From the IMG/VR virus record IMGVR_UViG_3300000117_000007: a stretch of 64,000 bases of DNA, one strand, 5' to 3'. Of the stretch, positions 1-64,000 are shown piece after piece. Both the position numbers and the translations under genes were made by a program. This DNA is from a virus. The notes beneath the pieces were generated by a model. The model did not search any database. It saw nothing but the letters and a program-made list of their open reading frames with translations, and was not told where the DNA came from. Every line of letters starts with the position of its first letter. Within the stretch, counting starts at the first letter, position 1.

Positions 1-84
1 AACAAATATACTGAACCAAAATCAACAAGTGATAAACAAGATAGTGGAACAACTTCTAATAAAGGCAGAGGTCCTAGTTTCTAA
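1..84 (+). CDS. 3' end of upstream ORF (by T4-like synteny possibly baseplate tail-tube cap gp48)
   Basis: Frame 1 is open from base 1 to TAA at 82-84, which overlaps the ATG of the next gene (TAATG coupling). Identity is inferred from synteny only. Confidence 0.4.
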   Translation, partial: NKYTEPKSTSDKQDSGTTSNKGRGPSF

Positions 85-824
85 TGGCAAATCAATACTT
101 TCAAAACTTTCCAGAATTACAATATAAATTATCTAATGGTAAGATTGTATCTATCAAAGACTTTTTTAGAAAGTCAAAGATTGAGCAAGAAGCAGTAGAT
201 AGTATCGTACAATATACAAGGTATGAGATTCAAGATGGTGAAAGACCAGATATTGTAGCATCAAAACTTTATGGTGATGGTGATCTTCATTGGACATTCT
301 ACTTAGTAAACGACTTTGATAACTATTACGATTGGCATAAAGACAACGAAACCTTTGAAAAGTATATCAGTCAGAAGTATGCTGGTGTTTATGCAATAGC
401 ATCAAATACAACAGATATATTATCTACATCTACTTCAAACACAGGTCAACACGTAGTCAGTAAGTTTTTACTAGGAGAAAAAGTAACTAGTATTAGTGGT
501 ACAGGAAATGTCATAGAAGTAGATTCTCAAAATAAAAGAATTGCAATTGAAGGTAGGGGATTTGTATCAGGCGAAACTATCACAGGAAAAATAAGTAACA
601 AAACAATGACACCAACAAGTATAATAGAACATAGAGATGGTGTCAAACATTATTATAATAAAACAAACGGACTTTATACTAATGTTCCGACTGCTGGATA
701 TACTAGTGTAACACTTTACGACTATGAATATGAATTGAATGAAGAAAAACGATTGATTAAAGTAATCGATCCTGCAATCATACAAAAGGTAGTTAGAAGA
801 TTTGAAAAAGTAATGTCATCATGA
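84..824 (+). CDS. gp53: Baseplate wedge protein gp53
   Basis: YFQNFP start and LysM-like GERPDIVASKLYGD..LHW motif; C-terminal YDYEYELNEEKRLIKVI typical of gp53. Confidence 0.88.
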   Translation: MANQYFQNFPELQYKLSNGKIVSIKDFFRKSKIEQEAVDSIVQYTRYEIQDGERPDIVASKLYGDGDLHWTFYLVNDFDNYYDWHKDNETFEKYISQKYAGVYAIASNTTDILSTSTSNTGQHVVSKFLLGEKVTSISGTGNVIEVDSQNKRIAIEGRGFVSGETITGKISNKTMTPTSIIEHRDGVKHYYNKTNGLYTNVPTAGYTSVTLYDYEYELNEEKRLIKVIDPAIIQKVVRRFEKVMSS

Positions 825-2281
825 ATGATCGAACACAACCACAAGAAGGAAACTTCTTACCAGGTGAAATTACAATAGATACTATTTCTCTTGTTAACCA
901 AGAAAGAGAAGTTGTCGAATTAAAAAATATCACTGCTCAAGTAGATATATTTGAGGGAATTGATAATGCATTTTTATCTGGCAGAGTTTCTATTTTTGAT
1001 GGTGTTAACTTTCATAGAAACTATAAAGTCTATGGTCAAGAATCATTAACTATTAAGTATCGTGTTAAAGAAGACGGTACACAATTCGGTAAACAAGCAG
1101 AGAAAACATTTAGAATCTATAAGACTTCAAATGTACAAAATATGCCTGGTTATACTACTGATTCTTTAGCAATACATTTTATTGATCCTAGATATTTTCA
1201 ATGCGAACAAAAAAGAATCAGTCAAACATTCAGAGGATCGTACTCTGAGATTTTACTTAAGTCACTACTTAAGCATGGTGGGTTCGAACAACAAACAGGA
1301 AGTTCACCAATCGAATATTGGGATAAGTCGTATCCAGAAAACAAACAAATAGTATGTGGCAATTGGTCTTTGAACAGATTGATTAGGTATATAAATGAGA
1401 ATGCTAACTATGAAGAAAATGCTGGTTGGAGAAACTCAATGTTTTTCTATCAAGCAATGCATAGAGGTTTTAGATTTATGGCATTAGATACAATGCTATC
1501 TGGCAATACAGAACATGCAGTGTCATTTTCATACAGACCAAAGAATGCAGTTATGGGACAAGAAGAAACTCCTAATGTATCTCAAGGTGGACACAATTCA
1601 AAAATCTTACAGTTTGAATACCCACACAAAGGCGATACACTTGCTGGTGTTAAGACAGGAACGTATTCATCGAGTTTAAGAGTCTTTGATCCTATAAGAA
1701 ATATAGAAAAAGAAATTTATTATGATATGCAAGAAACTTTTGATCGTAATAAAGATAAGCATCTATCTGGATTTCCTTTAATTAGAACAGAAGAGTATGA
1801 AGACATTTACAGTGTCCAAGAACCAGTAGCAGATGATGAATATCAAGCAAACAAAATACAATCTGATACAAGTTTAAATCAAGCATATCTTATAGGTGGT
1901 AAAACTCATTACAAAGTTAATAACTCTAACGCATATTCAGATTCGCCAAAACTTCAAGATACAAGTCAATACACTGGTGAAGAACACACTGATAACTCAT
2001 TCTTAGAGGGTATTGCCGCTAGAGAGAACTTATCACAATATACTGTAAAAGTTACAGTTCCTATGAGAGATGATGTTTCAGTAGGGCAAGTTATTCATTT
2101 AGAATTGCCAAGACCAGAAGTTGGTGCAGAGGGTGAAGACTTATTAAATGATAATCGTTATCTAGTCACTAAGATTAGGCACAGTTTTTCACCAGGTGAA
2201 TTTAGAGGCACTATGACAATGATGTGTGCAAAAGAAAGTTTTGCTAAAAATCTTTCTGAGGAGTTTTTACCAAATGAATAA
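821..2281 (+). CDS. Putative baseplate hub protein (gp27-like)
   Basis: Lies between gp53 and gp5. N-terminal IFEGIDNAFLSGRVSIFD and C-terminal VGQVIHL..YLVTKIRH motifs resemble hub proteins. Confidence 0.6.
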   Translation: MNDRTQPQEGNFLPGEITIDTISLVNQEREVVELKNITAQVDIFEGIDNAFLSGRVSIFDGVNFHRNYKVYGQESLTIKYRVKEDGTQFGKQAEKTFRIYKTSNVQNMPGYTTDSLAIHFIDPRYFQCEQKRISQTFRGSYSEILLKSLLKHGGFEQQTGSSPIEYWDKSYPENKQIVCGNWSLNRLIRYINENANYEENAGWRNSMFFYQAMHRGFRFMALDTMLSGNTEHAVSFSYRPKNAVMGQEETPNVSQGGHNSKILQFEYPHKGDTLAGVKTGTYSSSLRVFDPIRNIEKEIYYDMQETFDRNKDKHLSGFPLIRTEEYEDIYSVQEPVADDEYQANKIQSDTSLNQAYLIGGKTHYKVNNSNAYSDSPKLQDTSQYTGEEHTDNSFLEGIAARENLSQYTVKVTVPMRDDVSVGQVIHLELPRPEVGAEGEDLLNDNRYLVTKIRHSFSPGEFRGTMTMMCAKESFAKNLSEEFLPNE

Positions 2282-3311
2282 TTTTTATTATGGGGTCGTT
2301 GAAGATCGTAATGATCCTCTAAAAGTGGGTAGAGTTAGAGTTCGTGTTCGAGGTGTACATACTGATAATAAACAATACATTGCTTCACCTGATCTACCAT
2401 GGTCGCAAGTAATAATTCCAACAACAAGTGCTGGTCTATCTGGTTTTGGTTTCAATCATAGTCTTGTTGAAGGTTCAACAGTCTTTGGTATGTTTAGAGA
2501 TAACGATCAGCAAGACTTTATAGTTATGGGTGTTGCACCTGGTGTATCACAAAGTGGATATAAAGAAACACCAAAAGGCGAAATCATAAACAGAACAGTT
2601 GAAGCAGGATTTAATGATCCAAGAAGAAAGACACAATCAGAGTATGCAAGTACAACAGACGGACTAAATCCACCTGCAGGTGCAAGACCAAACGAATTGA
2701 CTTTAGCACTTGATACATCGCCTCAAACTCCTAAAGCACTTAAGTTAGACTATGAAGGTAAAGGTAGTGAGATAGATGAGTACACAGAAGCAGATAAGAC
2801 ATTACCATATTACCCTTTATCTGATTACTATGATGAGTCAGACATCAACAGATTTGCACGAGGTACGGGAACCTATGAGCATAGAGATGACGTACCAGTT
2901 AAACCAAAAGAAATAGAAAGACAATCACTATATCCATTTAACAAAGTATTGTATACAGAATCTGGCCACATGGTTGAGATGGACGATACTAGAGGATATG
3001 AAAGATTAGCAGTAGAACATAGATCTGGAACATTTTATGAAATACATAAAGACGGATCACAAGTACATAGAGTTGTCAACGACAACTACACAGTTATATG
3101 CAAAGATGACGAAGTGTTGATTGGTGGCAAATGTACTATTAAAATATTAGGCGATGCAGATATAGACATTCATGGTGATGCAGATATGCTTGTAAAAGGC
3201 GATGCTAAACTTCATTCAGATAAAAACTTAGATATCAGTGCATCAGAAACTTTATCAATCATAGCACCTATCGTTGACGTAAATGGTGGGGTACTAAAAC
3301 TTAATTCGTAA
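2274..3311 (+). CDS. gp5: Baseplate hub/central spike gp5 (OB-fold plus short beta-helix; no lysozyme domain recognised)
   Basis: GVVEDRNDPLKVGRVRVR, LPWS, YPFNKVLYTESGHMVEMDDT, HRSGTFYEI motifs. Start moved to ATG 2274 (GAGGAG upstream). Confidence 0.9.
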   Translation: MNNFYYGVVEDRNDPLKVGRVRVRVRGVHTDNKQYIASPDLPWSQVIIPTTSAGLSGFGFNHSLVEGSTVFGMFRDNDQQDFIVMGVAPGVSQSGYKETPKGEIINRTVEAGFNDPRRKTQSEYASTTDGLNPPAGARPNELTLALDTSPQTPKALKLDYEGKGSEIDEYTEADKTLPYYPLSDYYDESDINRFARGTGTYEHRDDVPVKPKEIERQSLYPFNKVLYTESGHMVEMDDTRGYERLAVEHRSGTFYEIHKDGSQVHRVVNDNYTVICKDDEVLIGGKCTIKILGDADIDIHGDADMLVKGDAKLHSDKNLDISASETLSIIAPIVDVNGGVLKLNS

Positions 3312-4663
3312 TGATAACTCAACCTATACCAACAAGTTTTCCTTGTCCGACAGATGACATATTTTCTTTACCAACTAAAGAAGAGTTAGTTAGTGCATTG
3401 AACGACATTCTTTCTATCCCAAGTAAACTAAAAGCAGAATTGGCCAAAGCAGGTAGTGAGATAGCAGAAGAGGTCAGACAACAAATAGAAGATGTCATTA
3501 AAGAGATTGAGGGTTTTGTAGAGAAACTAGAATCACTTTTATCTCCTTATTGGCAAAAACTATCTGTAAGAGATTGGCAAAAAGAAGCAAACGAGGCAAT
3601 CACTAAGTTTATACAAGACTTTCACATTTATGTACCAGCAAAAATATTAGAGATCATCACGAGTTTAGTACCAGTTGATTTTAACCTTACATTGTTTGGT
3701 ATCAAAATTAACATCATAAAGATATTTACTGCTGAAGAACAAGCAAAAGTTCAAGCACAAATAGTAGAAAAAATTGATAGTATCAAATTTGATTTTGAAA
3801 AATTTACTGGAGAGTTTAGTATTAAGTGTGATGAGTGGCGAGCAAAGATGACTTGGCAATACATCAAAGTAGAAATTATAAAATATCTAAACAACACTGC
3901 TCATGCAGTATTCGGAAAACTTATAAAAATCTTTGAAGAAATATGGGACTTATTGGGTTTAGATGCTTTGGTAAGTTTACTTACTTTAAATTTTGAAGAG
4001 TTGATCAACAATGGATTAGAATCAATTAAAAAAAGATATGGAGATTTAAAAGAACGAACAATAGAAGAGATCGAAGAATTCAAAAAAGAGTGTAGAGACT
4101 TCTTAGATACATTTACTATTGGTGGTTTTGATATTCTTAAAATGATTGGTGGAGATATCAGGTCTAACGTCGAAAGTTTTGAACAAGAAATTGCTGAAAA
4201 GATAGTAGCAATTAAAGAGTTTGAAGCAAACTGGCAAAAGAAACTATTGTTCGACTGGGTTAAAATAGTTAAGAAGTTTTTTGATGCGATTGGTATAGGC
4301 AAAATCTTTGATTTCTTAATGCTTACATTTTGCGATTTCTTATCACTGATGGGATTCCCTAAATCAATTGATCTAAATATACCAGCAATTGGTGGAGTAC
4401 TAGCAGTTTCATCTTACAAACCTAAAATTAAAGTAAATAATAATTCTGTAGAAGCAAGAGCAACTGATCTTTATGATGCCGATGGCGAGACAACAGACTT
4501 CGATACAACTGGTAGTGGAAGTGAGTTGAAGGTATTTATTGATGGTGTAAAACAAGATCCAAGTACGTACTCTATTCACCCCATTTTTGGAAATAAGGTA
4601 GTATTTGATGTAGCACCAGAAAAAGGAACTGTTACTGCCATAAAATATAATACAGATGTCTAA
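3311..4663 (+). CDS. Hypothetical, largely amphipathic alpha-helical baseplate-region protein
   Basis: 450-aa ORF translationally coupled to gp5; short C-terminal beta-rich domain (VFIDGVKQ). Confidence 0.6.
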   Translation: MITQPIPTSFPCPTDDIFSLPTKEELVSALNDILSIPSKLKAELAKAGSEIAEEVRQQIEDVIKEIEGFVEKLESLLSPYWQKLSVRDWQKEANEAITKFIQDFHIYVPAKILEIITSLVPVDFNLTLFGIKINIIKIFTAEEQAKVQAQIVEKIDSIKFDFEKFTGEFSIKCDEWRAKMTWQYIKVEIIKYLNNTAHAVFGKLIKIFEEIWDLLGLDALVSLLTLNFEELINNGLESIKKRYGDLKERTIEEIEEFKKECRDFLDTFTIGGFDILKMIGGDIRSNVESFEQEIAEKIVAIKEFEANWQKKLLFDWVKIVKKFFDAIGIGKIFDFLMLTFCDFLSLMGFPKSIDLNIPAIGGVLAVSSYKPKIKVNNNSVEARATDLYDADGETTDFDTTGSGSELKVFIDGVKQDPSTYSIHPIFGNKVVFDVAPEKGTVTAIKYNTDV

Positions 4664-4671
4664 ATAGTAGT

Positions 4672-5100
4672 ATGGCCGACTATTTAAAACCAAATGCAAA
4701 AATAAACGCAGTAAGCAAGAATGTTTACACTGATCTTGATATGTTATTTAAGGCACACCCATTAACTGGTGATGTAACAACAAAGAAAGATAGTGAAGCA
4801 ATTAAAAGATCGGTAAGAAATATAGTTCTAACTAATAAATTTGAAAGACCATTCAAACCTAATTTTGGTGCTAGTATTAGAAATTCACTTTTCGAGTTAA
4901 AGAATAACAGAGCAAAGAGAAGACTAGAAAAAGACATTGTAGACGTATTAGTTACAAATGAACCTAGAATCAGAAACGTATTTGTAGAAATATCTGATAT
5001 AGGTTCTGATAGTAATCACTTAGATGTCAGAGTATTTTACAATATTATAAATGGATTAGAACAACAAACATCAAATTTTACAGTAACTAGGGTGAGATAA
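4672..5100 (+). CDS. gp25: Baseplate wedge subunit gp25
   Basis: AIKRSVRNIVLT..ERPFKPNFG and EPRI motifs; CTAAATA late-promoter-like site at 4660. Confidence 0.92.
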   Translation: MADYLKPNAKINAVSKNVYTDLDMLFKAHPLTGDVTTKKDSEAIKRSVRNIVLTNKFERPFKPNFGASIRNSLFELKNNRAKRRLEKDIVDVLVTNEPRIRNVFVEISDIGSDSNHLDVRVFYNIINGLEQQTSNFTVTRVR

Positions 5101-6971
5101 TGGCAGTTAAAAGTTCACAAATAAACGCAACAGATTTAGACTTCGATGCAATTGCAGAGAATATAAAAATTTTTTTAAAGGGTCAAGACAAGTTTAAAGA
5201 CTACGATTTTGAAGGTTCTTCAATGTCAGTGTTGATCGACACACTTGCATATGCATCACACATTAGTGGTGTTAATACAAACATCGCCGCTTCGGAAATG
5301 TTTTTAGATTCTGCACAGATCAGAAAGAACGTAGTATCACGTGCAAAAGATTTAGGGTTTACACCAGCAACAGAAAAGGCAACTTCTGCTACAGTAGAAG
5401 TAACAATTAATAATGTCAACAACATAGACGGAACAAATCCAGCATTACAAGATATGTTAATGCCAAGAGGTCATATGTTCACGTCAGTTGTTGATAGTGT
5501 TCCTTATAATTTTGTAACAACATCTACATATACACCAACTCAATCTGGTTCAACATATTCATATAAAGATGTAGAGATTATTCAAGGACAATATGTAACT
5601 GATCAATATGTTTTTGATGATCAAATTAAAAATTCAAAATTCGTTCTATCAAATGCAAGAGTAGATAGAAGCAAGTTATCAGTTGAAGTGACTTCTAATG
5701 GTTCATCAACTGCATATGCATTATCAACTAACGTATCTAGTATCACATCTTCAGCAGAAGTATATTATACACAAGAAAATGAAGACGGGTTCTTAGAGAT
5801 TTACTTTGGTGATGGTGTACTTGGTAAAGGGTTGCTTGATGGTGATATCATTACTGTAACTTATATTGTAGTAGACGAAGAACATGCAGATGGCGCCAAG
5901 ATATTTTCAATGGGTCAATCAATTAATGGTTTTGCAAATGCTCAAGTAATTACTCAAACACCAGCAACTGGTGGTGCAGAGAAAGAGACAATTGAATCAA
6001 TTAAATTTAAAGCAACTAAGTTCTATACATCTCAGAATAGACTTGTGACCCTTAACGACTATAAAGCAAAAGTATCAGAGTATTATCCAAACGCAGATGC
6101 AGTTGCAGTTTGGGGTGGCGAAGATAATGAACCACCTGAATATGGCAAAGTGTTCATCTCTCTCAAACCAAAGAACTCAGATTACTTGTCTGAAGCAGAG
6201 AAGCAACAAGTATCAAACAATCTTAATCAGTTAAACATGTTAACTGTTAGACCAGTTATTGTAAACCCAGAGATTGTAAAGATTCTTTGCAGTACGACAT
6301 TCAAATACAATAAGAACTTAACAACATTAGCACTAGGAGAATTAGAAACTATCGTAAGAGGTGCTATTGTGAATTTTGACAATACTAACTTAAATAATTT
6401 TGATAGTATATTCAGACATTCAAACCTACTTAAAGCAATTGATGAGAGTGAAAACTCTATTCTTTCTAATACAACAAATATTAGATTATCTAAGAAGAAG
6501 ACATTAAATCTAAACAAGAAAGAAGGTCACGTTATTAAGTTTGGTAATGCATTCTATAATCCACATTCTGGACATAACGCAGAAGGTGGAGGTATATTAC
6601 AATCTACAGGATTTAAAATACAAGGTGATGCATTAAACACACACTACTATGATGATGATGGAAAAGGCAATCTTAGAAGATACATCTTATCAGACGGTGT
6701 AAGAGTTATAAAGAACAGCACAGCAGGTACAATTGATTACACTGCTGGACAAATTTCAATTGATGCAGAAACATTTACCTCAACAGTAAATAATGACACA
6801 TCAATAGAATTTACCATAGTACCTTCATCTAACGATGTTATTGCGATTAGGGGTTCTCTAATTGATATTGACGTTGATAGAATTAAGGTCACTGGTGAAG
6901 TAGACACCATCGCAAGTGGTGAGGCGAGTGCTGGAGTAGGATATACTTCAACATCTACGTCTAATTATTAA
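5100..6971 (+). CDS. gp6: Baseplate wedge subunit gp6
   Basis: LDFDAI..FKDYDFEGS, FLDSAQIRKNVVSRAK, QNRLVTLNDY, WGGEDNEPPEYGKVFI motifs. Confidence 0.93.
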   Translation: MAVKSSQINATDLDFDAIAENIKIFLKGQDKFKDYDFEGSSMSVLIDTLAYASHISGVNTNIAASEMFLDSAQIRKNVVSRAKDLGFTPATEKATSATVEVTINNVNNIDGTNPALQDMLMPRGHMFTSVVDSVPYNFVTTSTYTPTQSGSTYSYKDVEIIQGQYVTDQYVFDDQIKNSKFVLSNARVDRSKLSVEVTSNGSSTAYALSTNVSSITSSAEVYYTQENEDGFLEIYFGDGVLGKGLLDGDIITVTYIVVDEEHADGAKIFSMGQSINGFANAQVITQTPATGGAEKETIESIKFKATKFYTSQNRLVTLNDYKAKVSEYYPNADAVAVWGGEDNEPPEYGKVFISLKPKNSDYLSEAEKQQVSNNLNQLNMLTVRPVIVNPEIVKILCSTTFKYNKNLTTLALGELETIVRGAIVNFDNTNLNNFDSIFRHSNLLKAIDESENSILSNTTNIRLSKKKTLNLNKKEGHVIKFGNAFYNPHSGHNAEGGGILQSTGFKIQGDALNTHYYDDDGKGNLRRYILSDGVRVIKNSTAGTIDYTAGQISIDAETFTSTVNNDTSIEFTIVPSSNDVIAIRGSLIDIDVDRIKVTGEVDTIASGEASAGVGYTSTSTSNY

Positions 6972-7043
6972 TATGCAAGAAGTGATCGTGTGGTTTTCCC
7001 ACGAGTAGTTTCCCATTTATTTGGATTATAGGAGGATAATTAA

Positions 7044-7544
7044 ATGGCAGATAAAAAGATAACGGCGTTAAACGCCATCGGAGAAGGTCAAGTAGACTCA
7101 GGTGATTTACTTCACGTGGTCGATGACCCACAGGGTACACCTGTAAATAAGAAAATGACGTTGGCAACTTTGTTCAACAACATTCCGACTTTCTTGGCAC
7201 TTGATAGTGTTGAAGCATTGAACGAATCAACATTTGTATCAGCAGGTGTTGGAGTTTCAACTGCAATAACAACACTAGACTTTACTGGTCAAAGTGGTTC
7301 ATCAGATATTTCTGGTGACTTACCTGTACCAAGTCATGAAGGTCAAATTAAAGTCATCATCAGAAAGAAAGATGACGTTAGTGGTGTTGGTGGTTCAATC
7401 GATGTACCAGCGGCATCAAACTGGGTTTCAGGTGCTTCAGCAACAGCAGTTGCAGTTATGGAGTCAAACTCAGCAATGGTATTAGTTGGAGTAGGTTCAA
7501 CATGGTACCCAGTTGCAACAGTAGGTACTGTTACTCTTAGTTAA
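7044..7544 (+). CDS. Small virion structural protein (MADKKITAL-type N-terminus)
   Basis: Strong SD (AGGAGG); sits between gp6 and gp7; N-terminal motif common in phage fibre/decoration proteins. Confidence 0.6.
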   Translation: MADKKITALNAIGEGQVDSGDLLHVVDDPQGTPVNKKMTLATLFNNIPTFLALDSVEALNESTFVSAGVGVSTAITTLDFTGQSGSSDISGDLPVPSHEGQIKVIIRKKDDVSGVGGSIDVPAASNWVSGASATAVAVMESNSAMVLVGVGSTWYPVATVGTVTLS

Positions 7545-7560
7545 TTGATGGATTAATCAG

Positions 7561-10500
7561 ATGGCACATCAAAATCATATAGTAGATAGATTAACAAACA
7601 GACTATCGACAATTCTTCCTGAACATATCAGAGAAGATGCGCCGATATTTGAATCGTTCCTATCTTCTTATTTTGAGTACCTAGAATCTGAAATCATCGT
7701 TATTGAAGATGAGCAAGTATTAACAGCAATACAATTAGAAGACGGAACTGTAATAGGTGATGGTAACTTAGTCACTGAAGATAGTTCCGATCTTCTATCT
7801 AATAGAATTTTAATTCCCAGAGTCGAACCGACAGATGCAGAAGAATCAGAACCAATTGTTAAGGGTGAATACATCTATGGCAAAAATAATGGTTCAGTAG
7901 CAAAAGTTAAAGTACGACAAGGCAATGTTATAATTGTCGATACAGTATCGGGAACAGGATTTGCAGTTGGCGAGACTATTGAAGGTCGTGATGGTGGTCA
8001 AACTGCAATAGTTAAAACATATAAAGAAAACTCTATTGTAGCATCTAACAGATTGCTAGACTATTCTAATATCGATCAGACATTAGAAACATTCTTAGAG
8101 TACTTTCAAAAAGATTTCATACCATCGTTAGATTTAGCAGACACACAAAATAAAAGATTAACATTAAAGAATATAAGCACCCTTTATAAGCAAAAGGGTA
8201 CTGCTGAATCTGTAGAGTTCTTGATGAGAATTCTATATGGTCAATCATCATCTGTAAAATATCCAATTGACGAAACTATATTTGCATCTAAATCAGATTA
8301 TTCTGAAGTGCGAAAAATGGTTGTCGTTATGGAACAAGGTGGTATACCAGAAGCAACAGATAGAATCATACAATACAACGTAGAAGATCCCTCTCTCAAA
8401 GATGCAGAAGCAGTAGTAGAAACAGTAGAGATTATTAATACGACAGATAGACGATACGGTCTTTCAATATCAAGAACACATAGAGGAACATTTACAGAAA
8501 ATTCACCAGTCGTATTAGTAGACAGAGATGGAATTACAAGATATCCTGGAACAACTAAAGGTATAATCTCCGAACTGATAGTAGATGATTCATCAACAAC
8601 TTTCGGACTAGAAAGTGAATCTGGTGATCTATTACTAGAAGATAACTCAGCACTTTTATTTGAGGGTGCATCTACTGGATCCATGTATAATCTTAATGAT
8701 AAGATTAACTTTACTGGAGCAAAAACAGACACTTCGGTAGTAGAAGCATTAACAACTGTATCAGAACTATCTAGAGGTTCTATAGAAGAGATATACATCG
8801 AGAGTGCTGGAACAGGTTATTCAGCAAACGACATTATCATCTTTGAAAATGCTAACACAGAAGGTAGTGGAGCAGAAGCAATCATTGGGGCAGTTGGTGA
8901 CGAACTTATTTTAGAGAACGCAACTGTATTTGATCAATACGAGTTAATCGCAACAGCAGGTCAAACAAAGTTTGGTGGAGTAGATAGTAACGGAGATGCA
9001 GTTAGAGATTTAAACAACAAACCAGTTGCTCTAAACGGATTAGATGTTACAGTTCTCGTAGATGGTTTAGAGCAAGACGTATCTCTTTACACTGTACAAA
9101 ATGATGGTGTTCTATTCGACAGTTCACCAACAACATCAGGTGGCGAGAGAGTTGAACTTGTAACTAAGTTTAGCAGAGTATCGTTAGAGAATGGCGATCA
9201 AGTCTATTTAGAGGGTGGAGATCAGAGAATACGTAAAGTAACTATCACCTCAGGTGGTGCAGGTTATCAAACATTCCCACAAGTTTTTGTTGGTGGTTAT
9301 CTTTACTTTGATAAAACTGTAAGTATAACAGGATTCTCAGTTGGCGAACTTATAACAGGACAATCTTCAAATGCCACATCTAGTATATCACGTATTGATA
9401 CTAAAAACAATAGATTAGTTGTTAGACGTTCATCGACTGATACAGGAACATATCAAGACGGAGAATTAATTGTTGGTGGTTCTTCAAGTGCTGAAGCAAT
9501 CATTAAGAATGCTAGAGTTACAGCAGGTACGGGAGCAAAACTTTTTGCATGGTCATCAAAAATTGGTGGTGTTGAGAAAGTAAGAATAACAAATCAGGGT
9601 TACGATTTTGATGAGAACGCAGTTATTTCTAGTACATCATTTGATAACATGCTTACGTTTGCACCAACAACAGCATCAGCACTTGATAAGGGTGTACAAA
9701 TTACTGGTGTAACATCTGGTGCTACAGGAACTATTGTATCATATGATACGCAAAGAAACTTACTTAAGTTTACAGATAGACAAGGTACTTTCTTAGTAGA
9801 TGAGAAAGTTACATATGGTAATGATTCATTCAAAGTATTGAAGTACGATCCATATGATGCTAGAGGTAAGTTGTCTGGAGAAGGTATCACAAACGATAAC
9901 TTCTTTGGTGATACTGGTTATTTATCTAACGAGTTCTCAAACATTCAAGATGGTAGAATCTATCAAACACATTCTTACATCATCAAAGTGGGTGAATCGA
10001 TTGAAAAATATAGATCGATAGTTAAAGATTTAGTTCACCCTGCAGGGCATATATTTTTTGGTGAAGTTGCAGTTGAACGTGTCATCGCATCATCGGCATC
10101 ACTAGCAGATAGATTTGCAATCAATCAAGATAACAGATTAGGTATTATTAATACTACTTTTGTACCTACAATTCTAATTGAATTAGAACATACAGAGCAT
10201 ATCATAATGGAAGATTCTACTAGAGATAGTGAGAATAAACTTCTATATGAGAATGGCGATAGAATTGAAAACGAAGACGCATTCGAACCAAAAGCAAGAA
10301 CACAAAGACAGACTCAACTTCTTATTCATACTAAAGCAGATGAACTTTCTAACATGGCAATGGCGCATGTATTAAGAGATTACTTAAATGAAGGTGCTGA
10401 AGTAGAGAGACATAGAGTTGAGACTATTAAGAAATTTATTAGTAGTGCTACACAAACACAGATAGCAAATGATATCAGTGATCCCGTGGCACCAACTGCA

Positions 10501-11313
10501 TCTCTAGTTACAGTAATCAATCAAAGATCACCTAGACTTGATGGTGTCGTATCAGTATTGAACTTAGCAACAGCAGACAATGACTATCTAAAATTAGATA
10601 GAGAAGATGCAGTATCGCCAATCGGTGTAAGACCACAAGATCAAGGTAAAGTCTATCAGATAGCAGACTTTAGTGAAGAGATGTTAGTCTTTGAAGATGG
10701 CACAAATATACAACTAGAAGAACCTAGAAATAGAATATCATTAGAACCTGAAAGAAGAAACCTTGAAGGGGAAAACATGGCACTAGAAGATGGCAGTGGT
10801 ACGATTCTTTTAGAAGATGAAACAATTCCTGAGCATATCGAAAGATTTATATCAGAACGATCACGTGAATTGTTTAGTCCATATTTCTATTCAGAAAATA
10901 ACATGGATAGAATAGTTATGGAAACAGGTGAACCTTTAGTTCACGAACAGTTGGGGACAGGAACATTAAGCAGTTTTGTTCCACATGGACCAACTATAAG
11001 ATCAATAAATAAGATTGCATTTCAAGATACATACAGAATTGCGTATTACATGCTCGATGAAGAGACAGGATCACAAGAAGAAGATAGATTTATCTTAGAA
11101 AGTGGCACTGATGGTGGTTCAGGATCTATCTTATTAGAAGATACTGAAAGAGATGGATTAAGAATTAGTCAATTGAATGAACTTCTACAGACGTTCTACA
11201 TAGCAGAATTACCAAGACATGAGAATAGAAGAACCAATATTGCGTACTCTTCTTATGTAAATTCATCTAATATTACTAATGGTAACCTAGCATTATTAAT
11301 AGAAAGTGAATAA
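7561..11313 (+). CDS. gp7: Baseplate wedge initiator gp7-like
   Basis: LPEHIRED..FLSSYFEYLE, LYKQKGT..FLMRILY, YQTHSYIIK..VHPAG motifs; position between gp6 and gp8. Confidence 0.8.
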   Translation: MAHQNHIVDRLTNRLSTILPEHIREDAPIFESFLSSYFEYLESEIIVIEDEQVLTAIQLEDGTVIGDGNLVTEDSSDLLSNRILIPRVEPTDAEESEPIVKGEYIYGKNNGSVAKVKVRQGNVIIVDTVSGTGFAVGETIEGRDGGQTAIVKTYKENSIVASNRLLDYSNIDQTLETFLEYFQKDFIPSLDLADTQNKRLTLKNISTLYKQKGTAESVEFLMRILYGQSSSVKYPIDETIFASKSDYSEVRKMVVVMEQGGIPEATDRIIQYNVEDPSLKDAEAVVETVEIINTTDRRYGLSISRTHRGTFTENSPVVLVDRDGITRYPGTTKGIISELIVDDSSTTFGLESESGDLLLEDNSALLFEGASTGSMYNLNDKINFTGAKTDTSVVEALTTVSELSRGSIEEIYIESAGTGYSANDIIIFENANTEGSGAEAIIGAVGDELILENATVFDQYELIATAGQTKFGGVDSNGDAVRDLNNKPVALNGLDVTVLVDGLEQDVSLYTVQNDGVLFDSSPTTSGGERVELVTKFSRVSLENGDQVYLEGGDQRIRKVTITSGGAGYQTFPQVFVGGYLYFDKTVSITGFSVGELITGQSSNATSSISRIDTKNNRLVVRRSSTDTGTYQDGELIVGGSSSAEAIIKNARVTAGTGAKLFAWSSKIGGVEKVRITNQGYDFDENAVISSTSFDNMLTFAPTTASALDKGVQITGVTSGATGTIVSYDTQRNLLKFTDRQGTFLVDEKVTYGNDSFKVLKYDPYDARGKLSGEGITNDNFFGDTGYLSNEFSNIQDGRIYQTHSYIIKVGESIEKYRSIVKDLVHPAGHIFFGEVAVERVIASSASLADRFAINQDNRLGIINTTFVPTILIELEHTEHIIMEDSTRDSENKLLYENGDRIENEDAFEPKARTQRQTQLLIHTKADELSNMAMAHVLRDYLNEGAEVERHRVETIKKFISSATQTQIANDISDPVAPTASLVTVINQRSPRLDGVVSVLNLATADNDYLKLDREDAVSPIGVRPQDQGKVYQIADFSEEMLVFEDGTNIQLEEPRNRISLEPERRNLEGENMALEDGSGTILLEDETIPEHIERFISERSRELFSPYFYSENNMDRIVMETGEPLVHEQLGTGTLSSFVPHGPTIRSINKIAFQDTYRIAYYMLDEETGSQEEDRFILESGTDGGSGSILLEDTERDGLRISQLNELLQTFYIAELPRHENRRTNIAYSSYVNSSNITNGNLALLIESE

Positions 11314-11339
11314 TTTGTAAAAATCTTCATAGGCAATGT

Positions 11340-11347
11340 TATAAATA
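11340..11347 (+). promoter_or_regulatory. T4-type late promoter TATAAATA
   Basis: Exact gp55 consensus upstream of gp8. Confidence 0.8.
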
Positions 11348-11390
11348 GTTTAATAAATACTTAACTGAGGAGTTAATCGAGGAACAAAAA

Positions 11391-12884
11391 ATGGCAGCAA
11401 TTATTTTAGAAAAGTTTAGAACGCATAATGCGAAAGAATTCATCGCAGATTTTGGCGATTCATCAAACTATATTTTTATAGGCAGAACACATGCGTGGGT
11501 AGATGCAAGTGATTCATCAATAGACGACAATAATCCACCTTCACCAGCAAATTCAGAGAGTGAAGAAGTAAGAGCATTCGAAGATATGATTGCACTTAAG
11601 CAAGTTGGTACAGGAGACGTATCACATGGATTAGTTAGACATAACTGGACAGTAGGAACTGTTTACGATGAGTATAGAGATGACTACAGTGCATCAAATC
11701 AGACTCCATCAGGTGCTAACAACTTCTTTGATGGTAGAGGTTATGTTGTAACTTCAGACTACAAAGTTTATAAGTGTCTTAAAACTCCATTTTCCTCAGG
11801 AACAGCACAAGGCGCCGCAGTAAATAGTGAACCAACTACTACTTCAACAACTGATCCTCAAGTTACAACAGATGGTTACATGTGGAAATTCATGTATCAA
11901 ATTCCTGCCTCAGAAGTTATTAAGTATGTTACTAACGATTTCATTCCAGTTAAAACACTAGGTGCTAAAACAACAGTTGCAGGTTCTGGCACAGGTGGTG
12001 GATTCGGAACATCTGCTTCAGATGACGGTTCAGCACAATGGGACGTAGAAGATGATGCAGTAGACGGAGCAATTTACAGATACATTGTTAAAACTGCAGG
12101 TACTGGTTATAGAAATAACTCTAACGCAACAGACTTTTCAGTAGACGTAGCAGTAGAGGGAGATGGTTCTGGTGCAGTAGCAACATTATCATTCGTTGGT
12201 GGTGCATTGAACAACGTAGTATTCAAAGACTCATCATCATATGGTGCAGGATATAAAAGAGCATCATTCCCAACAATTGGTTCTGCAATATCAGGAATCT
12301 CAAGTGGTTCTGGTGCAACTATTCATGCAGTTATTTCTCCAATTCATGGACATGGAGCAAATCCAATCGAAGAACTTGGTGGTAACTTTGTTATCTTAAA
12401 CTCAAGATTAGAATTCGGTGATGGTCAAGGAGACTTCCCAACAGATAACGACTTTAGACAAATTGGATTGATTAAGAATCCTGCTAAAAGAGATGGATCA
12501 ATCTCAAACTTGGGAACTATGACTGCTACTCAGAAACTAACACTTGATGATGCATCAACAGTATCAGTAGATGACATTATTGTGTCTGATCTAAATAACA
12601 ATGCATCAACAAAAAGAGCAAGGGTTGTATCTAAAACAAGTAATGTTATCAGAGTACTTCCAATCGCAAATGGCGGTGGTGAGTTTGTAAACTTTGTAGC
12701 AGAAGATGACATTTATCTAAATGATGCGGGTTCTAAAGTAACAGATGTATCATTAAACGGTATTGATAATGATCACCCAGAAGTTTCTCGATTTACAGGT
12801 GACATCTTGTATGTTGAGAATAGAGGTCCAGTATCAAGGGCCGCTGATCAGATTGAAGATATCAAACTGATTATTGAAATGTAA
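11391..12884 (+). CDS. gp8: Baseplate wedge subunit gp8
   Basis: YKVYKCL, DGYMWKFMY, NDFRQIGLIKNP, ILYVENR..QIEDIKLIIEM motifs. Confidence 0.9.
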   Translation: MAAIILEKFRTHNAKEFIADFGDSSNYIFIGRTHAWVDASDSSIDDNNPPSPANSESEEVRAFEDMIALKQVGTGDVSHGLVRHNWTVGTVYDEYRDDYSASNQTPSGANNFFDGRGYVVTSDYKVYKCLKTPFSSGTAQGAAVNSEPTTTSTTDPQVTTDGYMWKFMYQIPASEVIKYVTNDFIPVKTLGAKTTVAGSGTGGGFGTSASDDGSAQWDVEDDAVDGAIYRYIVKTAGTGYRNNSNATDFSVDVAVEGDGSGAVATLSFVGGALNNVVFKDSSSYGAGYKRASFPTIGSAISGISSGSGATIHAVISPIHGHGANPIEELGGNFVILNSRLEFGDGQGDFPTDNDFRQIGLIKNPAKRDGSISNLGTMTATQKLTLDDASTVSVDDIIVSDLNNNASTKRARVVSKTSNVIRVLPIANGGGEFVNFVAEDDIYLNDAGSKVTDVSLNGIDNDHPEVSRFTGDILYVENRGPVSRAADQIEDIKLIIEM

Positions 12885-12924
12885 TTGTTGTTTTAAACAA
12901 CATTAAACTTAAAAAGTAGAAACT

Positions 12925-15900
12925 ATGACTGAGAAAACCGATCTAAATATTACACCCTATTACGACGACTATTCAGAGGACAAGAACTTTCATAAAGTCC
13001 TCTTTCGTGCTGGTAGACCTCTTCAAGCAAGAGAATTAACTCAGTCTCAATCTATTCTACAAGACCAAATCGAAAAGTTTGGTGGCCACTTCTTTAAAGA
13101 AGGTTCTATTGTTCAGGGCGCAGAAGCAAATATAGACATGGACGTCTACTATGTTAAAGTGCAATCATCAAATCCAAATGTGGGCAATGGCGATACTAGT
13201 GTTGAAGGATATAGAGAATCGTTTCATGGTAAATATATCAGAGGTGGTTCTACTGGTGTTGTAGCAAAAGTTATAACTTCAATTGCAGAAACATCTACAG
13301 ATTCTATTACTCTAATTGTTAAAGCATATTCAAGAGGAACCGATTCTAAAGGTTCATTCATCTTTGTTGGCGACGAGACACTTAGAGAAGTCACAATTGA
13401 TGGTGCAGGTGCAGTAACAAATAATGAAGGTAATGAAAACTTCTTTAAGACAGTTACAGATGAAGACGTACCAACTGGTAGATCATCTATTGCACAAATT
13501 AGTCAAGGTACAGTTTACTCAAGAGGATTCTTTGTAAACGTAGATCAACAAGTTATTATCTTAGAGAAGTATAGTGGTGCACCTTCGTATAGAGTAGGAT
13601 TACAGATTAAAGAAGAACTTATCAGTTCTGGTGCAGATACAACATTGTTAGATAATGCACAGGGTACTAATAATGAAAATGCCCCAGGTGCAGATAGATT
13701 AAAAATCACAATGATACTTAAAAAAATAGGTATCGAAGAAGTAACAGACACTAACTTTATCGAATTAACAAGAGTTAATCAAGGTGTTATAGAACTTCAC
13801 ATCAATAGACCAATTTATAGTCATATTGAACATACAATGGCAAGAAGAACTTTTGATACTTCAGGAGACTTTGTAACAAAACAATTCTTGACAACATTTA
13901 GAGAACATTTAAAAGAAGGTGACAACAAAGGATTTTATACTGCTGGAGAAGGTGGTGATAATTCTAAGTTTGTTTGCCAGATCTCCCCAGGTAAAGCATA
14001 CGTAAAAGGGTATGAGATCGAAAAGATTGGAACATCTAATTTAGAATTATTAAAAGCAAGAACTACAGCATCGTTGACTAATACAGCAACGCCTGTTAGA
14101 CTTGGTAACAAATTAAAAGTAAATAATGTACTAGCATTACCAGAATTCCAAGACGATGCAAGTACAAGTACAACAGCATTTAAACCAATAGAATTATATA
14201 ACCAAGCACAGAGCAGTGGTGCTCCTGCTGGTGAAAAGATTGGATTTGCAAGAGTCAGACATGTCGATAATGACTTGAACGTCTCTACACAAGCAACTGA
14301 TGAACTCAACTTATATCTATTTGATATTAAGATGTTCACAAAACTTAAATTCAGTGCTAATATTAGTGCAAGTGATTACAGTGTAGGAGATAAAGTTCAA
14401 ACATCTTCTGGCGCATCTGGTATTGTTGGAGTTATAGAACATAGTACAGATAGTATCTATCTACATGATGTAGTCGGTACATTCAATGATGGTGATACTG
14501 TTGGTGCTAGAGGTCTAAAATCTACAAGCAGAACGATTGACACTGATGGTGTAATTGTATTTAATATTGCACAAGCAAAATCAGTATATCAAGCAACTCC
14601 AGGTGGCGGTAGTCAAAACTTTGTAGCAAACGTAGTACTAGATGATTTCAGAACATTATCTGGATTCGCAACATTGGGTGCTGGTGGAACTTCAGATGCC
14701 ACAGTGACTGGTGTTGGTACTCAGTTCACTAGAGAACTAGTTGTTGGTGATACTATCTTAGATAGTACAGGAACAGAAAGACTAGTTAAAGCAATTACTT
14801 CAGATGTTGCATTTACAATCGACGATGTAGATGGCACTTCAGCATCAGGAGTCTCAAGTCAAGTACAGGTTAATCTTGTTAGAAAAAGATCAGTACTAAG
14901 AGATCAAGACCAAACAGCGGCAATCTTTGCATGGCCAAGAGACTATGTAAGCAAAGTAACTCCGTCTGATAACGGTCTACAAGTTAGAAAGCAAATTAGA
15001 TTAACAATTTCAAATGGAGATATTACAATTCCATGTGATACTGCTAACGAGAAGTTTGCTATAGGAAATGAAGACAATTTTCAATTTGCAGTTATAGAAC
15101 AATCAACTAATGGTAGCAGAACACTTACAAATGGTCAAGTTGTATATCCAAATGACATTTCTAGTTTCCCTACACCAGGTGATGCTAACTTAGTAATACC
15201 TATTGGTGATCAAAGCAGTAATCAATATGACGATGGTGCAAAAGTATTAGTATCTTATTCAGTAGTAAGAAAAACACCAGACATTAAAAACAAATCACTG
15301 ATTAAAAGTAGATCGATTTATTTCGAAGACAAAAACTCAACAAACACTGCAAGATACGGTACTGCTTACGATCATAAAGAATTGTCAATTGGTAAGTCAG
15401 ACGTTAATAAAGTTTGGGCAGTATTAGAAGGAGTACCTGGTACATTAACTAATAGTCACCCTACACCACCAAACGCAACACTAAACAGAACATCAGGCAC
15501 ATTTAACTCAGGTGAAATTATAGTTGGTCAAACATCTGGTGCTAAAGCAAGACTATTGACTTATAATGAGGGTTCAACTTCATATCTTCTATACATTAAA
15601 GAGGGTGTACAGTTCTCAACAGGAGAAGCAGTTGTAGGACAGACAAATACTGGTGTAGCAACAATTCAGAGTTACGATGTAGGATCACCAAACATTAAGT
15701 CTAGATATTTCTTAGACAATGGTCAGAGAGATGGTTATTACGATCTTGCTAAATTACAATTAAAAGAAGGTGAACCTACACCTAATAATCCTATCACTAT
15801 AATCTTCGATCATTTTGAAGCAGGTGGTGGTGATTACTTCGCAAGAGGATCATATAATGATTCAGAAATAGATTACGAAGATATACCAAATTATTCACCA

Positions 15901-18900
15901 AACAAAGTCGACCTTGGAGGGTTTGAACCTGATGGACAATTCGAATTGTCCGATGCAGTTGACTTTAGATCACATACAGATTCACTTATCAGTGTTACTG
16001 CTTATGATCAAACAAACGTACCAAACATATCTAACATTACAACTGCACCATTTGCCTATGATTCTAGAGTGTTCTCATCATTTGATATTGCAACACCTAC
16101 ACCAGGTTCGACAGTTGATGCATCGTTAGAATTCTATGTACCAAGAATTGATAAAGTATTCTTACATAAAGGTGGCATATTCGAAGTAGTATCTGGATAT
16201 CCAGATATCTCACCACAGAAACCACAACCTATCGATGATGCTATTGAAATGTTTGAAATTTTCATACCAGCATATACTGATAATCTCAAAGAGTTAAAAG
16301 TAAAAGCAAGAGATTACAGAAGATTCACCATGAAAGATATTGGTCGAATCAATCAAAGAGTATCAAACTTAGAAAGAATTACATCTCTATCATTATTAGA
16401 GAAAGATACTCAATCAAAACAAATTTTAGATGCAGATGGATTTGACAGATATAAGTCAGGATTCTTAGTAGATAACTTTAGAGGTCACAAGATTGGTGAT
16501 GTATCACATCTTGACTATCATGTTGGTATTGACACTAAGATGGGTCAATTAAGACCACAAAACTATACTCAGTTCTTTGACATTGAACACAAGTCTTCAG
16601 CATCAGCAAACTTTAAAAAGACTGGTGATCTAATCACACTACCATATACTGAACACACTTTTGTTGATCAGAATAAAGCATCAAGACATTTGAATGTTAA
16701 CCCATATCATGTCTTTGCATTTATTGGTAATGTTAAACTTACACCTGAAACAGACATATGGCAAGATACTGAAACTTTACCAGAAGTTAGAATCAATAAA
16801 GAAGGTAACTATGATGCCGTACTTGCAGAAAATCAAAACTCATTAGGAACTGTATGGAATGCATGGCAAACAACATGGGTTGGAGAACCTCAAGTTGTAT
16901 CAGAAGAAACACTAGCATCTGTACCTGCTAACTGGGATGGTAATCCGTCTCAAGGTGGTACAGGACAAAGTACAGCAACTATTACTAGAGAGATAACAGA
17001 AACTCCAGAAACTCAAACAAGAAATGGGGTTATTACTTCAGTAGTAGAAGAGTTCGTAGAAACAAGAAACGATAGAATTGTCAGTGTACAAGTTATACCT
17101 TTCTGTAGAGCAAGAACACTTGAGATTACTGCAACAAACTTAAAACCAAACACTAATCATTACATACTATTTGACGGAATTACAGTCAACGAATATGTAA
17201 GACCATTTAGCACAGACTATTCACAAACAACACATACTGCCGCAAGTGCAGGTGTTAAGACAGATGCTAATGGTATGTTGAGAGCATATTTTGATCTACC
17301 AAATAATAGATTCCAAAAGTTCCCAACAGGACAAAGAGAACTTAGAATTACATCTAGTTCAAATAACTTGTCTAACCCAGATTCATACGGTGTAGCAACT
17401 TATCAAGCACAAGGACTTTTACAATCAAGTCAAACTGAGATTGTATCTACAAGAAATGGTCGTGTGGTACTTGAAAGAATTACAGATCAAAGAGAGATCA
17501 TGCAACGTGGTGAAAGGATTAATGTTAACGTAGTTCAGAGAGAACCTGAACCAGAACCACCACAATCTCCACCACCACCTCCGCCGCCTGATCCACCACA
17601 AGATCCAGATCCAGAACCGACGCCTGATCCAACACCAGATCCGACGCCAGAACCGAATCCTGAACCTGCGCCAGAACCAACGCCAGAACCAACACCACCA
17701 CCGTTGGAAGATCCACCACCAGTGGACCCACCAGTTGTGTTGCCAGTTGATGATGTTTGGAGACCTGTAAGAGACTTCCCAAGAGAGAGAAGATTCGAAG
17801 CAAGAGATTGGATGGATCCACTAGCAGAATCATTCTTAGTTGAATCTGATGGTGGTATGTTCTTAACATCAATTGATATTTACTTTAAGTCAAAAGATAA
17901 TAATTTACCATGTTCAGTACAAATTAGAAATATGGTAAACGGATATCCTGGTCAAATAATTTTACCATTCTCAAATGTGACTAAAAATCCAGGTGATATT
18001 AATGTATCAGAAGATGGTTCAGTAGCAACTACATTTACTTTTGAGTCACCTGTATATGTTGAAGACAGAGCAGAATACTGTTTCGTAGTCTACTCAAACT
18101 CAAACGAATATGAGTGTTACATCTCTAGAATGGGTGAACCAGATATTATTACTGGTGAAACAATTTCAGGACAACCATATGGTGGTTCATTATTCAAATC
18201 ACAAAACGCATCAACATGGAATGCAGAGCAAACAGACGATCTTAAGTTTAAGATGAAAGTTGCTAAGTTTGATACATCGAAGGTATCATCACTTATATTT
18301 GAAAATGCACAATTGCCATCACAAAGTTTACAAGATAATCCTGTACAAACATTTGTTGGTGAACAATACGTAAAAGTAAATCACTACTCACATGGTATGT
18401 ATGATAGTAATTCAGATGTTAAAATTATAAGTGTAACAGGCGATAAGAAGAACGCAATTTACAAACTAAGTACAGCATCTGGTAGTGTTACTAACGTAAC
18501 AGCAGGTACTTACACAGGACTAACTCAGCATGTATCATCATCAACATCAGGTGAAGGTGCAGTATTTAATGTTGTAACAACAGGAACCACTGGTAACGAA
18601 ACGATTGCTAGAATTGAAGTTACAAATCCAGGACATGGATATTCAACTTCAGACAATATCGTAATCAATACAACTCTTGACGGTGATGCAGTAAATATCT
18701 CATTTGGTATTACAACAGTAGGTGACACTTTAGGTGGTATACCAATCACGTTGATTAATGCAGAACACAAAGGTATCACTGATTATAGTATCGATACTTA
18801 TAACATAGACGTAGATGCCTCATTACTAGATAACAATCTAACAAGTTCAACTTATAGTTTTGCAAGTACATATGGTGCTACAGAATCTACAATTGGCGGT

Positions 18901-19683
18901 GGTGATCAAGTAGTCGCAACTAGAAACTTATACTATGATGCATTGCATACTATGATACCATCAACACAAGTTGCTGGTACACAAATCTTTGCAAGTGTCA
19001 ATAGAACGGGTATGGGTTCACCAGAAGATTCAAACTTAGACACAGCATACAGCAGAAGAACATCAAGTAACTTTATCAAACTAAATGATAACGTGTACTT
19101 TGAAAGACCAAGTGTTATTGCTTCAGTTGTAAATGAAGAAAACAACATGGGTAATACTAAGTCATTCAATTGTTTACTACAGTTGAGATCAGTAAATCCA
19201 AACGTATCACCAGTAATTGATATTGGTACAATTGGTTGCTTAGGTATTATGAATAGAATTAACGATATAAACGAATCGGGTGATGTATCAACAGGAGAAG
19301 TATTCGTACCGTCTACTGCACCTGATGGAGACAACAACGCAATGGTTTATATCACAAGAAAGGTAACATTGAAAAATCCTGCAACTTCATTAAAAGTGAT
19401 TGCAGATAACTTCAGACCACCTAATACTGATCTGAAGTTCATGTTTAAGATTATTAAACAGGACGAAACAACACCTATCGATGATATTGGATTTGAGTAT
19501 TTCAATACATCAGGTGGTCCAGACGTAGATACACCGAAAGACGGAAGAAACTTTAAAGAGTATGAATATACTGCTGATGCTCTTCCAGAATTCAGTGCAT
19601 TCGTAGTTAAGATAGTAGGACAATCAAGCAATACATCTCAAGTGCCATTAGTACAATCACTTAGATGTCTGGCGTTAGCATAA
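12925..19683 (+). CDS. Giant virion structural protein (VrlC/DUF4815-like)
   Basis: PYYDDY..FHKVLFRAGRPLQARELTQ N-terminus; RYKSGFLVDNF and DPLAESF motifs; follows gp8 as in marine T4-like phages. Confidence 0.8.
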   Translation: MTEKTDLNITPYYDDYSEDKNFHKVLFRAGRPLQARELTQSQSILQDQIEKFGGHFFKEGSIVQGAEANIDMDVYYVKVQSSNPNVGNGDTSVEGYRESFHGKYIRGGSTGVVAKVITSIAETSTDSITLIVKAYSRGTDSKGSFIFVGDETLREVTIDGAGAVTNNEGNENFFKTVTDEDVPTGRSSIAQISQGTVYSRGFFVNVDQQVIILEKYSGAPSYRVGLQIKEELISSGADTTLLDNAQGTNNENAPGADRLKITMILKKIGIEEVTDTNFIELTRVNQGVIELHINRPIYSHIEHTMARRTFDTSGDFVTKQFLTTFREHLKEGDNKGFYTAGEGGDNSKFVCQISPGKAYVKGYEIEKIGTSNLELLKARTTASLTNTATPVRLGNKLKVNNVLALPEFQDDASTSTTAFKPIELYNQAQSSGAPAGEKIGFARVRHVDNDLNVSTQATDELNLYLFDIKMFTKLKFSANISASDYSVGDKVQTSSGASGIVGVIEHSTDSIYLHDVVGTFNDGDTVGARGLKSTSRTIDTDGVIVFNIAQAKSVYQATPGGGSQNFVANVVLDDFRTLSGFATLGAGGTSDATVTGVGTQFTRELVVGDTILDSTGTERLVKAITSDVAFTIDDVDGTSASGVSSQVQVNLVRKRSVLRDQDQTAAIFAWPRDYVSKVTPSDNGLQVRKQIRLTISNGDITIPCDTANEKFAIGNEDNFQFAVIEQSTNGSRTLTNGQVVYPNDISSFPTPGDANLVIPIGDQSSNQYDDGAKVLVSYSVVRKTPDIKNKSLIKSRSIYFEDKNSTNTARYGTAYDHKELSIGKSDVNKVWAVLEGVPGTLTNSHPTPPNATLNRTSGTFNSGEIIVGQTSGAKARLLTYNEGSTSYLLYIKEGVQFSTGEAVVGQTNTGVATIQSYDVGSPNIKSRYFLDNGQRDGYYDLAKLQLKEGEPTPNNPITIIFDHFEAGGGDYFARGSYNDSEIDYEDIPNYSPNKVDLGGFEPDGQFELSDAVDFRSHTDSLISVTAYDQTNVPNISNITTAPFAYDSRVFSSFDIATPTPGSTVDASLEFYVPRIDKVFLHKGGIFEVVSGYPDISPQKPQPIDDAIEMFEIFIPAYTDNLKELKVKARDYRRFTMKDIGRINQRVSNLERITSLSLLEKDTQSKQILDADGFDRYKSGFLVDNFRGHKIGDVSHLDYHVGIDTKMGQLRPQNYTQFFDIEHKSSASANFKKTGDLITLPYTEHTFVDQNKASRHLNVNPYHVFAFIGNVKLTPETDIWQDTETLPEVRINKEGNYDAVLAENQNSLGTVWNAWQTTWVGEPQVVSEETLASVPANWDGNPSQGGTGQSTATITREITETPETQTRNGVITSVVEEFVETRNDRIVSVQVIPFCRARTLEITATNLKPNTNHYILFDGITVNEYVRPFSTDYSQTTHTAASAGVKTDANGMLRAYFDLPNNRFQKFPTGQRELRITSSSNNLSNPDSYGVATYQAQGLLQSSQTEIVSTRNGRVVLERITDQREIMQRGERINVNVVQREPEPEPPQSPPPPPPPDPPQDPDPEPTPDPTPDPTPEPNPEPAPEPTPEPTPPPLEDPPPVDPPVVLPVDDVWRPVRDFPRERRFEARDWMDPLAESFLVESDGGMFLTSIDIYFKSKDNNLPCSVQIRNMVNGYPGQIILPFSNVTKNPGDINVSEDGSVATTFTFESPVYVEDRAEYCFVVYSNSNEYECYISRMGEPDIITGETISGQPYGGSLFKSQNASTWNAEQTDDLKFKMKVAKFDTSKVSSLIFENAQLPSQSLQDNPVQTFVGEQYVKVNHYSHGMYDSNSDVKIISVTGDKKNAIYKLSTASGSVTNVTAGTYTGLTQHVSSSTSGEGAVFNVVTTGTTGNETIARIEVTNPGHGYSTSDNIVINTTLDGDAVNISFGITTVGDTLGGIPITLINAEHKGITDYSIDTYNIDVDASLLDNNLTSSTYSFASTYGATESTIGGGDQVVATRNLYYDALHTMIPSTQVAGTQIFASVNRTGMGSPEDSNLDTAYSRRTSSNFIKLNDNVYFERPSVIASVVNEENNMGNTKSFNCLLQLRSVNPNVSPVIDIGTIGCLGIMNRINDINESGDVSTGEVFVPSTAPDGDNNAMVYITRKVTLKNPATSLKVIADNFRPPNTDLKFMFKIIKQDETTPIDDIGFEYFNTSGGPDVDTPKDGRNFKEYEYTADALPEFSAFVVKIVGQSSNTSQVPLVQSLRCLALA
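17542..17745 (+). repeat. Pro-rich low-complexity linker (PEPTP/PDPTP repeats) inside the VrlC-like protein
   Basis: EPEPEPPQSPPPPPPPDPPQDPDPEPTPDPTPDPTPEPNPEPAPEPTPEPTPPP; locally GC-rich. Confidence 0.9.
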
Positions 19684-19898
19684 TGACTATCAAAGTTGAC
19701 GGTCATTCACATCTAATACGTGATGAAGAATCACATGCTATTGTTAATACAGATAACGAAGCATATAGATTAACATTACGTAGAAGAAGTATTGTAACTG
19801 CTCAGAGGAACGAGATAAATACATTAAAGAATGAAGTAAGTGAAATTAAAACATTATTAAAACAAGTTATAGAGAACGTAAATGGCAAAAACAGTTGA
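19683..19898 (+). CDS. Small coiled-coil hypothetical protein
   Basis: TAATG coupling to the previous gene; KVDGHSHLIRDEES.AIVNTD motif followed by a heptad pattern. Confidence 0.7.
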   Translation: MTIKVDGHSHLIRDEESHAIVNTDNEAYRLTLRRRSIVTAQRNEINTLKNEVSEIKTLLKQVIENVNGKNS

Positions 19899-21873
19899 CA
19901 ATTACAGCACAATAGAAGACTTCAGAAGAACGTACAACGAACTTGCAGTTGACGTTGGTGATATTCGTGGTTTAAGAACTACAAATCAAGCAACACTTAC
20001 AGATGCAGTAAACAGTATCGAAGATAAATCATTCTTCTTCCAAGAATTTGTGTATACTTCAGATGATACAGATGCAAACGATGGATCTGGTCCATACAAT
20101 TTCTTTGGAGCAGATATCTTTGCTAACGTCTTAAAGTATAAGAAAGATAGGGTACAAGTATTTGTTAATGGGGTTCACTTGAGTGAAGGTATTGACTATA
20201 CTGTTACGGGTCTTCAAGCAGATGCTACTTACAATCAAATACAAATTTCAAACACTTCACCATCTTTTGGATCAGGTCTAACAGACGGTGATAGATTAAC
20301 AGTTTACTCATATACAGGATCGTATCTTGGTGTAGCAGTTCAAAATACTGGCGCCCAGTTCTTCTTGCTTGATGAGACACAAACAATTTACAATAACAAT
20401 GCTAACGGTCTCATATTCAATGGTAGTAACAGTAATCTTGTAACTACATTGCAATCTGGTTTCACAATTCAAAATGAAGGTAATACTTTAGTAAATGGTG
20501 AACTTACAGTTGATACAGGACATACACTAACAGCACCTACAATTACAGACGGAATTGCAACACTATCAAGTGGTTCAATCACAAATGGTGTGAATGGTAC
20601 TTTCTCAGGTACTATTCAAGCAGAGCATCTCTATACAACAGACGATTTACAAGTTGGTGATGATGCAACAATTAGTGGAGATTTGACAGTTAATGGTGCC
20701 GTAACCTTAAACGGTAGTACAATTACTCTAGGTAATCATGCAGATGATAATGTCGTATTTAATGCAGACGTAAACACAGATATCAAACCAAATCAAACTG
20801 GTCTCGATCTTGGTTCAAGTACTCAGAAGTGGGACAACTTATATGTAACAGAAGTTCAAGGTAATATCGATGGTAACGTTTACAGTGGTAGTACTCTTGT
20901 TCTGAATAATACTACTGCTCACCTAACAGGAACAGTATCAGATATTTCAAATCACGATACAGATGATTTAACAGAAGGTTCAAGTAACTTATACTTCACT
21001 ACTGCAAGAGCAAGAGAATCTATCAGTGAAAACTCAACTCAGTTAGCATACGATAATTCAACTGGTGTATTAACATATACACAGGGCAACACTGATACTG
21101 TAGCAGAAGGAACATCTAATCTTTATTATACAAATGCTAGAGCAGATGAAAGAGTTGCTTTAGAAACAGGTGTTAATTTAGATTTATCAAATCAAGATAC
21201 AGATGAACTAGCAGAAGGAAGTTCAAATCTATATTATACAAATACTAGAGCAGATGGTAGAATTGCATTACAAGTCGGTGCTAATCTAGATTTATCAAGC
21301 AAGTCTACAACTAATTTATCTGAAGGTACAAACTTATATTACACAAATACTAGAGTAGATAATAGAATTGCCAGTGCTAGTATTGGTGATTTAGATGACG
21401 TATCTATCTCTAGCATTACGGCAGGTCAAGCACTAACATGGTCAGATTCAGCAAATGATGGTAACGGTGGATTTACACCAACAACACTAGGTAGTAGTAC
21501 AGATAGTTTTGCAGAGGGTTCAAATAACCTATACTTTACAAATGAGAGAGCAATGGACGCCGCCGCATCGATGATTACAACTGCTACTCACAGTAATATA
21601 ACAGTAAGTTATGATGACGATGCAAATACATTGGCATTTAGTGCGGCCGCACAATATGGTGACTCAGATGTCGAGGCACATATTTCAGAAGGACCTGGTA
21701 TTGATCTAGACACTTCTGGTTCAACTTTAGAAATTTCTGCTTCGGCGCAGAAAGGGGTAAAAATATCAAGTACCCATGTAGAATTAGATTATGAAGTAGT
21801 ATCGGCCTCTGGACTTTCAGGAACACCATCAGGAACAGGAAAACCAGAAGGACATCTATGGTTTGTGATATGA
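19882..21873 (+). CDS. Tail fibre-like protein with TDDLxEGSSNLYxT repeats
   Basis: Repeated (D/T)xLxEGSSNLY(F/Y)T units; C-terminal PSGTGKPEGHLWFVI motif. Confidence 0.75.
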   Translation: MAKTVDNYSTIEDFRRTYNELAVDVGDIRGLRTTNQATLTDAVNSIEDKSFFFQEFVYTSDDTDANDGSGPYNFFGADIFANVLKYKKDRVQVFVNGVHLSEGIDYTVTGLQADATYNQIQISNTSPSFGSGLTDGDRLTVYSYTGSYLGVAVQNTGAQFFLLDETQTIYNNNANGLIFNGSNSNLVTTLQSGFTIQNEGNTLVNGELTVDTGHTLTAPTITDGIATLSSGSITNGVNGTFSGTIQAEHLYTTDDLQVGDDATISGDLTVNGAVTLNGSTITLGNHADDNVVFNADVNTDIKPNQTGLDLGSSTQKWDNLYVTEVQGNIDGNVYSGSTLVLNNTTAHLTGTVSDISNHDTDDLTEGSSNLYFTTARARESISENSTQLAYDNSTGVLTYTQGNTDTVAEGTSNLYYTNARADERVALETGVNLDLSNQDTDELAEGSSNLYYTNTRADGRIALQVGANLDLSSKSTTNLSEGTNLYYTNTRVDNRIASASIGDLDDVSISSITAGQALTWSDSANDGNGGFTPTTLGSSTDSFAEGSNNLYFTNERAMDAAASMITTATHSNITVSYDDDANTLAFSAAAQYGDSDVEAHISEGPGIDLDTSGSTLEISASAQKGVKISSTHVELDYEVVSASGLSGTPSGTGKPEGHLWFVI

Positions 21874-21874
21874 T

Positions 21875-23506
21875 ATGTCAGATAAAATATATGTAAAGCA
21901 TCAACTTGCAGGCGGTAGTTTTCAGCAACCGTATAACTATCAGGTTCCAACACCTCTTAGAACTCCTGCAATTAAAAACCAAACTTATCGTCACCCGACA
22001 ATAACGCAGGTCCCTCAGACCTATATTGCAACTGGGAGAACAACTGCTAGGTATCCTTTCACATATCCATTTACAACGCAAGGAACTACTCAACAACCTA
22101 ACACGTATAATATACAAACTTCAGCACAGGGTAACACGAGAGGTAATACTCGAATTTCTGCTCAAGAAACAACACCTGCTATTGGTAACTCTAGAGTTAT
22201 TGGTAACACTAGGGCACCAATCGATGCACAGGGTACAACGATTACACGATACCCATATATTCAACCATTGATCGGGAATACTCAAGCAAACGCACAGCAA
22301 CCAAATACGTATTCTTATCAATCACCGTTTACATATGATATTCAATCACCAACACAATATAGTATACAAACTTCTGTAAATGCACAGTCGCCCTCAATTG
22401 TTGATTATTCATATCAAACATCGTTACAGCAACCTACAATTACACGTTATCCATTTACATATGAATACAATGTGCAAAATGCTACTCAAGGAAGTACTCG
22501 ATACCCATTTACTTATCCGTTTACTGGGAGTTCTACAACACCAGTAATTAAAGTAGACAATTATAATATCGATGATCAAATTCATATACCAGATGAAACT
22601 GGTACTGGTACTTCAAGTAATAACCCTATGGTTTCAACTTTGACAGCAACTACTTTGTTGAGTACTCCTCAAACAAGAGGTGATGCAATTTACTTTAGAC
22701 TTAGAAGAGTACTACCAACTACATCGGGTTATACATCTTCTAATGATTATCTAGTTCTCGAAGCAGTAAAAGATAGTGCCCAACATACTAAAACTGGTAT
22801 AAGTGTATCAGTTGCTAACAGAGAAACATCTGGACCTCCAACTGGTCATACAGGAACAACTGTTATACAGAATTATAGTTCAACAGCAACGAATAATAAT
22901 TATGTAGAAATAGCAAGATTCGGTTGTCCTGTAAGTGAAGGAGTGGTTTCTGAATTTGAAATTACATTAACACCAGACGCCACTACTACATTTAATACAA
23001 CAGTGGGATCATTGTCAAATTCTGCTATTTCTGGTTGTTCTATATCTTTTGATACTACAACAAACTCAAATGGTTTCACTACTTATGCTTTTTCTAATTC
23101 AAATACTTCACATTATAATGACTGCTTAAATGCAAAAATATATGGAAGTTCTTTGATTTCTCCAAACTCTCAGGGATTTGGTATATTAACAACATACACA
23201 TCAACGGGTACTGCTAGTTCGAGTTCATATACAGTAAGGAATTATAGAGGTATTGATATATTAGTGAAACTTAAAAAGACGGGTAGGGGAACCCATACTA
23301 CTCAGTATCCAATGAAACTAAATTTCATATACTTAGCAAGTCATATTACTGGCGGCGGAGGCGGCGGAGGCGGTGGATTCCCATCACCATTCCCAAGTAC
23401 TCCAAGTTTCCCAACGTTTGATCCGTTTAGTGATCCATTCCACCCGTTCAACTTACCTCTTGTTCAGCAGTCAGTAGAACCTCTGGAGCAACGACTAGCA
23501 GGGTAA
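21875..23506 (+). CDS. Zipper fibre chain A: repeat strand (aa ~20-218), globular domain, poly-Gly and F/P-rich tail
   Basis: PFTY/GNTR/QQPNTY repeats complementary to the 23509-24318 product; Gly9 at 23351-23377. Function is inferred. Confidence 0.7.
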   Translation: MSDKIYVKHQLAGGSFQQPYNYQVPTPLRTPAIKNQTYRHPTITQVPQTYIATGRTTARYPFTYPFTTQGTTQQPNTYNIQTSAQGNTRGNTRISAQETTPAIGNSRVIGNTRAPIDAQGTTITRYPYIQPLIGNTQANAQQPNTYSYQSPFTYDIQSPTQYSIQTSVNAQSPSIVDYSYQTSLQQPTITRYPFTYEYNVQNATQGSTRYPFTYPFTGSSTTPVIKVDNYNIDDQIHIPDETGTGTSSNNPMVSTLTATTLLSTPQTRGDAIYFRLRRVLPTTSGYTSSNDYLVLEAVKDSAQHTKTGISVSVANRETSGPPTGHTGTTVIQNYSSTATNNNYVEIARFGCPVSEGVVSEFEITLTPDATTTFNTTVGSLSNSAISGCSISFDTTTNSNGFTTYAFSNSNTSHYNDCLNAKIYGSSLISPNSQGFGILTTYTSTGTASSSSYTVRNYRGIDILVKLKKTGRGTHTTQYPMKLNFIYLASHITGGGGGGGGGFPSPFPSTPSFPTFDPFSDPFHPFNLPLVQQSVEPLEQRLAG

Positions 23507-23508
23507 TC

Positions 23509-24318
23509 ATGGCGCAATTTCAATCACAATGGACACAACCTTACTCAGTACAGAGTCCCTTTATATATCAGGGACAAGGGAGCACTAGAGGAACAACACG
23601 ATATACTTTTCAGTCACCTTCAACTGCTCAGGGTAACACAAGGGGAACTACAGACACTCCAAGTCCATATCGTCAACCAAATATTGGGTCAACAGATGCA
23701 CAAAATACTGTAATTGTACAGCAACCAAGTCGAGGAACTACACAAACACCTTCAATTGGAAACACAAGAGCAACAGTACAGGGACAAACAAGGTCACCAT
23801 ACAGATCGCCATTTACGTATGCGTATCAAGTAGATGCTAGAGGAAATACTGAGACTAGATATCCGTTTACTTTTCAATCACCGTTTACGTATCAGAATCC
23901 TATAACATACGATTTTCAGTATCAGTCGCCATATAGATCACCTGCTAGATATCCCTTTACGTACCCGTTTAGAGTACCATCGATTGGGAATACTAGATCG
24001 CCGTTTACGTATGAAATTCAAAATACAGGTAACACACGTGGTACTACACAAGTGCCTTATATATTTCAAGGCAACAGTAGAGTACCATATAATTTACAGA
24101 CTGTTTCACCTACTACATACACTGTTAGATCACCTAGCATTGTACAGTCACCAGCAATTGGCACAAGACCAATTGGTCCTGTAGCAGAAGTTAAAGCAGT
24201 ATATTTTAAAGATTCTGATGGTGTAGTAAAGAAATTAGAAAAAGGATATGTAAAAGATTCTCAAGGGACTGTAAGAAAAATACATACTGGCATCCCATTT
24301 GCCCAACTAAGCAATTAA
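23509..24318 (+). CDS. Zipper fibre chain B: complementary repeat strand plus C-terminal small beta domain
   Basis: Antiparallel complement of chain A at i+j=238; ends VYFKDSDGVVKKLEKGYVKDSQG. Confidence 0.7.
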   Translation: MAQFQSQWTQPYSVQSPFIYQGQGSTRGTTRYTFQSPSTAQGNTRGTTDTPSPYRQPNIGSTDAQNTVIVQQPSRGTTQTPSIGNTRATVQGQTRSPYRSPFTYAYQVDARGNTETRYPFTFQSPFTYQNPITYDFQYQSPYRSPARYPFTYPFRVPSIGNTRSPFTYEIQNTGNTRGTTQVPYIFQGNSRVPYNLQTVSPTTYTVRSPSIVQSPAIGTRPIGPVAEVKAVYFKDSDGVVKKLEKGYVKDSQGTVRKIHTGIPFAQLSN

Positions 24319-24323
24319 AAACA

Positions 24324-24331
24324 TATAAATA
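24324..24331 (+). promoter_or_regulatory. Late promoter TATAAATA
   Basis: Exact consensus ending 6 nt before ATG 24338. Confidence 0.75.
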
Positions 24332-24337
24332 GTTACT

Positions 24338-24673
24338 ATGGCAATCATAGCAAATATATACATCGATCAAGGCACAGATTTCAGCATTACAGTAGATGTT
24401 ACTAATGCCGATGGCACAGCATTAAATCTAAGTGGTTATACTGCGGCCGCACAAATGAGAAAGACATATACTTCTTCGGCAGTTAGTGCATCTTTTGGAA
24501 CAACAATAATTGAAGCATCAGGACAAGTAACACTATCTTTGACTGATTCACAAACAAGTGCATTATCGCCAGGTAGATATTTGTATGATCTCAATATCAC
24601 ATCTTCAGGTGGAAATACGAGTAGAGTTGTTGAAGGACAAGCAATCGTTACACCGGGTGTAACGAGGAGTTAA
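24338..24673 (+). CDS. Small Ig-like virion/fibre adaptor protein
   Basis: ANIYIDQGTDF..LSGYTAAAQMRK..GRYLYDL..RVVEG pattern recalled from marine T4-like fibre regions. Confidence 0.65.
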   Translation: MAIIANIYIDQGTDFSITVDVTNADGTALNLSGYTAAAQMRKTYTSSAVSASFGTTIIEASGQVTLSLTDSQTSALSPGRYLYDLNITSSGGNTSRVVEGQAIVTPGVTRS

Positions 24674-24675
24674 AT

Positions 24676-24918
24676 ATGGCAATTAAAGGCGTAGTAGGAA
24701 GAGTTGCAGGGATTTCTGGTAAAGTTCAGGGTCAAGGTAACTTACGTGTAAAGCAGGTTGCAGTAGGTAATTCATCTACAAACGTGAATTTATCTGCAAA
24801 ATCTATCAATGAATTAGCAGACGTTGATGCTACAGAAACAGATAACGGATTACTTTCATACGATCAAGCATCAGATAAGTGGACTACAACCACGGTTCTT
24901 GACGGCGGAACATTCTAA
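24676..24918 (+). CDS. Small fibre-associated protein ending in DGGTF
   Basis: SD GAGGAG; LADVD..DNGLLSYD..KW fibre motif. Confidence 0.65.
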   Translation: MAIKGVVGRVAGISGKVQGQGNLRVKQVAVGNSSTNVNLSAKSINELADVDATETDNGLLSYDQASDKWTTTTVLDGGTF

Positions 24919-24928
24919 ATAACAATTA

Positions 24929-25951
24929 GTGAAACCTACATTATGGACACGTGATGAGTGGTCCCCTTTGCAAGAATGCATTTTAGGGACTGCAAAAGAG
25001 TTCAACCTCACGAAAGACATCTCACATTATGTCGTTGATTGGCATGATAGTTCTTGGTCTGATTATATTGAAGCAGATTTCGAATACATCACTAAAGACA
25101 TTATTGCTGAAGCAGAAGCAGACTTAAACTACTTTCAAACAGTGCTTAGGACTCACGGTGTTGTCGTCCATCGCCCGCAAACATCTTTGACATGTAATCA
25201 GATCAGTAATGGTATGTGGGAAACAGGCCAGATGCAATTTTACAATGTCAGAGACATTGCTTTTGTTATCGACAATACCATTGTAGAGTCAGCAATGTCA
25301 GTTCGTACAAGGTATTTTGAACAGTATAGTATACAACATATCTTCAAACAAAAATTCTTAGAAGGTGCTAAATGGTTGTCTATGCCTAAACCAAAACTAT
25401 CAGATGATCACTATTCATTAAATGTATTTCCAGATATACCAACGCATGAACCATTACTTGATGGTGCAAACATATTGAGAATGGGAGATGATTTATTAGT
25501 AAGCACAAATTTAACTGCTAATAAAATGGGTGTTGAATGGTTAAGAAGACATTTTCCTAATCATAGAATACATGAGATTGATCTCACACATAAAGTTACA
25601 TCTCATATTGATACAACATTTACAGTATTAAAAGAAGGTGTAGTATTGATTAATGAAGAGAGAATTAAAGAAGATGAAGTTCCAGATCTTTTTAAAGATT
25701 GGACAAAAGTATTCATCACTAAAGACATTATAGCAGATGTGCAACCAAAAGTCAAGAGAGGAATCGCATCTAAATGGGTTGGTATGAATATGTTTTCTAT
25801 AGATCCCAATAATGTTTGTGTAGATGCATCACAAGAACGTCTTATGGAAGTGATATCACAATATGTAAATCCTATACCTATACCTATGAAGCATTCTAGA
25901 ATTCTGGGTGGAGGATTACATTGTTGTACTTTAGACTTATTAAGAAATTAA
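24929..25951 (+). CDS. Amidinotransferase (glycine/inosamine-phosphate amidinotransferase family, pentein fold)
   Basis: EWSPLQECILG, VRD, LDGAN, SHIDTT and C-terminal GGGLHCCTLDL (catalytic Asp/His/Cys); GTG start. Confidence 0.88.
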   Translation: MKPTLWTRDEWSPLQECILGTAKEFNLTKDISHYVVDWHDSSWSDYIEADFEYITKDIIAEAEADLNYFQTVLRTHGVVVHRPQTSLTCNQISNGMWETGQMQFYNVRDIAFVIDNTIVESAMSVRTRYFEQYSIQHIFKQKFLEGAKWLSMPKPKLSDDHYSLNVFPDIPTHEPLLDGANILRMGDDLLVSTNLTANKMGVEWLRRHFPNHRIHEIDLTHKVTSHIDTTFTVLKEGVVLINEERIKEDEVPDLFKDWTKVFITKDIIADVQPKVKRGIASKWVGMNMFSIDPNNVCVDASQERLMEVISQYVNPIPIPMKHSRILGGGLHCCTLDLLRN

Positions 25952-25955
25952 AACA

Positions 25956-25963
25956 TATAAATA
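25956..25963 (+). promoter_or_regulatory. Late promoter TATAAATA
   Basis: Exact consensus preceding a long structured leader. Confidence 0.75.
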
Positions 25964-25978
25964 AAAGTATCAATCAAG

Positions 25979-26058
25979 GTTGTCGACAGTGAGACAACGA
26001 CCCACATAGTGAGTGGACGAGATATAATATGATTTCTTCTAGGGATAATGAACTAGAA
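25979..26058 (+). promoter_or_regulatory. Three-hairpin 5' leader with a shared loop motif
   Basis: GTTGTC-gacagtga-GACAAC; CCAC-atagtga-GTGG; TTCTAG-ggataatgaa-CTAGAA. Confidence 0.55.
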
Positions 26059-26102
26059 TTTGCAAATTTAATAAACCAAAATTTTTCAATTAGGAGAGAA
26101 AA

Positions 26103-27671
26103 ATGGCAACAGTAATTCAGATTAAAAGAAGTACAGGAGCAAGTGCGCCAGCAGTTAGTGATCTAGCAGAAGGCGAATTGGCGTATGTACAAGATAGATC
26201 GAATGATGGTGCTTCTGCTAAACTATTCATTGAGTCAGTAGATTCAGGATCTTCAGCAGTTATCCATGAAATCGGTGGTAAATACTACACGGACATCGTC
26301 GGTGGTAGTAAAGCAACTCCATCAGATTTCTTAGTTGGTAATGGTTCAACTTCAGGTGGTACTCTAAAACTTATCGAAGATTCCGATAACGGAACAAACT
26401 TCGTTGGTATTAAAGCACCAGACTCAGTTGGATCTAACGTTACTTTTACAATGCCTTCAGCAGACGGCAGTGCTAACCAAGTATTAGGAACCAATGGTTC
26501 AGGACAACTATCATTCTTATCAACAACTTCAACACTAGCAGGAGCAACAGACTCAGATATCAGTTCACCAGGTGCAGGACACATTCTTGTTCACGATGGT
26601 TCAGATTCATTTGACAACGTAGCACTTTCTGGTGATGTAACAATGACCTCTGCTGGTGTAGTAACCATCGGGTCAAACGCGGTACAAGTAGGAAACATTG
26701 ATTTCTTAGTAGACGAAGATAACATGGCATCAGACTCAGCAGTTAAAGTGCCTTCACAGCAATCAGTCAAAGCATATGTTGATTCACAAGTAACAGCACA
26801 AGACTTAGACTTAGCAGGTGACAGTGGTACAGGTGCAGTTGATTTAGACTCACAATCAATCACTTTCACTGGTGGTACAGGGGTAACAACTTCTGTTTCT
26901 AACCAAGCAGTGTCCTTCGCAATTGGTCAATCAGTTGGAACAACAGACAACGTAACATTTAACAACGTTGAAGTTGACGGAACATTGACTTCAGATGATA
27001 TCACATCTACAAACATCGCCGCTACAGGTAACTTAACAGTTTCAGGAAACTTGACTGTTAATGGTACTACAACAACAGTAAACTCAACTACAGTATCAGT
27101 AGATGATCCAGTATTTGAATTGGGTGAAGGGGCATCAGATGACAACTTAGACAGAGGGATTAAATTCAACTGGCATAATGGTTCATCTGCTAAAGTTGGT
27201 TTCTTTGGTATGGACGACTCAGACGGGAAGTTCAAATTTATCCAAGATGCAACAGATACTTCATCAGTATTCTCAGGATCAGTTGGTAACGTAGCATTTG
27301 GTGGTATCGAAGGTACTTCACTTGCATTAAGTGGTTCAATCACTTCAGTTGACGGATCTGCCCCAACTGCTGGTCAATTAATGATCGGTAATGGATCAAA
27401 TGGCGATCTAGAACTTGCAACATTGACTGCTGGTGAAGGTATTGACGTAGCAAACGCAGACGGAAGTATTACAATCAGTGCAGAGTCGGCAACAGCATCT
27501 AACTTAGGTGTTGCTTCATTCTCAGCATCATACTTCACAGTTAGTTCTGGCGACGTTTCAATTAACGATGCTACAGCAAGTGCTAAAGGTATTGCATCAT
27601 TCTCCAGTGATAACTTCACTGTATCAAGTGGTGCGGTAACTGTTACTGCTATCGACGGAGGTACATTCTAA
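26103..27671 (+). CDS. Tail fibre protein (MATVIQIKRS N-terminus, DGGTF C-terminus)
   Basis: IQIKRS..LAEGELAY N-terminal motif; GNLTVSGNLTVNGTTTTVNS; DGSANQVLGTNGSG. Confidence 0.78.
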   Translation: MATVIQIKRSTGASAPAVSDLAEGELAYVQDRSNDGASAKLFIESVDSGSSAVIHEIGGKYYTDIVGGSKATPSDFLVGNGSTSGGTLKLIEDSDNGTNFVGIKAPDSVGSNVTFTMPSADGSANQVLGTNGSGQLSFLSTTSTLAGATDSDISSPGAGHILVHDGSDSFDNVALSGDVTMTSAGVVTIGSNAVQVGNIDFLVDEDNMASDSAVKVPSQQSVKAYVDSQVTAQDLDLAGDSGTGAVDLDSQSITFTGGTGVTTSVSNQAVSFAIGQSVGTTDNVTFNNVEVDGTLTSDDITSTNIAATGNLTVSGNLTVNGTTTTVNSTTVSVDDPVFELGEGASDDNLDRGIKFNWHNGSSAKVGFFGMDDSDGKFKFIQDATDTSSVFSGSVGNVAFGGIEGTSLALSGSITSVDGSAPTAGQLMIGNGSNGDLELATLTAGEGIDVANADGSITISAESATASNLGVASFSASYFTVSSGDVSINDATASAKGIASFSSDNFTVSSGAVTVTAIDGGTF

Positions 27672-27719
27672 GCATTTTTTATGTTTAGTGTTTATTTTCA
27701 AAGTCAATAGGAGGAAACA

Positions 27720-28547
27720 ATGGCAACAGTAATTCAGTTTAAAAGAAGTTCTACTCAGAATGCAGTTCCCGGTACTGGTGATTTATCACTAGGGGAATTA
27801 GCAGTCAACACTTATCACGGTAGATTCTATACTGAGAAAAACGATGGTTCAGCGGCAGTCGTTGAAGTGGGATCTAATCCCTCATCGTTAACTATCAATG
27901 ATGCTATTACTTTCCCAACAAGTGATGGTTCTGCAAACCAGGTATTAAAAACAGATGGAAGTGGATCAGTTTCATTTTCAGATTTACCTAGTTCAGGAAT
28001 CACAATTTATACCTACTCAATATCGAGTACTACAACTTCAATAACAGGTGCAGACGACAGTAGCAATACTTTAGTTTATACTCCTGGTACTGAACAAGTA
28101 TTCATAAACGGTGTTAAATTGGTAGATGGCGGTAACGATTATACTGCAACAAACACATCTACAATCACATTGGCAGAGAACGCCATTAGTGGTGATATAG
28201 TAGAAGTAGTCGCAATATCAGATGCAAGTAATCTTGTTGAAGGATATTTCACTGCTAATACTTTCACTGCTACAACGGCAAATCAGGTACTTTCCAGTAA
28301 TGGACTAGCAATTAAAGGCATCAAGTATGTCATCAATGCTACCCACAGTACAGCAGGAACACACGCGGCCGAAGTGCTATTGATCAATGATGGAACAGAT
28401 GCATTCTTTGTGCAATACGGTGACGTATACTCAGATGCATCTCTCTTCACATTATCAGCAGATGTAAATTCAGGTAATATGAGACTTCTCGTAACACCTG
28501 CAAATACTAACACAACCATTGACACATTTCAAATAAGACATAGTTAA
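27720..28547 (+). CDS. Tail fibre-associated protein
   Basis: Same IQFKRS..LGELAVN N-terminus; C-terminal ~90-aa domain shared with the next two genes. Confidence 0.72.
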   Translation: MATVIQFKRSSTQNAVPGTGDLSLGELAVNTYHGRFYTEKNDGSAAVVEVGSNPSSLTINDAITFPTSDGSANQVLKTDGSGSVSFSDLPSSGITIYTYSISSTTTSITGADDSSNTLVYTPGTEQVFINGVKLVDGGNDYTATNTSTITLAENAISGDIVEVVAISDASNLVEGYFTANTFTATTANQVLSSNGLAIKGIKYVINATHSTAGTHAAEVLLINDGTDAFFVQYGDVYSDASLFTLSADVNSGNMRLLVTPANTNTTIDTFQIRHS

Positions 28548-28558
28548 GGAGTAAAGAC

Positions 28559-28969
28559 ATGGCAAAAACAAACGCATTTAAACTTGCTGAGTTAATCAGA
28601 GTCTTCCAATACGATTCTTCAAATGATGTCATAACAACTTCAAAGAGAACAGAAGACAAGAACAAAAAGAGAGGTAATGCAACTAAGACTGCTACTGATC
28701 AATTTGCACTTGACACTTTTGCGAAAAACGACTTTAGAGCGGCAAGATATATTATTGCTATGACTAAAGGTAGTGATTTTCATTCGACTGAAGTTATGTT
28801 AGTACACGACGGAAGCACTGTGACTCTTACTCAGTATGGGACATTAAAAGATAGTACGTTAGCAACAATTGATGCAGATATCTCAGGATCAAACGTGAGA
28901 TTGTTAGTAACACCAGCAAGTGCTACATCAACAACAATCAAGTTTGACAGGACATTAGTAGACGCATAA
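28559..28969 (+). CDS. Small fibre-associated protein (single copy of the shared C-terminal domain)
   Basis: EVMLVHDGS..TQYG..RLLVTPA paralogous domain. Confidence 0.7.
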   Translation: MAKTNAFKLAELIRVFQYDSSNDVITTSKRTEDKNKKRGNATKTATDQFALDTFAKNDFRAARYIIAMTKGSDFHSTEVMLVHDGSTVTLTQYGTLKDSTLATIDADISGSNVRLLVTPASATSTTIKFDRTLVDA

Positions 28970-28989
28970 TTTTTTAACGATATATTATT

Positions 28990-29018
28990 AGGGGGACATA
29001 AAGTCCCCCTTTCTTTTT
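28990..29018 (+). terminator. Rho-independent terminator
   Basis: AGGGGGAC-ataaa-GTCCCCCT followed by TTCTTTTT. Confidence 0.85.
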
Positions 29019-29019
29019 G

Positions 29020-29027
29020 TATAAATA
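29020..29027 (+). promoter_or_regulatory. Late promoter TATAAATA
   Basis: Exact consensus directly after the terminator. Confidence 0.75.
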
Positions 29028-29032
29028 GTATT

Positions 29033-29860
29033 ATGGCAACGAAAGCAAAGTTTTACACTGATCTAGGATTACAATCAGCATTAGATTCACAAGTTGATGG
29101 CGACTTAACTGTTACAGGTGATCTTACTGTTCAGGGTTCAAACGTAATTGTCAATTCAACGACAACTTCAGTTGCAGATAACTTATTTGAATTAGCAAAT
29201 GGTAATACAAGTTCTGATATATTAGATATTGGTTTTTACGGAAACTATGATGACGGATTATCAGATAGTGGTGCCACTGAATACACAGGATTATTCAGAG
29301 ATGCTAGTGATTCAACATGGAAATTATTTGATGGGTTAGAAGTAGAACCTGGTAATACAGTCAATACTTCGGGGTCAGGTTATGCATTAGCAGACTTACA
29401 AGTAGGAGATATTACAGCAACTACTTTAACTGTTACTAATAGTATAACAGGATCAAACATCTCTTACCCAACGTCTGATGGATCAGCAGGGCAAGTACTT
29501 ACTACAAATGGAAGTGGTACACTATCATTTCAAGATCGAGATGATGAGGGTTCGTTAACAACTACTTCAACAAGTATTACAAATCTCGATACATTCTCAG
29601 TATCAAGTTTTAGAGGTGGCAACTACACTATAACATTATCAGATGCAACAAGTGGTGTGTACGAAGTGACTCAGATAAATATAATACATGATGGTTCCAA
29701 CGTATCAATGTCGCAATTTGGTACAGTGTTACAAGGCGGAAGCAGTGAACTTGCAACATTTAGTGTTGATATAAGTTCTTCAAGTGTTAGACTTAGAATT
29801 ACTCCAGCATCAACAAATTCAACTATTACAAAATTCAAAAAAAGTTTGATAGATGTTTAG
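29033..29860 (+). CDS. Tail fibre-associated protein
   Basis: GDLTVTGDLTVQG, TGLFRDASD, DGSAGQVLTTNGSG; shared C-terminal domain. Confidence 0.72.
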   Translation: MATKAKFYTDLGLQSALDSQVDGDLTVTGDLTVQGSNVIVNSTTTSVADNLFELANGNTSSDILDIGFYGNYDDGLSDSGATEYTGLFRDASDSTWKLFDGLEVEPGNTVNTSGSGYALADLQVGDITATTLTVTNSITGSNISYPTSDGSAGQVLTTNGSGTLSFQDRDDEGSLTTTSTSITNLDTFSVSSFRGGNYTITLSDATSGVYEVTQINIIHDGSNVSMSQFGTVLQGGSSELATFSVDISSSSVRLRITPASTNSTITKFKKSLIDV

Positions 29861-29935
29861 TAATCCCTGTTTTAGAGTGAACAGTCTTACTAAATAATAA
29901 TGTTAACAATCTTAGATTAGAGGATTATATAAACC

Positions 29936-30196
29936 ATGGCAACACAAAACTCATTTGTTATTGAATACGGACTCACAGTAGGGTCCACTGAAGTAATCAA
30001 CTCCTCAGGTAAAATCATAGCAAGTGCATTGTCAAATATTGACGCCGATGATATTTCCGAAGGATCAACGAATACATACTTCACAAACGCAAAGGCAAGA
30101 GGTGCTATAAGTTTAGCATCAGGCGAAACAAATTTAAACTACAATTCTACCACTGGAGAATTTTCATTACCAACAGTTGACGGAGGAACCATTTAA
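29936..30196 (+). CDS. Small fibre protein ending in DGGTI
   Basis: One EGSTNTYFT repeat; N-terminus paralogous to the next gene. Confidence 0.65.
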   Translation: MATQNSFVIEYGLTVGSTEVINSSGKIIASALSNIDADDISEGSTNTYFTNAKARGAISLASGETNLNYNSTTGEFSLPTVDGGTI

Positions 30197-32061
30197 TGTC
30201 AAGCAAAAATTTTATAATCAAAAATGGACTTTCAGTTGGAAGTAATGAGGTAATCGACAGTAATGGTAATATTGTAGCAAGTAACCTGAGTGAAACAATT
30301 GACGATAGAGTCAATACACTTTTAACAGCAGGTTCAGGAATCTCATTGTCATATAATGACAGTGCAAATACTTTAACAATTACAGGTAATGTCGGAGACA
30401 TCACAGGAGTTAACGCAGGTGCTGGTTTAACAGGAACTGCAACTTCAGGTGATGCAACACTAAACATTGGTGCTGGTACTGGTATCACTGTAAACGCAGA
30501 TGATATCGCAGTTAATATGTCTGCATTCGATACAGACAACCTTTCAGAAGGTTCTTCAAACTTATACTTTTCAAACGAGAGAGTTGATGATAGAGTAAAT
30601 GCATTAATCACAGCAGGTTCTAACATTACAACATCATATGATGATGCGGCAGGAACATTAACAATTAATGCTACTGAAGATAATCTTTCTAATAATGATA
30701 CAGATGATTTAACAGAAGGTTCAACAAACTTGTATCATACGACAGCAAGAGCAAGAGCATCTATCAGTGCTGGTGGCGATCTAAGTTATAACTCTTCAAC
30801 AGGTGTCATCTCATTTACAAACGATGCTGGTGATATATCATCAGTTGTTGCTGGAGATGGTTTAACAGGTGGTGGTACATCAGGAGATGTAACACTAAAC
30901 GTAGTTGCTGGTACAGGTATTACTGCAAATGCAAATGACATTGCAGTTAATATGGGTGCTTTTGATACAGACAATCTATCAGAAGGGTCATCTAATCTTT
31001 ACCACACTTCAGCAAGAGTAGATTCAAGAATTGCATTACAAGTCGGTGCTAATCTAAGTTTAGCAAATAAAGATACCGATGATCTAGGAGAAGGTTCAAG
31101 TAACCTTTATCATACAGCAGAAAGAGTTTCAGATGTTGTTGGTGCCATGGTATCATCTAACACTGAAAGTGGCATTAGTGTCACATATGACGATAATGAT
31201 AATACACTAGACTTTGCAGTAAGTCTATCACCATTTAGTACAACTAATTTATCTGAAGGTTCTAATCTATACTTTACTAACGCAAGAGCAGATGCTAGAG
31301 TTTCAGCAACTTTACCAGACACAGATTCATTAAGTGAAGGTTCAAGTAACCTTTACCACACTACAGCAAGAGTTAGAGGGGCAGTATCTGCCTCTGGAGA
31401 TTTATCTTATAACTCTTCTACTGGTGTATTCTCATACTCAGAACCTACAATGTATGCTGATTCAGATGCCAGAGGTGCTATCAGTGTAACAGATAGTGGT
31501 GGTGACGGATCGTTAACATACAATTCGGGTACAGGTGTTATCACATATAACGGACCAAGTTCATCTGAAGTAAGATCACACTTCTCAGCAGGAACAGGGG
31601 TTGGATTATCAGGCGGTTCAATTAGTATCGGTCAGGCAGTTTCAACCAGCAGTAACGTAACTTTTAATGACTTAGTTGTTTCAGGTGACTTAACTGTTAA
31701 TGGTTCAACTTCAACAGTATCATCAACTAATACAACTATCGAAGATACGTTGTTAGAGTTAGGAACAGGAACTACTGGTAGTCCTTCAAATGATGCTGGT
31801 ATCGTCATCGAAAGAGGTGACGAGTCAAATGTCTTTATGGGATGGGACGATAGTGCAAGTAGATTTGTAGTTGCAACAACAACTGCAACTGGATCTTCTA
31901 CAGGTGCTTTATCGTTAACTGAGGCCAACTTTAGGGCATCTCAGATTACAACATCATACGCATCTAATAGTGGTGGTGTTGCAAGGAATGTGTATCAATC
32001 AACTTCTGCTCCAACTGGTTCAGACGGTGCAGTTGGTGATATGTGGATTACATATTCTTAA
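30196..32061 (+). CDS. Tail fibre-like protein with TDxLSEGSSNLY repeats
   Basis: Repeats shared with 19882-21873; C-terminal SAPTGSDGAVGDMWITYS. Confidence 0.75.
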   Translation: MSSKNFIIKNGLSVGSNEVIDSNGNIVASNLSETIDDRVNTLLTAGSGISLSYNDSANTLTITGNVGDITGVNAGAGLTGTATSGDATLNIGAGTGITVNADDIAVNMSAFDTDNLSEGSSNLYFSNERVDDRVNALITAGSNITTSYDDAAGTLTINATEDNLSNNDTDDLTEGSTNLYHTTARARASISAGGDLSYNSSTGVISFTNDAGDISSVVAGDGLTGGGTSGDVTLNVVAGTGITANANDIAVNMGAFDTDNLSEGSSNLYHTSARVDSRIALQVGANLSLANKDTDDLGEGSSNLYHTAERVSDVVGAMVSSNTESGISVTYDDNDNTLDFAVSLSPFSTTNLSEGSNLYFTNARADARVSATLPDTDSLSEGSSNLYHTTARVRGAVSASGDLSYNSSTGVFSYSEPTMYADSDARGAISVTDSGGDGSLTYNSGTGVITYNGPSSSEVRSHFSAGTGVGLSGGSISIGQAVSTSSNVTFNDLVVSGDLTVNGSTSTVSSTNTTIEDTLLELGTGTTGSPSNDAGIVIERGDESNVFMGWDDSASRFVVATTTATGSSTGALSLTEANFRASQITTSYASNSGGVARNVYQSTSAPTGSDGAVGDMWITYS

Positions 32062-32088
32062 TTGATTTATAACAGGAAAAATTTGTAA

Positions 32089-33846
32089 ATGGCGTCAGGC
32101 AATCAGAAAATAAAAACCCCTTCGGGTTGGAATAGCACAAGAGGTGCTTGGGTAAAGACTGGTGGTACAACTTGGAAGTCAGTAGATCAAATCTATGTCA
32201 AGACTCCTACAGGTTGGAACGATGCATCTGGTCAAGAGAACGCACAGCAACCATATCCTTATATTGCCAATGCTCAAAATCCTGTTATAAGACAACAAGT
32301 ACAACCATATCCGTACATTGCAAATGCTCAAAATCCGGTTATAAGACAGCAAACGCAACCGTATCCTTACATTGCGAATGCACAGAATCCGTTCATACGT
32401 CAACAGACACAACCTTATCCTTATATTGCGAATGCACAGAATCCATTTATAAGAAATAGACAAACGCCGTTTACGTATCAGTATCAGTCCCCAAGTACAT
32501 ATGCTACTCAAGGAAATACACAGGTACCTTATGATCATCAATCACCATTTACTTACGAAACGCAAGGGTCGACAAGAGGTAATACTCAAACACCATTTAC
32601 TTACCCATACATTCAACCACTGATCGGGAATACTCAAGAGTCAAACTCGTATATACATCAGGTTGCAACTACTGGTAATACAAGATCACCATTTACATAT
32701 GCATATCAAGTAGATGCTAGAGGCAATACACAAGAACCGAATATCTATAATTATCAAGTAACAACTACTGGTAATACAAGATCGCCGTTTACATACGCAT
32801 ACCAAGTTGATGCTAGAGGTAGTACACAAGAACCGAATACTTACATCTATCAAGTATCAACTACTGGTCAGACAAGGTCACCATTTACTTACCCTTTCAT
32901 TGCTAACGCAACAGGGAATACTCAGGAACCTAATACATATTCATATGGTGTTCCTAATATTGGTAATACAAGATCACCATTTACATACGCATTCCAAGTA
33001 GATGCACAAGGTGTAACTGCTGGAGTTACTAGATCACCATTTACATATGCATATCAAGTAGATGCTAGAGGAAGTACGCAACAACCTAATACATATAATA
33101 TACAAACAGCAACGATTGGTCAGACAAGGTCACCATTCACGTATGCATATCAAGTAGATGCTAGAGGAAGTACTCAGCAACCTAATACTTACATTTATCA
33201 AGTTACTACAACTGGTAATACAAGATCACCATTCACGTATGCATATCAAGTAGATGCTAGAGGAAGTACTCAACAACCAAACACTTACCCATTTACTGTA
33301 AATGCTAATGGGTCAACTAGATCGCCATTTACTTACCCTTATATCGCCAATGCTACTGGTAATACTAGATCACCATTTACGTACCCTTACATAGCAAACG
33401 CAACAGGGAATACTAGATCACCATTTAGATACCCTTATATACAACCTTTAATTGGGAACACCACAGGAAATACTACGGGTAACACAAGAGTTAATGCACA
33501 GGAACCTAATACAACACCTACAACATATCCGTATACAGTAAATGCTCAAGAACCAAACAGAACACCTACAACATATCCGTATACAGTAAATGCACAGCAA
33601 CCAGTGCCATATCCGTTTACATACCCATACACAGTAAACGCAACAGGGAATTCACGAAATCCATTTACATACCCGTATACAGTCAATGCAACAGGGAATT
33701 CAATCGGTAGTACAAGATCACCATACAGATTCCCATTTAGAACACCGACTAGAGTACCATGGAGAGTCACAGCACAGCAACCCAGTCAGGGAAGATTCCC
33801 ATTCTTCTTTAGTCCAGGAGGAGGTTTACCACAATTCTTAAAATAA
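32089..33846 (+). CDS. Zipper fibre chain C: N-terminal Trp-containing beta domain plus ~515-aa repeat strand
   Basis: KTPSGW..WVKTGG..YVKTPTGW, then 18-aa and 16-aa repeats complementary to 33866-35488. Confidence 0.72.
   Translation: MASGNQKIKTPSGWNSTRGAWVKTGGTTWKSVDQIYVKTPTGWNDASGQENAQQPYPYIANAQNPVIRQQVQPYPYIANAQNPVIRQQTQPYPYIANAQNPFIRQQTQPYPYIANAQNPFIRNRQTPFTYQYQSPSTYATQGNTQVPYDHQSPFTYETQGSTRGNTQTPFTYPYIQPLIGNTQESNSYIHQVATTGNTRSPFTYAYQVDARGNTQEPNIYNYQVTTTGNTRSPFTYAYQVDARGSTQEPNTYIYQVSTTGQTRSPFTYPFIANATGNTQEPNTYSYGVPNIGNTRSPFTYAFQVDAQGVTAGVTRSPFTYAYQVDARGSTQQPNTYNIQTATIGQTRSPFTYAYQVDARGSTQQPNTYIYQVTTTGNTRSPFTYAYQVDARGSTQQPNTYPFTVNANGSTRSPFTYPYIANATGNTRSPFTYPYIANATGNTRSPFRYPYIQPLIGNTTGNTTGNTRVNAQEPNTTPTTYPYTVNAQEPNRTPTTYPYTVNAQQPVPYPFTYPYTVNATGNSRNPFTYPYTVNATGNSIGSTRSPYRFPFRTPTRVPWRVTAQQPSQGRFPFFFSPGGGLPQFLK
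32251..32466 (+). repeat. 4 x 54-bp tandem repeat encoding PYPYIANAQNP(V/F)IRQQTQ
   Basis: Visible in DNA and translation. Confidence 0.9.
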
Positions 33847-33865
33847 GAATTAAGGAAAAGTAATT

Positions 33866-35488
33866 ATGGCACAAGGACCTTATCAATATAGAGCAACAGT
33901 TAGAAGTCCAACAGACTACCCTGTGTTTATCAATGCACAAGGGAGTGCCCAACAACCGAATGGATATCCGTTCACTTACCCGTATATTGCTAACGCAACA
34001 GGGAACAGTAGACAACCATTCACTTACCCATATATTGCTAACGCAACAGGGAGTACAATTGGTGCTACTAGATCCCCTTACATAGCAAACGCAACTGGTA
34101 ATACAAGGGTACCATTTAGATCCCCTTACATAGCAAACGCAACTGGTAACACGATTGTACCATTTAGGTCGCCATATAGACAACCTACTACTTATCCATT
34201 TACTTATCCGTTTACATATGCGTATCAAGTAGATGCTAGAGGTAGTACACAGCAACCTAATACTTACCCATTTACTGTAAATGCTACAGGGAGCACACAG
34301 CAACCTAACACTTACCCATTTACTGTAAATGCTACAGGGAATACTCAAGAACCAAATATTTACCCTTATATCGCCAATGCTACTGGTAATACTAGATCAC
34401 CATTTAGATATCCGTATATTCAACCGTTAATCGGGAATACACAAGAACCAAATACGTATATCTTCCAAACAGCAACAATTGGTAATACTAGATCGCCGTT
34501 TAGATACCCATATATTCAACCTCTAATCGGGAATACACAAGAACCTAATACTTACATATATCAGACACCAAGTATTGGTAACACTAGATCACCATTTAGA
34601 TACCCTTACATTCAACCTCTAATCGGGAATACACAAGAGGCAAATCCGTATGCATTTAGATATCCGTATATTCAACCACTAATTGGGAATACGCAAGAAC
34701 CTAACACATACTCATTCCAAGTTACAACTATTGGTAATACTAGATCGCCTTTCACTTACCCATATACAGTGAATGCTACAGGGAATACTCAGGAACCAAA
34801 TACGTATATCTATCAAACAGCAACGATTGGTAACACTAGATCGCCGTTTAGATACCCATATATACAACCTCTGATTGGGAATACACAAGAACCTAACACA
34901 TATATTTTCCAGTCACCAGCATCTGGTAGCACAAGATCGCCGTTTAGATATCCGTTTATTCAACCGTTGATCGGGTCTACTCAAGAACCTAATACTTACA
35001 TATATCAAGTTTCTACACCAGGTATAACTAGATCGCCATTTACATATGCGTATCAAGTAGATGCAACAGGTAACACTAGACAACCTAACAGATATCCATT
35101 TACATATCCGTACATTGCAACTGGTCAGCAACCTAATATTAGACAGCAGACACAACCGTATCCTTATATTGCTAACGCAGTGAATCCGTTCATTAGAGAT
35201 GCTAGACAACCAGCAACATATAATCACAGATCACCTAGCACTTACGCAACTCAAGGGAATACACAAGTGCCATATAATCATAGATCCCCAAGTACATATG
35301 CTACTCAAGGAAATACTCAAGTGCCTTATAACCATAGATCCCCAAGTACATATGCTACTCAAGGAACTACAAGGGTACCATACAGTCATAGATCCCCAAG
35401 TACATATGCAAGACAGGGTAGAAATCCTGTGATCAGATGGGATGGAGACTTAGATAACCAATGGCCAGGTTCTCCAATTACGTCATAA
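33866..35488 (+). CDS. Zipper fibre chain D: antiparallel complement of chain C
   Basis: SD AAGGA; complementary to chain C at i+j=574. Confidence 0.72.
   Translation: MAQGPYQYRATVRSPTDYPVFINAQGSAQQPNGYPFTYPYIANATGNSRQPFTYPYIANATGSTIGATRSPYIANATGNTRVPFRSPYIANATGNTIVPFRSPYRQPTTYPFTYPFTYAYQVDARGSTQQPNTYPFTVNATGSTQQPNTYPFTVNATGNTQEPNIYPYIANATGNTRSPFRYPYIQPLIGNTQEPNTYIFQTATIGNTRSPFRYPYIQPLIGNTQEPNTYIYQTPSIGNTRSPFRYPYIQPLIGNTQEANPYAFRYPYIQPLIGNTQEPNTYSFQVTTIGNTRSPFTYPYTVNATGNTQEPNTYIYQTATIGNTRSPFRYPYIQPLIGNTQEPNTYIFQSPASGSTRSPFRYPFIQPLIGSTQEPNTYIYQVSTPGITRSPFTYAYQVDATGNTRQPNRYPFTYPYIATGQQPNIRQQTQPYPYIANAVNPFIRDARQPATYNHRSPSTYATQGNTQVPYNHRSPSTYATQGNTQVPYNHRSPSTYATQGTTRVPYSHRSPSTYARQGRNPVIRWDGDLDNQWPGSPITS
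35219..35420 (+). repeat. About 4 x 54-bp tandem repeat encoding YNHRSPSTYATQGNTQVP
   Basis: Visible directly; mirrors the 4 x 18-aa block at the start of chain C. Confidence 0.9.
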
Positions 35489-35522
35489 ATACTTTTAGTA
35501 TTTAAAAACAATTAGTTATATT

Positions 35523-37103
35523 ATGAAACCAGATTACGAAACCACCCTTGCTCAATTAAAAGACCTAGACAAAGGCGATAAGACTTATGTACATCTAGGC
35601 AGTTTTGATGCTGATAAAGAGTATAAAGAAACAGATGCATATAAACTATTGAAGTATGTCTTTGAGAATAAATTAGATTCACTTAAACGTGTGAAATGGA
35701 AAGACATATCAAAACTGCAAAGTACTAGACTAGGCAAATTTGGCGATCAAATGAAATTGAATAGTTATGGTATGATGCAACATCAATCATATATCTACAA
35801 TCATTATCTTCCATTTGGTTACACACAAATAATGGATCCTGAAAGAAATATTAAGGGTCAGATGATTATGGATTTTATGAATCATGATGGAGAATATGAA
35901 AGTCTTGCTAAGTATTCTAACTTCGAAGGATTGACATGTGATCAAAATACAGACTATGTGAGAGATCAATTAGGAAGTTTCTATTATCATGCGGCCAAAG
36001 GTCACTGGTTAATTCACAATTTACAGAAAGAGGGATTGTGGTTTCCAATTCAAGGACAGATCAATAAGAATGGTGACAGTGCTAGTTTACAAATACACCC
36101 AGGTTCTATACGTACTCCAGTATTTGAGTTATTGAATGATGATAATTTAGAAGTTCTTTTATACAATGACAAAGATATGTTTCCAGATGTTGCACCATTA
36201 GAACTAGATGAATACTTAGAACAGATAATAGAAGAAGTAGATATTCATGGATCACATTCTAATATATCTTTTGCTTACAGTATGGGTTATATTGAAACTA
36301 ATTTAAGTCTTCAATCTAAAAGAGATTTCAGAAAAGAAGTATACGACTTCAATAAAAAAGTTAGTGAACAAGTTAAAGGTAAAAGAGTAACTATCTACAT
36401 TGGTTATGATAGTCGTCATTCTAATTTAGCAGAGCAAAGTAAAGCATTGATAGAAAGAATGATTGAAAAGAATACTTCATGTTTGGGTGGCGTAAACACG
36501 TCTGACCCAATCAAAGCAGTATCAGACTGGAAACCAGAAGTTAAACTTTTAGATATATCAAAAATACCAGAGTATACTAGAGAGTATGCTAATCAATCAA
36601 CAGAATTTACATATAGTAGATTTCTTATCCCTCATTTAGAAAATTATGAAGGGTATAGTATATTCGTAGACGATGACTACATCTTTAGAAAGTCTATACT
36701 ACCATTCTTTTTATTTTTAAATCCCGACGATGCAGTAGCATGTGTTCAATATGATTTTGATAATCATGGCGAGACAAAGTTTGATGGAGAAAAGAACGTT
36801 TCTTATCCTAAAAAACTATGGTCAAGTTTCATGGTATTCAATAACGGACACGAAGACTGTAAAAAACTAACACCAGAAACTGTAAACTCAGAATCTGGTA
36901 AGTATCTACATCAATTTGAGTGGACAGATAAGATCAGTAAAATACCAGACTTTCATTTTGTGACAGAAGGGTATGATCACTTAGATGATAAACCACAAGC
37001 ATTTGCGATACATTATACACGTGGTGGTCCATGGATAAAAGACATGGATACCAGCAACATAAATATGTTAAACATATATGATATGTTAACAGACACCGAT
37101 TAG
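35523..37103 (+). CDS. Two-domain protein: unknown N-terminal domain (possibly ParB/Srx-like) plus GT-A glycosyltransferase
   Basis: C-terminal half has IYIGYDSR, STEFTYSRFLIP, IFVDDD (DxD), YPKKLWSSFMVFN, IHYTRGGPW; CATAAATA at 35484. Confidence 0.75.
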   Translation: MKPDYETTLAQLKDLDKGDKTYVHLGSFDADKEYKETDAYKLLKYVFENKLDSLKRVKWKDISKLQSTRLGKFGDQMKLNSYGMMQHQSYIYNHYLPFGYTQIMDPERNIKGQMIMDFMNHDGEYESLAKYSNFEGLTCDQNTDYVRDQLGSFYYHAAKGHWLIHNLQKEGLWFPIQGQINKNGDSASLQIHPGSIRTPVFELLNDDNLEVLLYNDKDMFPDVAPLELDEYLEQIIEEVDIHGSHSNISFAYSMGYIETNLSLQSKRDFRKEVYDFNKKVSEQVKGKRVTIYIGYDSRHSNLAEQSKALIERMIEKNTSCLGGVNTSDPIKAVSDWKPEVKLLDISKIPEYTREYANQSTEFTYSRFLIPHLENYEGYSIFVDDDYIFRKSILPFFLFLNPDDAVACVQYDFDNHGETKFDGEKNVSYPKKLWSSFMVFNNGHEDCKKLTPETVNSESGKYLHQFEWTDKISKIPDFHFVTEGYDHLDDKPQAFAIHYTRGGPWIKDMDTSNINMLNIYDMLTDTD

Positions 37104-37107
37104 TCTA

Positions 37108-37136
37108 TTGACTAATCAATACATTTGGAGTATAAT
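37108..37136 (+). promoter_or_regulatory. Sigma70-type (early) promoter
   Basis: TTGACT-17 bp-TATAAT; the -35 is overlapped by an 8-bp inverted repeat at 37098-37117. Confidence 0.75.
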
Positions 37137-37145
37137 TAAAAGATT

Positions 37146-37697
37146 ATGAATATGTTTATATACGATGAAAATGGAAATCTAACTATTCGAAAAGAGAGTG
37201 GTTTAGAATACTCATTTGACAATACAGATAAACCAGTCCTTGGTTTTGACTACGATGTACTAATCTATGATGAAATAGAAGTTAAGATTACTAATTGGGA
37301 AGAGGGTAAACACTTTGACGATCAAGTCAAACAGAACCTAACTCCTGAAGAATGTGATTCTATTGAGTTGTATATTAAGAACTCAGAACCACCTATGGGG
37401 TTCTCATTGAATCAACAACTATCAGAGAGATTGAATATGGCATGTAAGGATTACATTGTCCAAGCAATTCAAGAATATGGTTTTACTGATTTAACAGAGA
37501 TCACTTATGCTGGTCGTGAAGGTTCAAATCACCCTCTAAGATCAGATGCTAGATATTGCTTAGATTATTGTGATACTGTTTGGGGTGTTTATATGAATAT
37601 TGTTGAAGAAATTAGAAACACTAGAGAAGATACACTAAAAAGTTTCGAAGAGTATCTTGCACCAATTCCTGGTGCTTCACGGAACTTAATGAGATAA
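37146..37697 (+). CDS. Hypothetical protein, possibly tail-fibre assembly chaperone-like
   Basis: C-terminal AIQEYGF..YAG..ARYCLDYCDTVW pattern recalls small fibre-associated phage proteins. Confidence 0.45.
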   Translation: MNMFIYDENGNLTIRKESGLEYSFDNTDKPVLGFDYDVLIYDEIEVKITNWEEGKHFDDQVKQNLTPEECDSIELYIKNSEPPMGFSLNQQLSERLNMACKDYIVQAIQEYGFTDLTEITYAGREGSNHPLRSDARYCLDYCDTVWGVYMNIVEEIRNTREDTLKSFEEYLAPIPGASRNLMR

Positions 37698-38398
37698 TGC
37701 AGTGTCGTCCGCTTGACGAACCTATCGAACAGTTAAGTGTTGAATATATAGATCAACCATTTCAAATATCAGAACTACCTTTAGATAGAGTATACGTCTT
37801 AGATAACTATTTGCCATTGACCGTATGGCGAAAGATGGATCAGTTATGTACAGATAATATGATCTGGTCTAAAACAAATCAAGTTGGTTCACAAAGTCCT
37901 ACAGGATTACCTTCTCATAGTTTTTGGGGTTCAAGTATTTTTCAAAAGAATAGACGACCTGATACTATCAATTCAGGCGTAATTCATTTCATGGATATCA
38001 TCGACAAGAAGATTCAAAATGATTTTGGATTTGAGTGGTTAAGATTTCAATATATGGGTTTAAATTCACAGACAGCAGGTTGTCATGGTACAACTCATTC
38101 AGATTGTGATAAAGATGATGTTTGGAATTTATCGTTTCTTTTTTACTATAATAGTTTTTGGAATCCAGCATGGGGTGGTAGTTTAAGATTTTATGACTCA
38201 CCTCAACAAGGATTAGATGGTCGTGATGAACACATAGAGAATCATCAACTCGCAGAAGTTGAATTCAAACCAAATAGATTGCTTATGTTTGATGGTAGAA
38301 TACCACACGGAGCAGATGCACCCAAAGAACGTGCCAGATATATGGACAGAAGGTCGTTAGTTTTGAGGGGCGATGAAGTAAAACTCACTCATGTATAA
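37697..38398 (+). CDS. 2OG-Fe(II) oxygenase (prolyl-hydroxylase-like)
   Basis: HSD...WGGSLRFY...FDGRIPH...R iron and 2OG motifs. Confidence 0.85.
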   Translation: MQCRPLDEPIEQLSVEYIDQPFQISELPLDRVYVLDNYLPLTVWRKMDQLCTDNMIWSKTNQVGSQSPTGLPSHSFWGSSIFQKNRRPDTINSGVIHFMDIIDKKIQNDFGFEWLRFQYMGLNSQTAGCHGTTHSDCDKDDVWNLSFLFYYNSFWNPAWGGSLRFYDSPQQGLDGRDEHIENHQLAEVEFKPNRLLMFDGRIPHGADAPKERARYMDRRSLVLRGDEVKLTHV

Positions 38399-38954
38399 AG
38401 TAGTAGACAGTCAGTTCATAATCGATAATCATGCAGAGTTAGAGTACACTGCAACACAAATATGTAAACAGTATATGCCCTTTCTAAGTCAAGATGAATA
38501 TGCAGGTACATTTAAAAAGGGTGGTGGAGACTATACAGAAAATCACGATACATATAATATATGGTCACTACTTAGAGATTTTAAAATTTGGCAACCAGTA
38601 TATGAAGAAGTCACTGATACTATAAAAAGTTGCTATGACGGTCCGAGTGATTATCTTTATCTAAAATCATGGATCAATTATAGTGAGGGTAAAGAGTTAT
38701 TAGGTTGGCATGGTCATAATTGTAAGTTACATGGATATGTTTCAATAACTCCTCATAAAACTACTACTGAGTTTGAAAGATTTGAAGTAGAAAATAAAAT
38801 CGGTAGAATTTATGTAGGACCAGGTATATATTTACATAGAGTAAATATTGTTAAACCATTTACAGGAAAAAGAATAACAATTGGTTTTGATGTATATGAC
38901 AACGTAGATCATTCTAGAAGACCGCTAAATACAATACCAATAAGAGTACACTAA
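38391..38954 (+). CDS. 2OG-Fe(II) oxygenase-like protein
   Basis: SWIN..WHGH...LHRV..RITIGFD. Confidence 0.7.
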   Translation: MYKVVDSQFIIDNHAELEYTATQICKQYMPFLSQDEYAGTFKKGGGDYTENHDTYNIWSLLRDFKIWQPVYEEVTDTIKSCYDGPSDYLYLKSWINYSEGKELLGWHGHNCKLHGYVSITPHKTTTEFERFEVENKIGRIYVGPGIYLHRVNIVKPFTGKRITIGFDVYDNVDHSRRPLNTIPIRVH

Positions 38955-39856
38955 TGCCACATATAGATTTCATAACAAACAGTAAAGATACACTTAGAGA
39001 TTTCAAACCAGTTCTTGCAAAATCTATTATGCCCGAATGGTGGAAGAAAGGAAAAATTGATCAGTATATACGTGGTGAATTTGTTCAAACTATCAGAGCA
39101 TGTCCTGCCATGGACGATTGGACTAAATCAGGATATTACATCGTAGCAAATAGAGACTTTAAAATTCTTGCTGGTGAAGAAAGAATACATGAAGAAGCAA
39201 ATACTATTGGTGCTTTAGATACATCAGGACATTTGTATGAATCACAGTCACACCCTAAAGATCAGATGTTTAATACATTTGAATATCTAGGCGATGATGG
39301 ACCAGTTAAAGATGCATTTAAAATGAGAAATCCATGGAACGTCAAAACACCTCCTGGTTATTCGACTTTATACTTAGACCCGTTCTTATTTCAAGGAAGA
39401 GCATTTGCGGCATGGCAAGGCATTATAGATACTGATAAGATGCATGTCAATCAAGACAACGCACAGATAATATTTTATCCAAGATTCAATACAAGTTTTA
39501 CAATTAAAAAGGGTACACCTTTAGTTCAATGTATTCCATTTAAAAGAGAAGAGTGGCATGCATCTTTTCAATATCAAGACCCTAAAACATTTCATGAAAA
39601 TAGATCTGGTCCTAAAGAACATGGTGGAATATCTAACGAAGATGTATTGTCAGTAGATTATTGGAATAGATGTGGTAGATACGACCAAGATGTTATGGAC
39701 GGAAAAACTCAGAGAGATGAAAGAAAAAAAGGCACTATGAAAATGGGTCCTTATAGAACTGAAGGTTATTGGACAGAAAAGTCAAAGTTCTTTAAGACTA
39801 TGGAAGAAGTTACACCACCACCTGAGTGTCCTATGCACAAGAGTGAGGAAGAATAA
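38954..39856 (+). CDS. Conserved phage hypothetical protein (DUF6065-like / dUTPase-like fold)
   Basis: TIRACPAMDD, PWNVKTPPGYSTLY, GIIDTD, IKKGTPLVQCIPFKRE. Confidence 0.55.
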   Translation: MPHIDFITNSKDTLRDFKPVLAKSIMPEWWKKGKIDQYIRGEFVQTIRACPAMDDWTKSGYYIVANRDFKILAGEERIHEEANTIGALDTSGHLYESQSHPKDQMFNTFEYLGDDGPVKDAFKMRNPWNVKTPPGYSTLYLDPFLFQGRAFAAWQGIIDTDKMHVNQDNAQIIFYPRFNTSFTIKKGTPLVQCIPFKREEWHASFQYQDPKTFHENRSGPKEHGGISNEDVLSVDYWNRCGRYDQDVMDGKTQRDERKKGTMKMGPYRTEGYWTEKSKFFKTMEEVTPPPECPMHKSEEE

Positions 39857-40563
39857 TGAGTACAGTACACTATCTATTTCCTAGTTTTGTTTTTGAAAGA
39901 GATTTCTTAGGCAGACATCAACATGTCGAACCATCTATGAACGAAGACTACTTCGAGCAGTTAAAAAATGAAATCGATTCTATGAGAAAGAAAGATCCAG
40001 TTGGTAGAAGAGTTTCAAATGCATATACAGGTTGGCAATCACATGATGGTTGCGATAATAATCCTGCTTTTATCAAATGTATAAGATCAATCAAACGTAT
40101 GATGAGAGACGAAGTAATGTTGCACTTAGGTGTAAAGAGTGGGTTTCAAGTAGAGTTTCATAATTGTTGGGCAAACATAAACGATAATATGGCATGGAAT
40201 AGACCACATTTACACAATGGTTGCTTTATGAGTGGTGTCTTATATATTAAAGCAGATGGTGATGAAGGAAACTTCAGTGCAATCGATACAGATGCAAGAG
40301 TTGTTGGTGCCCATCCTGTCATGCCAAAAATGAAAGAGTCAGTACAGTTTCAACCTAGAACTGGTACGATGTATTTATTTCCTAGTGGGTTGATGCATAT
40401 GGTCGAACCTAATCTAACTGATAAAGATAGATACAGTATATCTTTTAACATGAATGTTGTTCAGAATAATTTAAAGATTGGCAGTGTCGACGAGAACGAT
40501 TTTACTGAAGATAATCATAGTTTATCATGGGAATTAGACGAGCAGGGCAAACTGATTATCTAA
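39856..40563 (+). CDS. 2OG-Fe(II) oxygenase (TIGR02466-like)
   Basis: WANIN..PHLH..SGVLYI..LFPSGLMHMVEPN..RYSISFN. Confidence 0.85.
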   Translation: MSTVHYLFPSFVFERDFLGRHQHVEPSMNEDYFEQLKNEIDSMRKKDPVGRRVSNAYTGWQSHDGCDNNPAFIKCIRSIKRMMRDEVMLHLGVKSGFQVEFHNCWANINDNMAWNRPHLHNGCFMSGVLYIKADGDEGNFSAIDTDARVVGAHPVMPKMKESVQFQPRTGTMYLFPSGLMHMVEPNLTDKDRYSISFNMNVVQNNLKIGSVDENDFTEDNHSLSWELDEQGKLII

Positions 40564-40572
40564 ATAGTTACT

Positions 40573-40833
40573 ATGGAAATAGTAGTAGATGCACACATTG
40601 TCTGGAACTTAATACTCACTTGTATATTTTTACCAATGGGGTTCTTGGTACGTTCAGTACTAGCAGAACAAAAAAGACTAGACATATTAGTTAACAAGAC
40701 TAGAGAAGAGATTGCTAAAGAGTACGTTACAAGAGAGCAACTCGAAAAAGACTTACAGAAACTTATCGACACTATGGAAAGAATCGACGAGAAGTTAGAT
40801 AAACTACAGACCAAAACATATTTCCAAGACTAG
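40573..40833 (+). CDS. Small membrane-anchored coiled-coil protein
   Basis: N-terminal hydrophobic helix then heptads; CTAAATA at 40560. Confidence 0.65.
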   Translation: MEIVVDAHIVWNLILTCIFLPMGFLVRSVLAEQKRLDILVNKTREEIAKEYVTREQLEKDLQKLIDTMERIDEKLDKLQTKTYFQD

Positions 40834-40845
40834 ACTCCCAAAACA

Positions 40846-40853
40846 TATAAATA
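40846..40853 (+). promoter_or_regulatory. Late promoter TATAAATA
   Basis: Exact consensus upstream of gp13. Confidence 0.8.
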
Positions 40854-40878
40854 GTAGTATTAGACAGGAAATACTACT

Positions 40879-41694
40879 ATGGCAAAACCAACCACTAGAG
40901 CAGAATTAAAAGAATACATCAAAAGAAAACTTGGTGCTCCTGTACTTGAAATCAACGTTGATGATGATCAGTTAGATGATAGAGTAGACGAAGCATTACA
41001 GTATTTCTATACGTACCATTATGATGGTACTATGAAAGTGTATCTAAAGCATTTAATTACATCGACTAAAAAAGAGACTATGAAGACCAACGAAACGTTC
41101 ACAGAGAACGCCGCTGGTACTCATGCGTATACAGACGAACAAGTATTGCAACAACAAAACTATGTTGTCTTGCCAGATTTTGTAACTGCCGTAGTCAACA
41201 TCTTTCCATTTCACGATAAAAATAATTTAAACATGTTCGATCTTAGATATCAATTAAGATTGAATGACCTCTATGATCTAACAGCAACAAATATTCTATA
41301 TTACGAACAAGTTCAACAACACATCTCATTGATGGATAGAATGTTAGTTGGTAGACAACCAATTAGATATAATCAACACATGAATAGATTATACTTAGAT
41401 TTAGATGTTGACTCTATTTCAGATGATGAGTACATACTAATTGAATGTTATAGAAAGATAGACCCGACAACATTTACAGATGTATACGATGATATGTGGT
41501 TAAAGAAATATGCTACAGCATTAGTCAAGTATCAATGGGGTGAAAACTTAAGTAAGTTCCAAGGTATAGCATTACCAGGTGGGGTTACACTAGATGCTTC
41601 ACAAATGAAACAGGAAGCACAGGAAGAAATTCAAAGATTAGAAGAAGAGTCAAGACTGAATCATGAAATGCCAGTTCTTGATATGATAGGTTAA
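40879..41694 (+). CDS. gp13: Neck protein gp13
   Basis: RKLGAPVLEINVDDDQ, WLKKYATALVKYQWGENLSKF, LPGGVTL. Confidence 0.93.
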   Translation: MAKPTTRAELKEYIKRKLGAPVLEINVDDDQLDDRVDEALQYFYTYHYDGTMKVYLKHLITSTKKETMKTNETFTENAAGTHAYTDEQVLQQQNYVVLPDFVTAVVNIFPFHDKNNLNMFDLRYQLRLNDLYDLTATNILYYEQVQQHISLMDRMLVGRQPIRYNQHMNRLYLDLDVDSISDDEYILIECYRKIDPTTFTDVYDDMWLKKYATALVKYQWGENLSKFQGIALPGGVTLDASQMKQEAQEEIQRLEEESRLNHEMPVLDMIG

Positions 41695-41696
41695 TT

Positions 41697-42548
41697 ATGC
41701 CAACAAATGTATTTTTCAACCATGCAGTAAATACTGAGCAACATCTTTATGAAGATATTGTTGTTGAGTCTTTAAGAATGTATGGCCATGATTTGTATTA
41801 TCTACCAAGAGAGATAATCGAAGAAGATTCTATATTGAATGAAGATGTTCAATCTAGATTTGGCGATGCATACTCAGTTGAGATGTACATTGAAAACACA
41901 GATGGTTTCGAAGGCGAAGGCGATCTTATGTCAAAGTTTGGCGTACAGATAAGAGACCAAGCAACATTCATTATCTCTCTCAGATCATGGGAAAGATTTA
42001 TCTCATTGGATACTAATCTTGCATCATCACTTAGACCAAACGAAGGCGATCTGATCTATTTCCCTTTGTCTGGCGGGTTATTTGAGATTAAGTTTGTAGA
42101 ACATGAAGACCCGTTCTATCAAGTAGGAAAACTATTTGTGTTCAAACTAAGATGTGAATTGTTCGAATACAGTGGTGAAGATTTCGATACAGATATTGCA
42201 GTGATCGACCAAGTAGAAGATGAACAAGCATATACAATTAGTATGACTATGGGTGCTGGTTCAGGTAACTATGCAGTAAACGAAAATGTTAAACTCAATG
42301 GTTCTGTAGTTGGTGAAGTTGTCAGATGGGTAGACAATGGTAATAAGTTAACAATTAAAGATAATGCTCAAACTCTTGCAGTAGATGATACACTTGTTGG
42401 AGATTTATCTGAAGCATCGTATGTAATTAGTAGCATCGATGATACTATGACATTTGAAAATGATGGATCAGCACAGAACAAAGACTTTGAAGACAAAGAC
42501 TCTTCATACTTAGACTTAAGTGAAGTGAATCCATTTGGAGAACCATAA
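41697..42548 (+). CDS. gp14: Neck protein gp14
   Basis: EQHLYEDIVVES, YYLPR, RPNEGDLIYFP, PFYQVGK, NPFG. Confidence 0.93.
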   Translation: MPTNVFFNHAVNTEQHLYEDIVVESLRMYGHDLYYLPREIIEEDSILNEDVQSRFGDAYSVEMYIENTDGFEGEGDLMSKFGVQIRDQATFIISLRSWERFISLDTNLASSLRPNEGDLIYFPLSGGLFEIKFVEHEDPFYQVGKLFVFKLRCELFEYSGEDFDTDIAVIDQVEDEQAYTISMTMGAGSGNYAVNENVKLNGSVVGEVVRWVDNGNKLTIKDNAQTLAVDDTLVGDLSEASYVISSIDDTMTFENDGSAQNKDFEDKDSSYLDLSEVNPFGEP

Positions 42549-43597
42549 TGTTCGGAACATATTTTTACAATGAAACTATAAAAAGGTGTGTATCAGTATT
42601 TGGTACATGCTTTAATAATCTCACATATAAAAAAATTAAAGGAGATGGTACTGTTCTAGCAGAGAACAGAGTACCTATTTCATATGGTCCTGGTCATGCA
42701 TATCTAAGAAGACTAAGAGAAGAACCAGACTTATCAGATAAGAATAGAACAGCAATCAGTCTACCTAGAATGGCATTTCAATTGATGGGTTTTACATATG
42801 ATCAGCAAAGACAACAAAACAAATTAATTAAGACAAATAAAACGTCACTTGAAACAACAGGGACTAGTAGAAAGTTTCAATACGCACCTGCACCATATGA
42901 TTTAGAATTTGAATTGTCAATTCTAGCATACAATCAAAATGATGCTTTACAAATTATAGAACAAATTTTACCTTACTTTCAACCAGAATACACAGTTACT
43001 ATGAAGATGATCGATGACTTAACAGAAGTCAGAGATGTGCCTATCGTTTTAACAGGTGTATCGATGAATGATGATTATGAAGGTGACTTCGAGACACGAA
43101 GAACTATTGAATATACTATGAACTTTACTATGAAGACATACTTCTTTGGACCTATCTATACAGGTAATATCATTAGAAACGTTATCGAAAGAGACTACAT
43201 TAATGATAGTTCAGGTCAATTCACTACATCACAAATTGATGAATCTGGTCTTGTTAAAGAAGTTAAACATTATGAACCTGCCTTTGGCGAGTTATGTAAT
43301 CCAGTAGAAAACTCACAAACAATCACTTTCCCAACTGCTATAAATAGTAAGATAAGTGTTGATGATGAAGTGTTCTATACGGGATATGAGGGAACTAACC
43401 CCCTAGTCTCTAGCATTGCAAGTGATAGATTGTCTATTACTATTAATCAAAACGTAACTATAGATAATGCTAAGACACTTATGTTTGTTGGTTCAGTAGA
43501 TCCATCAGACACGTTTGTTGTAGCAGAACAAGTATCCTTCTCAAACGAAGCAGGATTTACAACATACGCAGAAGATAAAGTTAGTGACGCCAGTTAA
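42548..43597 (+). CDS. gp15: Tail sheath stabiliser gp15
   Basis: YFYNETIK, VPISYGP, LPRMAF, QIIEQILPYFQPE. Confidence 0.92.
   Translation: MFGTYFYNETIKRCVSVFGTCFNNLTYKKIKGDGTVLAENRVPISYGPGHAYLRRLREEPDLSDKNRTAISLPRMAFQLMGFTYDQQRQQNKLIKTNKTSLETTGTSRKFQYAPAPYDLEFELSILAYNQNDALQIIEQILPYFQPEYTVTMKMIDDLTEVRDVPIVLTGVSMNDDYEGDFETRRTIEYTMNFTMKTYFFGPIYTGNIIRNVIERDYINDSSGQFTTSQIDESGLVKEVKHYEPAFGELCNPVENSQTITFPTAINSKISVDDEVFYTGYEGTNPLVSSIASDRLSITINQNVTIDNAKTLMFVGSVDPSDTFVVAEQVSFSNEAGFTTYAEDKVSDAS
43339..43346 (+). promoter_or_regulatory. Late promoter inside gp15 (could serve gp16/gp17)
   Basis: Exact TATAAATA about 270 bp upstream of gp16. Confidence 0.5.
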
Positions 43598-43612
43598 GGC
43601 ATTGAAATAATT

Positions 43613-44026
43613 ATGGAAAATGTAGATCAAAAACTGAACGATATCATGGGTATCGAATCAGAAATCAAAACAGAGACAGCAGAAGTAGTCAAGAAAGTAC
43701 CTGTGAGAGCAGATAATATTGAAACAGACTATAGATATGCTAGAGAAAATCTGTACTCTCTTGTCGAAAGAGGACAAGATGCTATTGATGGCATCTTAGA
43801 ACTATCAAAAGAAACTGAACACCCTAGAGCATATGAAGTCGCAGGGCAATTAATTAAAACTGTTTCAGATACAGCAGAGAAACTTATTGATCTACAGAAG
43901 AAACTTAAGGATATAGAAGGTGAGTCTCAAGTAAAGACTCAACACAATCATCTATATGTTGGTTCAACATCTGAACTCCAAAAGTTTTTGAAGAAGTCTA
44001 AAAAAAATGAAACTGAAGAAACCTGA
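43613..44026 (+). CDS. gp16: Terminase small subunit gp16
   Basis: DYRYARENL, HPRAYEVAGQLIK, LYVGSTSELQK. Confidence 0.93.
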   Translation: MENVDQKLNDIMGIESEIKTETAEVVKKVPVRADNIETDYRYARENLYSLVERGQDAIDGILELSKETEHPRAYEVAGQLIKTVSDTAEKLIDLQKKLKDIEGESQVKTQHNHLYVGSTSELQKFLKKSKKNETEET

Positions 44027-44801
44027 TAAAGAAGATTTATATTTCTCAATACCACACTTTGAACTCTGGCACTCAGTGTTCGATGCTGAAAGAACTCATG
44101 CTTACGAAGAGTGGATAAAAAACAACGTCAAAGATAAGGTTGTTATCGATCTAGGATCGGGAAGTGGTATATTATGCTATCTTGCATGGAAATATGGTGC
44201 AAAGAAAGTGTATGGTATAGAACTAGGCAAAGAACGTGCCGAAATGTCTAGACGTATATTACCAGACGATATAGAAATAATTACTGGTGATATAGAAACT
44301 CATGAACTACCAGAATGTGATATCTATCTACATGAAAACTTCTCATCTAACTTAGTAGCAGAGATTGGTGTGTTCATAACTGAGAGAGCAGTGAAAGAGG
44401 GATGGGCAGACAAAATATATCCTAACATGATGACATTATATGATGTTGATATTATTGAAGAAGAAAGACTACAAACAAAAATCGATCCAAATACCTATGA
44501 AGGTGGAACACAAGAGTTTATAGAATTACTTGAACTAGAAGGTGTATTACCAGATAAATTTGGCACTAGATTAAATACTAATATTAAAATTAATTCTAAG
44601 GTATGGGAAGGTAAATTCATAGATTTATATAATGACTACGGTCCTGCACTAACTAGACCAGACTTAAATTATCTGGGTTGGGAATCATCTTTTGATGGCA
44701 AACATATTATAACAAACTTTAGTGGAAAAGAAACACACTGGAACATACACAAATGGCGTAAAAGATTAACATCTTTTTCACCAGATGGTGCTGAAGAATA
44801 A
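44007..44801 (+). CDS. Class I SAM-dependent methyltransferase (PRMT/PrmA-like)
   Basis: D.ERT.AY, VIDLGSGSGIL motif I, GAKKVYGIE, CDIYLHE. Confidence 0.8.
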   Translation: MKLKKPDKEDLYFSIPHFELWHSVFDAERTHAYEEWIKNNVKDKVVIDLGSGSGILCYLAWKYGAKKVYGIELGKERAEMSRRILPDDIEIITGDIETHELPECDIYLHENFSSNLVAEIGVFITERAVKEGWADKIYPNMMTLYDVDIIEEERLQTKIDPNTYEGGTQEFIELLELEGVLPDKFGTRLNTNIKINSKVWEGKFIDLYNDYGPALTRPDLNYLGWESSFDGKHIITNFSGKETHWNIHKWRKRLTSFSPDGAEE

Positions 44802-46387
44802 TGAAACCTAAAAACGAAGGATACTTAGGGAATCCACTGATTAAAAGATCTGGTGTAGAAATACAATACACCAAGGAAGAACTAGAAGAATACATGAAGT
44901 GTTCAGAAAATCCTTCTTACTTCATTGAGACATATACACAGATCATTTCATTAGATGAGGGTATGGTACCCTTTAAACTTCGTGGTTATCAAGAGAATCT
45001 AATAGACTTTTACAATTCTAATCGTTTCAATGTAGTACTTGCATCACGTCAAAGTGGTAAATCAATAACATCTTGTGCATACTTATTATGGTTTATACTA
45101 TTTAATCCAGAAGTTACAGTGGCAATTCTTGCTAACAAAGGTGCAATTGCAAGAGAGATGATTGCTCGTTTAGTTACTATGCTAGAATCAGTGCCGTTCT
45201 TCTTACAACCTGGTGTTAAGATTCTTAACAAAGGGTCAATTGAGTTTGGTAATGATAGTAAAGTTGTTGCCGCGGCAACATCATCAAGTTCGATTCGTGG
45301 TATGTCAATCAACTTACTATACCTCGATGAGTTCGCATTCGTAGACGATGCAGAGACATTCTATACTGCAACATATCCCGTTGTTACATCTGGTAAAGAT
45401 TCTAAAGTAATCATTACTTCTACTGCAAATGGTGTGGGTAATATGTTTCATAAGATATACGAAAGTGCTATTCACGAACAGTCAGAGTATAAAGCATTTA
45501 CTATTAATTGGTATGATGTGCCAGGTAGAGATGAAGCATGGAAGAAAGAAACTATTGCAAATACTTCAGAAGCACAGTTCGAACAAGAGTATGGTAACAG
45601 TTTCTTAGGAACTGGTAATACACTTATTAATAGTAATACATTATTGGGCATGAGAGCAGAAGAGGCATTCTGGAATAAAGATAATGTAAATGTATACGAG
45701 AGACCTAAAGAAGGTCACACATACGTCTGTACAGTAGACGTATCAAAAGGAAGAGGATTAGATTACTCAACGTTTAGTATATTTGATGTAACGACACAAC
45801 CATTTCAACAAGTGTGTACGTATAGAGACAATACAGTAAGTCCCATGCTATACCCAGATTTACTAAATAAGTATTGTAAACCATATAATGATGCATTAGT
45901 TATTATAGAAAACAATGCAGAAGGTGGCATGGTAGCAACTCAGTTGCATTATGATATAGAATATCCTAATGTCTTTGTTCAAGGCATGACTAAAGCAGAT
46001 GATATTGGTGTTACGATGAGTAGAAGAATCAAACGTATTGGTTGTTCTACTATGAAGGAGTTGCTCGAAGAAAATAGATTAACGTTACGAGATCGAGCAA
46101 CAATAACGGAATTGATGACCTTTGTAAGTAAAGGTACATCATTCGAAGCAGATAAAGGTTACCATGATGATATGGTAATGAATTTGGTACTGTTTAGTTG
46201 GTTTATTACGACAGATCATTTCACCCATTTAACTGATAAGTTAGTAAAGAATCTGTTATATGCAGAGCAACAAAAACTTATAGAAGATGATTTATTACCA
46301 CCAGGGGTGTTCGGAAATAGTTCAGAACAAGAATCCTTTGTAGATAATAGTGGTGATAGATGGTTTTTAAGTGGTGATGAGAATTAA
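44801..46387 (+). CDS. gp17: Terminase large subunit gp17
   Basis: SRQSGKS Walker A, YLDEFAF Walker B, TSTANG, DVSKGRGLDYS, HDDMVM. Confidence 0.96.
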   Translation: MKPKNEGYLGNPLIKRSGVEIQYTKEELEEYMKCSENPSYFIETYTQIISLDEGMVPFKLRGYQENLIDFYNSNRFNVVLASRQSGKSITSCAYLLWFILFNPEVTVAILANKGAIAREMIARLVTMLESVPFFLQPGVKILNKGSIEFGNDSKVVAAATSSSSIRGMSINLLYLDEFAFVDDAETFYTATYPVVTSGKDSKVIITSTANGVGNMFHKIYESAIHEQSEYKAFTINWYDVPGRDEAWKKETIANTSEAQFEQEYGNSFLGTGNTLINSNTLLGMRAEEAFWNKDNVNVYERPKEGHTYVCTVDVSKGRGLDYSTFSIFDVTTQPFQQVCTYRDNTVSPMLYPDLLNKYCKPYNDALVIIENNAEGGMVATQLHYDIEYPNVFVQGMTKADDIGVTMSRRIKRIGCSTMKELLEENRLTLRDRATITELMTFVSKGTSFEADKGYHDDMVMNLVLFSWFITTDHFTHLTDKLVKNLLYAEQQKLIEDDLLPPGVFGNSSEQESFVDNSGDRWFLSGDEN

Positions 46388-46392
46388 AGGAT

Positions 46393-46400
46393 TATAAATA
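46393..46400 (+). promoter_or_regulatory. Late promoter TATAAATA
   Basis: Exact consensus upstream of gp18. Confidence 0.8.
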
Positions 46401-46436
46401 AACTAGTATCAACTTTTACATTAACAGGAGAAAAGT

Positions 46437-48419
46437 ATGGCATTTCAAGTATCACCAGGCGTTCAGATCAAAGAGATTGATCTATCGAATGTTGTTCCAG
46501 CAGTGTCCTCTACAGTAGGGGCGTTTGCAGGTGTATTCCAATGGGGTCCTGTTGACGAAGTAAAAACAGTTTCAAGCGGACAACAATTAGTTGATGAGTT
46601 CTACAAACCAGCAGACTCAGACTTAGGGACTGAAGACTTTTATTCAGCAGATTCTTTTTTAAGATATGGTTCTGCTCTTAAAGTAGTTAGAATAAGTAAT
46701 TCTGCTATGAAAAGTGCAAACTCATCTGGTGCTTCATCGGCACTTCTTAAAAACGAAACGGATTACGAGTCTACCTACGAGAGTGGTGGACAAAACGGAA
46801 CAGTGGGAAGATGGATATCAAAATATGCAGGAGTCTTAGGTAATTCACTTCAAGTTTCTGTATGTGCATCTAACAACGCATATTTCAACAGTGGTGCATC
46901 AGCAATCAATAACGCAGACGGTTATGATGTTGGCGCAACTACAGTCACGGTTGATGCAGGGGCAAATTTCGTCGTAGGCGATATCATTAAGTTTGCTCAT
47001 GCTCAAAAATATAAAATAACAGACATCGCCTCTAACGCACTTACCATTCAAGCAATTGGTGAATCCGCTGGAACCGGGTTACTTACAGCAGTTGCAGATG
47101 ACGAGTCAGTCGACAGATGGTGGGAACATTACGCATTATTCGATAAAGCACCAGGAACTTCAGCACATGCTGAAAAACTAGGAGCATCAAACGACGAACT
47201 ACACGTAGTTGTAGTAGACGAAGATGGTGCTTTCTCAGGAAGCAAAGGTACAGTATTAGAAACACACGGTTTCTTATCACTCGGTTCAGATGCTAAAGAC
47301 GAACAAGGCGAATCAAATTATTACAGAGACGTAATCGCAAGACAATCTGGTTACGTATACTGGACAGGTCACTCAACATTATTGATGGGTACAGGTAATG
47401 AAGCACAGCATAGAACACTGTCAACAGCAGTAAGTACTGCATTCGTACAAGAAGCAGAACCAATCAATGATTCATTATCCGGGGGTGCAGATGCAACAGC
47501 ACCAACAACAGTAGAAAAAATTAGTGCATGGGATGCCTTCTTTGCAGATGCAGAGACACAAGACTTTTCATTCTTAGTCATAGGTTCTACTAGATCAAAT
47601 AATGGTGACACAGTTTCAGATCATAACACATTAGTAAACAGTGCAGTTTCATTAGCAGAATTAAGAAAAGACTGCTTAGTAATCGCATCACCAAGAAAAA
47701 CATCTATTGTAAATGTTTCATCCGAAGCAAGTCAGTTGGCGAATGTCGAAGCAGACTTCACTAACGTAACTTCAAGTTCATATCTAGTGATTGATTCAGG
47801 TTGGGTATATCAGTATGATAGATTCAACGACAAATATGTATGGGTCCCAGGTAACGGGCATACAGCAGGAATCATGGCAAGATCAGACTTACTACAAGAT
47901 CCTTGGTATTCACCAGCAGGATTCAGTAGAGGTCAATATTTAGGAATCACTAAACTTGCTTTCAATCCAAAACAAGCATCGAGAGATGAACTATATAGAA
48001 AGAGAATTAATCCAATCGTTACTTTCCCAGGACAAGGAACTGTTCTATTCGGAGACAAGACTGGATTAGCATCACCTTCAGCATTTGATAGAATCAATGT
48101 TAGAAGATTGTTCATCGTACTAGAGAAAGCAATCTCAATTGCCGCTAAAGCACAACTCTTTGAATTCAATGACGCATTCACAAGGGCACAATTTAGATCA
48201 GCAGTTGAACCTTTCTTAAGAGATGTAAAAAATAGACGTGGTTTAATAGATTTCTCAGTAGTTTGTGACGAATCAAACAACACTGATTCAGTCATTGACA
48301 GAAACGAGTTCGTATGTTCGATCTTCGTGAAACCTGCTAAATCAATTAACTTTATTACTTTGAACTTTGTAGCATCAAGAAGTGGTGTAGAGTTTGAAGA
48401 AATCTACGGAGCAGTATAA
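46437..48419 (+). CDS. gp18: Tail sheath protein gp18
   Basis: SPGVQIKEID, FQWGP, WYSPAGFSRG, FDRINVRRLF, FEFND. Confidence 0.96.
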   Translation: MAFQVSPGVQIKEIDLSNVVPAVSSTVGAFAGVFQWGPVDEVKTVSSGQQLVDEFYKPADSDLGTEDFYSADSFLRYGSALKVVRISNSAMKSANSSGASSALLKNETDYESTYESGGQNGTVGRWISKYAGVLGNSLQVSVCASNNAYFNSGASAINNADGYDVGATTVTVDAGANFVVGDIIKFAHAQKYKITDIASNALTIQAIGESAGTGLLTAVADDESVDRWWEHYALFDKAPGTSAHAEKLGASNDELHVVVVDEDGAFSGSKGTVLETHGFLSLGSDAKDEQGESNYYRDVIARQSGYVYWTGHSTLLMGTGNEAQHRTLSTAVSTAFVQEAEPINDSLSGGADATAPTTVEKISAWDAFFADAETQDFSFLVIGSTRSNNGDTVSDHNTLVNSAVSLAELRKDCLVIASPRKTSIVNVSSEASQLANVEADFTNVTSSSYLVIDSGWVYQYDRFNDKYVWVPGNGHTAGIMARSDLLQDPWYSPAGFSRGQYLGITKLAFNPKQASRDELYRKRINPIVTFPGQGTVLFGDKTGLASPSAFDRINVRRLFIVLEKAISIAAKAQLFEFNDAFTRAQFRSAVEPFLRDVKNRRGLIDFSVVCDESNNTDSVIDRNEFVCSIFVKPAKSINFITLNFVASRSGVEFEEIYGAV

Positions 48420-48430
48420 GGGAGTAAAAC

Positions 48431-48928
48431 ATGGCAACAATAGATCAGTTTAAAGCACAGTTAATCGGTGGTGGCCCAAGAGCAAACCGATTTAGAGTTT
48501 TTATACCAAGATCTGGCAATAAGATTGAGTTCTTATGTCAGGCCGCACAAATCCCTGCCGCTACAGTAGGTGTTGTTGAGCAAAACTTTAGAGGACACAT
48601 TCTGAAACTCGCAGGAGACAGAACCTTTGAACCTTGGTCAGTAACAATCATTAATGATGTAGAGTTTTCAGCAAGATCGGCACTCGAAGAATGGCAAACA
48701 GACATTCAAGAGTTAGATTCTGGTGAAGGTATGACATCATTAGATTACTTAGTAGACAGAGCATTTGTCGAACAACTTAACAAAGACGACTCAGTGTTAG
48801 CAAGATACGAATTCTTTAACATGTTTCCAACTAGTATTGGTGCAATTGACTTATCTTATGAGACAGTCGATGCATTGGAGACATTTGATGTTGAATTCCA
48901 ATACTCACACTGGAACAGAGTCGTTTAA
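48431..48928 (+). CDS. gp19: Tail tube protein gp19
   Basis: GGPRANRF, LAGDRTFEPW, FPTSIGAIDLSY. Confidence 0.95.
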   Translation: MATIDQFKAQLIGGGPRANRFRVFIPRSGNKIEFLCQAAQIPAATVGVVEQNFRGHILKLAGDRTFEPWSVTIINDVEFSARSALEEWQTDIQELDSGEGMTSLDYLVDRAFVEQLNKDDSVLARYEFFNMFPTSIGAIDLSYETVDALETFDVEFQYSHWNRVV

Positions 48929-48936
48929 TAAGGTGA

Positions 48937-48965
48937 ATATCGCCCTTGATTGGGCGATATAAATA
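48937..48965 (+). promoter_or_regulatory. Hairpin (ATATCGCCC-ttgatt-GGGCGATAT) overlapping late promoter TATAAATA (48958-48965)
   Basis: 9-bp perfect inverted repeat and exact promoter consensus. Confidence 0.7.
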
Positions 48966-48970
48966 TAATT

Positions 48971-50500
48971 ATGGAAATATTTGGGTTTGAAATAACTCGT
49001 AGAAAAGACGAGTTAAGAGAAATAGACATCGAAAAGAAGTCTGCTTCTTCGTTTGTACCACCTCAGATCGATGATGGCACCCCTGTCATTCAGCAATCTC
49101 CCGGTGGTTTCATATCAGGAGGGGCATACGGTTCGTATGTCGACATGGAAGGAAATATCAAGAATGAAGTACAACTCATTCGAAGATATAGAGAAACTTC
49201 TTTGGTACCTGAGTGCGATGCGGCCATTGACGATATCGTTAATGAATGCGTAGTATCTGATACACAAGATAGAATTGTAGCACTCGACTTGCAAGATGTT
49301 GATCTTTCAGAAAGCATCAAAAAGAAGGTGCAAGGCGAGTTCAAGCACATCTTATCTTTAATGAAGTTCAATCAGAACTCTCATGAACTATTCAGAAAAT
49401 GGTACGTCGATGGAAGAATCTACTTCCATAAAGTTGTCGACTCTAAAAACCCTAATAGAGGTATCGTAGATATCAGAAATGTTGACCCTCTTAAAATTAA
49501 GAAGGTCAGAAACGTCGAGAAGGAAAAAGATCCTAAGACGAAGATCGATAAGATCAAAAAAGTTGAAGAGTTTTATGTCTTCAACGATAAAGGATTCGAC
49601 AGAAGTGGCACTAATGAAGGTGCTACTATTAGAATCGCACCAGAGGCAGTATGTTATACTACTTCTGGTATGTTAGATTACACTAAGAATATTGTAATCG
49701 GGTATTTGCATAAAGCACTGAAGACTTCTAATCAGTTAGCAATGATGGAAGATGCACTTGTTATTTACAGAATATCAAGGGCACCTGAAAGAAGAATCTT
49801 CTACATTGATGTTGGTAACTTACCAAAAGCAAAGGCAGAACAATACCTTGCTGAAACAATGAACAAGTATAGAAATAAACTTGTTTACAATTCAGACACA
49901 GGTGAGATCAAAGATGATCGAAGACATATGTCCATGCTTGAAGATTTTTGGTTACCTAGGAGAGAAGGTGGTAGAGGGACAGAAATATCTACTTTACCAG
50001 GTGGTCAGAACTTAGCAGATATTGATGATATAGAATACTTTAAAAAGAAACTATATCGATCACTGAATGTACCCATTAGTAGAATGGAGTCAGACAACGG
50101 TTTTAATATGGGCCGTGCTTCAGAGATCAGTAGAGATGAACTTAAGTTCAACAAATTTACAAAGAGATTGCAAAATAAATTTGCTAGACTCTTTACAGAC
50201 ATACTGAGAACTCAGTTGATACTAAAGAATGTTGTATCAGGTGATGAGTTCGATGAATTCAAAGATTTCATCAGGTATGATTTCTCTACAGATAATCACT
50301 TCTCAGAGTTAAAAGAGCAAGAGATTTTTAGAGAAAGATTAGATATATTATCACAAGCAGAGAACTATCTCGGTAAGTTCTTCTCAGAAAAATACATTGC
50401 TAAAAATGTATTGAGAATGACAGACGATGACATTGAAAAGATGGCAAAAGAGATAGAAGATGAAGGTGGTAATGAAGAAGATGGAGACATGGACTTTTAA
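48971..50500 (+). CDS. gp20: Portal vertex protein gp20
   Basis: IFGFEI start, WYVDGR, RAPERRIFYIDVGNLPK, EDFWLPRREGGRGTEI; start placed at ATG 48971. Confidence 0.96.
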   Translation: MEIFGFEITRRKDELREIDIEKKSASSFVPPQIDDGTPVIQQSPGGFISGGAYGSYVDMEGNIKNEVQLIRRYRETSLVPECDAAIDDIVNECVVSDTQDRIVALDLQDVDLSESIKKKVQGEFKHILSLMKFNQNSHELFRKWYVDGRIYFHKVVDSKNPNRGIVDIRNVDPLKIKKVRNVEKEKDPKTKIDKIKKVEEFYVFNDKGFDRSGTNEGATIRIAPEAVCYTTSGMLDYTKNIVIGYLHKALKTSNQLAMMEDALVIYRISRAPERRIFYIDVGNLPKAKAEQYLAETMNKYRNKLVYNSDTGEIKDDRRHMSMLEDFWLPRREGGRGTEISTLPGGQNLADIDDIEYFKKKLYRSLNVPISRMESDNGFNMGRASEISRDELKFNKFTKRLQNKFARLFTDILRTQLILKNVVSGDEFDEFKDFIRYDFSTDNHFSELKEQEIFRERLDILSQAENYLGKFFSEKYIAKNVLRMTDDDIEKMAKEIEDEGGNEEDGDMDF

Positions 50501-50510
50501 GGAATAAATT

Positions 50511-50696
50511 ATGAACGACATAAGTAGAAAGATAGTAGACCAAATCGAAGCAGGTAAAATGCAAGATGCTAAAGACTCTATCAATGACGGTATCAAGGCG
50601 AAAGCAGGAGAAGTCGTTGACATGAAGAGAGTTGAAATGCAAATGGATTGGATGGAAACTTCACATGAAGAAGACGTTTCAACAGATAACGATTGA
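50511..50696 (+). CDS. Small prohead core protein (gp67-like by position)
   Basis: Short acidic ORF directly after gp20; SD AAGGA. Confidence 0.55.
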   Translation: MNDISRKIVDQIEAGKMQDAKDSINDGIKAKAGEVVDMKRVEMQMDWMETSHEEDVSTDND

Positions 50697-50973
50697 GTTA
50701 AACGAGGCGAAGTTTAAACTTCCTTCAGATCAGAAAGAGGTCAAACGTGAGACTGAGAAAGTCGCAGGTAAAACGATTGATGTAGTATACGCACAATCGT
50801 CTAAGAGAAAGATTTACGTGTACATAGATGGTAACGTAGTGGGCGAACCATTTAGAAATTTAAAAGACGCCCAGAAAGAGATGAAAAATATTAAATTAGT
50901 AATGAAGCAAATGGGTGAAGAAAACATCTCTAAAGAGGAAATTTTAGGAGTTATAAATGAAACTAATATCTGA
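50665..50973 (+). CDS. Hypothetical protein (gp68 position)
   Basis: MKKTFQQI..LNEA start; between gp67-like and gp21. Confidence 0.5.
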   Translation: MKKTFQQITIELNEAKFKLPSDQKEVKRETEKVAGKTIDVVYAQSSKRKIYVYIDGNVVGEPFRNLKDAQKEMKNIKLVMKQMGEENISKEEILGVINETNI

Positions 50974-51610
50974 ATTCAACGACTATAGTATCTCACCCGT
51001 TATTATAGAAGAGAACGAAAAAGGGGAAAAAGATTACTTCATCGAAGGTATCTTTATGCAATCTGAAATTAAAAACAGAAATGGCAGAGTATACCCTAAA
51101 GATGTAATGAGAAAAGAAGTAGATCGTTACAGAAAAGAGTTTGTTGAGAAGCAAAGAGCATTCGGAGAGTTAGGACATCCTGAAGGACCTACAATTAATT
51201 TAGACAAAGTATCTCACTTAATTACAAAACTAGACGAAGATGGAAATAATTATGTGGGTAGAGCAAAGATTTTAAGTACACCAAATGGTCAGATTGTCAG
51301 AAATTTGATTGATGACGGTGCAAAGTTGGGAGTATCATCTAGAGGACTAGGTTCACTAGAACAAAAAGGTGGTGCCCAATATGTTAAAGGTGACTTTCAG
51401 TTGGCAACTGCCGCTGATATTGTCGCAGATCCTTCTGCACCTGAGGCGTTTGTCGAAGGCATAATGGAGGGAGTAGAGTGGATCTACGAAAATGGTATTC
51501 TTAAGTGTACTGAAGTAGAGCAGATGAGAGATAAACTTTTATCTACAAAACTAAATAAACTTGAGGAAACTAAATTAAATCTATGGAAAAAGTTCGTTGA
51601 GAACTTGTAA
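50957..51610 (+). CDS. gp21: Prohead protease gp21
   Basis: NRNGRVYP, GELGHP, GVSSRGLGS, DIVADPSAPEA. Confidence 0.95.
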   Translation: MKLISEFNDYSISPVIIEENEKGEKDYFIEGIFMQSEIKNRNGRVYPKDVMRKEVDRYRKEFVEKQRAFGELGHPEGPTINLDKVSHLITKLDEDGNNYVGRAKILSTPNGQIVRNLIDDGAKLGVSSRGLGSLEQKGGAQYVKGDFQLATAADIVADPSAPEAFVEGIMEGVEWIYENGILKCTEVEQMRDKLLSTKLNKLEETKLNLWKKFVENL

Positions 51611-51612
51611 CA

Positions 51613-51620
51613 TATAAATA
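51613..51620 (+). promoter_or_regulatory. Late promoter TATAAATA
   Basis: Exact consensus upstream of gp22. Confidence 0.8.
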
Positions 51621-51650
51621 AAAGAGTTATTACTCAAACAGGAGAAAAAA

Positions 51651-53015
51651 ATGGCAGATTTAGAGAAAAACCTAAATGACGCAATAGAGGAAGTAATGTC
51701 TGAAGGACAGCAACCTGACTCTAAGGCGGAAAAAGGTGATCAAAAACCTGTTAAACAAGGTTCATCAGACGCCGAGAAAATCGAAGGCGGGAAAGGTGAA
51801 GTCGTCAAACCTGAAGAAAATCCTGTTGACAAAGCAGTTGATTCAGTTAAAAAAGCAGAGAAGCAGAAAGAAGTTTCTGGTGATCCTCAACAGAAAGGGG
51901 AAGCACCTGCTGAGAGTCAACCTAAGTTGAAAAAAGTTTCAGAAGAAGAAGATTCAGAAGATGAAAAACCTTCTAAAATGAAAATGATCAAGGCAATGGT
52001 CAACAAAATGAAGGATCTAGATAAAGAAAAACTTCAGGCAATGTACTCTGAGATGTCAGAGGAAAGTGTTGACGAAACCTTGTCAAAGGCAGAGATCGCA
52101 AGAGCAATCGTAGAACTCATGAAGAAAAAAGGTGAGGACGAGGTAGAAGAAGGTTTCAATAAACTTCTTGAATCAGAAAAAGACGAAGACGAAGACGAAG
52201 ATGAAGATGAGAAAAAAGACGATAAAGAAGTCAAAGAATCATCTGAAGTTGAATCTTCACTAGTTGAGATTGAAGTAGAAGACGACCTAGAGAAAATCTC
52301 AGAAGCACTTGAACTCTCGGAAGAGAATCAAGAGAAGGCAAAAGTTATCTTCAAGGCCGCAGTATCATCTAAAGTCTCAGAGATCAAAGAGCAACTTGAA
52401 TCAGAGTATTCAGAGAATTTAAAAACCTCAACAGAGAAAGTTAAAGACGACCTAGCGGAAGCAGTCGACAAGTACCTTTCTTACTGTGCAGAAGAGTGGA
52501 CGAAAGAAAACGAACTTGCAATAGAAAGAGGTTTGAGATCAGAAATGACTGAAAACTTCATCGAAGGATTAAAAACATTGTTCACAGAACATTATGTTGA
52601 AGTTCCAGAAGATAAGTACGACGTTATTGATGAACTCGCAAATCGTCTTGACGAAATGGAAGACAAACTTGACGTAGAAGTATCTAAGAATATGGAAATC
52701 GTTGAGGAAAGAGATTCCTTGTTAAGACAAAATGTTGTGAAAGAGGCATGTGCAGACTTGTCTGAGTCACAAATTGAAAAATTGGTTTCACTATCAAATG
52801 GTGTAGACTTCAATAGTACTGAAGATTTCGCAGAGAAAGTTTCAGAACTTAAAGAAGCATACTTTCCTGCTGATAAAGGTGAGACCGTTGCAGAAGAAAC
52901 AGTAGTTGAAGAAGGAACAGGATCTTTCGAAGATGATTCATCATCTGAAAAAGTTGTTGATCCTACTATGAATGCTTATTCTTCAGCATTAAGTAAACTA
53001 AAACCATTAGGTTAA
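51651..53015 (+). CDS. gp22: Prohead scaffold protein gp22
   Basis: Acidic coiled coil; VDKYLSY..EEW..ENELAIERGL; between gp21 and gp23. Confidence 0.9.
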   Translation: MADLEKNLNDAIEEVMSEGQQPDSKAEKGDQKPVKQGSSDAEKIEGGKGEVVKPEENPVDKAVDSVKKAEKQKEVSGDPQQKGEAPAESQPKLKKVSEEEDSEDEKPSKMKMIKAMVNKMKDLDKEKLQAMYSEMSEESVDETLSKAEIARAIVELMKKKGEDEVEEGFNKLLESEKDEDEDEDEDEKKDDKEVKESSEVESSLVEIEVEDDLEKISEALELSEENQEKAKVIFKAAVSSKVSEIKEQLESEYSENLKTSTEKVKDDLAEAVDKYLSYCAEEWTKENELAIERGLRSEMTENFIEGLKTLFTEHYVEVPEDKYDVIDELANRLDEMEDKLDVEVSKNMEIVEERDSLLRQNVVKEACADLSESQIEKLVSLSNGVDFNSTEDFAEKVSELKEAYFPADKGETVAEETVVEEGTGSFEDDSSSEKVVDPTMNAYSSALSKLKPLG

Positions 53016-53036
53016 TTTTAAAGGAGAAAATGTAAA

Positions 53037-54347
53037 ATGTTCTTATCAGAAAATTTACAAGAAAAGTGGTCCCCTATACTTGAGCATTCTGATCTTCCAA
53101 AGATCGAAGACAACTATAAGAGAGCGGTCACTGCTGTTATCCTCGAGAACCAAGAGAAAGCACTAGCAGAAGATAGAGCAACTCTTTCCGAGGCAGCACC
53201 TTTAAATGCTACAGGTGGTACAGCAATCAACAATTGGGATCCTATTTTGATCTCATTAGTTAGACGTGCTATGCCAAATCTCGTTGCTTACGACATTTGC
53301 GGTGTTCAACCAATGACAGGTCCAACAGGACTTATCTTTGCTATGAAGGCAAGGTATCAAGATTATCCTTCAGCAGGACGTGAAGGACAATCAGAAGCAT
53401 TAGGTATCAAAGAACCTAGAACTGGTTATTCTGCTTCAGCAGGACCAAACAGTACAGCAGGTGTTGATGCAGACCCAGAAGGAAATCCTTTTGCAGGGTC
53501 AAGTGCTTATCAAAACCAAACTTCAGGCGCAATGGATACACAAAATGCAGAAGCATTAGGTGATGGAGCATCGAACCACTTTCAAGAGATGTCATTTACT
53601 ATTGAGAAATCAACTGTAACTGCTAACTCTAGAGCATTAAAGGCCGAGTATTCACTCGAACTTGCACAAGACTTAAAAGCAATCCACGGTCTTGATGCAG
53701 AATCAGAACTAGCAAATATTCTTTCATCAGAAATTCTTGCTGAAATCAACCGTGAAGTTGTTAGAGAAGTTAACAACCAAGCAAAAACTGGTGCGGAAGC
53801 AACTGCTTCAGCAGGTACTTTCAACCTAGACGTTGATGCTAACGGTAGATGGTCAGTTGAGAAATTCAAAGGATTATTGTTCCAAATCGAAAGAGAATCT
53901 AACAAGATCGCAAAAGAAACAAGAAGAGGTAAAGGTAACTTTATTCTATGTTCTTCAGACGTTGCATCTGCTCTTTCAATGGCAGGAGTATTAGATTACG
54001 CACCTGCTCTTAACACTAACATTAACGTTGATGATACTGGCAATACTTTTGCTGGTGTTCTTAACGGTAGAGTTAAAGTATACATCGATCCATATGCTGG
54101 ATCAGATTACTTGACTGTTGGTTATAGAGGATCAAATCCGTATGATGCTGGTATGTTCTACTGTCCATATGTACCTTTACAAATGGTCAGAGCAGTTGGA
54201 GAGAATACTTTCCAACCAAAAATCGGATTCAAGACAAGATACGGAATGGTATCTAACCCATTTGTAGGTGATGCACCTGTAAGTGGTCTTGCACCAGATG
54301 GAAACAACCAGTACTACAGAAAGATGTTAGTATCTAACATTCTGTAA
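53037..54347 (+). CDS. gp23: Major capsid protein gp23
   Basis: LVRRAMPNL.AYDICGVQPMTGPTGLIFA, RALKAEYSLELAQDLKAIHGLDAE, FQPKIGFKTRYG. Confidence 0.97.
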   Translation: MFLSENLQEKWSPILEHSDLPKIEDNYKRAVTAVILENQEKALAEDRATLSEAAPLNATGGTAINNWDPILISLVRRAMPNLVAYDICGVQPMTGPTGLIFAMKARYQDYPSAGREGQSEALGIKEPRTGYSASAGPNSTAGVDADPEGNPFAGSSAYQNQTSGAMDTQNAEALGDGASNHFQEMSFTIEKSTVTANSRALKAEYSLELAQDLKAIHGLDAESELANILSSEILAEINREVVREVNNQAKTGAEATASAGTFNLDVDANGRWSVEKFKGLLFQIERESNKIAKETRRGKGNFILCSSDVASALSMAGVLDYAPALNTNINVDDTGNTFAGVLNGRVKVYIDPYAGSDYLTVGYRGSNPYDAGMFYCPYVPLQMVRAVGENTFQPKIGFKTRYGMVSNPFVGDAPVSGLAPDGNNQYYRKMLVSNIL

Positions 54348-54364
54348 AAAAGTTTCGAACTTTT

Positions 54365-54393
54365 AAAAAGGTCTCTTCGGAGACCTTTTTTTT
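54365..54393 (+). terminator. Rho-independent terminator with cUUCGg tetraloop
   Basis: AAAAAGGTCTC-TTCG-GAGACCTTTTTTTT. Confidence 0.92.
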
Positions 54394-54439
54394 GCACTAA
54401 ATATAATTGTCATTAACACACATACACACAGGAGGAAAA

Positions 54440-54658
54440 ATGGCAAATCAAGCAAAATCAGGTTACGAAATTCGTGCCGACTTACTATCCCTTGCAGAGG
54501 GCGTCTTAATCAACAACATCGAGAATGAGAGGACTACCATATATACATGGAATGATAACCATCCCGAGTCGAAGAAAGATATGCCCCTAAGAACTTACTC
54601 AGCACAAGATGTCATTGATACTGCAAAGCAGTTTAATGATTTCGTAAACGAGAAGTAA
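54440..54658 (+). CDS. Small hypothetical protein
   Basis: SD AGGAGG before ATG 54440; KSGYEIRADLL motif; CTAAATA at 54397. Confidence 0.7.
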   Translation: MANQAKSGYEIRADLLSLAEGVLINNIENERTTIYTWNDNHPESKKDMPLRTYSAQDVIDTAKQFNDFVNEK

Positions 54659-54711
54659 CGCATAAATAGTATTGTGGGGTGATATTATTCACCCCCTTTT
54701 GAGGAAATATA

Positions 54712-54855
54712 ATGTATACAAGTACACTTAAACCAGACCCTAGTAGATTTGTTGAGTCTAGTACACCACAAGATCAGCAAGTACATAAAGGTTGGTATTG
54801 GGATTACAAAACAAAAAAGTTTTACAGATGGGATAATATACCCAAGGATAAATAA
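54712..54855 (+). CDS. 47-aa hypothetical protein (not in the ORF track)
   Basis: GAGGA SD; MYTSTLKPDP...GWYWDYKTKKFYRWDNIPKDK; stop overlaps the gp3 ATG; preceded by CATAAATA and a GGGGTGA/TCACCCC hairpin. Confidence 0.6.
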   Translation: MYTSTLKPDPSRFVESSTPQDQQVHKGWYWDYKTKKFYRWDNIPKDK

Positions 54856-55397
54856 TGCCAGAGACATCAATCAACAAGTCAATACTTAATAAGAATAATT
54901 TTAGATTACTTATTGACAAAACACCAACAGTAGAGTACTTCGTCAGATCAGTTAATATTCCAGGATTAACATTTGGTGAAACAGTACAGGCGGCAGGTGT
55001 AGGACTTGATGCTTTCTTTCCTGGAGATAAAGTTTCTTTTGATACACTTGATGTATCTTTTCTTGTCGATGAAGACTTAGAAAACTTTAAAGAAATATAT
55101 GATTGGATGGACGCAATCGTTCCTATAGCAGATCCCTCTGCCTATGGGGCATATGTCAATTCAGTTAAAACAGATGCAGGTACATTCTCAGCAGTAGAGA
55201 ATGATCTCTTACAGTATTCAGATATTACATTAGTATTGAATACTAATAAGAACATACCAAACAAATTTTTTAGATTCCACGATTGCTTTCCAATCAGTTT
55301 AGGTGGTATCGAACTTGAGAGTGGTGCAGATACTGAGGCAGTTATCGCAAATGTATCATTCAGATTTACATATTACGAGATAGAAAGCACTAGTTAA
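54855..55397 (+). CDS. gp3: Tail tube terminator/completion protein gp3
   Basis: VNIPGL, PGDK..F..L.VSFLVDEDLENF.EIYDW, FHDCFPISL. Confidence 0.85.
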   Translation: MPETSINKSILNKNNFRLLIDKTPTVEYFVRSVNIPGLTFGETVQAAGVGLDAFFPGDKVSFDTLDVSFLVDEDLENFKEIYDWMDAIVPIADPSAYGAYVNSVKTDAGTFSAVENDLLQYSDITLVLNTNKNIPNKFFRFHDCFPISLGGIELESGADTEAVIANVSFRFTYYEIESTS

Positions 55398-55438
55398 ATC
55401 TCAATAAATATGTTATACTATTAGTATTTAATAGTATA
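55388..55438 (+). promoter_or_regulatory. Putative uvsY promoter (extended -10 TGtTATACT) with a 10-bp inverted repeat
   Basis: CACTAGTTA-17-TATACT; TATACTATTA-gtatt-TAATAGTATA. Confidence 0.5.
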
Positions 55439-55449
55439 TTAGGTAAATT

Positions 55450-55893
55450 ATGAAACTAGATGAAATCAAAGTGATGTGGTCAAACGACTGTGAGATCGAT
55501 GATATCGAACTCGACAAGTCATCATTAGAAGTTCCAAAATTACATGCTAAATATTCAGAGTTACTAACTGATAATATTTTATTGTTAAGAAGTCAGCAGA
55601 TGAAATTCAACATGCTTAGAAAAGATAAGTGGATGTGGTTCAACGGCAAACTTGACGATGATAGAATTAGAGAACTTGGTTGGGCACCTGATCCATTTGA
55701 TGGATTAAAAGTAATGAAAAGTGACTTTGGTATATGGTTCGATTCTGATCCAGATCTACAAAGTCTCAAAGCAAAAATAGATTACTTACAGGAAACAATT
55801 GAATTTATTAAGAGATGTATGGATAATATCACTTGGAGACATCAAACAATAAAGAACACTATCGAGTGGCGTAAATTTATGGCGGGTCAATAA
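55450..55893 (+). CDS. uvsY: Recombination mediator UvsY
   Basis: D.EID..ELD..SL.VPKLHAKY, R..TIKNTIEWRKF..G. Confidence 0.9.
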   Translation: MKLDEIKVMWSNDCEIDDIELDKSSLEVPKLHAKYSELLTDNILLLRSQQMKFNMLRKDKWMWFNGKLDDDRIRELGWAPDPFDGLKVMKSDFGIWFDSDPDLQSLKAKIDYLQETIEFIKRCMDNITWRHQTIKNTIEWRKFMAGQ

Positions 55894-56573
55894 TGCTTTA
55901 TCACAATAACGTATGGATATATAAAGACTTTTTAACAAATGCAGAATGTGAAGTTGTTCATGCTACTGCTGAGAAACACGAACTTATGTCAGGTCGTATT
56001 GGATATAAGAACAATGACCCTGATGCACCACCTAAAACTGATGGTCAACAGAACAGTGAGATCAGACAATCAGACGTTAGATGGATACCCCATAATTCAT
56101 TCGTAGAAGAGATAAGTCAAAAGATTGAAGACGGCATCAACAGTGCTAATAGAGAAGCAGGTTGGAATTTACATTGGGATCAACCAGAGTCTCATCAATA
56201 TACTATCTATCATCATAGACCAGAAGCAGAAGTAAAGGGAGATCATTACACTTGGCATATTGATTCAAGTCCAGATTGGCAAGGTCAAGGTGAAAGAATT
56301 AGAAAGTTAAGTTCAACACTTCAATTGTCAGATCCAAATGATTATGAGGGTGGACACTTTCAATACATCAATCCAAATGGTATATTCGATAAGTTAAAAA
56401 GAAACGAAGAGTGGGTAGATATGCAACAGCATATTACAACAGTCCCATTCTCTGCCAAATCTAAAGGAACACTTATAGTTTTTCCTTCTCATACATATCA
56501 TCAAGTAACACCAGTAACGAGAGGAACAAGAATATCACTAGTCAGTTGGTTTCATGGTCCTAAGCATGTCTAA
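55893..56573 (+). CDS. 2OG-Fe(II) oxygenase (PKHD/prolyl 4-hydroxylase-like)
   Basis: YTWHID, RKLS..LQLSDPNDYEGG, FPS...HQVTPVTRGTRISLVSW. Confidence 0.9.
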   Translation: MLYHNNVWIYKDFLTNAECEVVHATAEKHELMSGRIGYKNNDPDAPPKTDGQQNSEIRQSDVRWIPHNSFVEEISQKIEDGINSANREAGWNLHWDQPESHQYTIYHHRPEAEVKGDHYTWHIDSSPDWQGQGERIRKLSSTLQLSDPNDYEGGHFQYINPNGIFDKLKRNEEWVDMQQHITTVPFSAKSKGTLIVFPSHTYHQVTPVTRGTRISLVSWFHGPKHV

Positions 56574-56718
56574 GAAGAAAGCATTAATTAAACTATGTGT
56601 CATGACAGATGAAGACATCGGTCCAATGGACATGGACGAACAAATGAAAATCGTAGAGAAAGCAATAGAGGAAAAAAGATTCTATCTTGAATCTATCAAT
56701 CCACCCAAAGATGTCTAA
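56566..56718 (+). CDS. 50-aa hypothetical protein (not in the ORF track)
   Basis: MSKKKALIKLCVMTDEDIGP...; overlaps both neighbours by 8 nt and fills the gap exactly. Confidence 0.55.
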   Translation: MSKKKALIKLCVMTDEDIGPMDMDEQMKIVEKAIEEKRFYLESINPPKDV

Positions 56719-58147
56719 TTTAGTTACAGTACAGAAGATCGACGAGGTCTTCATGAAAGTTAATTGTGATGATGGTCTTGCAAGAGACTTGTACGATTTC
56801 TTTTCATATACAGTTCCTAATGCTAAGTTCATGCCCTCATATAAAAATAAATTTTGGGATGGAAAAGTCAGACTCTTTTCATTAAAAACAAATAAAATTT
56901 ATATTGGTCTACTGCCATATGTAGATGAGTTTTGTAGAGAAAGAGGATATGATTTTGATGGTATACAAGATGTTATAGGCAAGAAAGAACGAGACGAGTC
57001 GAATAAGATAGACGACTTTATTGATATGCTTAGTCTACCATTCGCACCAAGAGACTACCAGTTAGAAGCATTTAAAACAGCAGTGCAGTATGGTCGACAA
57101 TTGCTTTTGTCTCCTACAGCATCTGGTAAGTCCCTAATCATATATCTACTAGCACGATACTATGCTGGTAAAAAAATTATTATTGTACCAACAACTTCTT
57201 TAGTTGAGCAAATGGCAAAAGACTTTGAAGAGTATGGATATACAGATAGAGTTTGTAAAATTTACAGTGGTCAAGAAGTATTTGATGCAGACATTACTGT
57301 TACTACATGGCAATCATTTGCAAAAGCACCTAAAGATGTAATGCAATCGTTTGATGTAGTTATAGGAGATGAAGCACATTTATTTAAAGCACAAACTCTC
57401 AAAGGCATCCTAGAGAAGATGAAGACTACAGCAGTGAGAATAGGAACTACAGGTACACTTGATGGTTCTGAAGTACATAGACTACAACTTGAAGGTTTGT
57501 TTGGTCCAGTAAAGAAAGTCATAACGTCATACGAGTTGATGGAAGAAGGTACGATAGCAAATTTAACTATTGATTGTGTCATACTTCGTCATACTAAACA
57601 AAAGAAAATGACTTATCAAGAAGAGATGGATTATCTTGTAAGCAATGAACAGAGAAATAAATTTATCACTAATCTAGTTAGTTCATTGAAAGGTAATACA
57701 CTTGTACTCTTTCAGTACGTAGAAAAACATGGTGAAGTACTGTGGGAAATGTTTAACCCAATGGTCAGTAGAATGAACGGGACATTGCATTATGTTTATG
57801 GTGGTACAGATACAGAAGATAGAGAGTCAGTCAGAACTATCGTTGATTCTCCGAAGAAGAAAAATAATGTCATACTAGCATCATACGGAACATTCTCAAC
57901 TGGAGTAAATATCAAGAAGATCGACAATGTTGTATTCGCATCTCCTTCAAAGTCACGTATACGTAATCTACAGTCTATTGGTAGAGGGTTACGTAAGACA
58001 GATGGTAAGACATCGATGAGACTCTTTGATATCTCAGACAATTTACAAAACAATAATTATACACTCGAACACTTGAAAGAACGCATAAATATTTACAATG
58101 AAGAGCAATTCTCATATGAAATTAAGGAGTTCGATCTAGATGGTTAA
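56711..58147 (+). CDS. uvsW: UvsW SF2 helicase
   Basis: PRDYQ, SPTASGKS, GDEAH, GTTGT, STGVNI, QSIGRGLR; start at ATG 56711. Confidence 0.95.
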   Translation: MSNLVTVQKIDEVFMKVNCDDGLARDLYDFFSYTVPNAKFMPSYKNKFWDGKVRLFSLKTNKIYIGLLPYVDEFCRERGYDFDGIQDVIGKKERDESNKIDDFIDMLSLPFAPRDYQLEAFKTAVQYGRQLLLSPTASGKSLIIYLLARYYAGKKIIIVPTTSLVEQMAKDFEEYGYTDRVCKIYSGQEVFDADITVTTWQSFAKAPKDVMQSFDVVIGDEAHLFKAQTLKGILEKMKTTAVRIGTTGTLDGSEVHRLQLEGLFGPVKKVITSYELMEEGTIANLTIDCVILRHTKQKKMTYQEEMDYLVSNEQRNKFITNLVSSLKGNTLVLFQYVEKHGEVLWEMFNPMVSRMNGTLHYVYGGTDTEDRESVRTIVDSPKKKNNVILASYGTFSTGVNIKKIDNVVFASPSKSRIRNLQSIGRGLRKTDGKTSMRLFDISDNLQNNNYTLEHLKERINIYNEEQFSYEIKEFDLDG

Positions 58148-58640
58148 ACCAGCAAACTTAGTTCCACAAAAGTACGAAGTACTTAAGACAAGAACAGGTG
58201 CAGAGATAGTTGGCATGACTAGAGAAACTCCAACAGGCGTTGAAATTACTTTGCCAATGATTTGTCATTTGCAAGTTGTACCAGGAACAAACAGAACTCA
58301 ATGCTTATTTTATCCTTACTCGCCACTCTCAGAAGAAGAAAAGATTATAATACCAAACGAACACATTGCACACAAGTCTAAAATGAATGAGCAATTCATT
58401 CCGTTCTATGATAATGCAAGTTCGACTTGGATGAAAATGATAGAGAACAAAACTATACCTCTTACAGAGTTTAAGAATAGATATAGTGACAATGATCTAA
58501 AAAAGTTAGTAGAAGAGTTGGCAGAAAAATATGGACTCGAAGATACTTACATTGACGGCGATGAGTATAATCAGTTAGTCGAAGAGTGGGAAGAATTCGA
58601 GTTTGCTGAAGTTCCTAAAGACCCTAAAAAAATTCACTAA
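58140..58640 (+). CDS. Hypothetical protein (Sm-like N-terminus)
   Basis: VLKTRTGAEIVG start and terminal KKIH; typical position between uvsW and gp55. Confidence 0.6.
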   Translation: MVKPANLVPQKYEVLKTRTGAEIVGMTRETPTGVEITLPMICHLQVVPGTNRTQCLFYPYSPLSEEEKIIIPNEHIAHKSKMNEQFIPFYDNASSTWMKMIENKTIPLTEFKNRYSDNDLKKLVEELAEKYGLEDTYIDGDEYNQLVEEWEEFEFAEVPKDPKKIH

Positions 58641-58728
58641 CCTTACCTCTAGAACTTTAGAGAATACTAAATAAACCGTGTATAACGCGGTGTTATATGA
58701 TATTATCAATGGAGATTATAATTTAATC

Positions 58729-58872
58729 ATGACTGAACTAGTCAATAAACTTAACGAAACTGTAGAAACCTTAAAACATATTACAACAGATGACATTACC
58801 CAATTCTTAGAAATAGCAGTTCTAATTGGTACGTTTGTCTTTTGTGTATATGCAGTGTCACCAATTATATGA
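58729..58872 (+). CDS. Small membrane peptide
   Basis: GGAG upstream; C-terminal hydrophobic helix FLEIAVLIGTFVFCVYAVSPII; CTAAATA at 58667. Confidence 0.55.
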   Translation: MTELVNKLNETVETLKHITTDDITQFLEIAVLIGTFVFCVYAVSPII

Positions 58873-58918
58873 TGCTAAGAAAAGTAATTCAAATTTTCTT
58901 TAAATACTGGATCCAACC

Positions 58919-59113
58919 ATGGCATCCGAGAAGTTAACACAAAAGGCCCTACAGGTGGCCAATCTATCCCCTCCTGTTGAGCATTCTTTTATAAACAATT
59001 TAGAGAACGTACACCCAATGAGGCAAGTGGCGATCATGTCGGTTGTCCAAGTTGCGGTCTTTGGATTTATGTTGTTAGCATTTTGGATCATCAATCTTTT
59101 TGTTGGTCATTAG
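58919..59113 (+). CDS. Small membrane protein
   Basis: C-terminal TM segment VAIMSVVQVAVFGFMLLAFWII. Confidence 0.55.
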   Translation: MASEKLTQKALQVANLSPPVEHSFINNLENVHPMRQVAIMSVVQVAVFGFMLLAFWIINLFVGH

Positions 59114-59230
59114 ATGCGATATATACTATACACTACATTAATTGTTACATTCTTTTACGTTACAACGGGTGACCAAGAAAGAATGGGAAGAGCAATACTA
59201 AGAGATAATGTAGTGATGTCGAGAGCATAA
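59114..59230 (+). CDS. 38-aa membrane peptide (not in the ORF track)
   Basis: ATG directly after the previous TAG; MRYILYTTLIVTFFYVTTGDQERMGRAILRDNVVMSRA. Confidence 0.45.
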   Translation: MRYILYTTLIVTFFYVTTGDQERMGRAILRDNVVMSRA

Positions 59231-59271
59231 TATATCCCTTATTAGATATATCTGCCCCCGGCGACATATTA

Positions 59272-59300
59272 ATCATAACATGTGAATTTTATCCTCACAA
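59272..59300 (-). promoter_or_regulatory. Putative leftward sigma70-type promoter
   Basis: Minus strand TTGTGA-17 bp-TATGAT with extended TG. Confidence 0.5.
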
Positions 59301-59390
59301 GAGGGTTTTCAAAAAAACTTTAAAAAACTTTCTAAAATAAATACTTAAAACCCACTAGCAAAAACTACTGTTTTAGAGTATTATAGATAC

Positions 59391-59945
59391 ATGACTAAAA
59401 GAAAAGACCCTAAAAAGGCAGAACACTATGTTAATAACAAAGAGTTCACTCAAGCAGTTGCCGAGTATAACGAAGCAGTAAAACTCGCCAAGGAGAAGGA
59501 TAAAACACCTCCTCAAATGTCAAACTACATAGGGGAGTGTATCTATAAGATTGCAACTCGTCTATCTACTAGACCAAACTTTATTAATTATACTTACAGA
59601 GACGAAATGATCTGTGATGCAATTGAAAATTGTATACAGTATATTAATAACTTCAACAGAGAAAAGTCCAACAACGCATTCGCATATGTAACACAGATTT
59701 GTTATTATGCATTTCTTAGAAGAATCCAAAAGGAGAAAAAGCAAGTCTTTATCAAACAACAGATAACAAATGAGACGGGTATTTCTGAGGCGGCATTTGA
59801 TACAATTGATGGTGATACGTCTGGACTAATAAACACAAATGTTGAATGGATGCAAGAGAACATGAAAGTTGTCGAGTATTCACCAAGAAAGTCAAAGAGA
59901 GCAAAGAAAACTACAAAGAAAAATTTAGACAACTTTACTGAATGA
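59391..59945 (+). CDS. gp55: Late sigma factor gp55
   Basis: HYVNNKEF, YIGECIYKIA, RPNFINYTYRDEMICDAIENC, AFAYVTQICYYAFLRRIQKEKKQ. Confidence 0.95.
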   Translation: MTKRKDPKKAEHYVNNKEFTQAVAEYNEAVKLAKEKDKTPPQMSNYIGECIYKIATRLSTRPNFINYTYRDEMICDAIENCIQYINNFNREKSNNAFAYVTQICYYAFLRRIQKEKKQVFIKQQITNETGISEAAFDTIDGDTSGLINTNVEWMQENMKVVEYSPRKSKRAKKTTKKNLDNFTE

Positions 59946-61009
59946 AAATAGCATTATTAAACGATACACATGCGGGTGTCAGAGGCGACATGATGGCAAT
60001 GTCCGAATATCAAGGACGTTTCTATACTGAAGTATTCTTCCCGTATCTTGACGAACATGATATCAAACATATCATTCATTTAGGAGATTACTTTGATAGA
60101 CGTAAGTATGTAAACTTTGCTAGTCTACATAATAATCGTAAGCATTTCATTGATCCTATGTTAGAGAGAGGGATATCAATGGACCTTATATTGGGTAACC
60201 ATGATGTCTATTATAAATCTACAAATGATGTAAATGCACCTGAACTATTGCTTTTTGCAGATGATAACATTAACGTTATCTCAGACCCCATTGTTAAAGA
60301 ATACGATGGGTTCAATATAGCATTAGTGCCATGGATTAATAATGAGAACTATGCAGACTCAGTAGACTTTTTGCTATCAGCAAATGCATCTTGGTGTATG
60401 GGTCATTTCGAAATTGAAGGTGCAATCATGCACCCAGGAATGACATGCCCACATGGATTAGATCACACTTACGTAAAACGTTTTGAAAAAGTACTTAGTG
60501 GTCACTTTCATCATAAATCAGAAGTAGGTAATGTTAGATACCTAGGTTCTCAAATGCAATTTACATGGTCAGATTATGGTGATCAAAAATACTTCCATGT
60601 ATTTGATACAGAGGATCAAAGTCTAACGCCTGTTCATAACCCACTTACTATGTTCGAAAAAGTATTCTATGATGATACAAAAGAATCATTCGAAACAATT
60701 AGTAATAGAGATTACAGTCAATATAATAATAAGTTTGTCAAAGTTGTTGTAGTAAACAAAGACAATCCATATTGGTTTGATACAATGATTGATAAGTTAC
60801 ATGGTGCAGAACCACTGCACATGACGATTGTTGATGATCACAAACACATGGACTTATTATCAGATGAAGAATTAGAGGGTGTAGAAGATACACTTACGAT
60901 TCTACAGAAGTATGTTGACGGTCTAGAAATTCAAGGAGAAAAAAATCACTTAACAGAATTGGTTACTTCATTGTATAATGAAGCATTAGATGAACACAAT
61001 TATATATGA
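59942..61009 (+). CDS. gp47: Recombination endonuclease subunit gp47 (Mre11/SbcD-like)
   Basis: DTH, GDYFD, GNHD, SGHFH metallophosphoesterase motifs. Confidence 0.95.
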   Translation: MKIALLNDTHAGVRGDMMAMSEYQGRFYTEVFFPYLDEHDIKHIIHLGDYFDRRKYVNFASLHNNRKHFIDPMLERGISMDLILGNHDVYYKSTNDVNAPELLLFADDNINVISDPIVKEYDGFNIALVPWINNENYADSVDFLLSANASWCMGHFEIEGAIMHPGMTCPHGLDHTYVKRFEKVLSGHFHHKSEVGNVRYLGSQMQFTWSDYGDQKYFHVFDTEDQSLTPVHNPLTMFEKVFYDDTKESFETISNRDYSQYNNKFVKVVVVNKDNPYWFDTMIDKLHGAEPLHMTIVDDHKHMDLLSDEELEGVEDTLTILQKYVDGLEIQGEKNHLTELVTSLYNEALDEHNYI

Positions 61010-62724
61010 TAAAATTTAAACAGGTACGATGGAAGAACTTGCTTTCATCTGGTAATAAATTTACCACAATTGAATTAGATAGATCGAGTACAACTCTTAT
61101 ACTTGGTGAAAACGGTGCAGGAAAGTCAACGTTATTAGATGCATTATGTTTTGGACTATATGGTAAGGGGTTTAGAAATCTAAAAAAAGAACTACTTGTT
61201 AACTCAGTCAATGGAAAAGAACTACTTGTAGAAGTCGACTTCGAAGTAGGAAAGAAAAAATATAAAGTCATAAGGGGTACACGCCCCAATCGTTTCGAAT
61301 TATATCTCGGAAAAACTATGCTCAATCAAGATGCAAGTGTACGAGATTATCAAGACCACTTAGAAAAGAATATACTCAAAATGAGTCATAGGTCTTTTAC
61401 TCAAGTGGCAATACTAGGATCAGCAAACTTTACACCGTTCATGCAACTGAAAGCAAAAGATAGGCGTAAACTAGTTGAAGACCTACTAGATATATCTATA
61501 TTCTCTACTATGAGAGACATACTTAGAAAGAAAGTACAGTCACATAAAATAGAGATTAAAGATACAGATCATGAAGTTGAAATTCTTGAAGAAAGAATTA
61601 GTGGTCTTACTGAACAGTTGAATGCTCTTCAGAAGAATCGTGATGAACAAATTGGTAAGTATGAATCTACAGTGAAGGAAACAGAAAACAACATTGCAAA
61701 CCTCATGGAGAAAGTAGATGAAAAGACGCAAAATGTGGTGGAGAAAGAATCCACTATCACGAATAAAAGTACTACAGAAAGTAAACTCAAACAGATTGTT
61801 GAATTGGAGAAACAACTCGAAGCAACTCGAAAGAAAGCAAATACAGATATTGAATTCTACGAGAACAACGACAACTGCCCCACATGTAAACAGGGTCTAG
61901 ACCATGAACACAAGAAGAAGCACATTGAGGAGAAGCAGAATAAAATCTCAGAGATCAAGACGGCGATGTCAACTCTTGACAAACAAGTCTCAGAACTCAG
62001 AGACGAAATCGACAGAATCAATGAAGTCCAGCACCAGATAAATGAAGTACAAAGAGAGATAGGACTTTTACAGACTGAAGTTACATCTAATCAAAAGTAT
62101 ATTCATAAACTTAATGGTCAAATAAAAGAGTTAAGTAAGAATATTTCTGGTGATGATAGTGTACAGAATAGACTTACATCAAACGAGGACGACTTAGATA
62201 AACTACATGCTAAACAGAAGACACTAAAAGAACGAGGTCATTACTTTGAACTTGCTCAGTTACTTCTTAAAGATGAGGGCATCAAGTCAAAAATAATTAA
62301 ACAATATGTACCAGTGATGAACAAGATGATTACAAAGTATCTTGCATCATTAGAATTCTATGTAGGGTTTGAACTTGATGAGAACTTTGAAGAGACTATT
62401 AAGTCTAGATTCAGAGACGTATTCAAATACGATAACTTCTCTCAAGGTGAGAAGATGAGAATCGATTTAGCATTACTCTTTACATGGAGATCAGTTGCAA
62501 GAATGAAGAATTCTGTTAACACTAATCTGTTAATACTAGATGAGGTGTTTGACTCTTCACTTGATGCACAGGGTACAGACGACTTTTTAAGATTGTTAAA
62601 TACATTATCTGAAAAGACGAATGCATTTATCATATCTCACAAGGGCGATCAACTCTATGATAAGTTTGAAGAGGTGATTAAATTTGAGAAGTATAAAAAC
62701 TTCTCTCGAATTTCAGTATCATAA
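61006..62724 (+). CDS. gp46: Recombination ATPase gp46 (Rad50/SbcC-like)
   Basis: GENGAGKS, CPTC zinc hook, FSQGE signature, LILDE. Confidence 0.95.
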   Translation: MIKFKQVRWKNLLSSGNKFTTIELDRSSTTLILGENGAGKSTLLDALCFGLYGKGFRNLKKELLVNSVNGKELLVEVDFEVGKKKYKVIRGTRPNRFELYLGKTMLNQDASVRDYQDHLEKNILKMSHRSFTQVAILGSANFTPFMQLKAKDRRKLVEDLLDISIFSTMRDILRKKVQSHKIEIKDTDHEVEILEERISGLTEQLNALQKNRDEQIGKYESTVKETENNIANLMEKVDEKTQNVVEKESTITNKSTTESKLKQIVELEKQLEATRKKANTDIEFYENNDNCPTCKQGLDHEHKKKHIEEKQNKISEIKTAMSTLDKQVSELRDEIDRINEVQHQINEVQREIGLLQTEVTSNQKYIHKLNGQIKELSKNISGDDSVQNRLTSNEDDLDKLHAKQKTLKERGHYFELAQLLLKDEGIKSKIIKQYVPVMNKMITKYLASLEFYVGFELDENFEETIKSRFRDVFKYDNFSQGEKMRIDLALLFTWRSVARMKNSVNTNLLILDEVFDSSLDAQGTDDFLRLLNTLSEKTNAFIISHKGDQLYDKFEEVIKFEKYKNFSRISVS

Positions 62725-62734
62725 ATAAAAGCAT

Positions 62735-63367
62735 ATGTACGAATTAATAGAAGAAGCAAGTAAAGTTTTAAGAACTCCACCACCCGAGTTTGATTTTGAG
62801 AATCCTAAGGAAGATCCTAAGGAAATCGAAAAGAATATGATTGAAGCAATGGACAAGTTTGGTGGTATAGGTCTATCTGCTAATCAAGTTGGATTACCTT
62901 ACAAAATGTTTGTAATGAAATCTGCTGATAAGGGTACAGTTGCTTTTTTTAATCCAAAGATAACAAGGTTGTCACAAGAAACGGATATGATGAAAGAAGG
63001 GTGTTTGTCATTTCCCGACATATACCTAATGATTAAACGGGCAAAAGTGGTAGAACTTGAATACCAAGATGCAGATGGAGAACAACATACACTTGTATTA
63101 GAAGGACTAGCAAGTCGATGTGTACAACATGAAGTCGATCATCTAAATGGTATTGTGTTTCTACAAAGAGCATCAAGACTTAAAATTGAACGTGCATTAA
63201 AGTCACGAGATAAAGAAAAACGTAAACGGTTAGAATATGAAAGAAGAGTTGCAATCGCAAAATACTTCCAAGAACGTGCAGAAGCAGATAAAGATTCCAG
63301 CGGATCCAGTGATGATACCGAATCTACTGGAGAAGAATCAAGCACAGGAACTGATCAAGTTTCATAG
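62735..63367 (+). CDS. def: Peptide deformylase
   Basis: GIGLSANQVG, EGCLS, QHEVDHLNG motifs; CATAAATA at 62720. Confidence 0.93.
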   Translation: MYELIEEASKVLRTPPPEFDFENPKEDPKEIEKNMIEAMDKFGGIGLSANQVGLPYKMFVMKSADKGTVAFFNPKITRLSQETDMMKEGCLSFPDIYLMIKRAKVVELEYQDADGEQHTLVLEGLASRCVQHEVDHLNGIVFLQRASRLKIERALKSRDKEKRKRLEYERRVAIAKYFQERAEADKDSSGSSDDTESTGEESSTGTDQVS

Positions 63368-63956
63368 AGAACACGATCATCTGTACAGAATAGGAAACGA
63401 AAGGGAATACTTAGGTATTCGTTTCATGCATATCCATACACAATGGATTCGTGATCTATTGATAAGAATTTCATATGATTTGGTTGGCAATATCAGAAAG
63501 ATATCTAATCAAGTAGTGTGGCCAGAAATGATTGCTTTAAATGAATGGCCAATTGGGGGTGAACAACACCCTCATGTCGACACATATTCTAATCAAGAAA
63601 TGAATCATCAAACAACTATCGATAGACCAGCAAGAGAATGGACATGTATTCTATATCTCAATGATGATTTCAGAGGTGGTCGAACTTATATACCTGAAGG
63701 TCAAGAAATGAACTTTGATGGTGTTGTAAGAGACTATCAATATCAAGTCTTTGAACCAGAAGCATGTGCTGGACTTCTCTTTCAAGGAATCTATCTACCC
63801 CATGGCGTAGAAAAAATCAGAAGAAATTCACGATACACTGTATCATTTTGGTTCTCATCATCACCAGAAAAGCAGATGATGATGCAACCTGTCCACGATC
63901 TAAATCTAGATGAAGATTCATGGCGACTTGCTATGAAAGAAGACGGCCGAATCTAA
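63237..63956 (+). CDS. 2OG-Fe(II) oxygenase (prolyl 4-hydroxylase-like); true start may be downstream (e.g. 63312)
   Basis: HVD, ILYLNDDFRGG, HGVEKI...RYTVSFW. Confidence 0.85.
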   Translation: MKEELQSQNTSKNVQKQIKIPADPVMIPNLLEKNQAQELIKFHREHDHLYRIGNEREYLGIRFMHIHTQWIRDLLIRISYDLVGNIRKISNQVVWPEMIALNEWPIGGEQHPHVDTYSNQEMNHQTTIDRPAREWTCILYLNDDFRGGRTYIPEGQEMNFDGVVRDYQYQVFEPEACAGLLFQGIYLPHGVEKIRRNSRYTVSFWFSSSPEKQMMMQPVHDLNLDEDSWRLAMKEDGRI

Positions 63957-63974
63957 AAAAACTTTCCTAAGACC

Positions 63975-64000
63975 TTGACAATGGGTCTCACTTTTTTATA
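63975..64000 (+). promoter_or_regulatory. Probable sigma70 promoter, truncated by the window end
   Basis: Perfect TTGACA at 63975 and TATA at the final bases. Confidence 0.5.

Follow-up and report, generated by a model that had tools for sequence, protein, structure and literature searches.

Two adjacent tail genes of an uncultured marine T4-like phage encode complementary chains that may form an antiparallel, two-chain beta-ribbon fibre stalk

Do two adjacent phage genes encode the two chains of a single virion fibre, and what would then determine which chains pair, and in which register? This question is raised by genes A and B, found in the window (the whole 64,000-nucleotide stretch that was analysed, IMG/VR record IMGVR_UViG_3300000117_000007), whose source is an uncultured marine T4-like phage. 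Gene A (positions 21875-23506, 543 aa) and gene B (23509-24318, 269 aa) are correctly framed and delimited in a first-pass annotation of the window. The start codon of B lies 2 nt past the stop codon of A, and in 22 of 43 related loci the end of A and the start of B share 1 nt. The two proteins can be divided as follows:

21875-21931, plus strand: A aa 1-19, conserved N-terminal motif (MSDKIYVKH...), putative proximal end of the stalk
21932-22552, plus strand: A aa 20-226, zipper arm of 207 residues, putatively one beta-strand, alternating strictly with a period of two residues and complementary to B 218-12 without gaps
22553-23344, plus strand: A aa 227-490, non-repetitive distal "head" domain, candidate receptor-binding part
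23345-23506, plus strand: A aa 491-543 and stop codon, Gly9 run (aa 491-499) followed by a Phe/Pro-rich tail
23509-23541, plus strand: B aa 1-11, N-terminal overhang adjoining the A head
23542-24162, plus strand: B aa 12-218, zipper arm, the antiparallel counterpart of A 226-20
24163-24318, plus strand: B aa 219-269 and stop codon, conserved C-terminal domain, putative proximal anchor with the A N-terminus

The segments outside the arms are of distinct character. The first 19 residues are identical in A and its relatives A1 and A2, and the motif M[SA][DE][KED]I[YF][VI] is found at the A N-terminus in nearly all of 46 related loci. The C-terminal domain of B contains two V-x-x-V-Y-F-K-D-x-x-G-like hairpin repeats, kept in all eight aligned B proteins. 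The Gly9 run and the tail that follows it were already described in the first-pass annotation and are present in the sequence; Gly/Pro-rich tails of like character occur in the A homologues.

The proposal that A and B are partners was based on the facing of Gly and aromatic residues when the two chains are aligned antiparallel at i + j = 238, and the counts hold. Within aa 20-218, all ten Gly of A (54, 70, 86, 90, 104, 110, 120, 134, 206 and 218) lie opposite a Tyr of B, and the Gly of B (from 22 to 218) lie opposite an aromatic residue of A in 15 of 15 cases (14 Tyr, one Phe). An offset scan, suggested at the same time as a check, peaks in the antiparallel orientation at register 238, with 25 of 28 Gly:aromatic pairs, the three misses all falling outside aa 20-218. 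The runner-up, register 240, gives 17 pairs, while all other registers, and the parallel orientation, give 14 at most; shuffles that keep the parity or blocks of 4-16 residues yield a mean of 11 (sd 1.1-1.4), with a maximum of 19 in 5000. At the same register, the A N-terminus lies opposite B 219-237, with KIYVKH over KFYVAK.

Simple periodicity, which had been discounted on the grounds of irregular Gly spacing, is rejected as the source of the match by this aperiodic spacing and by the shuffles. The identity autocorrelation of A and B is no higher than 0.19 at any lag, and the Pro spacings in the arms range from 2 to 26 residues, all even, the Pro power peaking at a period of 2.0. An origin from antisense or inverted-repeat DNA was also considered, and rejected: there is no inverted DNA match between genes A and B, and the Gly/Tyr and Pro/Gln codons are not mutual reverse complements.

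A further code, absent from the first-pass annotation, is carried by the opposite face of the strands. In A aa 20-226, every Pro is odd-numbered and every Gly and Tyr even-numbered; over the pair, Pro is odd-numbered in 42 of 42 cases and faces Gln or Arg in 37 of them. The pair table at register 238 comprises 24 G:Y, 9 F:T, 22 P:Q, 15 P:R and 11 N:T pairs, with aromatic and small residues on one face of the arms and polar residues on the other, and Pro makes up about a fifth of the outward-facing sites in both chains. The same alphabet is used by 24 representative related pairs, counted with the window left out, in which Pro is opposite Gln or Arg at 1062 of 1217 sites, and Ala:Tyr and Gly:Tyr pairs are enriched 4.5-fold and 6.4-fold, respectively. 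Gly is opposite Tyr or Phe in the relatives at 232 of 303 sites, and the parity of Pro is absolute in every A arm of the 24 pairs. From standard beta-sheet geometry, we infer that Pro would be tolerated at no cost only at sites whose NH is directed away from the opposite strand. Gly:aromatic cross-strand pairs, for their part, are a known stabilising motif of antiparallel sheets, according to the studies cited in PMC5740924 (Merkel & Regan 1998; Jackups & Liang 2005).

With a pair matrix trained only on homologous pairs, A and B score 196 bits at register 238, the next register scoring 23 bits, the parallel orientation 21 bits, and 8-residue block shuffles 25.5 +/- 3.7 bits. Self-hairpins of either chain are rejected by the same type of comparison (A/A 32 bits, B/B 22 bits). 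The window also contains a paralogous pair, against which partner specificity can be judged:

32089-35488, plus strand: pair C (32089-33846) and D (33866-35488), with the same pairing code at register 574 and without the head domain

C and D are periodic at 16/32 residues and are complementary to each other, not to themselves; with the homologue-trained matrix they score 454 bits at register 574 vs 173 bits at 574 +/- 32. Cross-scans of A against D and of C against B, for which no full-length peak had been expected, indeed give no Gly:aromatic peak, nor do A/A and B/B, and the matrix scores of A/D (33 bits) and C/B (30 bits) reveal no long register. Searches of Pfam and PHROGs with C and D return sub-threshold matches at chance level only.

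Short modules are, nevertheless, common to A, B, C and D, and any two of these chains show short local matches, at 20-35 bits. It is thus conceivable that no inter-chain pairing takes place, A and B being homomeric fibres or disordered chains, and the mirror match a by-product of a common repeat vocabulary. AlphaFold2 does not contradict this, as it shows no structure, from shallow alignments: full-length A (3 sequences) gives a pLDDT of 27, with 13 low-confidence strands in the distal domain and none in the arms, and a fused homologue from locus L078 (5 sequences) a pLDDT of 28, with no strands in the arms. However, shuffling B in blocks of 8 or 16 residues keeps the vocabulary and destroys the signal, and non-cognate pairs built from the same vocabulary do not match. 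The latter point is drawn from related loci; a single metagenome scan, with the B C-terminal domain as the query, retrieved 203 metagenomic relatives. Cognates among independent homologous pairs score 103-144 bits, and 12 of 12 non-cognate combinations score 35 bits or less; for 43 metagenomic pairs, most cognate scores lie between 100 and 190 bits, with a non-cognate mean of 30.

Three further lines of evidence from the relatives speak against the absence of pairing, which we regard as very improbable. The first is the co-variation of arm lengths. In 44 of the 46 two-gene loci, which come from marine metagenomes, the highest Pro:Gln/Arg count falls at the length of B minus 31-35 (z 5-9.6), and the length of B (182-372 aa) predicts the end of the A arm with r = 0.97, the arms of related pairs being about 140-335 residues long. 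The second is provided by five natural single-chain fusions, in which the A N-terminal motif and the B C-terminal domain are joined in one protein; all five self-pair at their length minus 32-34 (z 6.2-8.2), matching the fold-back register, and hence the anchor, of the two-gene loci. The third is paired substitution between the window and a 97%-identical relative, L006, where three of the eight changed A sites are opposite changed B sites (P = 0.003) and all three changes involving Pro create or repair a Pro:Gln/Arg pair. The pairing, topology and partner specificity first proposed from Gly positions are, therefore, supported beyond the Gly count by the Pro code, the 196-bit register, the relatives, the fusions and the paired substitutions. 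The ribbon would not be gap-free in all relatives, as A1/B1 and A2/B2 can be matched throughout only if a slight shift of register, or a bulge, is allowed near the proximal third.

The reading that best accommodates these observations, to which we assign a probability of about 0.72, is that the translationally coupled A and B form a stalk, an antiparallel beta-ribbon whose proximal ends are conserved and whose receptor-binding head can be swapped. The two proteins would be the two chains of one virion fibre, produced in equal amounts from coupled genes, and A 20-226 would run antiparallel to and in register with B 218-12, as a two-stranded ribbon of about 207 rungs. At roughly 0.33 nm per rung, the stalk would measure about 68 nm if fully extended, in agreement with the earlier estimate of 65-70 nm. 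Every rung would be a coded pair: at even residues, taken as hydrogen-bonded sites, a large residue would cover a small one (Tyr:Gly, Phe:Thr, Tyr/Phe:Ala, Ile:Ser), and at odd residues, as sites without inter-strand hydrogen bonds, Pro would be opposite Gln or Arg, and Asn or Gln opposite Thr. Because the order of pair types is aperiodic, only a single register and the cognate partner satisfy all rungs, and this order would separate A:B from the paralogous C:D pair of the same vocabulary. A 1-19 and B 219-269 would meet at the proximal end, presumably docking on the baseplate or the upstream fibre, whereas A aa 227-490 would sit at the distal turn and presumably bind the host.

The shape that the paired chains might adopt leaves room for two other arrangements. 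Instead of staying extended, the paired ribbon could coil up as a two-start beta-solenoid, or adopt some other compact repeat fold, and the rod would then be shorter and thicker. The 16/32-residue period of C/D and their strong secondary registers at 574 +/- 32 are what stacked coils would produce, but A/B have neither a dominant period (autocorrelation no higher than 0.19) nor a secondary register. Moreover, corners would be expected to disturb parity, which is unbroken over 207 residues in the window and over about 140-330 residues in 24 relatives; such winding is, consequently, improbable.

Bundling deserves more weight, even if it appears rather unlikely as the working unit. We know of no solved precedent for a free two-stranded ribbon of 68 nm, and such a ribbon may need bundling or a partner for stability. 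Phage fibres, besides, are usually trimers. [quoted passage not shown] Such a bundle would bury the Tyr/Phe/Gly/Thr face in its core and turn the Pro/Gln/Arg face toward the solvent; the arms do have one aromatic/small face and one polar face, and rungs that each combine a large residue with a small one would fit a narrow core. On the other hand, no second A/B register marks another specific strand contact (the next best reaches 23 bits), the arms are devoid of HxH metal sites, the residues that abound on the supposed core face are Tyr, Thr and Ser, not aliphatic ones, and Pro at about a fifth of the outward sites makes it harder to see how a third strand could be regularly hydrogen-bonded there.

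Returning to the coupled two-chain stalk, its distal part appears to evolve under a different regime from the arms. Compared with L006, the A arm is 96% identical, and A aa 220-490 only about 75% identical at the amino-acid level, with a dN/dS of about 1.04 in the distal domain vs 0.24-0.43 in the arms. Related loci carry other, unrelated domains at this position, at least 11 in all, so that the variability for which a comparison across related phages had been suggested is indeed found, both as rapid change and as replacement. L006 is the only relative found for the domain: when 1.84 billion representatives were scanned with HMMER, the head matched nothing but itself, and the ESM Atlas returned no usable match for it. 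Its variability and position lend indirect support to A aa 227-490 as a candidate fast-evolving, swappable receptor-binding head.

The genomic context is that of a baseplate and tail-fibre block, which contains gp6, a gp7-like gene and gp8 (all three upstream of A/B), VrlC and fibre genes. The immediate neighbours are the following:

19882-21873, plus strand: upstream fibre gene, 663 aa, with EGSSNLY repeats (phrog_697, structural protein)
24338-24673, plus strand: downstream gene for a 111-aa LtfC-like beta-sandwich protein (phrog_1084 and phrog_3304)

The gene order around the 663-aa fibre gene is the same in three related loci (L002, L005 and L006), and its product is a possible attachment partner of A/B. 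The 111-aa gene, always next after B in syntenic loci, matches phrog_1084/phrog_3304, "L-shaped tail fiber protein assembly" (E = 7.5e-25), as well as PF23926, weakly; an assembly factor or adaptor is a possible role for its product. At the level of genes only, A/B thus combine features of the tail-fibre class, namely a tail/baseplate block, conserved ends and a variable distal domain. Neither Pfam nor PHROGs holds a family for A or B, and a PDB sequence search gave no match for either. Searches of 50,697 phage genomes by blastn and tblastn, with A, B and the B C-terminal domain, gave no real match, although the low-complexity filter may hide the arms. C48C1, the nearest deposited phage by its large terminase subunit (56% identity), has no B relative in its genome, and full-text literature searches gave no description of such a two-gene coded fibre.

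Regarding the meaning of the code, chances are about even that it is a protein analogue of base pairing, in which a small amino-acid alphabet (Gly/Ala with Tyr/Phe and Thr with Phe on one face, Pro with Gln/Arg and Asn with Thr on the other) would set the partner and register of two-chain beta-ribbons of 140 to more than 500 residues. If this is true, it would constitute a natural, evolvable beta-strand pairing code that fixes, over tens of nanometres, both the partner and the register; such codes are available to protein designers for coiled coils and DNA, not for beta structure. One infected cell could then assemble several orthogonal fibres, matched insertions in two genes would be the way in which fibre length evolves, and the two-stranded shaft, with its interchangeable receptor-binding heads, would be the thinnest known for a virus fibre. 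It would also explain a widespread, unannotated tail-gene block of uncultured marine T4-like phages (203 relatives in one scan), locate their host-recognition domains and show how stalk length and heads are exchanged in these phages. The A:B pairing prediction can be directly tested by co-expressing two small genes.

Several known systems offer points of comparison. Helical examples, whose period is the heptad or Gly-x-y, are heterospecific coiled-coil zippers and register-coded collagen heterotrimers. As in A/B, partner and register are set by complementary residues at fixed positions, and orthogonal pairs can coexist in one cell; unlike them, A/B have a period of 2, are Pro-rich and would be extended and antiparallel. 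In the triple beta-spiral shafts of adenovirus and reovirus, a single type of chain, repeating regularly every 15 residues or so, forms a homotrimer. They resemble the present proteins as viral fibre shafts with short beta-strands and Gly/Pro at set positions (C/D having a period of 16), but A/B are aperiodic and complementary to each other, not to themselves. Collagen-like, polyproline-II and polyglycine-II fibres (e.g., the phage S16 gp38 adhesin) differ in their three-residue Gly/Pro period, which A/B lack, and the "two-protein chain-like fibre" of phage A1002 consists of dimers strung on a rope protein.

A closer likeness is found in the needle domain of T4 gp37, reportedly described by Bartual et al. 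in 2010. In this six-stranded antiparallel needle (PMC7291167), as in A/B at the sequence level, strands extend outward along the fibre axis and then return, a binding domain lying at the turn; both belong to the tail-fibre block of T4-like phages, and single-chain fold-back forms exist among the A/B relatives. However, gp37 is a homotrimer of one chain, whereas the A/B strands are encoded separately, both in the window and in 46 related loci; its needle is short, compared with family arms of about 140-335 residues, and is held by His-x-His iron sites, A/B having no HxH, with one His in the A arm and none in the B arm. By Pfam, PHROG and PDB searches, A/B have no sequence similarity to gp37 or other solved fibres, and their register, unlike that of gp37, is set by an aperiodic pair code.

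Finally, the aromatic rescue of glycine, through Gly-Tyr cross-strand pairs, is described for antiparallel sheets and outer-membrane beta-barrels in work cited in PMC5740924 (Merkel & Regan 1998; Jackups & Liang 2005; Michalik et al. 2017). The Gly of A/B aa 20-218 face Tyr or Phe in 25 of 25 cases, in what would likewise be beta-strands. While the known examples are isolated pairs in globular or barrel folds, A/B would repeat such pairs along hundreds of rungs between two chains, and they add a Pro:Gln/Arg code on the opposite face.

Sequence co-variation strongly supports the pairing of A with B, the topology of the pair and its partner specificity. The window is part of a divergent marine T4-like myovirus, whose large terminase shares 56% identity with uncultured 'Phage C48C1' and about 45% with cyanomyoviruses. 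The two genes and their neighbourhood are as follows:

5100-6971: gp6, upstream of the fibre genes
between gp6 and gp8: a gp7-like gene, upstream of the fibre genes
11391-12884: gp8, upstream of the fibre genes
12925-19683: VrlC/DUF4815 protein, 2252 aa, followed by the run of fibre genes
21875-23506: A, 543 aa; its 5' neighbour is a 663-aa repeat fibre gene
23509-24318: B, 269 aa; its 3' neighbour is a 111-aa LtfC-like gene
24338-24673: the LtfC-like gene, always 3' of B, matching a PHROG whose annotation is 'L-shaped tail fiber protein assembly'

The A stop codon and the B start codon are 2 nt apart; among 43 loci of relatives, 22 have the two genes overlapping by 1 nt, and the distance between them never exceeds 13 nt.

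The first-pass annotation aligned the two arms antiparallel at a register (the sum i+j of facing residues) of 238, with Gly opposite aromatic residues, and a recount found all of its numbers on this pairing to be correct. The offset scan peaks where it was expected to, with 25 of 28 Gly:aromatic pairs at 238, against 17 at register 240. Counts are at most 14-22, without an outstanding peak, in the remaining registers, in parallel orientation and for A/A, B/B, A/D and C/B (C and D being a paralogous pair in the window), as had been anticipated for the last two. Shuffles that preserve parity or 4-16-residue blocks average 11 pairs (sd about 1.2) and reach no more than 19. The spacing is indeed irregular, as claimed: identity autocorrelation in the arms never exceeds 0.19, and the intervals between Pro residues range from 2 to 26 residues, every one even, unlike C and D, which have a 16/32-residue period.

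A non-circular comparison relies on a log-odds pair matrix whose training set was three homologous pairs on other contigs, with the window excluded. It gives A/B 196 bits at register 238, 23 bits at the next best register and 21 bits in parallel orientation, while A/D, C/B, A/A and B/B score 33, 30, 32 and 22 bits, respectively, and A against B shuffled in 8-residue blocks 25.5 +/- 3.7 bits. C/D reaches 454 bits at register 574. No inverted DNA similarity was found between the A and B genes.

The arms also follow a strict period-2 alternation, which the first reading had overlooked. Even positions hold Tyr, Thr, Gly, Ala, Phe, Ser and Val, and odd positions Pro, Gln, Thr, Arg, Asn and Ile. Each of the 42 Pro in aa 20-218 is at an odd position, 37 of them opposite Gln or Arg (P:Q 22, P:R 15); other favoured pairs in the window are N:T (11), Q:T (9), F:T (9), D:I (5), A:Y (5) and A:F (4). 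Both faces of the putative ribbon are therefore coded: at each rung (facing pair), a long or large residue lies opposite a small one or Pro. In an antiparallel strand pair, one residue parity hydrogen-bonds to the partner and the other points its NH and CO outward; Pro fits without loss of an inter-strand hydrogen bond only at the outward-pointing parity. Pro fills about one fifth of the outward sites in both chains, which, by standard beta-sheet geometry, makes it unlikely that either edge of the ribbon bonds regularly to a third strand.

One metagenome scan yielded 203 relatives and 80 loci. For B relatives of 32-43% identity, with syntenic A genes, cognate pairs score 124, 144 and 103 bits with a matrix trained on the window pair, and non-cognate pairs at most 35 bits in 12 of 12 combinations. 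The bare count of Pro opposite Gln/Arg peaks at len(B) minus 31-35 in 44 of 46 distinct two-gene loci (z 5-9.6). B is 182-372 aa long in two-gene loci, and the end of the A arm, placed from composition alone, tracks this length (r = 0.97). Among 24 representative pairs (4843 rungs, window left out), Pro faces Gln/Arg in 1062 of 1217 cases, A:Y, A:F, G:Y and N:T are enriched 4.5-, 6.0-, 6.4- and 3.8-fold, and Pro parity is uniform within all 24 A arms. One subfamily is nearly without Gly and depends on the Pro code and Ala:Tyr. In the nearly Gly-free subfamily whose A genes start MSDDIFIK... (L021, L056, L058, L063, L079 and L086), modules are of the type FTYQHRSP opposite QEPNIRNQ, combining Pro:Gln/Arg with R:Y, H:N and E:S. 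The Gly:Tyr letter is therefore a dialect rather than the core of the code.

In a close relative, L006:4001-6444 (aligned to window 21875-24318), the arms of A and B are about 97% identical at the DNA level. Eight arm sites in A and nine in B are changed; three of the changes face each other, against 0.36 expected (P = 0.003). Between window and L006, E197P lies opposite Gln41, T33P in B opposite Gln205, and P51R in B converts the window's sole Pro:Pro rung into Pro:Arg. Synonymous divergence (pS) is 0.046 in the A arm and 0.079 in B, compared with 0.166 for the upstream fibre gene and 0.17 for the head; the lower pS of the arms is a hint that repeat modules are being homogenised or that the stalk was recently exchanged. 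The LtfC-like gene has a dN/dS of 1.16 against L006, a value resting on very few changes.

Five contigs encode one fused protein of 483-552 aa, joining the A N-terminal motif to the B C-terminal domain, without the large head:

L022:909-2567: fused gene
L027:679-2145: fused gene
L067:1665-3299: fused gene
L078:1526-2977: fused gene
L085:1929-3383: fused gene

All five are self-complementary in antiparallel orientation at i+j = length minus 32-34 (z 6.2-8.2), and a tip of about 120 residues takes the place of the head. As their self-pairing anchor is that of the two-gene form, they constitute Rosetta-stone evidence for the fold-back topology.

The conserved parts of the pair, A 1-19 and B 219-269, face each other at register 238, with KIYVKH opposite KFYVAK; this is the proximal end, where the fibre presumably docks. 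The head, A 227-490, lies at the opposite end, adjoining the B N-terminus. The variability that the first-pass annotation proposed to check is evident: the non-repetitive region (aa 220-490) differs from L006 at 68 of 271 residues, dN/dS is 1.04 for aa 227-490, while the arms have 0.43 and 0.24 and the upstream fibre 0.26, and in related loci the head position is taken by at least 11 domains that are unrelated to one another. Besides L006, no head relatives were found in 1.84 or 5.8 billion proteins. Such variability and swapping form the pattern of a putative receptor-binding cassette. The structure, stalk length, oligomeric state and receptor function of A/B are what we infer; AlphaFold2 gave a pLDDT of 27-28 for A and for one fused homologue. 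The A tail (23345-23503) consists of Gly9 and a Phe/Pro-rich stretch, and homologues have Gly/Pro-rich tails of like character.

C/D (32089-35488, register 574) has no distal head: C 573 is opposite D 1, and C overhangs by just 12 residues. The proximal overhang of C, its first 33 residues, bears WVKTGG and YVKTPTGW motifs. A close relative, L004:2719-5393 (C 407 aa, D 476 aa), has two registers, 394 and 510; either about 116 residues are truly unpaired or the metagenome assembly has collapsed repeats. Directly 3' of C/D (region 35523-40563) lies a gene for a 526-aa protein that matches no Pfam family, together with genes for at least two 2OG-Fe(II) oxygenases (37697-38398 and 39856-40563); the proteins encoded there could modify the Pro-, Asn- and Arg-rich fibres.

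No relatives of A/B were found in Pfam, PHROG, PDB or cultured phages, and a literature search found no published description of such a fibre. Collagen-like and polyproline-II designs are ruled out by period 2, and a triple beta-spiral, for A/B, by the lack of a repeat. To our knowledge, Gly:Tyr pairs have no precedent as a code repeated between chains. Cross-strand Gly:Tyr pairing is common to A/B and the 'aromatic rescue' motif, as referenced in PMC5740924. The nearest architecture is the T4 gp37 tip, a six-stranded fold-back needle (PMC7291167); that needle, however, is short, is built from a single chain in a homotrimer and is held by His-x-His metal sites, whereas A/B comprises two chains and lacks such sites.

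What the first reader, a model, noticed from the sequence alone, without database searches (positions are those of the whole stretch)
32089..35488. Two adjacent genes encode antiparallel-complementary proteins: a candidate ~515-residue sequence-coded beta-zipper fibre
Seen in sequence (hand count): align chain C (32089-33846, 585 aa) antiparallel to chain D (33866-35488, 540 aa) so that residue i faces j with i+j=574, without gaps. Then 28 of 29 Gly in C (aa 142-568) face a Tyr in D, and 30 of 31 Gly in D (aa 4-518) face Tyr/Phe in C. The two exceptions are the only odd-numbered Gly. Whole modules pair as letters of a code: AYQVDARG with PYIQPLIG, PYIANATG with P(Y/F)TVNATG, TRSPF with TQ(E/Q)PN, and PYPYIANAQNPxIRQQTQ x4 at the start of C with NHRSPSTYATQGNTQVPY x4 at the end of D. 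Irregularities are mirrored too: the extra VTAG in C faces an extra ANPY in D, and GNTTGNTTGNT in C faces YPFTYPFTY in D. Gly and aromatics sit at even positions and Pro at odd positions, giving large-small pairs (Y-G, Y/F-A) on one face. Established: alternating patterns and cross-strand Gly-aromatic pairs typify antiparallel beta-ribbons, and the T4 gp37 needle is built from long antiparallel strands. Inference: C and D form an obligate heterodimeric ribbon, perhaps trimerised into a needle, roughly 170 nm long if fully extended. I do not know of a described phage fibre encoded as two complementary genes.
Basis: partly seen in the sequence, partly recalled or inferred. Interest (0 to 1): 0.96.

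Follow-up and report, generated by a model that had tools for sequence, protein, structure and literature searches.

The report
Mirror-coded two-chain phage fibre zipper
Two neighbouring genes of an uncultured marine T4-like phage encode proteins that match each other residue by residue when one is read backwards, and relatives change both genes together or fuse them into one fold-back chain, so the two chains almost certainly zip head-to-tail into one very long thin fibre, a design I found described nowhere.

Summary
Observation confirmed and far beyond chance. C and D pair ungapped over about 520 residues at i+j=574. In 91 of 101 distinct homologous pairs (D 230-562 aa) the register is ungapped and fixed to the same end anchors; the 10 exceptions are off by whole repeat units or broken. 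Relatives carry mirrored indels in mirrored order, and C picks its own D in 44 of 45 cases. Pro sits on one parity only (3938 vs 0). The window holds a second, non-cross-reacting pair (21875-24318). Sister phages encode C+D as one self-complementary chain at the same locus, and a gp13 tree suggests the split is derived. Best reading: a two-stranded antiparallel beta-ribbon, about 170 nm if straight, hung on the tip of the fibre encoded upstream. The trimer-needle idea is not favoured: no His-x-His motifs, and three cap repeats in one chain. No family, solved structure, isolate or paper was found. This scan has noted the same design on other genomes.

The parts
30196..32061 (+). Upstream fibre-like structural gene (621 aa); its conserved C-terminal motif (..P....GDxW..) is the proposed docking site of the zipper
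   Evidence: PHROG 697 structural protein E 3e-53, PHROG 2952 minor tail protein E 1e-15; its last 60 aa are found beside the zipper in 46/46 split and 12/12 fused loci. Docking itself is inferred.
32089..32238 (+). Chain C residues 1-50: Trp-rich cap with three xVKTxxGW-like repeats
   Evidence: Highly conserved; always N-terminal; modelled as short beta-strands at pLDDT 61; no fold match
32239..33804 (+). Chain C residues 51-572: outgoing zipper strand
   Evidence: Ungapped complement of D 2-523 at i+j=574
33805..33846 (+). Chain C short Gly-rich distal tail; in relatives this place carries a Hint domain (30 of 101) or a globular domain of about 150 aa
33866..35434 (+). Chain D residues 1-523: returning zipper strand
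35435..35488 (+). Chain D conserved C-terminal WDG..WP tail, lying beside the cap of C at the proximal end
   Evidence: Register = WDG position + 49 (or 50 with a one-residue cap insertion) in 91 full-length pairs; same tail ends the fused proteins
19882..21873 (+). Second fibre-like gene (663 aa), ending in the related GHxW motif; proposed anchor of the second zipper
   Evidence: PHROG 697 E 4e-33; motif conserved before the A/B pair in the loci examined
21875..23506 (+). Chain A (543 aa) of a second zipper pair: one cap-like repeat, zipper strand 20-225, then a distal globular domain
   Evidence: Complement of B at i+j=238, 25/25 Gly face Tyr/Phe; score 179 vs shuffled max -94; no signal against C or D
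23509..24318 (+). Chain B (269 aa): zipper strand 13-218, then two cap-like repeats at the C-terminus
29020..29027 (+). T4-type late promoter motif TATAAATA heading the run of genes that includes the fibre, C and D; the next such motif is at 40846, before gp13
   Evidence: Sequence match only
35523..37103 (+). Glycosyltransferase-like gene, present after D in 45/46 split loci and 0/12 fused loci
   Evidence: Weak Pfam GT8 E 0.01; tblastn to phage glycosyltransferases E 3e-25; linkage
37146..37697 (+). 183-aa gene of no known family, always next to the zipper locus; candidate assembly chaperone (inference)
   Evidence: 45/46 split and 12/12 fused loci; absent from the matching Melnitz region; no isolate match
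37697..40563 (+). Cluster with two 2OG-Fe(II) oxygenases and two unnamed genes; candidate Pro-modifying enzymes (inference only)
   Evidence: PF13640 E 9e-8, PF13759 E 1e-19; first oxygenase linked in 44/46 split and 12/12 fused loci

Best explanation
C and D are the two halves of one very long fold-back beta-hairpin that has been cut at its turn. They zip antiparallel, 1:1, into a two-stranded twisted ribbon of about 520 residue pairs (about 170 nm if straight; 70-180 nm across the family). Even positions would be the hydrogen-bonded pairs, where a large residue packs over a small one (Tyr/Phe over Gly or Ala, also Tyr-Arg, Glu-Ser, His-Asn). Odd positions would be the non-hydrogen-bonded pairs, where Pro faces Gln or Arg and shields the free edges against further strands. 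The irregular order of 6-, 8- and 10-residue units works as a barcode that allows one register and one partner. At the base, the three-repeat Trp cap of C and the WDG tail of D dock the duplex on the C-terminal tip of the fibre encoded upstream. At the far end, the freed C-terminus of C carries a variable tip: short tail, Hint domain or globular domain. The product is a thin extension that lengthens the phage's reach. Shown: complementarity, co-variation, partner specificity, fusion. Inferred: physical binding, ribbon geometry, stoichiometry, docking, place on the virion.
For: Single best offset, with shuffle and cross-validation controls. 91/101 homologous pairs ungapped and end-anchored, scored with a matrix learned on the window only, including L002 with a different 40-residue repeat (66/67 Gly face aromatics). 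Mirrored indels in mirrored order, e.g. 54,30,24 nt in C vs 24,30,54 nt in D (L053/L068) and a 24-nt loss plus 60-nt gain mirrored (L217/L219). Length rule independent of any score: Hint Cys position minus length of D = 37-49 in 30/30. Own partner best in 44/45. Over 14,287 facing pairs: Pro 3938 odd and 0 even, Pro-Pro 4, aromatic-aromatic 1 on the even face, Gly faces Tyr/Phe in 89%. Pro fits edge, non-H-bonded sites (PMC2134964); Tyr over an H-bonded Gly sets strand register (bioRxiv 2020.10.22.346965). Natural single chains with the C cap first and the D tail last at the same locus, self-complementary with palindromic unit lengths. gp13 tree: fused family 2 outside, fused family 1 sister to all split forms (98/92; split clade 98/99). 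Second orthogonal pair with the cap split 1+2 between its chains. No DNA-level inversion behind the match.
Against: No structural confirmation. 10 of 101 pairs are unmatched or broken; six are 99-100% identical to a matched sibling but for one repeat-sized gap, which fits assembly collapse but could be real tolerance of loops; L001, L229 and L237 have no such twin. Register 574 vs 576 is not settled by Gly counts. In fused family 2 the code differs (many Pro-Pro pairs at the anchor-equivalent register) and mutual information peaks three residues away, so its geometry may not be a plain ribbon. A naked 170-nm two-stranded ribbon has no solved precedent that I found, and may be floppy. No natural fusion of fibre tip and cap was found, so docking rests on gene order and co-conservation.
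Confidence: 0.75

Rival explanations
1. The chains pair as above, but three C-D duplexes bundle round the fibre axis into a six-stranded needle like T4 gp37 D11, with Tyr/Phe over Gly forming a shared core.
For: The anchor is probably a trimer (inference from fibre-like families). In the T4 needle G921 packs on F970 of another subunit in the trimer core (PMC6957217). A few fused relatives have mirrored His-x-His motifs (L276-L279, 4-6 each).
Against: No His-x-His in the window's C or D and only 2 in 46 split pairs, against seven iron sites in T4. Pro at about 28% of one parity blocks edge H-bonding. The aromatic face is also rich in Ser, Asn, Gln, Arg, His, Glu, unlike a buried core. Three cap repeats in one chain, or 1+2 across A and B, suit one duplex per trimer.
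Confidence: 0.13
2. The duplex is real and antiparallel but is not a regular beta-ribbon: for example a Pro-kinked or bulged double helix, or a string of small two-chain beads.
For: Very high Pro content with 6-8 residue spacing; the parity puzzle in fused family 2; AlphaFold found no strands, though that model is uninformative.
Against: Strict two-residue periodicity (99% of Pro spacings are even) and position-by-position pairs match the known statistics of antiparallel strands.
Confidence: 0.07
3. The duplex is not a tail-fibre extension but a neck whisker, head filament or assembly ruler; or D is a transient template for C that is not in the virion.
For: The locus ends just before neck gene gp13, where T4 has its whisker gene wac (own knowledge); the anchor's best PHROG is filed under head and packaging. 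No proteomics exist.
Against: Fused relatives make the two strands one chain, so D is no separate chaperone there; variable distal domains are typical of host-contact tips; both pairs follow fibre-like genes with the same end motif.
Confidence: 0.04
4. The match is a by-product of repeat periodicity, shared ancestry of C and D, or an inverted duplication of DNA, with no protein contact.
For: C and D share modules and are 45% identical in parallel; self-pairing of either chain reaches about 40% of the cognate score.
Against: No inverted DNA match (identity 17-30% in register; best minus-strand hit 15 nt, E 0.35). Shuffles fail. Mirrored, order-reversed indels in two separate genes and partner specificity cannot come from periodicity.
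Confidence: 0.01

Closest known systems
Needle (domain D11) of the T4 long tail fibre protein gp37 (PMC6957217, PMC9603124)
   Same: A phage fibre tip in which a chain runs out and turns back, both ends at the base; Gly packs against an aromatic residue of another strand (G921-F970).
   Different: T4: homotrimer of one gene, stem arms of about 50 residues, 20 nm, seven His-bound irons, inserted in a collar domain. Here: two genes (or one fused chain), arms of 200-545 residues, no His-x-His in the window, no collar, Pro on one parity, and a repeat barcode with mirrored indels.
gp38 adhesin on gp37 of T-even phages (Salmonella phage S16, PDB 6F45; PMC6851490)
   Same: A separately encoded protein, next gene after the fibre, with a small Trp-rich N-terminal domain of three-fold character proposed to cap a trimeric fibre, and a variable distal end.
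   Different: gp38 docks by a three-helix bundle and is a compact monomer with a polyglycine sandwich.
Tandem beta-zippers and other long antiparallel heterodimers (fibronectin-binding proteins, telethonin-titin, alpha/beta-spectrin; own knowledge, not tested)
   Same: Two chains meet antiparallel in a fixed register.
   Different: Those add a strand to folded domains or pair helical bundles. None, to my knowledge, is a bare strand-strand duplex with a residue-level code over 500 residues whose two genes expand and contract together.
Mortise-tenon / aromatic rescue of Gly in beta-barrels (bioRxiv 2020.10.22.346965)
   Same: Tyr packed over a hydrogen-bonded Gly partner helps set strand register.
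   Different: A local motif used once or twice per barrel; here it recurs 58 times along one duplex as one letter of a wider code.

Membership tests
T4 gp37-type needle | Chain runs out and returns, both ends proximal | tested here: met
   By sequence only: fused relatives are self-complementary; C N-terminus lies beside D C-terminus
T4 gp37-type needle | His motifs binding a column of iron ions | tested here: not met
   0 His-x-His in window C and D; 2 in 46 split pairs; 4-6 only in L276-L279
T4 gp37-type needle | Insertion in a collar domain at the end of a single fibre gene; sequence homology | tested here: not met
   Separate genes; no collar or fibre family in Pfam, PHROGs, NCBIfam; no PDB sequence match
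T4 gp37-type needle | Trimeric six-stranded assembly | not testable with these tools
   Complex prediction unavailable; sequence arguments lean against it
T-even gp38 adhesin | Encoded directly after the fibre gene, Trp-rich N-terminal attachment domain | tested here: met
   46/46 loci
T-even gp38 adhesin | Three-helix attachment bundle | tested here: not met
   Model has four short strands and no helix, pLDDT 61; no match to 6F45 by sequence or fold
T-even gp38 adhesin | Polyglycine sandwich of about ten Gly-rich motifs | tested here: not met
   Only one short Gly run at the distal end
T-even gp38 adhesin | Monomer bound to a trimer tip; binds the host receptor | not testable with these tools
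   Needs a structure and binding assays
Two-stranded antiparallel beta-ribbon | Two-residue alternation with Pro confined to one pair type and Gly-aromatic pairs to the other | tested here: met
   Pro 3938 vs 0; Gly 638 even (89% facing Tyr/Phe) vs 81 odd
Two-stranded antiparallel beta-ribbon | Continuous inter-strand hydrogen bonds in a 3D structure | tested here: inconclusive
   AlphaFold2 on a read-through hairpin from L018 with 12 rows gave pLDDT 37, no usable model

The most novel reading that the evidence does not exclude
A widespread group of uncultured marine T4-like phages builds fibres from protein duplexes that follow a base-pair-like amino-acid code: two separately encoded strands, hundreds of residues long, find one partner and one register by a barcode of short units; length is tuned by paired indels; several orthogonal duplexes coexist in one virion; and the system arose by cutting a giant single-chain hairpin at its turn.
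Probability: 0.75. Interest if true: 0.93.

Novelty: categorically new. Interest (0 to 1): 0.88.

Why it matters
If the duplex is real, it is a natural case of protein-protein recognition that can be read straight from sequence like a nucleic-acid stem: a pairing table, partner specificity and compensatory indels. It offers 14,000 aligned cross-strand pairs for the long-standing question of what fixes beta-strand register, and a ready alphabet for length-programmable, orthogonal protein rods. It also points to an unrecognised way in which ocean phages extend their reach to hosts in dilute water. The claim is cheap to test with short mirrored fragments.

Tried and rejected
The cap model (pLDDT 61) matched nothing in PDB or BFVD. 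No whole genome is held. No isolated phage among 50,697 records has C, the cap, the fibre end or the 183-aa gene (BLAST's low-complexity filter weakens). Atlas searches gave only unnamed viral clusters under 0.8 or nothing. Pfam hits Rhodopsin_N and Keratin_B2 are compositional and rejected. Weak PDB hits to designed Pizza and barrel proteins are rejected. Self-pairing of C or D, parallel pairing and DNA inversion were tested and rejected. My motif-based estimate of where C's repeats end was unreliable (r 0.67) and was replaced by the length rule. L249 did not beat its shuffles (a two-residue shift breaks the ungapped test) and L253 was borderline. Four paper searches for such a fibre found none; the library lacks most subscription papers, and Hutchinson 1998 was not held. 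Three hits in bacterial genome bins are probably binned phage contigs and were not taken as host evidence.
Full report
Setting. The window is the virion gene block of a T4-like phage: baseplate wedge, tail sheath, terminase and major head protein are all matched, and its gp13 neck protein is 52-54% identical to those of the marine phages Melnitz and Mosig. Related loci come from IMG/VR and metagenome assemblies, several of them TARA. No isolate carries the genes in question. C (32089-33846) and D (33866-35488) lie after a run of fibre-like genes and before a glycosyltransferase-like gene, 2OG-Fe(II) oxygenases and gp13.

The observation. The offset 574 is the best of all offsets by Gly-aromatic count (58), by Gly-aromatic minus other Gly pairs (52) and by mutual information (1.51). 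Shuffling D's Gly-delimited modules gives at most 16 against 52. Shuffling only among modules of equal length, which keeps the Gly spacing, gives 1.23 +/- 0.05 against 1.51, so module content matters as well as spacing. A pair matrix learned on one half of the duplex finds 574 on the other half with more than twice the next score. One caveat: 576 scores 56 on the Gly count because of Tyr-x-Tyr, so the exact hydrogen-bond register needs a structure. The match is not a DNA artefact: C and D share modules on the same strand, but there is no inverted match.

Homologous pairs. I collected 101 distinct complete C/D pairs and scored them with the matrix learned on the window alone. In 91 the best alignment is one ungapped diagonal over nearly all of D, and its offset equals the position of D's terminal WDG motif plus 49, or plus 50 where the cap has one extra residue, while D ranges from 230 to 562 residues. 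L002 has a different 40-residue repeat, yet 66 of 67 Gly face an aromatic residue. Close relatives differ by indels of equal size in both genes and in reverse order: 264/264 nt (L027/L028), 48/48 (L166/L168, L039/L076), 60+60/60+60 (L228/L039), 54,30,24 vs 24,30,54 (L053/L068). A score-free check agrees: in the 30 C proteins with a Hint domain, its first Cys lies 37-49 residues beyond the length of D. Among 45 non-redundant pairs, 44 C chains score best with their own D, and 44 D chains with their own C. Ten pairs do not match. One has stops in C. Six are 99-100% identical to a matched sibling except for one repeat-sized gap, which suggests assembly collapse or a very recent slip; three (L001, L229, L237) are unexplained.

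The code. Over 14,287 facing pairs, even positions hold Ala-Phe, Ala-Tyr, Arg-Tyr, Glu-Ser, His-Asn, Gly-Tyr, Gln-Thr, Gln-Ser, Val-Tyr and Gly-Phe; odd positions hold Pro-Gln, Pro-Arg, Asn-Thr, Ile-Gln, Ile-Asn, Ser-Thr and Asp-Ile. Pro occurs 3938 times on odd and never on even positions; two aromatics face each other once on the even face, two Pro four times. [quoted passage not shown] Pro is tolerated at non-H-bonded sites of edge strands (PMC2134964), and Tyr over an H-bonded Gly helps set register (bioRxiv 2020.10.22.346965). The parity here fits that scheme, and the Pro density implies that the outer edges take no further strand. This is inference; the fold attempt failed.

A second pair. 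Genes 21875-23506 (A) and 23509-24318 (B) obey the same matrix at i+j=238: 25 of 25 Gly face Tyr/Phe, all 46 Pro are odd, score 179 against a shuffled maximum of -94. A and B give no signal against C or D. An A/B pair is present in 18 other loci, with a constant end-anchored offset in the 17 where it could be measured. Both pairs follow a fibre-like gene with a related C-terminal motif. C begins with three similar Trp-bearing repeats; in A/B one such repeat opens A and two close B. I read this as a pseudo-three-fold cap that joins one duplex to a trimeric fibre tip, by analogy with monomeric gp38 on trimeric gp37 (PMC6851490). It is not gp38 by fold or sequence.

Natural fusions. A search with the cap found divergent members, whose loci encode a single protein of 396-604 residues that begins with C's cap and ends with D's WDG tail, between the same fibre gene and the same 183-aa and oxygenase genes. 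L252 folds back at exactly the window's anchor offset, with the same Gly-aromatic and Pro-Gln/Arg pairs, and beats all 300 shuffles under a matrix from the split pairs. A second fused family has mirrored unit lengths (L254: 10,10,8,10,8,10x8,8,12x4, a central turn region, then the same series in reverse) and cross-validates within the family, far above shuffles, though its alphabet differs and its exact register is open. On a gp13 tree rooted with four isolates, fused family 2 branches first and fused family 1 is sister to all split forms (98/92; split clade 98/99). The simplest history is an ancestral giant hairpin cut once at its turn; this rests on one linked gene and was not put to a topology test. 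The cut frees C's distal end, which in relatives carries a short tail (as here), a Hint domain or a globular domain.

How it most likely works. After late expression (promoter motif at 29020) C and D zip from matched ends into a ribbon of about 520 pairs, 170 nm if straight, docked by the cap on the upstream fibre, with the variable end outermost. The barcode prevents slipped and crossed pairing among the four similar chains of the phage. The linked 183-aa gene, oxygenases and glycosyltransferase may chaperone or modify the Pro-rich chains; only their linkage is shown. A trimeric needle remains possible but lacks the His-iron sites of T4 gp37 (PMC6957217).

Novelty and verdict. C and D match no family in Pfam, PHROGs or NCBIfam beyond compositional noise, no solved structure, and no paper in the searched library. 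They work like a hugely extended fold-back fibre tip but fail the membership tests for the gp37 needle and for gp38. Earlier notes of this scan report the same design on other genomes; they are unchecked and I did not count them as support. The sequence evidence for a coded antiparallel duplex is about as strong as sequence evidence can be (about 0.95 for physical pairing); the full structural and functional model stands at about 0.75 until tested at the bench. Interest 0.88.

Noticed in passing
window 21875-24318: Second, orthogonal zipper pair (A/B) with the same code, the cap split 1+2 between chains and a distal domain of about 280 aa with no family or Atlas match.
   Followed up: yes
L249-L279 (e.g. 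L252 6001-7242, L257 6001-7599): Single-chain, self-complementary versions of C+D at the same locus, in two families with different repeat alphabets.
   Followed up: yes
L276-L279 (e.g. L277 6001-7815): Mirrored His-x-His motifs on both arms of the fused hairpin, possibly metal sites.
   Followed up: partly
L002 6001-8262 and about 30 other loci: C ends in a Gly run followed by a Hint domain (Cys first, His-Asn near the end) and a short tail; Hint-less forms end in a Gly run plus a similar short tail, which looks like a spliced product.
   Followed up: partly
L086 2406-2693, L087 11487-11774: A 95-aa gene sits between C and D in forms where C carries a globular distal domain; complementarity is kept across it.
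   Followed up: partly
window 24929-25951: Amidinotransferase/dimethylargininase-like gene (weak NCBIfam hits, E 3e-4) just after the A/B pair, with its own late-promoter motif downstream; could modify Arg. Not seen at this place in L006 or L012.
   Followed up: no
window 12925-19683: 2252-aa DUF4815/PHROG 358-type structural protein with an internal Pro-Glu/Pro-Asp-rich linker near residues 1550-1620.
   Followed up: no
window 35523-37103: Two-part protein whose C-terminal half is glycosyltransferase-like; present with split pairs (45/46) and absent from fused ones (0/12).
   Followed up: partly
L017 5727-7490: C is interrupted by in-frame stops while D is intact and the proximal part still pairs at the standard offset; sequencing error or a broken gene.
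   Followed up: no
L246, L247, L248: Zipper loci inside bacterial genome bins (Sphingobacteriales, Rhodobacterales, Flavobacteriales); L247 has the same lengths and register as L002. Probably binned phage contigs; host unknown.
   Followed up: no
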